Shown piece by piece: positions 1 through 64,000 of a stretch of 64,000 nucleotides of DNA. Below the pieces are notes generated by a model that saw only the letters and a list, made by a program, of their open reading frames with translations, had not been told where the DNA came from and made no database searches. Within the stretch, counting starts at the first letter, position 1. Every line of letters starts with the position of its first letter. The DNA comes from Leucoraja ocellata (taxonomy: Eukaryota), in the NCBI GenBank assembly GCA_036785375.1, contig JAWMAR010000026.1, positions 8,494,001 through 8,558,000 on the forward strand, in the 5' to 3' direction. The position numbers were made by a program, and so were the translations under genes.

Positions 1-297
1 GGCCTACACCAACCTGAAGTCGCGGTCTCCGGTAGGGGAGCACCGATTCAGGACTTACCTGGACTTTTTACCTTGTCTGCACATCTGGACGCCCGCAGCG
101 GCGGCTGCGGATGGTTGAAGTCCCGACCACGGGGGACAATGGAGGAGGACTGGCCAAATGTTGTGCCTTCCACCACAGTGATGAATGCTGTGGTGGATGT
201 TTGTGTTAAATTTTTATTGTGTTTTTGTGTGTTTTTTTTCGTTGTATCGCTGCTGGCAAAATGTGACGAATAAAACTGATTGGTTGATTGATTGATT
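1..297 (+). repeat. 3' end of an interspersed repeat with AATAAA and (GATT)n tail
   Basis: GC-rich body, T/G-rich tract, aataaa, gattggttgattgattgatt; similar to 27400-27670. Confidence 0.65.
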
Positions 298-1318
298 GCT
301 TTACATTTACTTACTATAATATAATCTTGACGTTAATCTGTGAGCCTGTCGCCCGTTTAACATCTTAAATATAAGCTTACCTAAAATGAGGAAAAAATGT
401 ACTCGGAGGTCCGCTCCAGTTCATGTAAGGTCTAATAATTAGATTATATACAGCCGGTAATGAAGACCTGTTAGTTTAATCGTTTCAGGCGGAGTATAAA
501 AATAAGGACATTTGAATGAGTGAATGATTACGCTCTCTACATTCTTTTACTTTCGTGCGGTCTAATTATTGCCTGACCTGTTCCGGATTGAGCCACGCAT
601 TTAGTTTCCATTCTTCAAAGTCCCATCAAGTAAGCGCGTAAATGTTCTGTGATTGCACATGAAGGAGACCATTCTAGCAGATGCAGAGCCACATGATTGA
701 CGCATTCTTTCCTTTCAGATCGGAAAATTCATTGCCGATTTCGTTGAACTCATCTCAACTTTAGGCGTGTTTCCTCTGCGGATTTTGCATGTAGGTACAG
801 CTTTTTTTTTTACAAAACATAGTTTCAATTTGTGTTCATGGGTAGCTCACCCCAATTACTAGTATGTTTCAGGTGACATTGAAAGCGAACCACATTAATG
901 GGTTGAAATTACATTGCCTCGATTGGGGCAAGGTTATCCTATGAAGGGCTTAATTCAGCCACACGAGATTTCAAGAACAACCCCGCAATTTAGTTATCAT
1001 TAAGACTAAATTATTTTAGGGGGGGGGGGGGGGGGGGGGGTCTTATTTGGCATCTTATTTTAATTAGATCCTCTCACGAGGCCGAAAATCGAGAAATGGT
1101 CGATGTGCGCACTGTTTGATGTCCTCAAATAAAACAGCCTTCTATTTCCTGACTCAATTTCCGCCTTCAGGCACTCAGCCAGGCCCTATATTAAAAGCAA
1201 CGCATTTCTCGACCATGTCATGGGGTGACCGATGTGATGAGGAGTCAGTGTAGAATATACCGTGACGATTATTAACCAGACCTTCATCTTTCCCAGCCAG
1301 GCGTGCTTAGTAGTCGAT

Positions 1319-1373
1319 ATGTTTCTGAAAGTGTCACCTTGGACGATATATTTCCTTGGAATTTTGAATGCGG
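1319..1373 (+). CDS. IgSF V-C1 gene, leader exon
   Basis: ATG at 1319, MFLKVSPWTIYFLGILNA + G|gtaaat; 55 nt, phase 1, hydrophobic signal-peptide character; TATATTAAAA about 130 nt upstream. Confidence 0.7.
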
Positions 1374-1666
1374 GTAAATTAGGGCTTCTATTGTTTTTTA
1401 TTTATGTGTCTTCAAATTAGGCAGATATGATAGTTGTACCTTATAATGTTATGTCGAATTATCCATAAAGTCATTGCTGTCGTATGAGTTCTGGAAAGGA
1501 GGGTAATTTACGAAACCTTTACGAGGACACAAAAAGCGGGCATAATTATTATCTGGGCTCCCATTGTAAATATTTGGGCTGAGTGCAATAAGATTTTTGC
1601 CTGCAGTGTTACATTTCCATTGCTGTATATCAATGACTAAACTGGATTTGCACCATCTATTGACAG

Positions 1667-1981
1667 CTGCTGAGAACAGGTCGGGCAAGACGATATCGAA
1701 TGTTGCAAATCAGAATACGGTGATCAGTGGCATAAATTTTACATGTCGGTGTCCCTTCCCCTTCAATGTAAATCTGACAAACCTGGAGGTTTTCTGGTGG
1801 AAAGATGGAAATAAAGGCTTCCTGAAAGAAGATAGCAGGAAAATCTTCACTATACGGGCAGGAGGCGCCTACCTGCACCTGCTGAATGTCACGGTCTCGG
1901 ACGCCGGAACATACAAATGTCTTGCAAAACAAGCGGGCCGAACGGTTGGGAAGGAAACAAGAGAGCAACTGATCGTATATG
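1667..1981 (+). CDS. IgSF V-C1 gene, V-set domain exon
   Basis: gacag|CT GCT...TAT G|gtgagc, phase 1/1, 315 nt. B-strand FTCRCPFP, C-strand VFWWKDG, E/F strands LHLLNVTVSDAGTYKC (DxGxYxC). Confidence 0.92.
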
Positions 1982-2005
1982 GTGAGCGAACGGCACTTTA
2001 GTTGC

Positions 2006-2189
2006 TAGACAAAAGTGCTGGAGAAACTCAGCGGGTGCAGCAGCGTCTATGGAGCGAAGGAAATAGGCAACGTTTCGACCTGAAACGTTGCCTATTTCCT
2101 TCGCTCCATAGATGCTGCTACACCCGCTGAGTTTCTCCAGCACTTTTGTATACCTTCGATTTTCCAGGATCTGCAGTTCCTTCTTAGGT
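2006..2189. mobile_element. Fold-back Penelope-pLTR-derived element (68-bp inverted arms) with 11-bp TSD
   Basis: Arms 2009-2076 and 2082-2149 (66/68 complementary); TSD ACTTTAGTTGC at 1995-2005 and 2190-2200. Confidence 0.9.
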
Positions 2190-2908
2190 ACTTTAGTTGC
2201 AACTCGAATTTGAATTTTGCTTCACAGAAGTCTTTAATCCAGAATACAAATGTGAATAACGTTGGAAAATTATTTGAGATTGGTTCGTTTAAAAATATAG
2301 GTCAGAGGGCATGACAGCAATTATATTTGCGTTGATGTATAATGAAGGTAGTGAGTGTAAGATGAATAAATACAACGGTTTCAATTTGACACCGAACGCC
2401 GAGGCGGGGGATCCTCCTGATGTTTTCCTAATGATAATGTTATCAACATATAATGCTGTGTATTGAAAGAGCGAGGTTTTTACTTCCACAAAATTATTGA
2501 AATATAAATTTTATTTCTTGCGCCGAATTAGAGAAACAATAAATGTTAGTCAAAGCATTCTCTGTAAGACAGTCCAAGTCTGCAACTGTTTATGACTGCT
2601 TATATTGGGGAGTTGAAGTATTCACAACAGTACTGTGCCTTTGAAGAGTTCCAACTTGAAAGTTGATTCGCGCATGTTAGCACAAGAAACAAGTATGCAA
2701 ATTTGTGCTTTTTTAAAAAATTAAATGTCAAGGGAATGCGTCAAGGGGGGGGGGGGGGGGGGGGGGGAGTCCATTGCGATGAATTACACCTTCATCTGGC
2801 TCCCGATTTAAAAATTATGATGGAATTGGAAATAGCGTTGGAAAAAATGCGATTAGATGATGTAATCGACTCTTCCCCTTTCTTTTAATTCCATTCCTCT
2901 TTACTTAG

Positions 2909-3214
2909 CTGTCCCTTCTCCTCTGAAGATTGTATCTGTTCGATCTAGAAATGCTGCGACTGATTTCCTGAAAATGCAGTGCAGAACGGCTGCCTTTTAC
3001 CCGAAAGAATTTAATCTCACCTGGCATACAAATGGTTCCGTCATCCAATCTGGATTTCGGCATGAACAAAGATCAACGGCAGACGGATTGTATGAAGTTA
3101 TCAGCTTTTTAGAGGAGAAACGGCCAGTCAAAGAAGGAACCGTTTACACGTGTAAAATTATTCACCGTTCTATGCTAACTCCAGCAACTGCCAACTACAC
3201 GGTTCCTCGTGCAG
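2909..3214 (+). CDS. IgSF V-C1 gene, C1-set domain exon
   Basis: Polypyrimidine tract + ttag|CT GTC...GCA G|gtaacg, phase 1/1, 306 nt. MQCRTAAFYPKEFNLTW...DGLYEVISFL...YTCKIIH carries the C1-set hallmarks (C-x4-FYP-x5-W, DG-x-Y, Y-x-C-x3-H). Confidence 0.93.
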
Positions 3215-3367
3215 GTAACGTGTTCCACGGATAGTATAATGGATAGTCCACTGAATAATAATATTCATAGTAAAGATAAAATGTGAGGATTTTTAAAAGA
3301 CCGAATTTTCTGTAGCAAATGTATTCACCTAGAAATTGTGCAATTTTCCTATTTTCTGCCAACGTAG

Positions 3368-3531
3368 ATGGACGCTGGACAGTCCATCCAGCCTATGTTG
3401 CTTCCCAGAAAAAGTCCATCAATACCCTTCCCGCAATCGATCGCGCACCTGTAACCTATTCCCTTTCACGTGATCTACAAGTCCACTCTGATGCCCCTAC
3501 AAACATCACACCTTCCCGAGGAATAATGTAA
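3368..3531 (+). CDS. IgSF V-C1 gene, putative terminal exon (hydrophilic tail)
   Basis: ttttcctattttctgccaacgtag|AT GGA, phase 1, open for 54 codons to TAA at 3529-3531. The four exons total 840 nt (279 aa plus stop). Confidence 0.55.
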
Positions 3532-3615
3532 AAATAATCAATTAACTCACCAAGCAGTTCCTTGGTAAAATATCAGAGAATGTGCAATGTACATGCAGAC
3601 AGTTCCCGAAGCCAG

Positions 3616-3815
3616 NNNNNNNNNNNNNNNNNNNNNNNNNNNNNNNNNNNNNNNNNNNNNNNNNNNNNNNNNNNNNNNNNNNNNNNNNNNNNNNNNNNNN
3701 NNNNNNNNNNNNNNNNNNNNNNNNNNNNNNNNNNNNNNNNNNNNNNNNNNNNNNNNNNNNNNNNNNNNNNNNNNNNNNNNNNNNNNNNNNNNNNNNNNNN
3801 NNNNNNNNNNNNNNN
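3616..3815. other. Assembly gap (200 N)
   Basis: N run. Confidence 1.
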
Positions 3816-5059
3816 CCATGAGCATTCACCAGTGAGATCAGTCACAATCTTATTGAAAGAGCAAGCCTCAAGGCTCTTCCACCTTCTCTTGATTCACAGG
3901 AACTATTTAGTTACAATTCTGTGGCAGAAAGAGTGTGTTATAAAATATAATTGATAAAACATACTGTGTGTTCTGCAGATTTAATTATATAAGATTCTAA
4001 ATGTTAGGACTTAACAATTACACCTTTCCATTCCCCTTAGCCCTTCTTAAAAATACATCAATAGACAGGCAGAAAAGCAATCTAACCAACTCGCTGTGTT
4101 TTCACAGACAAAGTCACAATTTATTACATGGAAAGTCTTCAGGTTTAATTTAAAGTCAAGGTGGATTCATTCTGCTACGAATTGTAAATGTATTAAATTT
4201 GTCAACTGTATAAGGAATGTCATTGCGGAAATTGTTGTTTAATTCAGCGGGCAAGCCTATTCTATCTTCAGGAGACCTCACCTCCTCTCCTGATTGTGGA
4301 GTTCTCACTGGAGTGCAGCTCTGGCCCTGGGTCTGCAGTGTAGACAGTGAAGGCAAAATTATTAACCCACCCTCATCATTGCAGCAACAAAAACCGAATG
4401 GTTTTGTGGGTGGGGAGTGGAGGGGAGATGAGGTGATGGTGAAATTTTAGAAACCTCAAACCTGATTCTGATCCCTCCAGCAGGGTTCAACAGAGGCAGG
4501 ACATGCGGTGGGTAATGAACCCACTCCCAGGAGCTGGGCTGTGAGATGTTGTCAGCCTCAGAGCTCACTTCCTTTGAGAGGGCTTAGGAATCATTGGCAG
4601 CTGAAGGAGGGGGTGTGGGGAATCACGTGGCTGGGGAAGGGATAATTGCCTTTCGAGCACTTTGTGAGCCAACAATGAGCCCATGGAGGTGGAATCGGAC
4701 ACCCTCTGCAGCTTGCCTGGAATACAACCCACAGTTTGGGAGCGTGACCTGTCAATAACACTACCCTCATGCAGAAGTGCCCCACACTCCTGCCATGCTG
4801 TGTCGGCAAAGCAGATTCCCTGGCTTCCCATGTGACACTGCGACCCACATCTACAGGGGCAGTCTGTCGGAGGCCGGATGCAGGAGAGGAGGGATAAAAT
4901 TACAGAAGGAAACATGTAAAGCCCATTGTTTTTGCCCCTCCTGCCCCAGAGAACTCATCTTCAAGTACCTTGATTCCAACCTATTCCCCCTCGTCCGGCC
5001 CTTTCCAAGACACTTCAACTCTTCAATAATTCCCCCCCCCCCCCCCCCCCCCACTGCTG

Positions 5060-5910
5060 TCATAGATTGATCCCTTACCACGTGCATCCCATAGTTCTGC
5101 TCTCGTATATCCCCTCGTATATCCCCAGTTGGTACAAGGATAGAGGTCTTCATCTTTCAACCCACCAGTCTCCACCTTCAACCCCTCATTCCCCGCCATT
5201 TCCGTTACCTCCAACATGATCTCACCACATCTTCCTATCCTCACTCCTTTCCACCTTCTGCAGAAACAGCTCCCTCCTCTACTCCAAGGTTCACTGATCC
5301 CTTTTCTCCTAAACCACCTCCTCCTCGGGGACTTACCCCTGCAACAGCAGGAGATGTAAAACCTGTTCCTGTACCTCCTCCCTACACGTCCATCTAGAGA
5401 CCCCAGCAGTCCTTCCAAGTAAGACAGAGTTTCACATGCACCTCCGCTAACCTCATCTACTGCATCCAGCGTTCCCGATGTGACCTCCTGTACACATGAC
5501 CGAGACCAAGCATAAATTTGGCAACTGTTTCACCTAACCAATGCCACAGCCTACCGGATATCTCGTTTGCTAACCATTTTAACTCTTCTTCCTATTCCCA
5601 TACTGACCTTACTTTCTTGGGTCTCCTCATTTGCCAATATGAGCCCACACACAAACTGGAGGAACAGCACGTCATATTCTGCTATGCACATTGAATTCTC
5701 CAATTTTATGCTAAACTAAAACGCCCCTCCCCTTTGTTCGTCCCTTTTCTTTTCAGGCCTCCTCTTCCGTGCCCCAACTGGACTCGTTCCTATTTCTCCC
5801 CTCCTCCTTCTCCACCTACATTACTTCCTCTAGCTTTAGAATTTGCAACTCTTCAATTATTTTGTCTCGCACCTTTTGTGTATTTCATTTCTGTCCTTTG
5901 TTCAACCGAG
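5060..5910 (+). mobile_element. Degenerate Penelope-like element (GIY-YIG region)
   Basis: Nucleotide similarity to the 33749-34555 copy (aacctcatctactgcatc, ggaggaacagcac, attgaattctcc); frameshifted. Confidence 0.8.
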
Positions 5911-6189
5911 GTGAGTTGTAGCAGGTAAGAGAGGAAAGACATAAAGATTGCCAATATCATAGCCACTGGCTACAGTGCAAAGATACGGATCATATCAGAG
6001 GGATCGAGGTGTGCACAAATTCTGTGGAACAGCAACAGAGTTTACAGTATAAGGGTGAGTGTTGGGACAAGATGTGGCAATGAGGTCAATTACCATGTTA
6101 AGTATAAAGTTATTCTGAATGAAGGTTAAGGTGAATGGAGAGCAAACCATCTCCAACTAGAGAGTGAGACTAGCCACCTACCCATGACA

Positions 6190-6433
6190 TTAGGATGTAA
6201 TGTTAAAATTGTACAAGGCATTGGTGAGGCCAATTCTGGAGTATGGTGTACAATTTGGGTCGCCTAATTATAGGAAGGATGTCAACAAAATAGAGAGAGT
6301 ACAGAGGAGATTTACTAGAATGTTGCCTAGGTTTCAGCAACTAAGTTACAGAGAAAGGTTGAAGAAGTTAGGTCTTTATTCTTTGGAGCGCAGAAGGTTA
6401 AGGGGGGACTTGATAGAGGTCTTTAAAATGATG
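6190..6433 (+). mobile_element. CR1-type LINE fragment
   Basis: LYKALVRPILEYGVQFGSPNYRKD...RRRLRGDLIEVFK. Confidence 0.9.
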
Positions 6434-6530
6434 AGCAACCCTCCACCACTTCTCCTGCATCCAAATACTAGGCCAATTTTGGATCCAATTTGACATTTTT
6501 TCCGGGATCTCAACCTCTCTAAAAAGTGGA

Positions 6531-6769
6531 GGAAGATACAAAATGCTGGAGTAACTCAGCGGGACAGGCAACATCTCTGAAGTGAAGGAATGGGTGACGC
6601 TTTGGTTTGAGTCCCTTCTTCAGACTTCGTCAGTCTGAAGGAGGGTCTCGACCTGAAACGTCACCCATACCTCCTCTCCAGAGATACTGCCTGCCCTGCA
6701 GAGTTACTCCAGCGTTTGTGTGTATCTTCGGTTTAAACCAGCATCTGCAGTTCCTTCCTACATGTTTCA
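6531..6769. mobile_element. Fold-back Penelope-pLTR-derived element with 15-bp TSD
   Basis: Two inverted arms of about 95 bp, each containing a degenerate hammerhead; TSD TCTCTAAAAAGTGGA at 6516-6530 and 6770-6784. Confidence 0.88.
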
Positions 6770-7627
6770 TCTCTAAAAAGTGGATCAGGTTCCCATGTGG
6801 AAAAACATCAATCCCATATCTTTCAATACCTCTTCAGAAAATTAAATCATACTGGTCAGACATGATCTTCTCCAGACAAATCGTGTTTACATTCAGTCAC
6901 TACCCAATAGAATATTTATGCAATAACCTCTCCACTTCTAAGGGATTCACCATCACTATCCACTAATGCCCCAGTCTGCATAATATATTATCACCCCACT
7001 CCAAATGATTTACACTCGGTGAGTATCTTGTACTCTGCTCTGGTCACTGTTCCTGCTCCTCAGCCCCAGTGTGAACGTACCCAGGTCAGTCTTCAGTTTC
7101 TTGTCTCTGGTCGTCTGCCTGCTGCTCGTTGTGATGGCCGCAGTGTGCCTGTACCAGTTCCCCACCACTGCCTGGCCTGCCGTGCCATCATAGTACCTGC
7201 GACAGATTACAGCCGATTACTCACTCATCAACCCAGGCCCACGCACGGTGTCAGTTCTATTGGGGATCCAGAGAACAACAGCACTGAATCCCGGAATGTC
7301 CAGCCTGGAACATCTTGTGTCACATGCTGGAAGGAAGAGATGCCAAGCGACGAGACCTTTCTCTGTCAGAGCTACTGAACAGTAATGCAGCATACTGGCG
7401 CATTTAGCAGAGCCGCTATTCAGTAGCACCAGAGACACAACTTCCATCGCAATTTCTGATGCTGTCTGTGTGGAGTTTGCACGTTTCATTTTGACCACCT
7501 TGGGATTCCGCCAAAGGCTCAGTCAGTTTTCCTCCCATCGCTATTTGGCTTGGAGCGATAATTGGCATTGTAAATTGCCGCCCAAATGGGTGGGTGAGTG
7601 GCAGAATTTGGGGGCAGTTGATAGAAA

Positions 7628-7968
7628 TAATTGATTGATTGGTTTAAAGATACAGCACGGAAACAGGCCCTTCAATCCGGTGAGTTCATGCCGACCATCG
7701 CTCACCTCTTCACACTGGTTCTATGTTATTCCGCATTTGCATTCCCTCCCTACATACTACGGGCAATTTACAGGGGCCAAATTAACCGACAAACCTGCAT
7801 GTCTTTGGTGTGTGGGAGGAAAGCAGAGTACCCAGAAGAAACTCACACTCGGTCACAGGAAGAGCATGCAAAATCTACTCAGGCAGCACCTAAGGACAGG
7901 ATTAAACCAGGTGTTCTGCTGTGGTGAAACAGCAGCACTACCAGCTGGGCCACTGTGCCACCCTGTGC
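7628..7968 (-). mobile_element. tRNA-derived SINE nested in an older plus-strand SINE (about 7400-8095)
   Basis: Full minus-strand copy splits a plus-strand copy whose tail resumes at about 7990. Confidence 0.8.
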
Positions 7969-8293
7969 CATTTTATTCTCCAATGTTTGGAGAATAAAAT
8001 GGGATCGGTGTAGGTTTGGTGTAAACAGGTGTTTGATGGTCAGCATGGACTCAGTGGGCTGAAGGGCCTACTTCAGTGCTGCTGCTCTATGACTGTTGCT
8101 GAATAGTGTTACAGAAGATCTGCGATTGGGAAGGGAGTACAAAGCAGAGCTATTGACAATTATTCCAAAGAGACCAGATATTAATGATAGCCTGCCCACA
8201 TCAGTGGACCCATCTGGTGGCTGGTCATGACAGTGGGAGTCCACACAGGCTGGGAGCAGCATCGCCCTCTGTCAGCACAGTGGGCTTTGAACT

Positions 8294-8498
8294 TTACAAG
8301 GGGGTCATCAGCCTGAATCGCAGGCTCGTCCTTGACTGAACAAATCCCTCCCACAGGGAGCCAGGTGGACAGTCAGCGTGAACTCTCCTATCCAGCAATG
8401 AACCGTTGTGCTGAGGAGATTCATCCATGTCCTGCCCCTTGCTGGATGAACGCCAGGGCAACAGAGTGACAGGAAGAGGCGACAGCTCCCACCTGGCT
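8294..8498 (-). CDS. Candidate NECAB2 exon 7 or alternative terminal exon
   Basis: Acceptor ttactgctgcag at 8499. A phase-2 join to exon 6 gives an open frame (G)ARWELSPLPVTLLPWRSSSKGQDMDESPQHNG...MTPL*. Only a weak donor (GTTCAT at 8403); homology is not convincing. Confidence 0.3.
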
Positions 8499-8689
8499 CT
8501 GCAGCAGTAAGAGATGTCTTCATAAATATACATTTCATTAAATCAACTACAGTACCTAATAAATTGAGTGAAATTCCGCTCCAAGCCATCCAGATATTGC
8601 TAGGCAACAAATCCAACCAGCTCGCCTTAGAAGAGGAACTGAGCGTGCGTATGTGTGTATGTGCAGTGTTGCTCCCATCTTAAGACTTG

Positions 8690-9745
8690 CCACGTCATGA
8701 CTGACCCACTATTACCCCGAGTCCCTGTGAACGAATATTACCCCTGCCTCTGTGTCTCACTTTTATCCCAATCCTGCGATTTCCTCAGTCCCTCTGACCC
8801 ACTATTAACCCGTCTCTGTGTCTCACTATTATCCCAGTCAGGTGATCCACAGTTATCCCTCTTCCTCTGACATATTGTTACCCCTGTCTCTCGTGACCCA
8901 CTAGTACCCCAATCTCTGCAACTCACCGTTACCCCAGTCCCTGTGACCCACTGTGACCCGAGTCCCCGTGACCTAGTCTTACCCCAGGCCATGTGACACC
9001 TTATTGATCGAGCAACGGTGACCCACTGTTACTCCAATCCCCGTGATTCGTTATTACCCCTGTTGTCCCAGTCTCTGTGACTCACTATTAACCCCAGTTC
9101 CCATGACCACTATTACCCCAGTCCCATGATCCATTACAGCCATGGATCGTGTAACCCATTATTACAACAGTCCCTGTGATTTTCTATCACCCCACTTTCT
9201 GTGACTCACCCATGTACCAATCCCAGTGACTAACTATTACCCCATCCAAGTGACTCATTATGTCCCCCCCATCCCTCTGTCTCAATATTGCTCAGTCCCT
9301 TTGACTCACTATTACCCCAATCCCCATGACCCAACCTACCCCAGCCGCATGATCCATTATTGCCCGGGACCCTCTGACTCACTGTTACGCTAGTCCCTGT
9401 ACCACACTATTGCCCCAGTTTCTGTGACTCACTAACACACCAATCCCAGCAACTATTATCCCATCCATGTGCCTCAATATTACCCCAACCCACTGACTCT
9501 CTATTACACCATTCTCTGTGATCCGCTATTACCCCAGTATCCGTGATCCACCATTACTCTAGCCCCTGTGACCCACTATAACCCCTGTCTCCATGGCCAC
9601 CGTGTTACCCCAGTACCTTGACTCTTTATTGCTTCATCCCTGCAGCCCGCTATTTCCCCTGTCCCCATGACTCACTCTTACCCCATTCCCTATAACCCAT
9701 TATTACCCCACATCCTCTGGCTCACAGTTCCCCCACTCCTCATGT
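8690..9745. repeat. Degenerate minisatellite, unit about 26 bp
   Basis: Consensus about TGACCCACTATTACCCCAGTCCCTG, roughly 40 diverged copies. Confidence 0.9.
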
Positions 9746-10499
9746 CCTTGTTGTGAGTTGAGCCATCAACAATATCCTCAGACTCATTAATAATACCTAG
9801 GAAGCTGAGTCAGTCAGAGCTGGAGTGCGCCCCTCTGCCTCTCAGCATTGCTCTATCTCTGAACTGAATCACAGTTGAGGTGTAAGTCACACTGACTGCA
9901 TTCTCTGCCCTGACATTCTTCCAACGCTCCACAGGGCAGCTCAGCGGTCTGGCTGAGAGGGGAGAGGAAGAGCCTGGCTAAGATACAAGATCACAAAACC
10001 CGTCCTCTACAGTTCAGTGCGACCTCCCATCCAGCTGCAGAATCCCTCTACACCTCTCCTCTTTGTGCCCCTTTTTAACTGTCTGTCAAACATTTGCATG
10101 TTGCCTGCATCCACTACCTCCCCAGGCAGCTCGTTCCATCTCATCACCACCCTCTTGTGAAAAACATACTCCTCAGATTTCTATTGCATTGGTCTCTGCT
10201 CAGGGGGACGGGTGTGTGCCAGCAGAAGAGGTATTGTAAGTGGCAGGCTTGGAACATCTGCCCTAATTATCATAAGCAGATAGAAGTTTGTGGGATATCC
10301 AATCTGCTCTGTCTAAAGCAGTGAGACAAATCCCAGTGCAGGCCTTTATCGTTGCTCTAGCTCACTGAGCCTTCAAGGTGTTATCACTGTGGGAGTGTGA
10401 TATCCTGCAGGACAATACGCAGTTGGTTTTAGCCAGTGCCTTGCTCAGACTGAGGAGGCAAGGGAATGGAGCAACACATTGACCAGGAGAATTACCCAC

Positions 10500-10636
10500 C
10501 CTGTCTGAGTGTTCTGATCCTCTATGGCATCAACTGCACTTTCCACAGAAGTCAGCAATGACTGGATCTGGCTGGCTGTCTCCTTCAACAGGAAACGGGT
10601 CACAAACTGGTCCAACTTCGTCCCACTCTCGTAAAC
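10500..10636 (-). CDS. NECAB2: NECAB2 exon 6 (137 nt, NECAB homology/coiled-coil region)
   Basis: tcag|GTT TAC...ACA GG|gtgggt = [45 protein letters not shown](G); matches the recalled NECAB2 segment [33 protein letters not shown]. Confidence 0.93.
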
Positions 10637-12181
10637 CTGAGAAGCAGAGGGGCCAAACCCAATCAAAGCACATTAAAAACCAGGCAGAAAGAACTGACAT
10701 TACATTCAGAATCCTTTCTACTATTAAGCATGTATTAATTAATTCTCCATCATATTTATGGCTCTCAAATTATAATAACTCTAATATGGGGGATTTCAAC
10801 AAATATTTTCTAAAAATTCTGATATTTCCGTCTGAAGCCATCTCATTTCACTGCTTTATTGAACATCCTGCAAAGAGCTCCAGTGTATTGGTGAATTGTG
10901 ACTTATAGCTGTTAATTCTGTATCAGATACGCAAATTGACATCTGTGCTGAGAGCATTTGAATATTAATAACATTGAATAAAACTACTCATTAGTGTCCT
11001 TGCAGTGACTTTAGGTTGGCAGGTTCATAATTCCAACGTTCAGACCTCGAATACCATTTGCTCCATGTTCATTTAGTTCCTGAAATAGATTTTTAACTCA
11101 ACCTTCACTTGAACTCAATAGTCATTAATATATCCCAATGATTTTCTTTCTATATTATTGTAGGCAATCAATGAAAACAATGAGAAGGGATGATGTGAAT
11201 TCGATTATTATTACTGGAGTAAACAGGAAGAATTGGTCTCTCAGAATTCTATATCGAGGGAGGAAATGGAAAGGAGTTATGTTCTACACATTGAAAGTGA
11301 TGGAGGCAATTTGATCTGACATTGGGATGTAATGTAATGAGAGGGAATGTGAGGTAGAAAGTTGCTTTGGAGGATTTAATGCAACTGTTGTTGAGACAGG
11401 TATTGTTAAACTCCTCCCTTCTGCCCCATTGAACAAGCCTGAGAAGTTCATTGACTTCAAGAGAGCAGTTTGTCACCTTGTCCCTGTCCTTTGGTCCGAG
11501 ATGATAAACAACCCAGCCCCAGGGCAGGATAGGCACTCCAACCACACCTTGTCCTTGCTTGCTCCCCTCAGCCTGGCTATCATTTCTTTACCCTTGCTGA
11601 TCCCTGTGTTATCTGATATCCTTAAGTAAAGCAATTATTAGCCACCCTGTTTTGGTGAACTAATGCAGACCACAAAAATCCTTTTGCCCTCCAAATCATG
11701 TGACATGCTAGCACCTCCCATAATCTTTCATCTTTCCTGCAGCCTCCTTGATCCTGTATCCCATTACTGCTACAATAGTCATTCTTGTCATCTGCAACAT
11801 CCTGTGCTATCCCAACCCCTGAGCTTTGGAAGGTCTTAAGGTAGACTTTTTTTTTAATGCGAACATCAATGACTATTGTTTTCTAAAGTTATTATATATT
11901 TTTCTCAATGTGATGATGTTTTAACTTTTCATGTAAAATCTTCATTTCGACATCTGACTGAACTAAGCCAAGTGTTATAGCTTAATTGCAATTTGTTTCA
12001 TTGCTAATTATCACATGAGAGGCACACACTCAAGGAGAGATGTGTTACTTAACATTTTCAACAAGATGGAATTACCCTGGGGATTTTAGCGATTTAACAT
12101 GGGATGTCATTAGTTGATTCAGAATGTCAGGGAATGAAATGTGAGAGGGAATCAGCTTGTGACTAGAAGTAAGTCTGACAC

Positions 12182-12818
12182 ATCTGAAAGTAAGCATACA
12201 GGTACAGCAGGCAGTAAAGAAAGCTAATGGCATGTTGACCTTCATTGCAAGAGGATTTGTGTTTCGGAACAAGGAGGTCCTACTGCAGTTGTACAGAGCC
12301 TGATGAGACTGCACCTGGAGTATTGTGTGCAATGTTGGTCTCCTAATTTGAGGAAGGACATTATTGCTATTGAGGGAGTGCAGCATAGGTTCACCAGGTT
12401 AACTCCTGGGATGGCGGGACTGATATATGATGAAAGAATAGGTCGACTGGGCTTGTATTCACTGGAATTTAGGATGACAGGCTAGATGCAGGAAAATGTT
12501 CCCGATGTTGGGGGAGTTCAGGACCAGGGGTCACAGTTTAAATTAAGGGGTAGGCTGTTTAGATGAGGATAAACTTTTTCACCCAGCGAGTTGTGAATCT
12601 GTGGTATTCTCTGCCACAGAAGGCAATGCAGGCCAATTCACTGGACGTTTTCAAGAGAGAGTTAGATTTAGCTCTTAGGACTAAAGGAATCAAAGGATAT
12701 TGGGTAAAAAACAAAACTGAATACTGATTTTAGATGATCAGCCATGGTCATATTGAAAGGCGGTGCTGGCTCGAAGGGCCGAATGGCCTCCTCCTGCACC
12801 TATTTTTCTACATTTCTA
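12182..12818 (+). mobile_element. CR1-type LINE 3' fragment
   Basis: RLHLEYCVQCWSPNLRKD...; same family as 19270-20041. Confidence 0.9.
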
Positions 12819-13914
12819 AAGGAGAAGTAAAGAATTAAATAAATAAAAAAATAGATGTAGCTAGCTGAAAGGAATTTTGGCTTGCATTTCTTCATTCAAG
12901 TCCACAGTTCTTAGGATGTCCCTGATTATTTTACACCACCAGAGAAAACTTTACTGTGTAGTCACTGTTATAAAGTTGCAGATAGTGCAGGCAAATTCTT
13001 ACATAGCCATATGATTAATGATAGTTTGGTCTGGGTTTTGTTTTGGTAATGTTTTCTGAATCACACATGTCCATCAGAATACTGGGGAAGACTGCACTGT
13101 TCTACTTCTGAAACAGCAGTGCAATCTTTTACATCCAGCAGAGAAGTACATGAGGCGTGGACCTGACATCCAGCAGTGGGGCTCTCCTTCGATGCTTCAA
13201 AATGATGTCAGTTTGAACTATAAGATAGGCCCCCCAGAATGGGACACGCTCTGCTGTCAAAGGTTGAGCCAAGGCTAAAGAAAATGAGACACCAGAGATG
13301 GAGAATGTACTGCAACCTGTCAAAACAGCCCAGTCATCCCATAGATTCTAATCCCCAAGAGAATTGGGCACAAAGCGTGGATAGGTCAAATGTTCTCCTA
13401 ACTCTGTATCTCTGCATTTAACAAGATCTTAGTTTACTGCTCACTTTCCTGCCTGATCTAAAAGTACTTTGGTTCCTGTTGCGTCCATCAGTTCCAGGCT
13501 TTAACCTATTCGATGTCTGAGAATGCCTGATGATTGATGGTAGAGAATTCCAAAGGTTCACATCCTTCTGCCAAACATTCTTCAATAACAGTTCAAAATG
13601 GCTGTCCTTTACCCTGACATTTTGATGTTCATTCTGGACTCTTCGGTCTGAGGTAATAGCCTCTTCCAGTCTGTCCATCCTTCTCAAAAGCTAGCATCTC
13701 AAGGAGATTCCTCTCATCTTTCCAAACTACAAATGGTGCCGACTAATTCTCCTCAATTCAGACACAGAGAATAATCCAGGACTTATCTAAACCACTCTAT
13801 GTATAACTGCAGTAAAACTCAATTGCGTTAATGCTCCTCACCTCTTCCAACAGTCTTGTATTAAAACTATACAGGGCATTGGTTTAAATTGAGAGGGTTA
13901 AAACTAAACTTAAA

Positions 13915-14238
13915 ACTGTTCCCGATGTTGGGGAAGTCTAGAACAAGTGGTCACAGTTTAAAGATAAGGGGGAAATCTTTTAGGACCGAGATGAGAAAAA
14001 CATTTTTCACACAGAGAGTGGTGAATCTCTGGAATTCTCTGCCACAGAAGGTAGTTGAGGCCAGTTCATTGGCTATATTTAAGAGGGAGTTAGATGTGGC
14101 CCTTGGGGGTATGGAGAGAAGGCAGGTACAGGATACTGAGTTGGATGATCAGCCATGATCATATTGAATGGCGGTGCAGGCTCGAAGGGCCGAATGGCCA
14201 ACTCCTGCACCTATTTTCTATGTTTCTATGTTTCTATA
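13915..14238 (+). mobile_element. CR1-type LINE 3' end
   Basis: FPMLGKSRT...FFTQRVVNLWNSLPQKVVEASSL, near-identical to the 19270 copy; ctatgtttctatgtttctat tail. Confidence 0.92.
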
Positions 14239-15204
14239 CTTACTGGTTCCTAAATGCATGTTAAATTTCTGTTTTTCTGTTTTCTGTTTTTGACCAGTCC
14301 TCTCGACAAAAATCATTGTTATTTTTTACCCATTTAAATAGGATATTTCTCTACTCTTCACATTGAATACATACCCTTCTTTCACCATCATACACTTAAA
14401 CTGTCCTCCATTTCATGGAAATATCATCAACAATTTATTCAGGTTCAACCTATACTGATGCTGCAGCCAAGAAAGTATACCGACACCTCTACTGCCACAG
14501 AAGGATAGTGGTGGTGTAAGCAATTTTTGGATAGTCACAGGGATATGCAGGGAATGGAGTGGTATGGATCACATGTAGTCTGATAAGAGTTTGTCTTAGC
14601 TCCATGTTCAGCATAAATATTGTGGGCCAAAGGGCCTGTACCTGTGCTATACTTTTCTAAGTTTGAAAAACTTTATCAAATAGTTTTAACAGCTTTTATA
14701 AAATCTAAATTTTTCAGCATGGATCCAAAAAAAATGGTCAACATATTTTCATAAGGCAAAAAATTACCTTAAAATAGAGAACAGCATTTAAGCACAGAAA
14801 CAGGTATTTTTTCTACCATGCCCATGCCGATCACAATGCCAATCTAAACTAATGCTATCTACCTACACATGATTCACATCCATCAATTTCCTGCTTGTTC
14901 ATGTGTCTCTCAATATTTATTAACCATTCTCTCACCTTCCCTGGCAGTGTGTTCCAGGAACCTACCATGCTTTGTGTGAAAAACGTGCTTTGTAAATCTC
15001 TTTTAAACTTTCCCACCCTCTCAATTTAAACCAATACCCTCTGGCATTTGACATTTCCACCCTGGGATTATCTACCATATCTATGCTGTTCATAATTGTA
15101 TTTACTTCTTTCACGTCTTCCCTCAGTCACCAATGCTCCAGACTAAACAATCAAAGTTTGTCCAACCTCTGCTTAATGCTGATACCCTATGGTGTGATAT
15201 CAGG

Positions 15205-16435
15205 TGAGAGCGGAGGTTGGGGAGGGAGAGGAGAGGGAGAGAGGAAGGTGAAAAAGGGAGAGGGGATGGAGAAAGGGAAATGGAGGAGAGGGGTGGTTGA
15301 GAGGAAGAGGGAAGAAGTATATGAGAGAGGGAGGGAGACAAAGGGAGAGAGGACGATAGGAGAAAGAGTGGGAGATAAGGTGGGAGAGTTTGAGTAGGGA
15401 GGTGAAGCAAGAAGAGTGATTGTTTGTGGGAGAGGGAGTGAAATCTGTGAGGGAGCAATGGTGAGCCTTAGGGTGTTGGGAAAAGAGAATTAATGAGGGA
15501 AAGGGGGGAGGGATAAAGTGAAACTGAGAGAGTCGGAGGAGGAGAGAGAGAGAGAGAGCGAGCAAGAGAGAGAAAAAAAGAAAGAACATTAAATCTGTGA
15601 GATGTGGGTCAGAGCGATTGAAAAGACCTGGAAGGAAAAGGAGCAACATGAAAAGCCCAGCAGGGGATGTTTGTTGAGAGAAAAACTGTGTCAGTATGAC
15701 AGTTGTATAACTTCACAGCAGGATTGGCCATTTTTGATACACTGGGTTCAGAGAGGGGGGCTGGTTTGGGGGGAGATAGTTCTTGACATGCTGAGGGAGT
15801 GGAAGGAAAGTTGAGGAAGAGGAGAGTTTTATGAAGGAGGGGGAGCGGCTTTGAGAGCAGGAGAAATGTTGAGGAGATGAGAGGTGGTGAGGGAAGTTGT
15901 AGCGAAAGAGGAAGAGCTATGGGAGAGATGCTGAGAGAGTTGAAGTGTTGAAGGCAGGGAGAGCCAATGAAGAGCCAGGGGGTGGGGTTGAGTGCGGGAG
16001 ATGTTGAGGTAGGAACAGGTGTTGAAGGAGTGGAGGGTGTGTTGCGGGAGGAGAAAAATGTTGGGGGAGGGGAGAACTGTTGAGGGAGAGGGAGGGGTAT
16101 GTAGGGGGCAGGGGAGATGTTGTGGGAGTGGAAAGATTGTTGTAGGAGGGGAGAGGTGTTGCGCGAGTGGTGGGACGTTGAGAGAGGGGAAAGCTGTTGA
16201 GGGCGCAGAGATGATGAGGTAATGGAATGGGGTTTGAAGGAGGATGTTAAGCAAGAGGAAGGATTTGTGTGGGGGTGGGGGGAGCATTGTGAGGTGGAGG
16301 GGTGTTGAGTGAGTGGAACGGGTGTTGAGAGAGGGGGAGAGATATTGAAAGGGAGTGGGAGAGATATTGAAGGAGTGGACGGGGTGTTTGAGGACGGGGA
16401 GATCTGTTATGGGAATGAGGGGATGGGAGGGGTGT
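15205..16435. repeat. Purine-rich low-complexity tract with recurring GTTGAG/GTTGAA motif
   Basis: G/A-dominated plus strand. Confidence 0.85.
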
Positions 16436-17039
16436 GAAATTGTTCCATTCACTATTAATCTAGAAGGCTGCAGCTTGCAAGGTGAGGTCTTGTTTCTTCA
16501 GCTTGATGAGTGCTTTGTTGGAACAGATCAGGTTACAAATGAGGTGGCTGGAATGCTAAATCTAAAGAGGGGCAATTTTGTGCATCGTTTTCCAGAGACA
16601 GTGTTCTCACATAAGTCAGGACAGCGAGATGGACAGATTGAGGTCAGCTCATCAGCAATTTGGTGTCAGGACACTAACTCATCCTTATCACTTTTGTGAA
16701 TAATGAGCTGGTTCTAATGAGCTGACTTCCTCTCTAGGATGTTATTAACACATTATTCAAAAGCCGAGTGTGAGTGAGAGAGACAAAACTGAAACAATAA
16801 CCATTTGGATTTTATTATCCGAAAAAAAATATTACCACTGTGCCCAAATTGATGGCTGTCCTTGAGTTAAACCTTGAGGGTAAAGATTGACCAAAATGAA
16901 GCGGTACAAAAAATGTATTAAGATATATGTGTTGTGTAGTATTGTAATTGACCGTACTTCTAATAAAAATACAATTAAAAAAAAAAAAAAAAAAAGATTG
17001 ACCAAAGAAATACTACATAACATGTCCGATGCGACCCAC

Positions 17040-18125
17040 ATATCTCTTCCATATTCAACATCCCCTCAATACCAAATTCTCCCTCAACAGTTCTGCCACT
17101 CACTCAATCCTTTGCAACTACCTCAATATCTACCCTCTCCCTAAACACCACATCCCCTCCCTCAATACCACTCCTCTCATTAACCCCACCCACCTCCATC
17201 AACACCATCTCCGCTCCCTCAGCACTCCTTCCAACTCTTCAACAGCACCACTGGCCTTCAACAGCACCACTCTCCCTCATTACACCTCCACTCTCTAACC
17301 CCCCCCCCCCCCCCCCCCCCCCAAGTACCTCCCCCCCAAGCACTTCACCTCCCCCCATCCAGGACCTCTCCACCTCTTTCATCACATGTCCCCTCTTCAC
17401 ATCACACTTCTCCTCCCTCATTCCTCATCACACTTCCTCATCCCTCATTGTGCACCCCTCATCCTCAAGCTGCACGCCCTCTCTCACCACCCCTTCCACT
17501 CCATCAGCAACTAGACCCTTCTCACAACATTTTTCAACGTTCATTACGCCCCTTACTCTCGCTCAAAAGCTATTTCCACACTGTCCTCCCCACACATAAC
17601 ACACCTCCCTTGCCCGCAATACCCAAATCTGCGTTGCACCCTCTATATTAGAACCTCTTTCCCCTCAATGACACTCCCACCCTCTCAACACTTCTCCACC
17701 CTCACACCTCTTACCTTCTATTGGTAGCTTTGACCCTCACTGTCTCCCCCTTGCCGACAGATGTCCCCTCCCTCAATACACTTACCATCCCTCAACACAC
17801 CTTAACCTCCCCAACACACCAACATATCCACTAACACAACTTCCCCACCTCTCCCTCTCCATGCCTCCTCCTCACTTAACACACCTATTCCCCCCTCACC
17901 ACATTGTCCTCTATCAACCCATCTCCCCATCCCTCACATCTCCCCGCCCTCATCACATCTCCCTACCTCATTTCCCGCCTCCTACAACACATCTGCTCCC
18001 TCATCAAATCTCCTCCTCCGTCAACGAACCTACTTTTCCCTCAGCTCACCCTCTCCCTCCTTCATCACACCTCCCCCACCTTCAATGCACAACCCCTTCC
18101 CTCAGCACCCAATCCCTCCCTCCCT
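17040..18125. repeat. Pyrimidine-rich low-complexity tract with recurring CTCAAC/CTCAAT motif
   Basis: C/T-dominated plus strand. Confidence 0.85.
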
Positions 18126-18433
18126 CATATGATGATAAAGTGAAGTTTCATGCATTAATTAATTCATTCATTCATTCATTCATTAATTCATTCATTCAGG
18201 GAGAGAGAGGAATAGAGAAAGAGACCCACAACTGGAGGAGCCACACCTGTATAAATCTCACACCCAGACAACAACAGAGATGAACCGTTCTTGCTTCCCA
18301 CCACCCCCCCCCCCCCCCGCCCCCTCCCCCCAACCCACTAACTCTCCCCTCATGAAAGGTATGAGAGAAGAGCTAAATCCCTCACCACCCACATATTTCA
18401 GCAGCTAAGGTGGTGATGTCCTGCCAGGCTCAC

Positions 18434-18531
18434 CTTCTTGGTGTAGTCCATAGCTTTCAGAATCGATAGGTTTAATGTCTCCAAGCAGGCCAGGACATCT
18501 TCGTAATCACCCATGTGGGAGGCAAAGTAAT
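18434..18531 (-). CDS. NECAB2: NECAB2 exon 5 (98 nt)
   Basis: cgcag|AT TAC...AAG AAG|gtgagc = (D)[32 protein letters not shown]. Confidence 0.96.
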
Positions 18532-18628
18532 CTGCGGGGATGGAACACACAGCATGGGTAATAAAGTTCACAGCATGTTCCCATCTCCAGGTTCACATTG
18601 AAAACAGCTTCAATCCATAACCTATGTT

Positions 18629-18936
18629 TGGCACGGTGGTGCAGTGAGTAGTACTGCTACCTCATGGTGCCAGAATCCTAGGTTTGATCCTGACCACTGG
18701 TGCTGTCTGTGCGGAGTTTGGCAGTTAGGTTTCATCCAGGTTCTCCAGTTTCCTCCCACATCTCAAACATGTGTGAGTTGGTAGGGTAATTGGTCACTAT
18801 AAATTACCCAGTGTAGGTGAATGCATAGAACCTGAAGTTTAAAAAATGGGATTAATGTACGACTAGTGCAGATGGGTTTAGGGTCAGTGTGGACTCTGTG
18901 GGCCAAAGGGGCCTGTTTCCTTGCTGGATCTTTCTG
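18629..18936 (+). mobile_element. tRNA-derived SINE (HE1-like)
   Basis: ggcacggtggtgcagtgagtag...ggtttgatcc...ggggcctgtttcc. Confidence 0.85.
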
Positions 18937-19118
18937 TGACCACCACCACTATCATCAACTGCACCCTGTGAGATTCTTCACCAAAACAGAGGAAACAGGA
19001 GCAGGATTTGACACCTCCGTCCTTTGTTTCTGCTGTGCCATTGCTCATGGCCAATCTTGCACCTCAGCGTTTTCCTGCATTATCTCCATATCATGCTGGT
19101 TTAAACCTTCCCAAGTAG

Positions 19119-20200
19119 GGCGACACAGGGGCACCCTGTGAATTGAGAGTTGAGTTGCTGCCTTACAACGCCAGAGACCCGGGTTCGATCCTGACTATGG
19201 GTATTGTCTGGAAGGAGTATGCACATTCTCCCTGTGACCCCATGGGTTTTCTCTGGGTGCATTGGTTTCATAGAAACATAGAAAATAGGTGCAGGAGTAG
19301 GCCATTCGGCCCTTCGAGCCTGATCACCTTCGAGCCTGATCACATTCAATGTGATCATGGCTGATCATCCAATCAGTATCCTGTACCTGCCTTCTCTCCA
19401 TACCCCCTGATCTCTTCAGCCACAAGGGCCACATCTAACTCCCTCTTAAATATAGCCAATGAACTGGCCTCAACTACCTTCTGTGGCAGAGAATTCCAGA
19501 GATTCACCACTCTCTGTGTGAAAAATGTTTTTCTCATCTCGGTCCTAAAAGATTTCCCCCTTATCCTTAAACTGTGACCCCTTGTTCTGGACTTCCCCAA
19601 CATTGGGAACAATCTTCCTGCATCTAGCTTGTCCAACCCCTTAAGAATTTTGTAAGTTTCTATAAGATCCCCCCTCAATCTTCTAAATTCTAGCGAGTAC
19701 AAGCCGAGTCTATCCAGTCTTTCTTCATATGAAAGTCCTGACATCCCAGGAATCAGTCTGGTGAACCGTCTCTGTACTCCCTCTATGGCAAGAATGTCTT
19801 TCCTCAGATTAGGAGACCAAAACTGTACGCAATACTCCAGGTGTGGTCTCGCCAAGACCCGTACAACTGCAGTAGAACCTCCCTGCTCCTATACTCAAAT
19901 CCTTTTGCTATGAATACTAACATACCATTCGCTTTCTTCACTGCCTGCTGCACCTGCAAGCCTACTTTCAATGACTGGTGTACCATGACACCCAGGTCTC
20001 GTTGCATCTCCCCTTTTCCTAATCGGCCACCATTCAGATAATGGTTTCCTCCCACATTCAAAGATGTGCAGGTTTGTAGGCTAATTGACTTCTGTAAATT
20101 ACCCCTAAGGTGTAGGATAGAACTAGTGTTCTGGGTGATTGTTGGTTGGTTGACTCGATGGGCCGAAGGGCCTGGTTCTATGCTGTATCTCCAAACTCTG
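19119..20200 (+). mobile_element. tRNA-derived SINE split by a CR1 insertion
   Basis: Head 19119-19269, tail 20042-20200; TSD AAGTAG at 19113-19118 and 20201-20206. Confidence 0.85.
19270..20041 (-). mobile_element. Young CR1-type LINE 3' fragment (ORF2 C-terminus plus tail)
   Basis: RDLGVMVHQSLK...RPHLEYCVQFWSP...LYSLEFRRLRGDLIETYK...FFTQRVVNLWNSLP; (TTCTATGT)n tail; TSD TGGTTTC at 19263-19269 and 20042-20048. Confidence 0.95.
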
Positions 20201-21130
20201 AAGTAGCACGAACAAATCTCACAGCAAGGATATTGGTGCGTCTCCAGTTCAGGTGCAACCCGTTCCTCTTGTGGTGGTCACTTCTGCCCCAGAAGAGATC
20301 CCAAAGTTCCGAAAATCAGAATCCCTGCCCCCTGCACCAACTCCCCAGCCACGCATTAATCTGCCCTTTCCTTCTATTGCTACCCTCAGTAGTAAGTGGC
20401 GGCGGTTGTAATCCAGACATATCCACGTTCGAGGTCCTGCATTTTAATCTTTTGCTTAACCCGATATTCACCCCACTGGACCTCAAACCTTTTCCGACCT
20501 ACTGTATGTAATTTGTGCCGACGTGCATAACAACCTCTGGCTACTCACCCACCCCCTTGAGAATATTCTGCAGCCACACGGAGGCATCCAGGGCCCTGGC
20601 ACCAGGGAGGCAGCAGACCATCCTGAAGTCTCGTTTGTTACCACAGAATCTCCCGTCTGTCCCCCTATCGAGTCTCCTACCTGTATCGCTCTGCCTGACC
20701 TCACCCTACGCCACTCTGCCTCAGTGCCAGGCCCGGTGTCACTATCCAGGCTGCTGCTGCTGCTCACCCCTGAACACTCATCCCCCTCAAGATTATGCAA
20801 AGTGGTATATCTGTTTTGCAGGGGAATGGCCACTGTGGATTCCAGAACTATTTTCCTACTCCCTTTCCTGCTGGTCACCCATCTATTCTCTATCTACACC
20901 TTTGGTCTGACCACCTCTCAATAGCACCTAACTATGACTTCCTCTCTCGTCCGGATGAGCCTGAGGTCGTCCAGTTGCAGCTCCAGTTCCCTATCACGTT
21001 CTTTGAGGAACTGCACCTGCACGCACCTCCTGCAGATGCAGTCCTTAAGGACACTGCCCATCTTCTTGAGTTCCCACATCCCATAGGTCGAGCACTCCAC
21101 TGCACTACTTTCCATTCCACCTTACTAGGG
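20201..21130 (-). mobile_element. CR1 ORF1 remnant (Zn-finger/leucine zipper plus SGNH esterase-like region)
   Basis: VECSTYGMWE...CICRRCVQ...ELELQLDDLR; IPLQNRY; RAIQVGDS; stops and frameshifts. Confidence 0.8.
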
Positions 21131-22192
21131 CCAAGTTGCACACTGAAACAAACAGAACGTGACAGACCAAACCTCATCCTGCCCTTGTAGAAGCCTCCTC
21201 ACGCAGAAACCTCCTGAGCCACGGCCTCAATACCCACTCTTACTCTGCCCACTCTCACTATGGCCACTTCACCTCCGCTTACTTTCCTTTTATTGACTAA
21301 TTGGGCAACCTGTGAAACTTGACATTTCAGCTTGCTCCGCGCTCCCAGGGAAATCCCGACAGCTGAGACCACCAACACTGAGACTTGATATTTTACCTTG
21401 CTCCTCTTCTCCAGAGAAATCCTGACAGCTTCCCCACTGATTTCAATTCAGAGAAAGACTACCAAGGACTGAAGTAGCTATCTATTAATCAAGAATGTTT
21501 TAAGTGTTTATTTATATCTTTTCTCTTGTATTTTGTAACATTTATGACTCATAGACCTTTGCACAATATCTGTAGTTGTTGGAGATCAATCATTCCAAAA
21601 CATTCCCTGCCCTCCTGCCCCACTTCTTCCATTCACTCCTCCACACCCTGTCCATACCCTGGGCTCCCACATTTCTTTTCCCTTCCTGTTCACTTCTAAA
21701 CACCATTTCTCCTTCAAGTTCCATATTTCACTCACCATCTCCATTCCTTAACAGGTTCCACCATTTTCACCCCTTTTGTCTTCTCCACGCAAAACCTCCA
21801 GCTTTAATTATTATCTCTGCCCTCCTCTCTCCTGCCCAACTCATCTGGCAATCAACCCTTCCTCAGCTGGATCCACCTATCACTAGCTCCTGTTTTACCC
21901 CTTCCCCTCTATTGGATAGTTATATGGACGGGAAAGGAACGGAGGGTTATGGTCTGAGTGCAGGTAGATGGGACTAGGGGAGAATAAGCGTTCGGCACGG
22001 CCTAGAAGGGCCGAGATGGCCTGTTTCCGTGCTGTAATTGTTATATGGTTATATGGTCTGAAGAAGAGTCCCTACCCAAAACTGTCTGTCCATTTCCTCC
22101 CACAAACACTGCCTGACCGGCTGAGTTTGTTCAGAGACAGAAGTAACTCAGCAGGCCAGGGAGCATCTCTGGAGAACATGGATAGATAATAT

Positions 22193-22366
22193 CAGCGGGT
22201 GCAGCAGCATCTATGGAGCAAAGGAAATAGGCAACGTTTCGGGGAAGGGTTTTGGCCCGAAACGTTACCTATTTCCTTTGCTCCATAGATGCTGCTGCAC
22301 CCGCTGAGCTTCTCCAGCATTTTTGTGTACCTTCGATTTTCCAGCATCTGCAGTTCCTTCTTAAAC
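22193..22366. mobile_element. Fold-back Penelope-derived element nested in an older related element (about 22140-22562)
   Basis: Inverted arms; 17-bp TSD ACATGGATAGATAATAT at 22176-22192 and 22367-22383. Confidence 0.85.
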
Positions 22367-23169
22367 ACATGGATAGATAATATTTTGGGTTGAGAACCTT
22401 CTTCAGACTGATTTTGGTAGGTGGGAGAAACCACACCCTGACCAATCCTTCTGAAGAAAGGTGACGACGAAGGAAATGTCACCCATCCATGCTGCCTGAC
22501 CCGCTAAGTTATTAAAGTACTTTATGTCTTTTTTTTAGTGAACCAGCATCTGCAGTTCCTTGTACAGTTCATTTCTTGCTCAAGATTCCAAAATTTACAG
22601 TCTCTTGCATCTCTACCCACCAACTACATTTGTTTTAAAGATTTTTGAGTGTTTTTTCAAAGTCGGAAACATTTATTGTCTTTGACAGCCACATAGGCCA
22701 GGGACACTGTTTTATCAGCTAGCAATGGCTTTTACAGCTATTTTGAGGGTGAGGCTTACACACATGGTTCCAATGCAAACAGATGGTTCAGTTAATTGGA
22801 CAGGAGCTGGCTTCTACTTGCAAGTTCTCTGTTGTGGGGAGCTGATCCAAAACTTGTTGACGATAAATACTACACTGTCACTATCACACGTGGGAAGTCC
22901 AAAGCTGTTATAAATCTGATACATCTGGTTAGAAATCCAGGAAGAACTTATTTCCAAAGACTTGCCCTTTCTGATTCCTGGCAACGTTACCTGAAGTAAA
23001 GTTGCAGTGGTATTTTATTGCAGTATATCATTTTGCTTAAAGGCAGATCATCTGTTTTCATCACTTTCTATCAGGAATAACTATGGGCCTGTGATTGTGG
23101 GACAGATTGGAGCCATAGATGCCTTGTGTCCAATTGGGAGACAGGGGATGGGGGAAGGGGAACAAGACA

Positions 23170-23470
23170 GTGGCACAGCTAGTAGACCACTGCCTCACAA
23201 CTACAGACACCCGAGTTCAATCCTGACTGTGTGCTGTCTGTGTGTGAAGTTTGGATATTCTCCTAAAGATTGCAATGGTTTCCTCCAGTTTCCCCCAACA
23301 CCCAAACTCACGTGGGTCAGTAGGTTAACTGGCCATGTGTGTGAGTCATAGAATATGGGGGGGGGGGGGGGGTTGTTGAGACGGTGGGTGAATAAAATGG
23401 GATTAGTGTAGGATTGGTGCAAATGAGTGGGTGATGTTTGTCAGGGACTCGATAGACTGAAGGGGCCTCC
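23170..23470 (+). mobile_element. Degenerate tRNA-derived SINE
   Basis: gagttcaatcctgact B-box; same internal domain as the other copies. Confidence 0.75.
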
Positions 23471-23840
23471 ACTACTTCCTCTGGCGGCACATTTTGGATA
23501 CACATCACCCTTTTTGTAGGGGAAAAATATTGCTCTCAGGTTGCCTTTACATCTTACCCCCCTCATTTTAACCCTTTGACACTAATTTTACTCCTCTACC
23601 CTGGGGGAAAAAAACAAAACGGTGGCTATTTACAGTACCTATCTACGCCCCACGTTATTTTATAAAATGAGGGAGGAGGGACTCTTCAGCTGTTTACAGT
23701 GGTCATGGAAAAGGAAAGCCAGGTAAACTGTAGCCAATGGCATTGGGCCCAAATTGCGCCCCCCCCCCCCCTGCCCCTGACAACCAGGCCTGAGCACCAG
23801 GCAGACAACTGCAAAGAGGCATCGGGGTTGCCTGACTTAC

Positions 23841-23866
23841 CACAGAGCTCCTTTGTATCCACGTGA
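23841..23866 (-). CDS. NECAB2: NECAB2 exon 4 (26-nt microexon)
   Basis: acag|TCACGTGGATACAAAGGAGCTCTGTG|gtaagt = (N)HVDTKELC(D); completes the EF-hand 2 loop DLDNTNHVDTKE. Confidence 0.95.
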
Positions 23867-24282
23867 CTGTAGCATGCAGAGAGGAGAGAGAAGCACAGAG
23901 AGACGTTACTTCAAGGAATGTGCACATTCATAGGTCCCAGCTGAATGAGCAAAATGTCAAAACTCAATTGTAAGCCAGGACCAAAATCATTTGTGAAAGA
24001 CTGTCGTTACTTCACAGAGCGGATGCTTTCCTCTCTAACACTGAGAACAGGGCAGTCTGGTGTCCCCCACGAAAGCTAGCAGCTCCTGATGTAAATATGC
24101 ATCATGTCCTTCACCTTGTTGCTATGACTACAGTGCTGCTTTCGGTCGGAAGTTGCTGCGCTGTAAGAAAAATTGATTTCCTCTGGGAAAATCATCCCCG
24201 GCTGAAAAAGAGAATATTCACAGGCCCTCAGTGCAGTAAGCTCTTGATTTTCTGTATGGTACCTGTAGCCTGAATGCTCAAC

Positions 24283-24567
24283 TTTAGTTAAGTTTAGTTC
24301 AGAGTTACAGCACGGAAACAAGGCCCTTTGGCCCACTGAGTCCTCGCCTATCAGCGATCCCCACACACTAACACTATCCTTCCCACTAGGAACATTTTTC
24401 TGTATGTCTTTGGAGTTTTGAGAGGAAACCAGAGCATCCGGGGAAATCCCACGCGGCCATGGGAAGAACATACAACCTCCATACAGACAGCGCCCATAGT
24501 CAGGTTCGAACCTGGGTATGTGGCACTGTAAAGCAGCAACTCCACCGTTGCACCACCGTGCCGCCCG
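24283..24567 (-). mobile_element. tRNA-derived SINE (HE1-like)
   Basis: Same family, reverse orientation. Confidence 0.88.
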
Positions 24568-24865
24568 CTTCTGTAGGAAGCTGTGGGTTTATGACTCCTG
24601 TCAATGAAGTAAATGGAGTCACTTTAATATAACATGGTGCGAATCTCAGTAGAGAATCTCTGGATGAGACAGCGAAAATACTTTTGGGTACTCATCATCT
24701 GAGTCAAACCACAGGAAGTCAGACTTTGACCTACTATGAGCCACAGCATTTATGTGGTTTTATGTCCCCCCATTATATTAATCCCCCCAATATATTAGTA
24801 TTGGAATTAATGATATCATTAAACACCAAAGAGAAAGGGTTAATATTTGTGTCCAATTTTCCCTC

Positions 24866-25030
24866 NNNNNNNNNNNNNNNNNNNNNNNNNNNNNNNNNNN
24901 NNNNNNNNNNNNNNNNNNNNNNNNNNNNNNNNNNNNNNNNNNNNNNNNNNNNNNNNNNNNNNNNNNNNNNNNNNNNNNNNNNNNNNNNNNNNNNNNNNNN
25001 NNNNNNNNNNNNNNNNNNNNNNNNNNNNNN
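24866..25030. other. Assembly gap (165 N)
   Basis: N run. Confidence 1.
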
Positions 25031-25333
25031 CTTACTTTAGAGATACAGAGCAGAAACAGGCCCTTCGGACAACCTGCACCGACCAGCGATCCTCGCACAT
25101 TCACACTATCCTACACCCACTCGGGACAATTTTTACATTTACCAAGCCAATTAACCTACAAACCTTGGATTGTGTGGGAGGAAACCAGAGAACTCAGAGA
25201 AAAACCACAGAGATCACGGGGAGAATTTACAAACTCCATACAGACAGCACCTATAATCGGGATCGAACCCTGGTCTTCGGAGCCGCATTCGCTGTAAGGC
25301 AGCAACTCTACTGCTGCGCCACCGTGACCGCCC
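25031..25333 (-). mobile_element. tRNA-derived SINE (HE1-like)
   Basis: Reverse complement of the same family; B-box at about 25261-25270. Confidence 0.88.
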
Positions 25334-25550
25334 TGAACTTTTGGTCCTTGGGTGGTGTGCAGGTTGATTGTCACCACCCAGTGATGAACTGTGCAACCAT
25401 CAATGAACATCCCCATCTCCAGCCTTATGATGGAATTGAAGTCATCAATCAATGACGTTTCGGCTTGAAACACTGTCAATCACTGCTGCAGCAATATCCT
25501 GACGGTCACAATCATTTTCCTTTGTGTGAGGACAACAACAACATGTGCTG

Positions 25551-25830
25551 GACACGGTGGGGCAGCTGTATAGTTGCTGCCTTACAGCACCAGAGACCCG
25601 GGTTCGATCTGTATGGTGTTTGTACGTTCTCCCCATGACCACGTGGGTGCTCCGGTTTCATCCCACACTCCAAAGACGTACAGGTTGGTAGGTTATATTT
25701 GGCTTTGTTAATAATTGTAAATTGACCCTAGTGTGTAGGACAGTATTAGTGTACAGGACGATTGCTGGTTGGTGTGGACTCGGTTGGCCAAAGGGCCTGT
25801 TTCCATGCTGTATTTCTAAACTAAACTAAA
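25551..25830 (+). mobile_element. tRNA-derived SINE (HE1/V-SINE-like)
   Basis: A-box-like ggtggggcagctg, B-box ggttcgatc, LINE-like tail aagggcctgtttcc...ctaaactaaactaaa. Confidence 0.88.
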
Positions 25831-26299
25831 CAAAAGTGACCAGTGGAATGAAAGTGCAAGTTACCACAGTAGGTGGACCAGCAGCCAATGAGCAACGTTC
25901 CCCTCTGATTATAACATTACAAACAAAGCTCAACAACCTGATGACAAAGGTAGTTCCGCTCTTTAGCCCATGTTTGAACCAATGCCAAGGTCTTGAGCCA
26001 ATAACTGAAACTGGGAATTCTTAAGGATGCCTTTTGAGACACTTTCTACCACTCTGCTGATGTTTCATAGGTTGATAATGAACAGGATTGGATTTGGCTT
26101 GCTTTCTGTGAACAACATACCTGGACAATCTTCATCGCTATTAGGTAGATGCCAGTGCACAGGAACAGCTTGTGTGGAGATGCAGCTAGTTCTGCAACAC
26201 AGATCTTCAGTACCAAGGTAGGAAGACTCCCATTCCCCATAACTTTTGCTACATTCAGAAATCTCAACCATTTCTTGATAACACATGGAGGGCACTAAT

Positions 26300-27120
26300 T
26301 TGATGGGGAGTTGCTTCTCTGAGGGAGGGGATCTCTGAGGTGCTGGATGACTGGAGGGTGACTAATGTTATGCCTTTATTTAAGAAGGGCTACAAGAAAA
26401 AGCTTCGGCACTAAAGACCAGTGAGTCTAACATATGTGGGAGGTAGGTTACTGGTGAGAATTCTGAGGAATAAGGTATTTATATATTTGGATAGATAGGG
26501 GCTGATTAGGTATAGTCAGTATAATTTTGCAATGGGAGATCGTGTCTTATGAATTTACAGTCATGGAGTCATACAGCATGGAAACAGGCCCTTCGGACCA
26601 ATGTCCTATCTACAATAGCCCCACCTGGCTACGTTTGGCCCATATCCCTCAAAACCTATCCTATCCATGTACCTACCTAAATGTTTCTAAACCTTGTGTT
26701 AGTATCTGCCTCAACTACCTCCTCTGGCAGCTCATTCCATACTATTAAATCTTTCCACCCTCACCTTAAATATATGTCCTCTGGTTCTTGATTTTCCTGC
26801 TCTGAGCAAGAGACTCTGTTTGTTTACCCGATCTATTCATGATTTTGTACACTATAAGATCAGCCCTTATCCTCTTTCGCTCCAAGGAATTAGGTCCTAG
26901 CCTGCTCAGCCTATAAGGTCAGGTTGTCACGTCATGGCAACATCCATGTAAATCTTCTCTGCACCCTTTCCAGCTTGACAACATCTTTCCTATAACATGG
27001 TGCCCAAAACTGAACACAAAACTCAAAACGTGACCCCAACAATGCCTTATATAACTGCAACATGACCTCCCGACTTCTATACACAATACTCTCACTGATT
27101 AAGGCCAATATGCCAAAACC
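26300..27120. mobile_element. CR1 fragments (plus-strand RT piece followed by minus-strand 3' end)
   Basis: gactggagggtgactaatgttatgcctttatttaagaagg (DWRxANVxPLFKK); reverse-complement 3' UTR from about 26560. Confidence 0.75.
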
Positions 27121-27399
27121 CTATCTACCTGTGACCCCACTTTCACTTTTATGTACCTACACTCCTAGATCTCCCTCCTCTACAAAAGTACACTCCCCTC
27201 TCAATGGTTTCATAACTGTGTCACTGCCACCCAATCAGTGCCAGTGTAATGATGTGCTGGCACGGGAGCTAACCAGGGTACAGAGCCACACCTCTAGTGG
27301 TCAAGGGACTTTCCAGCACAGCAGGGTTCTTCCCCCATGCTGAAAGCCCCCCACGGATCCCAGCCAGGGATGCCGCGGGCCTGAAATCAGGCACGGTGG

Positions 27400-27670
27400 C
27401 TTGGGCTGCAGGAGGCCTTGATCTCATTATCGAGATAAGGCTCACTTATCGCCTCAGCGCAGAGGGTGAATGAGGAGGGAAGAGACAGTAACTTTAAGAC
27501 TTTTGCCTCCATCACAGTGAGGAGGTGCCTGGTGAACTCACTGTGGCGGGTGTTAATTTGTGTTTATTGTGTGTTTTGTTGTTTATTATTATATGTATGG
27601 CTGCAGGCAACGACATTTCGTTCAGACCGAAAGGTCTGAATGACAAATAAAGGATCTAATATAATCTAAA
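27400..27670 (+). repeat. Interspersed repeat 3' end with terminal stem-loop
   Basis: TTCAGACC-GAAA-GGTCTGAA hairpin directly before aataaa. Confidence 0.65.
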
Positions 27671-27829
27671 ACCTTCTGTCTTGAACAACAATGCCCTCGC
27701 CAAATCACAGTGTGAACCTAGACTCTAACCAAGCTAGTTGGAAGCAGGTCAGAATCCCAAGCGGTTCTACACGTTTCTACAATGTTGATTGAGCAAGAGA
27801 GGAGCGGGTAGGAGGAGTGGTGATCTTAC

Positions 27830-27938
27830 TTGGTGTTGTCCAAATCGATTGTATGGAAGAGATTTTCCAGTTCTTCTTCGTTGAGGGTCCCATCAGAAAA
27901 GAATGTCCGGAATTCATCCAGGGACAACTTGCCGTCAT
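27830..27938 (-). CDS. NECAB2: NECAB2 exon 3 (109 nt)
   Basis: tgtag|AT GAC GGC...ACC AA|gtaaga = (D)[35 protein letters not shown](N), phase 1 to 2. Confidence 0.96.
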
Positions 27939-28269
27939 CTACAAGACAAGACATAGGTGTTTTTCGTCTGAAACAGCAGAGACCACGACTAATGGTGAAA
28001 GACCACAGTCCCAGATCTTGTCCTTTATGCAACACAGCCACAAGAACAAGTAACTTCACAATTACTGATTACAGTTCAGCAAACAACACAGTAAACACAA
28101 ATAACTGTGGATCCCATGCATCTTAATCTGGGTCAGTCTATCGAGAAAGATTTTATCAAATGCCTTAATAAAATCCATGCAGACAATATACACTGCCTTA
28201 ATCTTATTGATCACCTTGTCACCTCCTCAAAAAAAACCAGTGACATTTGTAAGATGTGACTTGCCATGC

Positions 28270-28446
28270 ATCCTTCTCCACCCCAGTCCTCTCACTAGTC
28301 CCATTGTCTCCGCCCACTTACTTTCTTTGTCCTACCACATCCCCTGACATCAGTCTGAAGAAAGGTCTCGACCTGAAACGTTGCCAATTCCATCTCTCCA
28401 TAGATGCTGCCTCACCCGCTGAGTTTCTCCAGCATTTTGTGTCTAC
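28270..28446 (+). mobile_element. Penelope 3'/pLTR fragment with hammerhead motif (core 28355-28382)
   Basis: CTGAAGAAAGGTCTCGACCTGAAACGTT followed by the family tail (gatgctgcctcacccgctgagtttctccagc). Confidence 0.78.
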
Positions 28447-29859
28447 CATGTATAAATCCATATTGACTATCCCTATTTAGCCCATTATCTTCCAGTAAGT
28501 AAATAAGTAAACCCCATCCCAAATAATCCTGTCCACAGCTTCATTTCCACTGACATGAGGCTCGCCAGCCTATAATTTCCTGAATTATCTCCTTCCCTTC
28601 TTAAATGAAGGAACAATATTGGCTACTGTACTTTCCAGTTCTCTGAGATATTGAGAATTGCTTGAGAAAATATAAGGATCTTCACCAAGGCCCCTGCAAT
28701 TTCTGTGTGCAATCCCTGCAAACACTTCCTATTTTCAGACTTCCATCATGTGCAGAGTTGTGCTTTTCAGTTACCATACTGATTTGGTCACTGGAGAGAA
28801 TGCAGAACAGATTCATTTCACCAGTCAGCATTTCTGGGTGTAGAATCGCTGACTCAGCTATATGAGCCATCTCCTCGAGCTTCTGTACTTATCCTGCTCC
28901 CCGGGCTGTAATTCCTCCCCTTCTTTTGGAACAAACGAGGAACCATTCTCCAACTGACATCACCACCTGACATTGAGGTTTGTCAGTGCAGAGCTGCTTG
29001 TCAGCTTCCTAGTGGCCACAGGGACTTTCCCTAGGGATTAGGGTTGAGGACAAGTCAGCTTGATATCCTTTCCACCTGCTCGGCTGCCCATAGGGAAAAG
29101 ATTACAGTTCACCATAACTGGCAGCCAATTCTCCCCAGTAACCCCAGGGACAGCTTTCAGACGGAACCATTGCAAACAAGGCCAGTGTTTCTCAGATGGT
29201 CACTAAGGCAGAACTAATATTGATCACTCAGGACAAAGACCACACTGGGAGGGGAAGGGTGTGGGATGAGAGAGGAACACCCATTCCCTTCTACTGTTTC
29301 TTGGGTATGCATTTACCACAGCAGTCATTCCATTTAACACCCAAGGTCAACTGAGCAGTTGCGAGAGACCGTTCCAGGTCAGCTGCAGAGGAATGAAGGT
29401 TGAAGGGCAAGGGGTGTGGACAGAAAGCCTTAAGCTGTGGGGAGTCAATCTAGTCAGAGATTCAGTCAGGGAGTGGATGGAAGCTTGGAAGCAAGAAATA
29501 CGTAGCAGAATTAAGTGGAATGTAGCTGGATGGAGGTGGTGGTTTAGGTAACAGTGCTAATGTGCGGTTAAATAAGAGAAAACATTATTCAGATTACACT
29601 GGGAGAATTGTGTGCATCTCTGGTCTACACACTAGAGGAAAGATATGGTTGTGCTGGAGAGAGTACGGCATAGCTTTGCCAGGATGTTACCTGGGCAGGA
29701 AGACTTTAGTTTTCGGGAAAGAGTGGATCGGCTGAGATTGCTTAACCTGGAAGAGGTGGAGGTGTGACCTGCCACGGTATCTAAAATCACTTGTCCCCAG
29801 CTGCCTATACCTGACCCATGACTTCTCATTTTCCATGACCAGCAACAATAACTCTCATC

Positions 29860-31450
29860 ATCCAGTGTCCCTTACGCCTACTTGCCTTGCCCTTCACATT
29901 AACACCAATATACATACCTTGAACTCTGACTAACATTTTTGCAGTATCCCACTTTCCGGACATCCCTTTAACCACAACCAATCTACTCCAATAAACCTTT
30001 GCTAGTTCCTGTCTAATACCATCAAGGTTGACATTACCCTAATTTAGAACTTTTACTTGTGGATCAGCTATGTAGTAGATACCCATAACCATTTAAAATC
30101 TAATAGAATTATGATCGCTGGTCCCAAAAATGCTCACCCACTGACACTTCAGTCTCTTGTCCTTGCAAATTTCCTCAGAGTAGATCAAACTTGCCTATCC
30201 CTTGTAAGGCCTTCTACAGTACATTTTGTCTGTGGCAACAGACGGCAAAAATTCCACACTGAATAAATATACTGAATAAATTGAACAAACTGAATAAATT
30301 CCATCCCATCTAAGCTTTGGTACTATGGCAGTCCCAGTCTACACTGGAAAAGTTAGTTCCCGACTGTGACAATCCAATTAGTCTTGCAGTTGGCTGCATG
30401 CTCCCGGCATATTTGTTCCTCTTATTCCCATTGACTATTTGGGAGCCTCTAGTACAATCCCAACAGTGATTATCCCCTTTTTATTGGTGAGCTCCATCCA
30501 TAGTGCCTCACTGGATGATTCTTCAGTTATGTAATCTCGGACTACTGCCATGATGTTCTCCGTAATCAATAAAGCAACTCCCTCTCCTCTCATTTGTATC
30601 ACTTTGTTTCACACCTGTAGTACGTGTACCTGGAACATTAAGCTGCTAGTCCTGTCTTTGCCTTAGCCGGGTTTCTGCAATAGATGTAACATCCCAATTG
30701 CACGTGCTCACACTCTGAGTCCGTTTGTCTTACCTGTCAGGCTTTTATCATTGAAATAAACACAATTTGATCCAACTGGTTTTCCCTCGCTCCACGCCAC
30801 GCTCCTGCCTATTCTGTCTACTTAACTTGCTGTCATTAACTTCTGTATTGACTACCAGCTTTCCATCTGCCTCACTACAGAATGGGATGCCATCCTCCTG
30901 CCAATCTGGTTTAAACCCTTCCAGGTAGCACCAACGAACCCACCTGCCAGAACTTTCGATACATTCCATTTCAGGCAACCGCCTGTCCTTCTTGTGCAAG
31001 GCACTGCTGCCGCAGAAGAGGTCCCATCGAGGGGGACACACCATTCTGGAGTCCCGTTTACCAGCACAGTATCTCGTTCCTCGAACTAATGAGTCTCTCA
31101 TCACAATAGGTCTGTCTGATTTCACCCTAGCCCACCGTGCCTCAGAGCCAGGCCTGACATCACAGAGCTGAGTGCTGTTGCAGCTCTCAGAAAGTGTTCC
31201 TTTCACCCAATAGTATCCAAACGGGTATACTTGTTTTCCAACATGGAATGGCCACAGGGAATTCCTATGCTCTTCATTGATTCCCTTTCTTAAAAGTCCA
31301 GAAGTCATCCAGCTGCAGCTCCATCTCCCTCACGCAGACTGACAGCAACCGCAGTTGGACACACTTCCCACAGGTGCAGTCCTCGGGGACACTGACTTGC
31401 CAAATCCTGCAGGAGAAGCCTACCCATGTCCTAGCTGCAAAACCTAATTG
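29860..31450 (-). mobile_element. CR1 5' part (ORF1 plus decayed endonuclease region)
   Basis: CTCGKCVQLRLL...EMELQLDD; PIVMRDSLVRG; paralogous to 20201-21130. Confidence 0.75.
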
Positions 31451-31699
31451 AACTAAGACCAAGGAAGAGATACAAAAGAAAACAGACTTTACCTTATCTT
31501 GCCATTGTCTTCTGCTCAGCCTCTTTGTCAAAGCCTCAACACTTACCCTCAAATGCAGCACTTGAGCCTCAGCATAGCTTTGACCAAAATGGTCACTCAG
31601 CTAGTGCCTCCCTTCCAGTTTTATACCTTCAGGAGCAGTCACAGCCAGATACAGCTGCTTTTTATAAAGTGTAACACTGGGGCACAGAACTGGTGGAAG

Positions 31700-32465
31700 T
31701 GCATCTTTCATAGTACAACACTGGAGTATAGTGGGAACAGGGCCACTGTGTAACAAGGGTACATTACTGGCGAGTATGAGCGTGTCATTGTGTGACACAG
31801 GTAACAATGTGGATAAGTCTGTCGCTACATAATACGGTACAATATTGGTGTGAATATGTCTATCACTATATAACACGAGTACAGTACCTGGTAGGGTAGG
31901 GTAATACTGTATAATACAAGTACAGTACAGGACGGCATGGATACGTGACTTTATAATACTGGGGTACAGTACTGGAGGGACCAGATACCATTCATGGTAT
32001 AATAGTGGGATATAGTACTAATGGGGATCGTATTTGGCTCTATAGTACTGACCTACAGTACTAGTGGGGACAGTCTATCACTGTATAACACTGGTACAAT
32101 ACTGGTGGTGACCAGTCTGTCATGGTGTAATGCTGGGGTATAGTACTGGTGGAGACAGGTTATTATTGTATAATACTGTGGTACAGTTCTGGTGGGGACA
32201 TCTTTCACTATATAACACGGATACAGTACTGGTGGAGACAGGGTTCCATCACTGTATAATACTGGGATACAGTATTGGTGGGGATGAATCTGTCACTATG
32301 GCATTGTGGTACACTACTGGTGGGGATGGGTAATTGTTTGTATAATACTAGGTTACTGGTGGCGATGGACTAACACAGTGTAATACTGGGTTACAGGACT
32401 AATGCACAGTTCTATCAATGCATAACATGGGAATGATACTGGTGGGGACAAGTCTGTCACTACAG
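31700..32465. repeat. Degenerate minisatellite, unit about 45 bp
   Basis: Consensus about GTATAATACTGGGTACAGTACTGGTGGGGACAGGTCTGTCACT. Confidence 0.88.
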
Positions 32466-32629
32466 AAGCATGCCTTGCGGCTTCTTCACCACCCTGTCTG
32501 TCTGTGTTTCCACTTTCAAAGGTTTAACTCCCAGGTCTCTCGATTCAACAATGCTCCCGATGCTCTGCCATCCACTGTGTATTTCCTGACTTGGTTTAAG
32601 AAATGGAAAATCGGGAGAGTGTGAAGCCT

Positions 32630-33335
32630 CCACAGCCAACACATCGTTCTCCAAAATTTCCACCATCTTCAACGTGATCCCACTACCAGTTACAAGTTCC
32701 CATCCCCAACCCTTTCTGCATTCTGCATAGACCACTCTTGCTGTAACGCCCTGGTCACCTCACATTCCACTTGGGTAGCCTACAACCCAACAGCATAAAC
32801 ATTGAATTCGCCAATTTCAAGAAACCCCATTCCCGTCCTTCTCTTCTACCCAGTTGCGACTACTCCTCCCCCAAACCACCCAAGCACACCTTTGATTCCA
32901 CTCTGCCCATCGCTATCACCTATTTCCTTTCCCCGCATCCACCTCCTCCACAGCTCCTCTCTACGCCAAATCCCCCATTTTCATAGCCCCACCACCATAT
33001 AAATTCTACACTATCCCTCCTTCTGTGTCTATATTTCACTTCTTTCCTTTCTTCCTTGTCCGATTCCACGATCTGCCCCTCTGTGCCTTCTCCATCTATC
33101 ACCTCCTGCCATGGTATCATCTCCACCCTTTGAACCCCCACCTGACTCATTTGCCAATCAACTTCTCCTCATCTGAATACACCTACCACTTGCCAGCTCT
33201 TGCCCAAACACTTCCTCTCAATTCCCTCCACCAGCTATCTCCCTTTACGCTATCAGTCTGAAAAAGATCCCAACTCAATACATTATCAATCCATTTTTCT
33301 CCACAGATGCTGTCTGACCCCTTGAGTACTTCCAA
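32630..33335 (+). mobile_element. Degenerate Penelope-like 3' fragment
   Basis: ttgggtagcctacaacccaacagcataaacattgaattc, pyrimidine-rich UTR and a decayed hammerhead near 33258. Confidence 0.7.
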
Positions 33336-33544
33336 GAGAGTTAGGTGTTTAATTGTTATATGTTCTGATAACGGAACAATGGAATTCTATCTTGTAGCAG
33401 CTTAACAGGCTCATAAACTCAATCACACACATAACTGGCAACTCATTATTCCAGGGTTCGATGTTTCAAACGTGATTAAGAGGGAAGCAATAGTGGTGTA
33501 TACTTGATAGTGGAAACACAAGCACAAGTAGTTAGAGTGGTAGG

Positions 33545-34555
33545 TACACAAAATTGCTGGAGAAACTCAGCGGGTGCAGCAGCATCTATGGAGCGAAGGA
33601 AGTAGGTGACGTTTCGGGCCGAAACCCTTCTTCAGACTGATGGGGGGTGGGGGGGAGAAGGAAGGAAAAAGTGAGGAGGAGGAGCCCGAGGGCGGGGGCA
33701 TGGGAGGAGACAGCTCGAGGGTTAAGGAAGGGGAGGAGACAGCAAGGGCTAGCAAAATTGGGAGAATTCAACGTTAATGCCATCAGGATGCAAACTGCCC
33801 AGGTGGAATATGAGGTGCTGTTCCTCCAATTTCCGGTGTTGCTCACTCTGGCAATGGAGGAGACCCAGGACAGAGAGGTCGGATTGGGAATGGGAGGGGG
33901 AGTTGAAGTGCTGAGCCACCAGGAGGTCAGGTAGGTTATTGCGGACTGAGCGGAGGTGTTTGGCGAAACGATCGCCCAACCTACGCTTAGTCTCCCCGAT
34001 GTAGATCAGCTGACATCTAGAGCAGCGGATGCAGTAGATGAGGTTGGAGGAGATACAGGTGAACCTTTGTCGCACCTGGAACGACTGCTTGGGTCCTTGA
34101 ATGGAGTCGAGGGGGGAGGTGAAGGGACAGGTGTTGCATTTCTTGCGGTTGCAACGGAAAGTGCCTGGGGAGGGGGTGGTACGGGAGGGAAGGGAAGAAT
34201 TGACAAGGGAGTTGCGGAGGTAGCGGTCTTTGCGGAAGGCAGACATGGGGGGAGATGGGAAGATGTGGCGAGTGGTGGGGTCACGTTGGAGGTGGCGGAA
34301 ATGGCGGAGGATTATGTGTTGTATTTGCCGGCTGGTGGGGTGAAAGGTGAGGACCAGGGGGACTCTGCCCTTGTTGTGAGTGCGGGGATGGGGAGAGAGA
34401 GCAGTGTTGCATGGTATGGATGAGACCCTGGTGCGAGCCTCATCTATGGTGGCGGAGGGGAATCCCCGTTCCCTGAAGAACGAGGACATTTCCGATGCCC
34501 TGGTATGGAATGTCTCATCCTGGGAACAGTTGCGGCGTAGGCGGTGGAATTGGTT
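33545..34555 (-). mobile_element. Penelope-like element, 5'-truncated, with open RT-thumb/Zn-knuckle/GIY-YIG frame and 3' pLTR
   Basis: The ORF to stop 33749 contains RVPLVLTFHP, CNRKKCNTC, NLIYCIRC...IYIGETKRRLGDRF...H (GIY-YIG). It interrupts a CR1 fragment (agagtggt | aagaaggc). Confidence 0.93.
33608..33635 (-). ncRNA. Minimal type-I hammerhead ribozyme motif in the Penelope pLTR
   Basis: Minus strand reads CTGAAGA-A-GGGT TTCG GCCC-GAAA-CGTC: both core boxes, stem II, palindromic ACGT stem III and a GUC cleavage triplet. Confidence 0.8.
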
Positions 34556-35100
34556 ATAATGTAAGAAGGCATATGATATGCTTGCTTTCATTGGTCAGTG
34601 CACTGAGTGTAAGAATCAAAAACTCATGAGGCAACTTTATAGGACTTTGGTTAGACTGGATTTGGAGTATTGTCTGCAGTTCTGTCAACTCATTACAGGA
34701 AGCATGTGGAGGCTTTGGAAAGTGTGAATGGGAGGTTTACCAGGATGATACCTGGATTGGGGGTATTAGCTACAGGGAGAGGTTGGGCAGACGGATTGTT
34801 TTCTCTGGAACACCAGAGGTTGTGGGGAGACCTGATAGAAGTACAGTATATAACATTTGAGAAACTTAGATAGGGTAAACAGTCGGAATATTTTTCAAAT
34901 ACTAGAGGGTACAGCTGTAAGGTGAGAGGGGCAAAGTTTAAAGGAAATTGACAGGGCAATTTTTCACATGGAGGATGCTGGGTGTCTGAAATGTACTGCT
35001 TGTGTGGTGTTTGAAGCAGATTGTTAGTGGCATTTAAAAGACTTTTGAATGGGCATATTGATATGCAGGGTATGGAGGAGTTTGGCTTATACGCAGGTAG
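34556..35100 (+). mobile_element. CR1 3' fragment
   Basis: HYRKHVEALESVNGRFTRMIPGL...GDLIEV. Confidence 0.8.
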
Positions 35101-36222
35101 ATAAGTGACGGTGTTCTTCCCTCCTCCCTGTCTCTCTCCAGCATGCATTCAATCACTGCTGTTGCAGCCCCTAGGAGGATTCTGCAGATGGGTTTGGGTC
35201 CAGCCTATGTTGCAGGAACAGGGCGGTCATGATCCCAACACCGTGGCTCCCAATCCAAAGTCCACTCTCCCACCAACACCCTTCCTGGGCTTCTAACAGT
35301 GCCAGAAGCTCTGAGCTAGTTGCCATGGTACCCAGACTCATCAATAGGGATGATCTTTAACTGAGAGAGCCAAAGCCCTTTAACTGTGCCAGCTGTACTG
35401 CCAACCACTCCTCCAACAGGCACTGCCCCAACTCAGGGCACACTCAGCTTCGGAAATGCCCTGTGGATAGATCTCCCTGATGTCACTGGTTACCATGGCA
35501 CCCAGAGTTTACAGAGGAAGCAAGGCCTCCAATGACCTCCCCCATCTAACTGCCACAATTTTCAGGAAAACTAGTCTCGCTGAAACAAAACCTCACCTGT
35601 GCTAACACTGATGTATATTCACTTCAAATAAAAATAGCTGCAGAATGCTTCCACTGGGAACAGCTCGAGGCTCCTGGACTCCAAGAGCTGGATGTGTTAA
35701 AAATAATGATGCATTTATCTGACAACTAATTAAATATTCCGACAAATGAATTAAATTAAGCTGTGCGAGGACTTGTGTTGGCTCAGTACCAAGCCAACAG
35801 CAACCCTTTCCGCTAATACACTGAGGCACTCACCTGCTCACTGCCAACAAACCCTGATAATATTTATCTTCCTGCCACAAATAAATCCGAAACACAGAGA
35901 TTTCTTCTTGCTTCTCTTCCTTGATTTTCCTGACACCTCCATGCCTCTAGCTGTGCCAGTTGAATCTCCTCACTTCTACAACCCCCTCTGGTAGTTGTTT
36001 CCTGAAAATAATTCCTCCTTCTCATTCTCTGATTGAGAATTTGTGTCTTTCTCTCATTGTCCCTGGGGTCTCACCCTCAGCAAGTTCCACGGCAACTTTT
36101 CCTCAATGACAGTAATACACTGCTTCCGTATCAGCTCAGACACTGATGACCTTAGAGACTTAACCTCTCTTTTGAAGTCACCATGCAGCATCAAGTGTTT
36201 CATGAATTGCATTGGGAAAACA

Positions 36223-36293
36223 GAGACCACTGTTGCAATTGGAACTGCGTTAGCCAGACTGGCTAACGCAGTTCCAATTGCAACAGTCGTCTC
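36223..36293. repeat. 71-bp near-perfect palindrome
   Basis: 35-bp arms, 1 mismatch, 1-nt spacer at 36258. Confidence 0.95.
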
Positions 36294-39149
36294 AGTGGGT
36301 CAGCACTCTGAGCAGGCCACCCTTCTTCCGACCCCATGTCACTGCTATATAACGTGGTGCCATGGCAAATAGACTTGGTGAATAAACCTGATTCTTCCCA
36401 GCACCACCCCCAGCACAGCAGACATTAATTCTCAGACATCCCCTCTGCCTAGAGGAAGGTATGCCTTGGATCTGTCTGTGATTTGGAACTATCGACTCCT
36501 TGCGTTCCAGCACCAATGCCTTTACCTCCATCTCCATCCCTTTTGTCTCCTGATCCTATCAAAACCTCACGCTCACATCACCTCCCTCATCTTTTCCCCC
36601 CTTGCCTCCTCCCCTCCACCTCCATTATCTCCATCCTCCCCTCACATGCCTCCCTTCCAATGCCCCACCTCAACTGCGTCTGTGGGCGGTGGAGGCAGGT
36701 TCTCTGGATGCTTTCAAGAGAAAGCTAGATAGGGCTCTTAAAAATAGCCAAGTCAGGGGATATGGGGAGAAGGCAGGAACGGGGTACTGATTGGGGATGA
36801 TCAGCCATGATCACATTGAATGGCGGTGCTGGCTCGAAGGGCCAAATGGCCTACTCCTGCTCCTATTATCTATTGTCTATTGTCAACTGTCAACTTCTCT
36901 CTACCTCTTCTCCTCTCTCCTCTAAATTTCTTGTACTTCCCCCTTAGCTTCCTCCCTCCTAATCACTTCCTTCTCCATCTCAATCTTCCTCCTCCTTCTC
37001 ACTCCCCTCCTCTTCATCTCACCGTCCATCGACCTCCTTTTCTCCTCCATTCCCTCCTCCTCCCTCAATGGTTCAAGAGCCTGAGACCTCTTCATCAACA
37101 CTCACTTCCTCCTGATATCTCCTCGATTCCAACAACCTCCAGTTTTTGCACACAGGAGGGCTAGGATGGCTTGAAGGGAGAGTCCTCACAAATGAAACTC
37201 ACCAACATTTTCCAGCAATATATCTGAAATTATATTACTAATTTACTTTAGTTCGGTATGCACCCCAGCACGCTACTCCTCCGATAGAGAGTACGCTACT
37301 CCTCCGATAGAGAGTAACCCCTTATGAAAAGTAGAGTGAAAATGGCACACACACATCAGTTAGAAGCTGACACAACACAAACTCAAGCCACCAATTGTGT
37401 CTGTATTGTAACCTTTCTCTCCCTGGCAGAATGTCTTTCTTGCCACAGATTGTCCATTCCAGCTGAAGATAACACTGGTTGTATGCACCTCTGGTCACCA
37501 AAATATGGGAAGGAAGTGATAGTTATAGAGAGAGTGCAGAAGAGATTCACCAGGATGGTTGCCTGCAATGGAAGGCTGTAACGATAAGGAGATTGGATAA
37601 ACAGTTTTTTTTTTCTCATTGCAATGTCAGAGTCTGAAGGGTGACCTTGTAGAGGCTTATAAAGTTATGAGGGGCATGAATAGGATAAATAGTCAAACTC
37701 TTTTTCACAGCATATGTGAGTTTAGAACAAGAGGACCTAGGTTTAAGGTGCAGGGGAGAAATTTAAGGAAGATCTGATGAGTAAACTCTTTCACACAGAA
37801 AGTGTCAATTTTATTTCACTGCCAGAGGAAGTGGTAGAGGAGAATACCATTACAACATTTAAAAGACATTTGGAAAAGTATATGAATAGGAAAATCTTAG
37901 GTACTGTATGATCCTAATATGAGCAAATCGAATTGTGCTACAACTCTCTGAAAACACTGTATCATTCAATGGGTTGGGAGCAGAGGTGACATAAGGTGAA
38001 ATCCACAGCAATAGCCTAACACAGAATGTGGGCAATCATTGGCAAACCTTGCTAAAGAATGGCAACTCCCGGCAACATGGCCAAGTCTAGCGAACCAGTC
38101 TTCAGAGAAAGAAAATTATCACATGTCCCATCCATCACATTTTAAACCTTGTTTTGAAAGAGACTTCAATATCTATTGGAAAAGAACCAGAACACTTGTC
38201 CTTTTGCTGATTTGCAGAATGAAGAGAAAGTGACTAATGAGGTAGCAGCAGTGTTTAAATTATTCATGATGAGCTCACAACCAACTAAGGCAAGAGTGGA
38301 GGCAAACAGAAAATGTGAATGAATAGCAATTTCAGAGAAGATATTTTGAGGAATGGTCTTCTGTTCATGAATAAAGACGTCTTTGAAGTCCTTGGCTGAG
38401 TGAGAACAGCATATGGTTGGCATAAAATATTATACTGGATTGTAAGAGACTATCCTCACCAATCTCCCCCAGCCTGTTATCTCCAGATCACCTCATATAA
38501 CTTAGAACAGTACAGCACAGAAACAGGGTCTTCAGCCCATAATGTCCACACTGAAAATAATGTTGTTAACCTCCTTGTCTTTATTCTCTGCAGAGAAAAA
38601 GAAACAATCCCTGGAATAATGTTGATTGCTAAAAATGGCAAATATTTAGCATGTTCTAAAGAAGCTGGAGTAGGGCATTCATGCCCTCTGCCATTCAATA
38701 AGACAGTGAGAACAGGTACTAGAGAACAACAGAGAGAAGCAACACACTGTGGTCTCCTTCAGCAACAAGCAGCTTCTGTTAGGGAAAAGGAAGTGCCAAT
38801 GTCATGGGCTGAACCCCTAACTGTGGTCTCTATTACTTCTAAACCAGGTGAGCTGAGCTTGTGAGGGCACTGCCCAAAAAGCCATGAGGATAGAGATGAG
38901 CATACAATGGAGGCAGGTGGAGGCAGGTTCTCGGGATGCTTTCAAGAGAGAGCTAGATAGGGCTCTTAAAAATAGCGTGATCACATTGAATGGCGGTGCT
39001 GGCTCGAAGGGCCAAATGGCCTACTCCTGCACCTATTGTCTATTGTCTATTGTCTATTGAGTACCACAGAATGGTGAGCCCAACGTCAACGGCGAGGATA
39101 ATTATTAGGCGGGACTCTGAGAGAGAGGATCGACATGTGTTTGGAAAGG

Positions 39150-41545
39150 CTGATTAGAGATAGTCAGCATGGCTTTGTGCATGGAAAACCATGTGTCACA
39201 AATTTGAGTTTTTATAAAAAGGTGACCAAGAAGATTGATGAGGGCGGTGTGATAGATATTGTCCACGTGAACTTTAACAAGACTTTAACAAGGTAAGAGA
39301 AGGTCTGGAATGCTAGATCAAATGGGATCCAGGCCCAGCTAGCCAGTTGGATACAAACTTGGCTTGAAGGTAGGAGAGTGTGGTGGTAGAGGATTATTTT
39401 CCAGGCTGGAGGTTCTGCAACGAATAGTGTGCCACAAAGATCAGTGCTAGATCCACTGTTCGTTATTTATATTATTAATTTGGATGTGAATGTAGGTGAC
39501 ATGTTTAGGACATTTGTGGAGGATACTAAAATGGATGGTATAGTGGTCAGTGAAGAATGTTACCTACAATTACAATGAGATAATCAATTGAGCAAGTGGG
39601 CCAAGGAATGTCAGGTGGAGTTTAATTCAGGTAAATGTGAGTTGTTGCATTTTGGTAAGATAAACCAGGGCAGGACTTACACAATAAATGGTAAGGCTCT
39701 GTCGAGTGTTATACAACACAGACAAAGAGGTCCAGTTCCTTGAATGCGTCAAACAGGTAGACAGAGAGGCGAAGGAGACATTCATTGGTGGGAAGGATGT
39801 GGGAATTATTATCAAGAATATTACCAGGACTGGACAAATTGAATAATAAGGAGAAAAAGAAGGACTTTTTTCCCTAGTGCGAAGGAGGCTAAGGAATGTT
39901 TTGTGGGGTATGTGCCAGGCATAGGTAAATGAGACAAGCTTGGTGAACCAACTTGGTTGGCATGGACTGCTTGGTTAGCCAACTTTGTTGACTGAGATAT
40001 ATGATTTATCAATAGAAAAAGGTGAGGTGATGGAAAACTGAAGGATGGATAATGTTGTGTCTCTATTTAAGAAGAGTTGCAAGGAAAAGCCAGGAACTAT
40101 AGATTAGTGAGCCTAACATCTGTGGTTAGCAAGTTACTGGAGCGTATTGTGGGGAATATATGAATTTGGATAGACAGGGCCTGATTATGTATAGTCAGCA
40201 TGGTTTTATACATGGGAGATCATGTGTATTGAATCATTGTTCCATGAAAGTGGCGTCACAGGTAGACAGGGTAGAAAAGAAGGGTTTCAGCACATTGGCC
40301 TTCATCTGTTAGGGTATTGAGTAGATGTGTTAGGATGTGATATTACAATTGTACTAGATGTTGGTGATGCCATATTTGGAGTATGGTGTTCAGATTTGGT
40401 CATCCTGTTATAGGAAAGATGGTGTTAAGCTGGAAAGAGTGCAGAGAAAATTTACGAGGATGTTGCCTGGACTTGAGGGCATGAAAAATAGGGAGAGGGT
40501 CGGCAGGCTAGGACATTATTTCTTGGAGTGCATGAGGATGGGGGGTGACCTTATAGAGGTATATAAGATCATGAGCGGAATAGAGAGAGTAGATGCGTGG
40601 AGTCCTTTACCCAGAGTAGGGGAATCAAGAATCAGAAGACATAGATTTATAGTGAGGGGAAAGATTTGAATAGCAACTTAAGGGGCCACTTGGGTGGCAG
40701 GTATATGCAATGAACCGCCAGGGGAAATAGTTGAGGCTGGTACTATAACAACATTTAAAAGACATTCGGGCAGGTACATAGATGGGAAAGGTTTGGAGCA
40801 ATATGGGCCAAATGCTGATTGGGAGGATTTGTGTAGATGGGGCATCTTGGTCGGTATGGGCAAGTTGGGCCAAAGGGAATCTTTCTATGCTGTATGACTC
40901 TATGACATGTTGAACTGAAAGGCCTATTTCCTGTATATAGTCTATGGCTCGATAACTCAAGGTCCTTGAGGTTTGAGTCCTTAATTTTCCTGAAGTAGCA
41001 ATGTGGATGTGGAGGTGAAGTAGGCAAATTACATGCTTGTCCTCAGAGCACATAGGTATATAGAGTTCGTATATTATGGTGTTTTCATGAAAAAAACTAG
41101 TTGGGGTGCATTTGGAGTATTGTGTATAGTTCTTGTTCTGCTGGAGATGATGCAGAGGAAATTTTCTAGGATGTTGGCTGAATTGGAAAATTTTACTTCC
41201 GGGGAGAGATTTAATATTTTGGGCTTGGAGTGAAAGATATAATAAGTATGTAAGATTTTTAGAGATACAGATAGAGTAGATAGTTAAAATCTGTGTCCCA
41301 TAATCAGGGTATTAAAAGAAAGAGAGTGTAGGTTTAAGAATCGAGGAATTCGTTTTTTTCGGGGGTCTGAGGGGTATGATTTTTTTTACACAGATAATGA
41401 TTGATATCTGTAACGAGAACGATATAATCTGATCAATCACTGTGTTTCTGAGGCATTTAGACAGACACCTAAACAGGCAAGACACTGCAGGATATGGACC
41501 GGGTTTGGGCAAATGGGGTTAGTGTAGATGGTCAAAAAAGTCAAG
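39150..41545 (+). mobile_element. Cluster of decayed CR1 fragments
   Basis: Repeated SQHGF, D/NFxKAFD-like and LEYGVQIWS...RKFTRMLPGL motifs. Confidence 0.8.
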
Positions 41546-41559
41546 ATGGATGTAGTGAG

Positions 41560-41698
41560 TAGGAAGGAACAGCTGAACGTTGTTTAAACCGAAGATAGAC
41601 TCAAAATGCTGGAGTAACTCAGCGGGACAGGCAGCATCTCTGGAGAGAAAAAATGGGTGTCGTTTCGGGTCGAGACCCTTCTTCAGGCTGATCAGACT
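41560..41698 (-). mobile_element. Short Penelope-derived insertion, hammerhead with mutated cleavage triplet
   Basis: Minus strand CTGAAGAAGGGTCTCGACCCGAAACGAC; flanked by GATGGATGTAGTGAG / GATGGATGTGGTGGG. Confidence 0.8.
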
Positions 41699-42076
41699 GA
41701 TGGATGTGGTGGGCCCGTTTCTGTGCTGTACGACTTCCCCACAGCCGGCTGACAATCCGTCACCAGAGAGCACATCCCCCTATCCCACGGAATTATTTCA
41801 GCGTTTGATCAGATCACTATTCAGCCTTTGAAGACTATCCTAATAAATCCGCCCTGGAAATGTAATCCTTGTGCCCTGGGGGTTGAATCTAAATTTCACC
41901 CCTTTCTAAGGCCAACACATTACACCCAGAAGTGAGTACAACATCACTCACTTCAATGTGCCTCCGGCAATTAAACTCGAGAGAATATAAACCAAGTTTA
42001 TGAAACCTGTCCTTGCGAAGTTAACCCTTTACACGCTGGCGTCCTGGCATTGTCGTCACCAACAGTGTCATTGAAA

Positions 42077-42177
42077 CATTCAGTCTGAAGAAGGGGTCTC
42101 GATCCGAAACGTCACCCATTCCTTCTCTCCAGGGATGCTGCCTGTCCCGCCGAGTTACTCCAGCAGTTTGTGTCTAT
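42077..42177 (+). mobile_element. Short Penelope-derived insertion with hammerhead motif (core 42085-42113)
   Basis: CTGAAGAAGGGGTCTCGATCCGAAACGTC; flanked by GTGTCATTGAAA / GTGCCATTGAAA (42065-42076, 42178-42189). Confidence 0.8.
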
Positions 42178-42227
42178 GTGCCATTGAAAAAAATCCTTAT
42201 AGATTAAAAACATGAATCAGCTCTTAC

Positions 42228-42252
42228 CATTTTTATCAGCTCTTCTGAATAT
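42228..42252 (-). CDS. NECAB2: NECAB2 exon 2 (25-nt microexon)
   Basis: ctag|ATATTCAGAAGAGCTGATAAAAATG|gtaaga = IFRRADKN(D), phase 0 to 1; start of EF-hand 1. Confidence 0.95.
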
Positions 42253-42759
42253 CTAGAGGGATCAAGAACATATCAATCAGGATGGTTCAGACACTGGGTA
42301 AAACACAAACTCAGCTGAAATTCAAACACCAATCCATACAGGGCAAGCCCCCCCCCCCCCCCCCCCGGCCCCACCGCCCTCGTATACGTTGCATTTCAGA
42401 AGCAAATCCTTGTGGTCAGGTGAGCACAATCAACCCTCATTCATAATTTTACATAAGTCTAACTTTGGCCAGTTTATCACTCGTTTCCCGGCGGTAATAC
42501 GATTCCCCTCTCCCCTTCGCTCTCGCTCGCTCCCTCGCTCTCCATCACTTCCATTTCCTTTCCGTTTTTCTCTCTCCCCCCCTCTCGTTTTCCTCCTTCA
42601 TTCTTAATTTTGCGTCCATTTCTCCCGCCTCCTATCCCCAACTGCCACTCTCTGGGATGTCCTCCTTTCCCCCGTCACTCTCTCAGCTACGAGAGTATGC
42701 GTGTTCTCCCCCCACCCTCTCTACCCTCGCCCCTCTCCCCTCGCTGTGTTTGGTTTGTC

Positions 42760-43560
42760 AATGGATGATTTTTTTTTCCGCCAAAGGGATTCTGCAGTGG
42801 TTGAAGACCACTGCCGACTGCGGGACGACGGTCCCGGCGCTCGGTCGCTACTCGCTGCGAGCAGATATTGCTCACAACCGCAGCAAACTAACGAGTGAAA
42901 GTTCCCTGTTGCCTCTCCTTCCCACCTATAACACCGGCATGTCAGACGCCATGGAGCACCAGCAAAGACAGCGCAGAATATGCTTCAAGTTGCGGACTAA
43001 AGTTGTTGATTCAACCAGGCACGGGCTTTCCCAGCCCCCGTCCGACCCCTGGGATCCGGGAAGAAGTTACCTACATCTAGTATGACTGAGATGCCTTTCC
43101 TGTTCTCGGGAACGACACGGTCCCGGCAAGCAGGTTCTCCCTTCAGGCATTCCCTGTCCCCGAACTTCTTCTCGCTCATCTTGGTGAAGACCCAGCGCAG
43201 TACCCCGTCCAGAGCCCTGATGCTGCGCTGACGCGCCGGTTGTTTGTCGAGACGCTGTCCCGTGTCCGTGCAGTAGCGAGTATCCTGAGCGCACATCTTC
43301 ACATCCTGCGGACCCCTCCCCACCCCTTCCCTCCCTCCCCTCGCCGTCACCACTCACGCACTCTCGCCGAGGGAGAGGGAGATGGAGATGTAGATAGATG
43401 GAAGAGAGAGTTTGGCGGAGAAAGGAGGGAGGAGCGAGGAAGAAAGAGAGGGGGTTACAGATATATACAGTGAGGGAAATAGAGGGGCAACGCCACAGTA
43501 AAATCGCCAGAGCACCGAACTGGCAGCTGCATTGTGCCGCAGGGCGATTAATATAAGCAG
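42760..43560 (-). promoter_or_regulatory. CpG-rich island over the NECAB2 promoter and exon 1
   Basis: Dense CG dinucleotides and high GC compared with the CpG-depleted flanks; spans the first coding exon. Confidence 0.7.
43075..43296 (-). CDS. NECAB2: NECAB2 coding exon 1 (N-terminal EF-hand calcium-binding protein 2)
   Basis: ATG at 43296 (AAGATGT), 222 nt, MCAQDTRYC...RALDGVLRWVFTKM...KGISVILD, then donor GTAGGT. Resembles the recalled human NECAB2 N-terminus (MCERAARLC...RALGGLLRWVGARM...AVILD), which NECAB1 lacks. Confidence 0.9.
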
Positions 43561-43639
43561 CCTATGTTTATTTCGGTTGTACAAATGCATTACTATAGAA
43601 AACGAGGGTGTGAGTGTGCGTGTGATTTCCACAGTGCTC

Positions 43640-44250
43640 CTGTTGAGATACATTCAGACAAGATTCTTCCAACTGTATTTGTGTCCATTTGATGTTTGCG
43701 GGTGTTAGTGCATGTTCCTGTATGCGCATATGTGGGATGACTGTGCGCGCGCGTGTGTTAGTACCACTGTTATTTAAACATCTGCTGTGTGCATCTATTT
43801 TTGACTGTTTTGAGCATGTGTTTGAGTTTATATGTGTATTTCTGCATTTACATATGCCTGCGTATGACTGATTGCATTGTAATGTATGTTCATGTATGCA
43901 GTGGCTGTGCCCGTGTATCTGTATATGCGAGATTGTATATTTGAGCGTTTTTATGTTGAGGCCTTATGTATCACTTTAGGTGTCCATGAATCTGTGGATT
44001 TCAGTGTGTGTGTTATGCAAGTATTGAATGTTGTATGTATATCTGTGCTTGTGTACATATGTGAGGCTGAGAGTGTGTATATGAGATCAAATTCCCCGTT
44101 TGTATCCTAACCTTATCTATTTCTGGTTCTGCAAAGATGTGTTTCTATATGTGCAAGTGTTTGTATTCTATCAGTGTGTGCATGTTTGCAAATGCACCTG
44201 TCAGTGGGTTTCCCTGCACTTATGTATATCTTTTTGTATGGCATCTGTTC
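43640..44250. repeat. Degenerate TG/TA-rich low-complexity tract
   Basis: Alternating tgtg/tatg text upstream of NECAB2. Confidence 0.75.
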
Positions 44251-44279
44251 GATGAAAGAGCAGCACAGCACTTCCATGT

Positions 44280-44800
44280 TCGGATGGTGTGCGTGTGACC
44301 TGGAGGAGATCCTGTAGGTGGTGGTGCTCCCACCCTGGTCCTTCTTGGTGATGGAAGTTACAGTTCAGGAGGTGCTGTGGCAGGTCATGCAACTGCAATG
44401 CATGTTGTGGGCGGTACATCTTGCAGCCACTGGTCTGATTATGGTGGAGGGAGTGAATGGTTCTTGTGCTAGATGGATTGCACATGAAACAAGCTGCTTT
44501 GACCTGCATGATGTCAAGACTCAGAGGAGCTGACATGCCTTATTGATAGTGGAATGTCTTTATGGTGTCAGGAGATGAATCATTCATTGTGGGTTACCCA
44601 TCTCCTGACCTGTTCTTGTAGCCATGGTACTTGTGTGGTCCAGTTGAATATCTGGTCAATGGTGACCCCTCAGATAGTTGATTGTGGCCTCAGTGATGAG
44701 GCAAGAGTAAGTGGTGAGACTCACTCTACTTGGAGATGGTCACTGCCTGGTGCTTTTGCTGCATGAATATTATTTGCCACTTGTGCCTGAATATTGTCTA
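44280..44800 (-). mobile_element. Old LINE fragment (distinct CR1/L2-like family)
   Basis: Minus-strand PQHL...WEHHHLQ..LQVT text; related pieces near 25380-25500 and 58360-58570. Confidence 0.55.
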
Positions 44801-45060
44801 TGTATTGGTGCACACAGACAGTAGGGATTCAGGTATTTGGATCATTGGGATCTCTTTCAGGGCAAAGGTGACCTGTACAAGAGAGACTAGTCACACTTGA
44901 ACTGGAGCGGGACGGATATCCTGGTTGGGAGATTTGCTGGATCTGCTTGACAGGGTTTAAACTCGACTGGCAGGAAACTAAAGTAGTGGTAATAATCTGT
45001 GAGAAAATTGAATCGAATATAGATATTAATGTGATCTAGTCCAGTAGGTTATACTTACAC

Positions 45061-45425
45061 GTTTATTTTATTTTATTTTAGTTTAGTCTAGATTAGCCTA
45101 GTTTAGTTTGGTCTAGTTTAATTTAGAGATACAGTATGGAAACAGGCCCTGTGTCCCACCGAGTCCACTCCGATCATCGATCACTCATTCACACTAGTTC
45201 CATTTTATCCCACATTCTCATTCACTGCATAGGCATTAGAGGCTATTTTTTACAAAGGCTTACACATCTTTGGGAATTAGGAGGAAACCAGAGCATCAGG
45301 AGGAAACCCATGCAGTCACAGAGAAAAGATGCAAATTCTGCACAGACAGCAATACCAGATCAGCTTTTAACCCAGGTCACTGGCACCATGAGGCAGCAGC
45401 TCTACCAACCGCTCCACTGTGTCAC
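45061..45425 (-). mobile_element. tRNA-derived SINE (HE1-like)
   Basis: (TTTAG)n tail followed by the reverse-complement body. Confidence 0.82.
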
Positions 45426-45439
45426 TCTATTTTAAGAAG

Positions 45440-47270
45440 TCTGATGGATAAAGCAGATGAACTTAGAACATGGATAGGCACTTGAGATTATGATATTATT
45501 ATTATTATTACAGGTAAATATGGTTGAGAGAGAGGCAGCTAAATGGCCTGAGGTACAAATGCTACCGATATGATAGGTGGAGGTGATTATGAGGTTGATT
45601 TGGAAGAACTTCCTGGAAATAGTCATATTTTGTGGGGTATGGTTAGCAAGGCCCTGTAGTCAGAACAATCAAACAAGGGGGATCACTTCAATGGGATTAT
45701 ACTCTAGGCTCTTTGAGAGTCAACAAGAATTAGAGGAACATATATAAAGGGAATTTGCGAAGTGTAGGAATAAAAGGGTTCTAATAGAATATTACTTTCC
45801 TAATATTGACTGGACTGCCATTGCGCTAAGGGATTAGATGGTAGAATTTGTTATGTGAGTCCAGGCATGTTGCCAGAAACAATATGTAGGTGGCCTTACC
45901 AGAGAGGGCAAACACTCAACCTCCTTTTGCGAAATGAGACTGACCAAATGGCTAAAAAAGGATAAGGACTGGTCCACAAATGAAAATCCTAAACTGGGGC
46001 AAGCCATTGGACAGGAATTTGCAACGATTGAAGGGGAGAGGTTGTTTGTGGAGAATGACACATCTAAGCAAGTGATAGGCTTTTAAAAGTGAGATTGGGA
46101 GAGTTCATGGCCAGTATGTTCCTGCTGAAGTGAAGAACAAGGCTGACAGAATTAGGAAACCCTGGCTGATGAGGGACAATGAGGCTTTGGTCAAGTAAAA
46201 GAAGGAGGCAGATGTCAGCTCTAGGAAGCTGGAATTAAGGACGCCCCTTGAGAATATGAGTGGTGTAGGAATACACTTGAGAAGGACATCAAGAGGGCAT
46301 AAAGAGGACATGACATATCTCTGACGGATAAGGTAAAGGAGAATCCTCAGAGATTCATTCAGTATAATAAGAGCCAAACGATAATCAGGGAGAGAGTAGT
46401 CCCCTTGCGGTCATCTAGGTGTGGAGCCACAGGAAATGAGCAAGTTCCACAGGTCGACAGATCCCCAAGGCCAGAACAGGTCTATCCTGGAAATTGTGGG
46501 AAACAAGGGGAGAAATTGGTCCGAAAGACTGGAAAGTGGCTTTTGGTGTGCCTGTATTAAGGAAGGGCTTCCGACACAAGCCAGAGATCTGCAGGCTGGT
46601 AAGCTGGTGGAATCGTTAATGGAGGGATTCTGAGGGTCAGGATCTATCTTCTTCTGGAAAGCCAAAAACTAATAAGAAGTAGTTAGCAAGACTTAGTGCA
46701 TCGGACATTGTGTCAAATTTGTTGGATCCTTTGTAAGAGATGGCAAAGAGGATCAATGAGGACAAGGCAGTGGACATTGTCCATGTGAACTTTAGCAAAG
46801 CTTTTGACAAGGGTCTGCATGGTAGGTGGGTCCAGAAGTTTATAACACATGGGATTGAGGGTGAATAAGTGAATTGGATACAACTTTGGCTGAGTAGTGG
46901 GAGGCAGAGGGCTCGATTGGAGGGTCATTTTTCAGACTGCAGGCCTGTGAACAGTAGTGTGCTGCAGGGATCGAAGCAAGGTTCCCTAAAGTTTGTCCTG
47001 TATATTAATGATAAGGATAACAATGTAGTTGGCTGGATTAGTGAGCTTGCAGATGCCACCAAAGTTGTTTGTAAAATGGAAAGTGAAGAAGATTGTCCAA
47101 GATTGCAACAGAATGTTGATCAATTTGGAAAATGGGTAAAGGAATGTTGGATCAATTTTAACTTAGACAAGTGTAGTGAAGCATTTTGCAATGTTTAACA
47201 GGGCCTGGGCGTGCACAGTGAGGGCCCTGGGTAGTGCTGTGGAAAAGAGAGAACTTGATACACTAGTACA
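45440..47270 (+). mobile_element. Long decayed CR1 ORF2 (endonuclease to RT)
   Basis: DELRTWI, FPNIDW, NFSKAFDK, NWIQLWLSSGRQR...VLQGS...LYIND...ADATK. Confidence 0.85.
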
Positions 47271-47859
47271 TTGGGTGTATGTGTTTCCATAAATTCATAT
47301 CTGCCTTTTGCTACATGTTGGTGCCTTTGAGGACGTATCGGCGTAAATCTGTTTTACGTCCATGTCCACATATATTTTTGGGTGAGGAAAGATGATTAAA
47401 AGATAAATCTGGATGCAGACACAGGGGATAACTCCATTGTGCTTCTGCAGCTACTCAAATGATCAAGAGGCTTCGGGATGTCACTCCAACAGTAATGTGA
47501 GACAAAGCAAGGATTCTGTCCTTTGTACTGTCCAGCTAGTTCTCCACTCATCAATGGGTGGTCCAGGGAGCCCAGTTCACCCGACACACTTGTGTCCTGG
47601 TTTTATTTTTGTTTGTAGTCTTAGTGGTAAATTAGTTGACTTGTTCTGGTCATGATAAGTGTGTTTTATTCTAATGTGTACATATGAGTCAGCTGTCATG
47701 TGCTGGTCTCATAGTGTGTGTGGAAATCCTGATGGGTTTGCGCTGGTCAGCACTGATCTTAACAGCTGTATAATAATGTCAGTGCCCGTGTGTGCTGGTT
47801 TTAGGCCATCCTCATAGGGAGTGTGCTTGCTGAATGACTGAGTTGCTAAACCAGGCCAG

Positions 47860-49100
47860 TCAATATACTCCCTACCATACATCTGCAAAAGTTCAACTGA
47901 GAATTCAGCAACATGCTGAAATCCTCAAACTTCTAAGGAAGCAGAGGTATCGATGAGCTATCTTTGTGATTGCATCAATGTGCTGGGCCCAGGGCAGATC
48001 TTCAGAGATGTGCACACCAGGAACATGAAGCTGGTTCAAGTTTCCTTGCACCACCACTGAAGACAGATGCATGGCCTCTCAGCTTTTCGTTCCTGAAATA
48101 AATCAGTAGCCTTGATCTTGCCAACATTAAGAACAAGATTGTTGTTCTTGCAGCATTCAGTATGATTATTGATCTCCTGTTCGCTGACTCATCGTTACCC
48201 ATTATTCGTCCATCAACGAATTTATTATTATTATTATCAAACTTTATTTCAGACTCATTACATAAAAATACATTGCATATAAAAACACCATAAAATACAT
48301 ATAAAAGCTTAGTATATTACTTGTAAAAACATCATAAATTATATACAAAAAACCCCACAATACATGATTTAAAATCCAGAATAAAAAGAAAGATCAGCAT
48401 CCTACAACGAGACAGCGAAACCAGTGTCTCCACAACTGGGATTCGTAGCGTGTAGTGCTAAACCTTATGTTTGACAAGCCCACGATAACTACATTTTTAG
48501 AGTCATTTATCCTGCAAATGGATTTATACGTATGATTTCTTAGGATAGCTTTTAAAGTACTGACTCTTGCAGCCACAAACATTTTACCAGCACTACACCA
48601 TCTAGATTTCCTTAGTAATGTTCTCATGACATAATTATAGGCCGCCTTTAGTCTCTGCAAACTTGTCTTTCCGTAGTTTGATCACAGGTCTGCAGTATAG
48701 AGTGGTGTACAATATGCTTTAAACAGAGACATCTTCACCACATCTGTACACGCACCAAACGTACATAAGAGAATATTCGCCTGTACATACAGCATATGTC
48801 GTTGCCTATAAATATTCTCATCATCTGTTATTTGTTCTGAATTTATTGTCAATGAATTTAAGGTGGCGTTGGACTGTCTCTGGCTGCACAGTCATGGGTA
48901 TAGAGAGAGTAAAGCAGGGGATAGACCATGCAGACCTAAGGATTGCTGATGGTCAACGAGGAGGAAGTGTTGTTGCAATTCACACTGATTGAGTCTTGCT
49001 GATGAGGAAGTTGTGGATCCAATTACAGATTGAAGAACGAAAGTCTAGTTCCCTGATTTTGAAAATAGGCTTAGAAGGCATGATGGTATTGAGCATTTGG
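47860..49100 (-). mobile_element. Rex1/Babar-like LINE RT remnant, interrupted by another LINE
   Basis: Recognisable reverse-complement RT text on both sides of 48227-48838; family assignment from memory. Confidence 0.55.
48227..48838 (-). mobile_element. RTE-X-like LINE 3' fragment with 9-bp TSD
   Basis: DDENIYRQ...LYVQANILL...VKMSLFKAYCTPLY...LQRLKAAYN; AATAAA plus (ATA)n tail; TSD GAATTTATT at 48218-48226 and 48839-48847. Confidence 0.75.
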
Positions 49101-50539
49101 TCTCTGTGGTTTCTTGTGGTACCATATGTTGGTCCAGGATGTCAGGGAACAGGAAAGGGAGAGGAAGACTGTTTTCACCCTCAATCTAAACTATTAGACA
49201 GGAAGAGCAGCAAACCATTCTCATATCCCGTCACATCTCAGAACCCAGCTTATTTTCCTCATTACAGCAACAGCAAAGACTCAGTGTGACATATCACTTT
49301 CAAGCCACATCCGTTTGACTATCTGTGGGTTAATTAGTCAATTCCTACAGCGTTTTAAAGGTTGAATATAGAGATTAAAGTCCTTTCCCAGTTTACCACC
49401 TGCCAATCTTTCTGTCTCATCATCACACAAGGTCCATTAAAATATTCTCTATTTGAAATAAACAAAAAAACATCAGAAGTGATTCTAATTAGGCTGAGGC
49501 TTGTTTGATTAATGCTGATCTAATATTGTTATTCAAAGAAAAAAATATTTTCATGTCCAGGCTGGAACTAGAGAACAGTACACACAGGGATTGTGCTGAA
49601 AATAGCTTGTCCATAAAACAGTTGTGGAGAAGGACTTTCTATTTAAATAGTAAATTTAATGAGTGAGATGCCTCCATCCTTCATCTCTTTCTGTGCCCTG
49701 AAAGCTGCTTTAGTGTTTTTGAAATATATATTTGGTTACAATATACCAGCCAATTATGCACTACAAAATCCTGCTGTGTAGCAATGAGATCAATGACCAG
49801 ATAACATTATTTTAATGAGTGTAAACCAAAAGCAGTGCCATGGTGTTAAGATATTGATAAAGACACATGCAACTGCTTGATTGAACTCTCTCTTTCAGGT
49901 TGCTCTCATTAATCTATCAACAAGACAGTTTCTTAAACACTGTATCACGCTAACATTCCATTTCCCCCATTCATCTTACACCCCCCACCATCTCTGCTGC
50001 AACTCAAAACAAACACGATTCCCAGATGTGATCAAAGAATGTCAACCTGAAAAATGTCTCCCGCCACCAAGGCCGCCTGACCGCTGAATGTTTCCAGCAT
50101 TTTTTGTCGTTCCTTCTGCCTTTAGTGATGTTAATTTGGGGGCAAACTTCCCTATGAAATATAGCCAGGCATTGTTCACCCCTTCATGTGAGAGTACCTG
50201 GTTTACCATAAACCACAGGCTTGAACTACGCAGTTGGCCTCCATCACTCAGAGATGAGAGACTCTCCAGCAAGCCGCAGTTGGCAAGTTGAAAACACAAG
50301 GTTGTCTGGGCACACTTCCAAAGGATCCAGCCATCGTGCTTTTCCATCTGAGTTCACAGAATCCCAAAATAATGAAATGGATGCCAAGCCTCTTGCTGGT
50401 TTGTCTCAACCCTTCCGAGGGCAAACACCATGCTTCATTATGATGTGCTTAACTGCCTGATTTAGGACGCCTTTAATTCTGGAAAGCACATCAAACTCCT
50501 TCAGTTATTAGAGAGCAACAACAGAGTTGTACAATCCAA

Positions 50540-52100
50540 TAATTAATTTGACCCTTTTTCATATCCATACTGATCCAACTTGCCTGTATCAGGACCACAT
50601 CCTTCCATATCTTGCCTTTTTAAGTGCCTGTCTAAATATCGGTGTGATAGTAATAATTGGATCTGATTCCACCACCTTCTCCACAGCACATTCCAGATAT
50701 CAATCTCTGTGCAAAATGAATTACCTCTTAAATTCCCTTGAGAACTTCTGCATCTCACCTTAAACCCGTGTCAATTTAATTTGATTCGGAATATTTCCTT
50801 TCTGTAAATCTTCTATCGGATCACTTCTCAGCCTCCTTCACTGCATGGGGAACAAGCCCAGCCTATCCAAACTCTTCCCGTAACTAAACACCTCCAATCA
50901 AGACAACATCCTGGTGACTCTCCTCTGTACTCTCTTCAGCACAACCACATTCGTTCTATTGCGTAGTGACCACAACTATACAGAATACTCCAATTCACCT
51001 GTGTGTAATAATGAATGTTGAAGAGAGCATTTGGTAGGGTGCAGACTCTCCTCTCGGATGCTAACATCCAAAGGTTAATTTAATATTCCGACCTTATTTC
51101 TCTCCCTTCTGCTCGGAAGTTGCTTACGCCTCTCTAGGTGCCAACAACAGCATGATAGAGTCACAGAGTCACTGAGTATGGAAATAAAGAATTCAGCACA
51201 CCAGGTCCATGCCAGCCAGTGGGCATCCATTCATATCAATCCGATCTTCAAGTACTTGGCTCTTAGCTTTCTATGCTTCTTTCTGGCAGTGTGTTCCAGG
51301 TACTCACTACTCTCTTCAGATCCCCTTTAAACCCTTTACCTGAAATCTATTTCATCTAGTTTTATCTGGGCAAATGTTTCCTGCAGTCCACCCTATCTAT
51401 ACCCTTCATAAGTTTACCTCAATCCTGTCCTTTCTGAAACTTTCCTACTCTTGGGAATGCAAACCCTGTCTCCAGTTTCTCAAAACGGAATAGCTCCATC
51501 CTAGGGTATATCCCGATGACTCTCCTCTGCACCAATTATAACACCACCACCTATTTGATACAAGACTAGTGCACGAGAGTGCTGTTGAGGCAAAATGGCA
51601 ACCATCTAAGTTTTTTACAGAGAATGGTTGAAATCTGGCATCATGGCACAGGAGGTGGTGGAATCAAATACAATTATTATGTTTTAAGAGACATTTAGAC
51701 AATTAAATAAGTAAGGCATAGATCCATTGCAGGCAAATAAGATTATTCTCTCTGGACCATAGAATAATGAGGGGTGACCTTGAAGAGGGACACAGATAGG
51801 GTGTATATTTACAGCCTTTTTCCCAGGATAAGGGAATAGAGGGTATAGTTACAGCCTTTTTCCCAGGATAGAGGACACAGGTCTAAGGTGAGAGGAAAAC
51901 TTTTAAAGGAGATCGGAAGAGTTTTTTCACAGAGGACGTTAATATTGAATGAACTGCCAAGCAGGTAATGGAGGCTGATGCAATTACATCATTTAAAAAG
52001 CATTTGGACAGGTACGTGATGGGGAAGGCATCGAGGAATGCAGGCTTAATGCAAGCAAATATGATTAGCATATATAGGCCCCATGGTTGGCATAGTCATG
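50540..52100. mobile_element. Several decayed CR1 3' ends in both orientations
   Basis: Recurrent 3'-end motifs (ttcacagag, atttaaaaagcatttggacagg and reverse complements). Confidence 0.65.
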
Positions 52101-53639
52101 ATGAGATGAATGATTGACTGATTTGATTCGATAATTCTATGATTCTATGCAACAAGAAGGCAGCTAACATTGCCCACACTGCCTTGGCCACGCTCCCATC
52201 TTGCTGAAACAATTGGAAAGAAGGTACAGGAATCTGAGAACTATTACCTCCAGGTTCAAGAATAACTTCTTCCAATCAACCATCATCAGGCTTTTGAACC
52301 ACCTTACACAACCATAACCACAGCAATGAATGGACTTTGCTTAAATTTGCACTTCGTATTTCAGCTTTCAATATTACGGTGTGGGCAACTGGTATAATCC
52401 TGATGCACGTGACAATTCAATATTCTTCACTTAACTCTTGACTCTATTAAGGCACAGAACAGTGCTCCAGCCACTGCGGAGCTGGAGCAGTGGAGGATCG
52501 GGTGGGGGTTATACACCCAGTGAGGAACACAAATTCATGCACAGACTGATTCCAGCCTTTTCAAGTGAAATCTCTGTGTGCATTCACATGAGCACTGAAC
52601 ACCTCCAATGCCCAACTCCAGTTGGGTCAGTCAGCCCTAGGCCTGCCGCTGGTGTTGTGAAAGCTGCCCCAATTCTCTGCCCCTCCACCAGTGCCTTGCT
52701 TGCTTTGTCCTTGCCGCTCGGTATCCCAGTCATTTAACAAGACCTAGAGCTCCACCTTTTCTCTCTCCTTCCATGGTCAGCAGGAAGGATAGCCATGTAC
52801 CTCTGTGCACACCAGTTCACTAACACCTTCCTTGTGAGGGGATTGTTGTTTGACAGACTTTATTCTGGTGTTTGATGCATGAAACACAGCCGTTTCCTGA
52901 AGCAGCATGACTTCAAACCTTTTCATTCTTCTCCCAGAGCTTTTGTTCTATTCATGCCGCTCAGAATAAAGTAGCACGGCAATGACCACAGAGTTCAGAG
53001 ATGTCTCTTTAACCTCAATGATATACTGCTGCTGGCACAGATTTTTTATTAGCTCTTGTCTGCTGGCACAGCCTTCCTCATCAGGCCAGCCTTCCTCATC
53101 AGATGCTGAATTTTCTGTCACATATTTTACTCCCCCTTGCTTTCATTGCCAACCTTCACATCAGTGATGTTGGAATCTGCCTGTCTCAGAACTAATTTCA
53201 ATCTCTGAAACTTGATGTGATCTTTCCATCACTTTGCAAAGTTCCCCAGCTGCTTAGGCGAGGAGACCCACGTGTTGAGTTATTGACCTTTCTCACCCAG
53301 GCTTGAGAAGTTCCTTGTGAAATCTAACCATCCTGCCGGGATGAACAGGCCTAACTCATAGATTCATCGCCTTGGAGCAGATTTCCAGGGTCGATCAGAA
53401 TCGTGGTACCTGGTAACACGGAAAGGGAGGACCAGAAAGCACATCTCCCTCTGTGGAAACGTGTGGCATCGGGTCCCTCACAGGACGCAGCCCAGCCAAA
53501 ATTTGATGTACTGAGGTACCGTGCATTCCCTGGAGGTCTGAATGGACACATCCAGCAATGTATCAATGTCATCTAGAAGAGGCCAGCCCTGGAATGCAAA
53601 CAAGATGGGAAAAGTGAAAGTAGTGAACCACAGGTCAGT

Positions 53640-54200
53640 GAAATTGACCAAACATCATCAACTATCGAGATTCTATGTTGTCTCGCCTTGCCAGCCCCTT
53701 CCAACCTACATCAAGACACTTCACACGCACTCCACCACCTGAATAACCTCCAATTTCAAGGACCATATAGCTTCATCTTTACCATGGATAACCAGTCTCT
53801 TAAGACCTCCATTCCTCATCCAGAAGGTCTAAGGGCCCTCCGGTTCTTCCTTCAACAGTTTGCTTCAACAAATACTCTCCCCCAATTGGTGGAACTTGTC
53901 CTCACCTTTAATAGTGTAATTCCTGATTTGTTTCCACAACATCAAGGATTGCATTGGGGCTGCCTCCTGCATCTATGCAAACTCAGTGATTTCATCGACT
54001 TTCCTCTTTCCCGACCTTCCTATCTCCATTACAGGGGATAGACAATCGCCTGACATTGACTGACAAACCCATTGACTTCAACAGCTACCTTTTCTACACC
54101 TCCTCCCATCCTGCCTCTTGTAAGGACACCACCCCTTACCCTCAATTAATCCGTGTCCACTGCACTTGCTCCCAGGATGTCCTCTTCTTTCAAACGTTAT
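53640..54200 (+). mobile_element. Degenerate Penelope-like RT fragment
   Basis: FIFTMDNQSLKTSIPHPEGLRALRFFL resembles the PLE RT motif A region; KP...SYL.Y.SSHP.SCK..PY.Q.IR downstream. Confidence 0.75.
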
Positions 54201-54739
54201 GGGGAGAAGGCAGAAGAATAGGGTTGAGAGGAAATGATAGATCAGCCATAATCGACAGAGTAGACTCGATGGGCCTACTTCTGTTCCCATGACCCATGAC
54301 GTGTGGTAGCAGGCCTGGTTTGCTGCTGCCAAGAAGGGTCCGGCGAGCCTCTGCCTACAGGGGGAAGATCGGAACAAAGGATACCCCGGGAACCCTGGGA
54401 CACAGAGGCAGTCAGCGGAGGAGAGGGAGGTTTGGTCACAGGCCTGCAGCAGCCTAGGGATTACCTGACCTTACCTGGATCGGGGGCGCTCCAGTAGTCC
54501 CAGCATGTGGACTGAACTTTGTGGTTAGGACTTTTTTTTTCTTTTTTTCTTTGTAAACATCAACAAAATATGGCAACTCTGCATTTGTGGGTTGTGCAGA
54601 ATAATTTCACTGTGCTGTGCATATGTGATGATAATGAACCATTGGGCCATTGAATGTAGGGGGAGTGAGGGGGAGGGAGAGATAGGTGCAATGTCAGCTG
54701 GGCTCAGGGAAGGGGAGGGGGAAGAAATGGGGTGGGAGT

Positions 54740-55465
54740 ATATCTGGTGCACCCAATGTGGCCTCCTGTATATCAGCGAGATCAAGTGTGGACTCGTTGA
54801 CCGGTTCTCCAAACACTTGCACTCGGATATTTATTATCCAAGACCTGCAGGAATTCTTGAATGAAAATCATTCCCATATTGACCTTTCTGTCCTGGACCT
54901 TTCCACCAGTGAAGCCACATGCAAACTGGAGGAACAGCGTCTCATATTATGCTTGGGTCCCTTACAACCCAACCGCTGTGAACATTACATTTTCCAACTT
55001 TAGGTGAACTCGACAAAACACTTCTTCGCTTTCTGCCCCATAACCCCCCCCCCTGCCTTTTTTCCACCCCCCTCCCATGTGTCCCAGCCGACCTTGCACC
55101 TACCTCTCCTCTTCCCTCCCCTCCACCTACATTCCTTCCCCTAGCTACTCAATTTGCACCTCATCAATCCTCTAGCTTCACAATTTGCAACTCACACCTT
55201 GTGTGTGTTCACTTATAGCATTAGTCCAACCCTCTGCCTATCAAACCCCCCCCCTTGCCTATGTTCACCTATGACCGGCTATGTTTTGTCTTACTCCTCC
55301 ATTCTTCTCGTTGATTCCTCCCAACCCAGCAATCTGCTAGAAGAAGGGTCCAGACCCGAAACGTCACCTATCCATATTCTCCAGAGATGCTGCCTGAGCC
55401 TGTGCCTGTTACTCCAATATTTTGTGTCTTTCTTTGGTAAATGAGCATGTGTAGTTCTCTGTTTT
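54740..55465 (+). mobile_element. Degenerate Penelope-like GIY-YIG plus pLTR
   Basis: YIWCTQCGLLYISEIK, KLEEQRLILCLG, then a decayed hammerhead gaagaagggtccagacccgaaacgtc at about 55340-55365. Confidence 0.8.
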
Positions 55466-57035
55466 TACATTCTCCCCTTATGCACAATGAATTTGAGATG
55501 TCTCAAAGGAATTGTGAATGAGTAAGGAAAATCCCTGCGATCTGCAGTAAAGCAGAAGCTAATGTTGGCTGACCCAAACTGTTTGAACATTGCCAAGGGA
55601 ATTTCACATCTGAGCAACACCTGGAGCTGATGTTGGAGGTTAATGCTGCAGAATATTATTCTCATTCTGATTTGGAAACCATTTACTTGGTAATTTTTTC
55701 CTCTCATCCCCACACAAACGATAATCCTATTTCTAAATCTTTATTATTGCTGTGGTTCAACAGATCAGAGGGAGCCTGGAAATCAAATGCTTCAGTTCTG
55801 CAGAATTTTGGATACTCCCCATCCGCAGTATTTTGTTCAGGTCTGGGCATCACATCAGAGTGAGAATTAATTTTATTTGTTACACAATATGAAGCCACTA
55901 GAATGGGTTAACACAGCACAAAGCACCTCGTGGTTCTTGTCTTAACCATGAAAGAGCAGAAAAAGCACTCAATATCCTTTCTCTAATGGAATATAAAATA
56001 AATCATCTGGCCTGTCGACCAGTAGGATGGTAATATGATCTAGTGCTGTAATGATCATATTTGTTGGCTCATGTTTATAGGATGAGGTCATATTATATTG
56101 GTCTATATCCACAGCACAGAGAACACATATCCCACTAATGCCTCCTGTCCACCTGCACACATCAGATAGGTCCAGCCTAAAATGACAGGCAGGTGGTCGG
56201 AGAAGACTTTGGGTTTCTGAAAAAAAATCTCCTGTTCCTCGTTCCTCCCAACTCCACTCCTTTTCCTGGCTTTCCTGGATTGGTACATCCCCAGTTCCAG
56301 CTATTTGAATAACTCCTGCTACTTGCATATCCCACCCGTCTCCCATCCCACCCACCTCCCAACAATCATAATTCATCCATCTGTGTCCCAAGCTCTGGAA
56401 TTCGCTCACTAAACACCCCCACACTTTCCTCTATTTCCTCCTGTCAGGTGCTACCAATATAACTCTGTCTATTTACATGGCTTCATCATGTCATTGCATG
56501 TCAATTGCCCGATCATGTCACATAATCCCATCAGCAGCCTCCTTTAGAAGTGGCTCAGTCTTCCGACTCTTACTTGCTCCATAAAACCTCATCTTTTGTT
56601 TCATCCAGTGAGTTTTTGCTGCCTTTTCTGGTACCCCTAAGCAAAAGACCTTGCAAAAGGCACAGAGGTAGCATCTGGGAACAGGATTGAACCCAAGTCT
56701 CTAACTCTATGAGGCAGCAGTTCTACCAGCTGTGCCACTGTGCTGCTCCACACAATCAGACATAAAAGTCATCCAGTTTCTTGTGCTTGGAGATCTGGAT
56801 GTAATTTGCAGCGAGTCTTTAGGCATGCAGTGAGTGAGGTGCTGTTACCTGGGTGTAAAGACCCAGAAGTCGGAAGCATTAGTGTCTTGTGAGATGCCTG
56901 CCTTCTGCAGGGAGTTTTGTTGAAGAAGGATATTTGTTGAGTCACGTAGTCGTACAGCACAGAAGCATACCCTTTGACATACCATCTTCATGCAACCCTT
57001 TTGCCCATCTTTATTAATCCTATTTGACTGCATTA

Positions 57036-57128
57036 TGGGCCTGTCCCACTTAGGCGATTTTTCAGGCGACTGCCGGCGACTGTCAAGTTGACGGCAGTCG
57101 CCTGAAAAACCGGCAACGGGAACGGCGA
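57036..57128. mobile_element. End of a palindromic MITE (PIF/Harbinger-like) running into a gap
   Basis: Begins TGGGCCTGTCCCACTT; internal inverted repeat TTTTCAGGCGACTGCCG / CGGCAGTCGCCTGAAAA. Confidence 0.55.
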
Positions 57129-57326
57129 NNNNNNNNNNNNNNNNNNNNNNNNNNNNNNNNNNNNNNNNNNNNNNNNNNNNNNNNNNNNNNNNNNNNNNNN
57201 NNNNNNNNNNNNNNNNNNNNNNNNNNNNNNNNNNNNNNNNNNNNNNNNNNNNNNNNNNNNNNNNNNNNNNNNNNNNNNNNNNNNNNNNNNNNNNNNNNNN
57301 NNNNNNNNNNNNNNNNNNNNNNNNNN
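57129..57326. other. Assembly gap (198 N)
   Basis: N run. Confidence 1.
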
Positions 57327-58798
57327 GCAGGAATCATGTTGTTACTTTGCAGGACATCCCTGAAACGTTTTGCTTTCTGCTAACTAATCTGTGGAAACTT
57401 GTCCTTGATTGTAAGAATGTGCTCCCCGAAAGGGCGTCATCCACTCTGCCTAACACAAGGATGCCTTCAAAATACCCTCCAGATTTCCAAGCAGAGCACA
57501 AACCAGGCAATTTGGTTTTATAGAATAAATTTCACATTTTAGAGTATATTTTGAAATGTTTCCTCACTGCAACAGACATTTCCTTTTCTTCTACAGCATT
57601 TTAATGGGATCAGTTACAAGTCACATTAAAAATTGAAAGCTTTCTTCACTGAATATACTTAAATAAGTCCCTAATGTGTATGAATGAGGAAATATTTAAA
57701 TTATATGTTAATTTTCATACTTAAAATAGAAATATATAGGACAAATTTGATATTTTCCTGGTTTTAGTTTTTTTTTGTGGGTGATTTTTTTATTGAAATG
57801 GGACAGAAATGTTAATGTAATTTGACACAGGCAGAGGTAAATGGAGGATCATATGGGAATCGGTCCAGGAATTGATGGTGGATTAGACATCTGAGGGGTG
57901 TGAATTCTACCCCTAGAGCGATTGATATCTGGAACTCATTGCCAGAGGAATCAGTTATAATCACCATTTCTGATCGCGATGTAGACAAACACTTAAATAG
58001 GCAAGGATACATTCCTAACATGGGCAAATGGCATCAGAGTAGATGGGCAAAAATGTCGGTATAAACATGGGTGGCGAAAGGGCTTGTTTATTTTCTGTAT
58101 AACTCTGTGACATGGGATGAATGCAAGACTGGCCTTGGCAATGAGAATGGGATAGTCAGTCATATAGCACAGATAAAGCTCCTTTGGCTGAACTCGTCCA
58201 TGCTGACTGGATTGGGTGCCATAATGCAAATAAGACTGGGTGTGGAAATGGGGAGTGGGATGGATTTAGGAATGTGTGGGTCCAGGATGATGTGGTTGGA
58301 ATGGGTGGGAGAATTGGTATAAGAGCCTTTAATTCCCTCAAATCCCTCCCACCATATCCAAACCATCACACAGGAGTGTGATGGGAACTTTCCACTTGTA
58401 TATGCGCAATGCGGACCAAAATAACCCAATCCTAATTTGTCCAACAGCAGCACAAGATTATTGCATTCTATATTGTTTGCAAAAGGTGGTGCAGAAAGTG
58501 TCTTCAAGAACCTGACAAACGGAGAAAAAGGCTACATTTTGTTCACCATTGCTGGGCTACAATCCTAGAACTCTTTATCTGTTGCTTATTTTGGAGTTCC
58601 CCTGAATTCCCTTCACTCTCTCAATGTTGCTTTGATTGTATGTAGTTCTTGAAGGATTTGGAGACTATGGGGAGTGTGCAAAAGCGATTCACCAGAATGC
58701 GGCCTAGTTTAAAGGAATTGGTTACAGGGAGAGGTTGGACAAATTAAGGTTGTTTTATATTGATCATCAGCGGATAATGGGGAGACCTGATAGAACTA

Positions 58799-59116
58799 TA
58801 GGCATTCCCCGACTTAAGTCATGCGCGACTTACATAAGCTTGCACTTACATAAGCAATTCCTTAAGTCCACTACTTTATTTGTGAGTTGCACGTCTCAGT
58901 CATCTAGGCAGCAGCTGTCAGCTGTTTCATGGATGCTCCAATGTGGTTTCCACAACAGAGCTCCCACGTGTTGTCATCATTAGAGCTCCCACATGGTCTT
59001 CATGTCGATTCGTAAAGTTATGCGTGTGCCATAACCATTCCATTTCCAAACGAGTAATGTCTGAATTGCGTACGGGTCTATGGGACGCAACCATTACATA
59101 AGTCAAGGAGTGCCTG
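58799..59116. mobile_element. Tigger/pogo-like MITE inserted in a CR1 fragment
   Basis: TIRs TAGGCATTCCCCGACTTA / TAAGTCAAGGAGTGCCTG; TA on the left flank; splits CR1 text ggagacctgatagaac|tatatt. Confidence 0.75.
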
Positions 59117-59374
59117 CATATATATTTTTGAGGATATGAAGATAATGGAGCGATATAGATCATGTGCAGGCAGAGGAGATTAGTTTAACTTGGTATCATG
59201 TTTGGCACAGACATTAAATGCTGAAGGGGCTGTTTCTGTGCTGTACTTTTCTATCTTCAATATTCTATATCCAAATAAACATGAATAGTAATGGTTGGCC
59301 TTGTTAGCAATACTTCCAACTTGAGAAGGAATAGAAAGGCAGGGAAGTAGATGCAGGAATGGAAGGGGGATAGT

Positions 59375-60602
59375 CAGGGCCAGATTTAGATGAAGAGAGG
59401 CCCTAGGTTATTCCACTTGTGAGGCCCCTCCCACGACGAGAGGAAGATGGAAGAGTCCACCAGATTGGCACCGATGTGCAGCCAAGCGTGGCCAATAAGA
59501 TAAGGGCTGGAAAGCTGCACTTTTTATTTATTGCCAGTGCTAGTGTCGAGTTATCAGCTTAAAACACTATTATTCTGAAATGGAGGGCAAGGAAAATTAC
59601 TGGTGTTGTGTCGAGACTACAGTGTGTTGTGACAGCATATGTAAGAAAGGTCTATGACAGTATCAAAAATATTATACACATTATAGGCCCGTACGAAGCT
59701 TTTCAAAAAGGGGGGGTGGCATGGCAGGATTACAAACATTTTTGGAATAAGTGCACACAGCGCATATCACAAGCGCAAAGCTGAAAGACCCTTGCGACCG
59801 GGGTCCAGGGCCCGCTTAAGGGACCTGGAAGCTCTGGGGTTTTAAATGCTCTCTGGTGCATTTTGAGCCTTATTTTGGAGCATTTTTGCACCAAATTTAT
59901 GACCAATCTTTCAGAAATAATTTTGGTTGAGCAAGAGTAATGAGTGGTTGGAATGGGATGATTGGGGTCATTGTGGTATACATTTTTGTAAATCAAGATT
60001 TGAAGCTGTTCTTGTTTTAATAATCTAGTTGTACTGTAAAATGTTATGTAAAATGTTATAAAGGAGCATGCAAACACTGCAAATAAAATACTGTCATTTG
60101 TTGCAGTAAATAAAACCTTTTTTTAGAAAATGTTTTGTGTGCTGATTTGATTTCCTGTTACAGTTCGACTGTGTTAGTGTGTGCACATTAAAAATATGAT
60201 GCAAAATGAAAGTCGCAAACTATCAAGGAAAAGAAAGCAGTTCCAATTGTTTGATATTATTCATATAGAGAAGAAAATATAATTGCTCCAAAACCTACCT
60301 TAATTTACACCCGGGTCCACTGTGCATGCGCGGAGAGAGCGTCTTTTTGCATTGCCACTGCATCACCGGCTTCCCCCAACTGCAAGGCGCGGATGGTCGC
60401 AATTTTTTCCCCAAAACTTCCATCGGCCGGAACTAGAATTTCAGGTAATTTCCGTCAAAGTGGAAATGCTGATAGCGCTCCAATTTTTCTTTTTTCTCTG
60501 GATTTGTTTTACTCTGGGGAAAAAAACACCTTGGCCGGAGGCCCCCTAGATTTTGAGGCCCTAGGCTACAATCTATGAGGCCTGTAGGTAAATCCGGTCC
60601 TG
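59375..60602. mobile_element. Non-autonomous hAT-like DNA transposon
   Basis: TIRs CAGGGCCAGATTTA (59375) and TAAATCCGGTCCTG (60589-60602), 12/14 complementary; subterminal GAGGCCC repeats at both ends; no 8-bp TSD seen. Confidence 0.7.
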
Positions 60603-61155
60603 CCGAGGCCCCCCTAGATCTCGAGGCCCCAAGCTTAAGCTTGTGAAGCTTATACATAAATCCGGAAAGTGCAGGAAAATGTACTTTGAGAATGAATGCT
60701 GGGCTACCCACAGTCACACGCTGAAGCCCGACAGTTTATTTCTGACTGCATTTCCAGTCTATCCCCCTCCCCCCCTTTCTGTACAGTAACGAGGAGATGG
60801 GGAAAAAATTCCAGATCAGATAAAATCAGATAAAACTAGGAGAAGATAAATAACATCATTATTGCTCACAAAATGTCCGACATAATGAAGAGTTTCACAG
60901 CAGCAGAGGCTTTCACCCCTCAGATAGACTCTGTCTGCCTCTTGTCAGAGTCACCAGTCACTGGTCATCAGGTGAAATGCCATGGCTTATGGATATGTGA
61001 ACCTGATTCAAATTGATTATGAATTGCTGATCAATAATTACCCCTCAATCAATATCACCTACGGTAGTTATCTCTACATTGTCACCTTGCTGTTACCAAG
61101 ACCTTGCTGTGTATGACCACAACTTCTTCAAAAGTGAAACATTCACCATTTATGA

Positions 61156-61159
<4 letters not shown>

Positions 61160-61213
<54 letters not shown>
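61160..61213. repeat. (TC)n microsatellite
   Basis: Perfect dinucleotide run. Confidence 0.98.
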
Positions 61214-61217
<4 letters not shown>

Positions 61218-63269
61218 TGAATTATTCTGCGGTTTCCATGCCGACCAGCTTCTTCACCTGTGTGGTGTGAGGTGGTTAAATCAGATTACATTCAGCGAGG
61301 ACATTCTGGTCACTGACTACCCCTTAGTGACAAGAATCAAACAAACATCTGAGTTGCTAATGGCCCTAATCCCTGAACCAAATGATGTCAACACTCTTTC
61401 ATCAGTCTCTGCAGGCTGCATTTCATCAGGGCTGCTTACCATAAACTTCAGTGCATTCCCTCATTTGTGATTCTCTTTCAAACAGATCAGTGTTCGGGGA
61501 AGAGGTGCCGACTGTTGGATGTGTAACTAATTCGCCATCCACTGAATGAATGATATAAACTTCGCAGTCATCCATGTGGATCAAGGGATAAGACACAATA
61601 CCATCCAAAGTGATGTACATCAAGACCAACAAGAAGGGGTTTAGATCAGGTGGATAGTCAGATTCCTTTTCCCATGTTAAGGAGATCAAATACAAGAGGG
61701 GGCCTTTAAAGTGAGAGGAAGGAATCCTAATAGGGATCTGAGGGGCATGTTTAGTTACACAGAGAATGGCTGATATCTGTGTTCTTGGTTGTTGGTCCTC
61801 CAAAATATTCCAAATGGAATTTAAACCGGAGGTGGCGGAGGGTGGACCAGAGGAGGTAGACAACAATTTGGACAGACAATTAAATAGGCAATGTGCAGAA
61901 GAATACAGACCCAATGGAGGTGAATGAGACTAATTTAATCATCTTCTTCTGCACCGAAAAATCTGCACCAGACCAGTCCTTTTCGATGAATATGATAGGC
62001 AAATGGCTCAGAATGGGCAGGTTGTCTAGAACAGGCAGATGGTGTGGAATGAGCAGATGATCAGGAATGGGCAGATGATCTTCAGTCAGAGTACAGGGTA
62101 TCAATGGTAAGATAGTATGTGAGTAAAAAAGGTACTCATAATTCTAATAACATAAGTATTCTCATAATTCTAACATAAAAGGCCACTCATCCCATCTAGC
62201 CTAAGCCAGCTCTCAGATCATCTGTGCCATTCCTTCACTGATTTCCTCATAACTTGTTGTAATTATAGATTGGAGAAATATACTACCTCCTCCGGCAGCT
62301 TGTTCCAGAAAATTGTACGTAAAACGTACCCCTCAGATTCTCTCCCACACTCCCTTGATACCCCTATCACTTTTCTTCACAGCTGGGGTAATTTACAAGA
62401 ACCATTTAACCCACCGTCCTACTCACCTCTCTCTACTATCTATCACCCCTCTACTCGATCAGTCACTGATTTACAGAAGGGCAAAAAACATGGTCACAGC
62501 AACATTAGCCTAACAGATATACAAAACTATGAGAGGTTTAGAAGGGCTTGTTACCCATGACAGGGCTATTTAAAATTGGAGGGCATAGGTTTGCACAGAC
62601 CAGAAATATGTAGGAGTAAAACGAGAATACATTTCCAATTGGCAGAAGGCAAAGGGAGATGAGGCACAGATAAGTGATCCACACAAGACTCCACAGGAGT
62701 AAGGATTAGGGATTATCACTCTTGGATTAACATGCCTGATTTTATAAAGTTTTCTTGGCCTTATGGCAGACATTGTGCTGGTTAGTGCCAACTTCAGGGA
62801 GATAAGAACACACTGGGAGGTGAACAGTGCGTGACAGGAAAAAATTAATCCAGTAAAGAGTGAAATGCAGGCGCAGCTGTGACCAGAGATATCAGAAGCT
62901 TTCATGAGCTACAGTTAGTGAGCATACAATTGATGTATGCTCACTAACATCAATTGTCAGGCATATTCCTCCCTTTCACTAACTATCTCACTGCAGATTT
63001 CAGTGACTGCATATTCTACAAACACAAAGATATTTTTGGTCTGCCAAAGTATCTTGGAGATGTGAACAGTACACTGACCTCGATGTGTAGCCCCAGGCTA
63101 TCTGGGTAGGTTGCTTGTGTTTCAGCTGGCATTTCCTTTCTTAACCTGCCAAAAGGTATTTGAATAACTTGAACCTTCTGTGAGTTTGATTCTTACACTC
63201 AGGGTCATGAGTCCTTCCTATTCATTCGATCAGAGTGCCTCATAATTCTTTTACAAGTAGGCAGTTAAT

Positions 63270-63955
63270 GGCAAGACGCTTAATGGCACTGATGTACAAA
63301 GTGATCTTAAGTTCCAGGTAAATAGCTCTCAGAAAATGGCAACACAAGCAGATAGAGTGATAAAGAAGGCATATGGTGTGCTTGCTTTCATAAGTTGGGG
63401 GCAATGAGTATAAGACGCAGGAAATCATGATGTACATTTAAAGGACATTGGTTAGGTCACATTTGGAGTATTGTGTGCAGTCTGGTCACCCCATTACAAG
63501 AAAGATGTGAGGCTTTGGAGAGGGTGCAAAAAAGGTTTATCAAATTGCTACCTGGATGAGACGACAATAGCTAGAAGGAAATGTTGAGAAAACTTGGATT
63601 GTTTTTTTGAGAGGCATTATGAGAGCTATGGATACAGTAGTCGGAAACCTTTTCCCACAGTGGAATCATCAAAGACTGGAGGGTATAGCTTTAAGTGTAG
63701 TTGGGCAAAGTTTAAGGGAGATGTGTGGGAAAGGCTTTCTGCACAGAGAGTAGTGGTTGCCAGGGACCAGCTGCCAGGTGTGGTGGTGGAGGCAGATACA
63801 ATTGTGGCATTTCAAGAGGTGTTTAGATAGGCACATGGATGTGTAGGGATGGAGGGATATGGTTCACTTGCAGATTGGTTTAACGGCATCATATTCGGTA
63901 TCTACTTTGTAGCTGAAGGGCTTGTTCCTGTGCTCTATTGTTCTATGTTCTATAT
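63270..63955 (+). mobile_element. CR1 3' fragment
   Basis: catttggagtattgtgtgcagtctggtcacc; ends in tgttctatgttctat tail. Confidence 0.85.
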
Positions 63956-64000
63956 GTTTAAACGTCAGCTCTTGCTTTTCTAAACTCTAAGGACACATAC

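Follow-up and report, generated by a model that had tools for sequence, protein, structure and literature searches.

A V-C1 immunoglobulin gene of Leucoraja ocellata with a secreted appearance is probably a copy of a clustered inhibitory receptor gene cut at an assembly gap

Introduction

The PRARP/VJC1 genes, attributed to Fu et al. 2019 and Ohta et al. 2019, are said to combine a germline-joined VJ-C1 ectodomain with a transmembrane (TM) segment and inhibitory motifs. They are given as MHC-linked (PMC10751288). Elasmobranch UrIg and UrIg2 are described as MHC- or Ig/TCR-linked single genes in which a non-rearranging single-exon VJ is followed by C1 domains, numbering three in UrIg, which is secreted, and up to 9-11 in UrIg2 (PMC12227049). 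The NITR genes possess a germline VJ-type exon and form a large cluster with inhibitory, activating and secreted members, their membrane-proximal I domain carrying six Cys (bioRxiv 10.1101/2021.06.11.448072). SIRP-alpha/beta/gamma are clustered paired receptors with an ectodomain of one V and two C1 domains, the inhibitory form having four tyrosine motifs in its cytoplasmic part and other forms a charged TM segment and a short tail; SIRP-alpha is an inhibitory receptor acting with SHP phosphatases, which is the basis for the analogy drawn below (PMC3716694, PMC12975943).

The window analyzed here is a 64,000-nt stretch of L. ocellata contig JAWMAR010000026.1 (hereafter C26), positions 8,494,001 to 8,558,000. 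Near its left end lies a germline-joined V-C1 gene with four proposed exons at 1319-1373, 1667-1981, 2909-3214 and 3368-3531, considered in the original prediction as a gene for a secreted protein, possibly a soluble decoy. Here, we propose with a probability of roughly 80% that a germline V-C1 inhibitory receptor gene is represented in the window by its first three exons, and that its secreted appearance arises because a haplotype copy of this gene is broken off at an assembly gap before the TM and tail exons.

Results

Joining of all four stretches yields an open reading frame of 279 aa interrupted by phase-1 GT-AG introns, so that the predicted coordinates, splice sites, phases, frame and leader were all reproduced. 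The leader (signal peptide) exon (1319..1373, plus strand) ends with a phase-1 donor and shares 72% identity over 18 aa with the N-terminal ends of two ray homologues, P0001 and P0002. The C1 exon (2909..3214, plus strand), also with a phase-1 donor, scores 36.9 bits against Pfam C1-set (cut-off 21, E 4.6e-9), in line with its predicted identity, and matches six proteins of sharks and rays with 56-67% identity. The exon between them (1667..1981, plus strand) encodes, as judged by Pfam, alignment and a structure model, a compact V/I-type Ig domain with 55 residues between the cysteines, its own G strand and degenerate J-like glycines. Its Pfam V-set score (22.6 bits) is below the cut-off of 26, while I-set (24.9) is just above 23.7; thus the predicted Ig domain with G strand stands, its attribution to the V-set remaining under threshold. 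The predicted model of this domain has pLDDT of 94.7, and fold search with it placed I-set domains and skate VNAR 8ht3 in a tie at Z 11-12 (for the latter Z 11.1, rmsd 2.0, 85 aligned); the fold-search matches listed do not include SIRP, B7-H6 or NKp30, and these searches did not discriminate.

Neither a canonical RSS heptamer nor a nonamer accompanies the gene, the exact-match scan of 1-3615 giving a single heptamer at 174, and the split V and J segments of rearranging Ig/TCR genes are not found here, the G strand being inside the V exon with a GT donor directly after it. This agrees with the expected germline-joined, non-rearranging V-C1 immune gene of cartilaginous fish, for which no well-described gene emerged as a clear one-to-one counterpart. 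The J-like motif is indeed degenerate: Arg occupies a G-strand position that is Gly in at least 90% of the 20 family V domains aligned. Since Gly is also retained in the sawfish homologue, the degeneration is likely, from the alignment, to be a recent change rather than an ancient trait. The protein contains eight sequons and five Cys, confirming the extra Cys and the several sequons noticed earlier. A dimer bond through the extra Cys was considered and appears unlikely, this residue lying on a predicted strand two positions ahead of the Cys of strand B and being replaced by Phe or Leu in sharks, so that it likely points into the core.

An intact counterpart of the gene, termed copy B, was located on the minus strand at C26:7969427-7963237. 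Its model, built from DNA only, has seven GT-AG exons in the order leader, V, C1, TM, short linker and two tail exons, with a single open frame of 354 aa. The TM exon of 102 nt starts 984 bases beyond the point at which the window copy breaks and is followed by a 44-nt linker exon. The tail bears four tyrosine motifs (PMYAHL, PVYAKI, LAYASL and VIYSGV) spaced by 23, 15 and 23 residues, as in a horn shark homologue; two of the four conform to the strict ITIM consensus, and the remaining pair carries Pro at -2. The sequence proposed as the fourth exon in the window (3368..3531, plus strand; a 53-codon open frame matching no Pfam family) is located in copy B inside intron 3, 1 kb before the TM exon, with 4 mismatches in 164 nt, and is most likely a part of this intron rather than an exon. 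At the DNA level, then, copy B shows a C1 exon of this kind continuing to a TM exon elsewhere, the outcome named in the original prediction, for RNA, as refuting it, and both the lack of a TM segment and the secreted reading find no support: the gene most likely codes for an ITIM-type membrane receptor and has lost its 3′ exons to the assembly break.

The break itself is a run of 200 N (3616..3815) beginning 84 bases past the proposed stop codon. Its flanks are not collinear: the left one continues in copy B at C26:7967364 (minus strand), while the right one matches C26:8141206 (plus strand). That this run is a scaffold gap rather than a withheld stretch is inferred, the letters beneath N not being visible. 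The window matches copy B over bases 1 to 3615 and nothing further, and this segment (1..3615) is the end of an N-bounded block of 129,862 bp, an inverted near-copy of C26:7967364-8095177. Another 200-N run, at C26:8367554, was revealed in the 858 kb of C26 surveyed around the window, and between these two runs 123,710 of the 129,862 bases (95%) align in inverted orientation, with 98.4% identity, to sequence 400 kb upstream. The identity varies from 95 to 99.5% along the block (average difference 1.6%); the 60 terminal bases at each end are identical to the primary copy and match to the last base, and the five C1 genes of the block are mirrored by five in the primary copy. Beyond the gap, 3816..64000 is a direct near-copy of C26 from 8141206 on, with 97-98% identity in the long aligned pieces. 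This direct duplicate, at 97-99% identity, extends over at least 140 kb (C26:8141206-8281856 versus 8497816-8638000) and includes exons of NECAB2, one of them within an open frame at 10448..10672 (minus strand; 84-93% identity to elasmobranch NECAB2), and of HYDIN, for which an exon of the region occurs exactly twice, at 8261127 and 8614647. Since the DNA after the gap thus duplicates NECAB2 and HYDIN exons as well, the window copy is most likely, by sequence comparison, an uncollapsed second haplotype bounded by scaffold gaps, and the direct duplicate is likely a second false duplication. A third 200-N run was found on contig C934. The 198-N run of the window has collinear flanks, unlike the 200-N run; a 165-N run is also present.

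The coding parts of the window gene and copy B, about 620 bases, differ by 15 substitutions and one codon, somewhat above the block average of 1.6%, a divergence also compatible with a real recent duplicate. With 11 non-synonymous against 3 synonymous codons, positive selection between the two cannot be told from neutrality by eye. Two public contigs, one of 1239 nt from run X2 without differences and one of 549 nt from run X1 with a single difference, span the break point into the intron of copy B, and both, when aligned to the window, end at 3615. Among the matches listed, seven of eight X2 pieces match copy B exactly, and run X6 gave repeat pieces only; contigs of runs X1, X2, X4 and X5 span introns and behave as DNA. 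Such bridging contigs attest the contiguity of copy B, not the sequence following the window copy, and X2 is perhaps not independent of the assembly. A TM exon hidden beneath the 200 N is ruled out by the distance of 984 bases at which that of copy B is situated. No family-type TM exon was found in 3816..64000, and tblastn with homologue tails gave no significant TM or tail match in the window among the matches listed.

The gene is not a solitary one but a member of a large tandem family. Genome search with the C1 exon returned 54 matches among 150 scored candidates (with the V exon, 52), distributed as 26 on C26, 14 on C1270, 11 on C578, one on C105 and one weak match each on C424 and C934. 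The latter two belong to other kinds of gene, leaving 52 V-C1 matches, a figure not equal to the number of genes, many being probably haplotype duplicates. A separate gene with several tandem C1-like exons at C424:567782-574806 (L137-L138) falls outside the family in the tree. Further clusters are situated on C1270, at C578:0.91-1.11 Mb and at C26:11.96-12.15 Mb; the sets on C1270 and C578 are nearly identical, and the two contigs may represent alternative haplotypes. A broken V fragment at C26:7914060-7913809 (minus strand), upstream of paralog A (see below), and a broken C1 duplicate at C26:12021957 (minus strand) are birth-and-death debris of the clusters. By our reading of the scan, a family-type TM exon lies downstream of 23 of the 26 intact C1 exons of C26, and TM follows C1 in each of the 11 nearest named homologues, which are ray and shark proteins. 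Profile search gave 83 proteins at E <=1e-30, 67 of them with both domains; TM was detected in 52 of these 67, and an ITIM-consensus motif in 24 of those 52. A strict pattern flagged a TM arginine in 11 family-like proteins (two also with the motif), which is an undercount, several visible by eye having been missed. The named members belong to skates, rays, sharks and Callorhinchus. Family members neighboring the window gene are almost the same as Amblyraja and Leucoraja proteins. A single V and a single C1 are found in the window gene, copy B and the C26 paralogs, P0013 alone possessing a second, near-identical C1.

Judging by sequence motifs, the cluster holds both inhibitory (ITIM) and activating-type (charged TM) members, and they are likely paired on/off receptors. 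Two of the C26 matches are 93-96% identical to the window gene: copy B (7969427, minus strand) and paralog A (7910705, minus strand). Paralog A, at C26:7910705-7904396 (minus strand, L034-L035), has an ectodomain 94-96% like that of the window gene and shares the 44-nt linker exon with copy B; in its TM segment Gly is changed to Arg, the TM exon ends in a stop codon, and the tail (ITIM) exons are decayed. Horn shark P0011 shows the same TM change at the same position relative to its ITIM-bearing 87% paralog P0010 as skate A relative to B. Because the TM of paralog A is closer to that of B (69%) than to that of P0011 (41%), the inhibitory-to-activating switch likely arose twice, as far as these comparisons go. 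Alternatively, paralog A could be a decaying copy.

On C26 the family is accompanied by SEPT7-like, NECAB2 and HYDIN genes. Just left of the cluster there are a flavin oxidoreductase exon (L060:6726-7730, plus strand), which we take to be OSGIN1-like, and a septin-7-like gene (L096:7168-8029, plus strand). NECAB2 apparently shares a contig with family members in eight other elasmobranchs, and this linkage indicates a conserved chromosome. SEP-domain matches occur on C14, C667 and C904 and none on C26, these being contigs and not chromosomes. In human, NECAB2 and HYDIN are on 16q and SIRP is on 20p13, the regions being ancient paralogs. A Pfam survey of 100 ORFs from the flanks and 70 from the window, selected with a crude score out of 4485 and 659 candidates, respectively, identified few genes. 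There was no MHC gene among the neighbors identified.

The C1 tree comprised 88 rows after removal of exact duplicates and of two damaged domains and was rooted at midpoint; its SIRP-annotated domains are from coelacanth and lungfish, and it contains neither Ig nor TCR nor any SIRP of mammals. A clade with 97/97 support unites the V-C1 family, inclusive of Callorhinchus and of a V-C1-TM-ITIM protein from coelacanth, and the SIRP-annotated C1 domains of coelacanth and lungfish form a separate 99/88 clade. The sister relation of the two is weak (55/59) and dependent on the midpoint root. The window gene belongs to a subfamily common to rays and sharks (C1 90/92; V 98); deep branches of the V tree, obtained by a quick fallback method, are without resolution. 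Family C1 domains stand apart in the tree from amphibian V-C1 proteins judged B7-H6-like from their appearance. Latimeria P0178/P0121 (XP_005987622), a V-C1-TM protein with two ITIM-type motifs, groups with the family and not with the coelacanth three-domain SIRP-like protein; it is probably a coelacanth member, with a long branch that makes its placement unsure. Turtle proteins P0109 and P0157, with tandem compact V domains and J-like ends, score 23-46 bits on the family V profile and are possible distant relatives.

Discussion

Compared with the systems described so far, the family resembles UrIg and UrIg2 in the non-rearranging single-exon VJ followed by C1 and in its occurrence in elasmobranchs; unlike these genes, characterized by VJ with at least three C1 domains and by MHC or Ig/TCR linkage (PMC12227049), it has a single C1 and is a multigene set with ITIM and TM-Arg members adjoining NECAB2 and HYDIN. 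With NITR it shares the germline VJ-type exon and the large cluster of differently acting forms, but its second domain is a two-Cys C1, at variance with the six-Cys I domain. PRARP/VJC1 genes were compared by description, and the MHC linkage given for them is to be set against the lack of any MHC gene among the family neighbors identified. B7-H6 (NCR3LG1) has the same V-C1-TM layout as copy B, and some homologues are auto-named NCR3LG1-like; its profile score is nevertheless below that of SIRP, and the ITIM tails of the family point to a receptor rather than a ligand. Database labels are inconsistent, ranging from SIRP-alpha-like and B7-H6-like to tapasin-like and Ig light chain-like, with many members auto-named "PTPNS1-like". 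No description of the family was found in the literature searched, which lay mostly outside subscription journals and excluded supplements possibly listing such genes.

Granting that the assembly break is real, C1 might yet also be spliced to 3368 as an alternative last exon, producing a soluble decoy beside the membrane form. We regard this as improbable. The acceptor at 3368 is a pyrimidine-rich YAG in correct phase, with a frame that stays open in the window copy and in B alike; 15 of the 67 family-like database proteins are without TM, as in the predicted models XP_067906048.1 and XP_038663089.1, some being RefSeq models, and for the C26 genes with C1 at 7873414 and 12117814 the downstream scan found no TM exon. 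Soluble splice forms of SIRP (PMC12975943) and secreted forms of NITR (bioRxiv 2021.06.11.448072) are also mentioned. However, certain TM-less models are clearly mis-annotated (P0045 has ITIMs yet no TM), and an intact gene devoid of a TM exon, as a secreted decoy implies, is not what copy B represents. The supposed exon is missing from paralog A in spite of an ectodomain 94-96% identical, and a comparison of its peptide with 178 stored proteins gave nothing below E 0.9; chance frames, by the same rule, reach at least 50 codons in one of 15 other C1 introns and 39-43 codons in six, and the sole AATAAA/ATTAAA found downstream in copy B is about 1 kb past the stop, adjoining the TM acceptor. Very improbable, in our estimate, is a true inverted segmental duplication leaving the window copy as a genuinely truncated paralog, either pseudogene or soluble fragment. 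Local duplication does occur in paired-receptor clusters: A and B are true paralogs of recent origin, and this cluster contains several further near-identical pairs. The variable identity of the block (95 to 99.5%) would suit it. Against it, both ends of the block coincide to the base with 200-N runs, the following stretch independently duplicates DNA with HYDIN and NECAB2, and contigs of runs X1, X2, X4 and X5 carry exclusively the non-window letter at many listed positions.

For the membrane receptor family to which the broken haplotype copy is assigned, the relation to SIRP is to be weighed separately. That it represents the true cartilaginous-fish SIRP family, with one C1 instead of two, seems rather unlikely to us, even if human SIRP-alpha is the best V-C1 PDB match to the family profile (62.1 bits, only titin being higher), followed by SIRP-gamma (51.6), UrIg2 (48.1) and B7-H6 (43.7); these scores are sums over domains, and per-domain PDB searches were dominated by multi-domain chains. 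Clustering of inhibitory and activating members, as read from motifs, and the four tyrosine motifs in the tail of copy B are SIRP-like, and a coelacanth SIRP-like query disclosed no clearly better candidate in the genome (best E 7e-8, 24% identity, family C1 exons reaching 24-38%). On the other hand, the family clade excludes SIRP-annotated domains in the C1 tree, its V domain is compact and much shorter than SIRP V, its genes count dozens, and its SEPT7-like, NECAB2 and HYDIN neighbors appear to differ from those of human SIRP. The family is not filed as SIRP because one V and one C1 are found in place of the three-domain layout. At less than even odds, it may be an undescribed SIRP sister family as old as jawed vertebrates, keeping the two-domain VJ-C1 layout suggested for the precursor of antigen receptors. 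The joint proposal of such an old sister family, a repeated activating switch by TM Gly-to-Arg change with tail loss, and a soluble decoy made through the fourth exon is quite improbable.

By analogy with SIRP-alpha, a ligand bound to the V domain would bring about phosphorylation of the tail tyrosines, and these would recruit SHP-1/SHP-2 and damp leukocyte activation; paralogs with a TM arginine and without a tail would act as activating partners, signaling via an ITAM adaptor. The gene of copy B type is on these grounds likely an inhibitory leukocyte receptor, and the family as a whole is likely SIRP-like in function, with inhibitory/activating pairs.

Gene counts in the assembly are probably inflated by haplotype duplicates. 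A soluble VJ-C1 decoy, if true, would be the second secreted non-rearranging antigen-receptor-like molecule besides UrIg, and this most likely falls together with the artefact. What emerges in its place is likely, from sequence features, a large family of germline V-C1 paired receptors in cartilaginous fish (sharks, rays and chimaera), with a probable member in coelacanth, which bears on the origin of SIRP-type checkpoint receptors and on the set of intact VJ-C1 genes considered in discussions of how antibodies and T-cell receptors arose.
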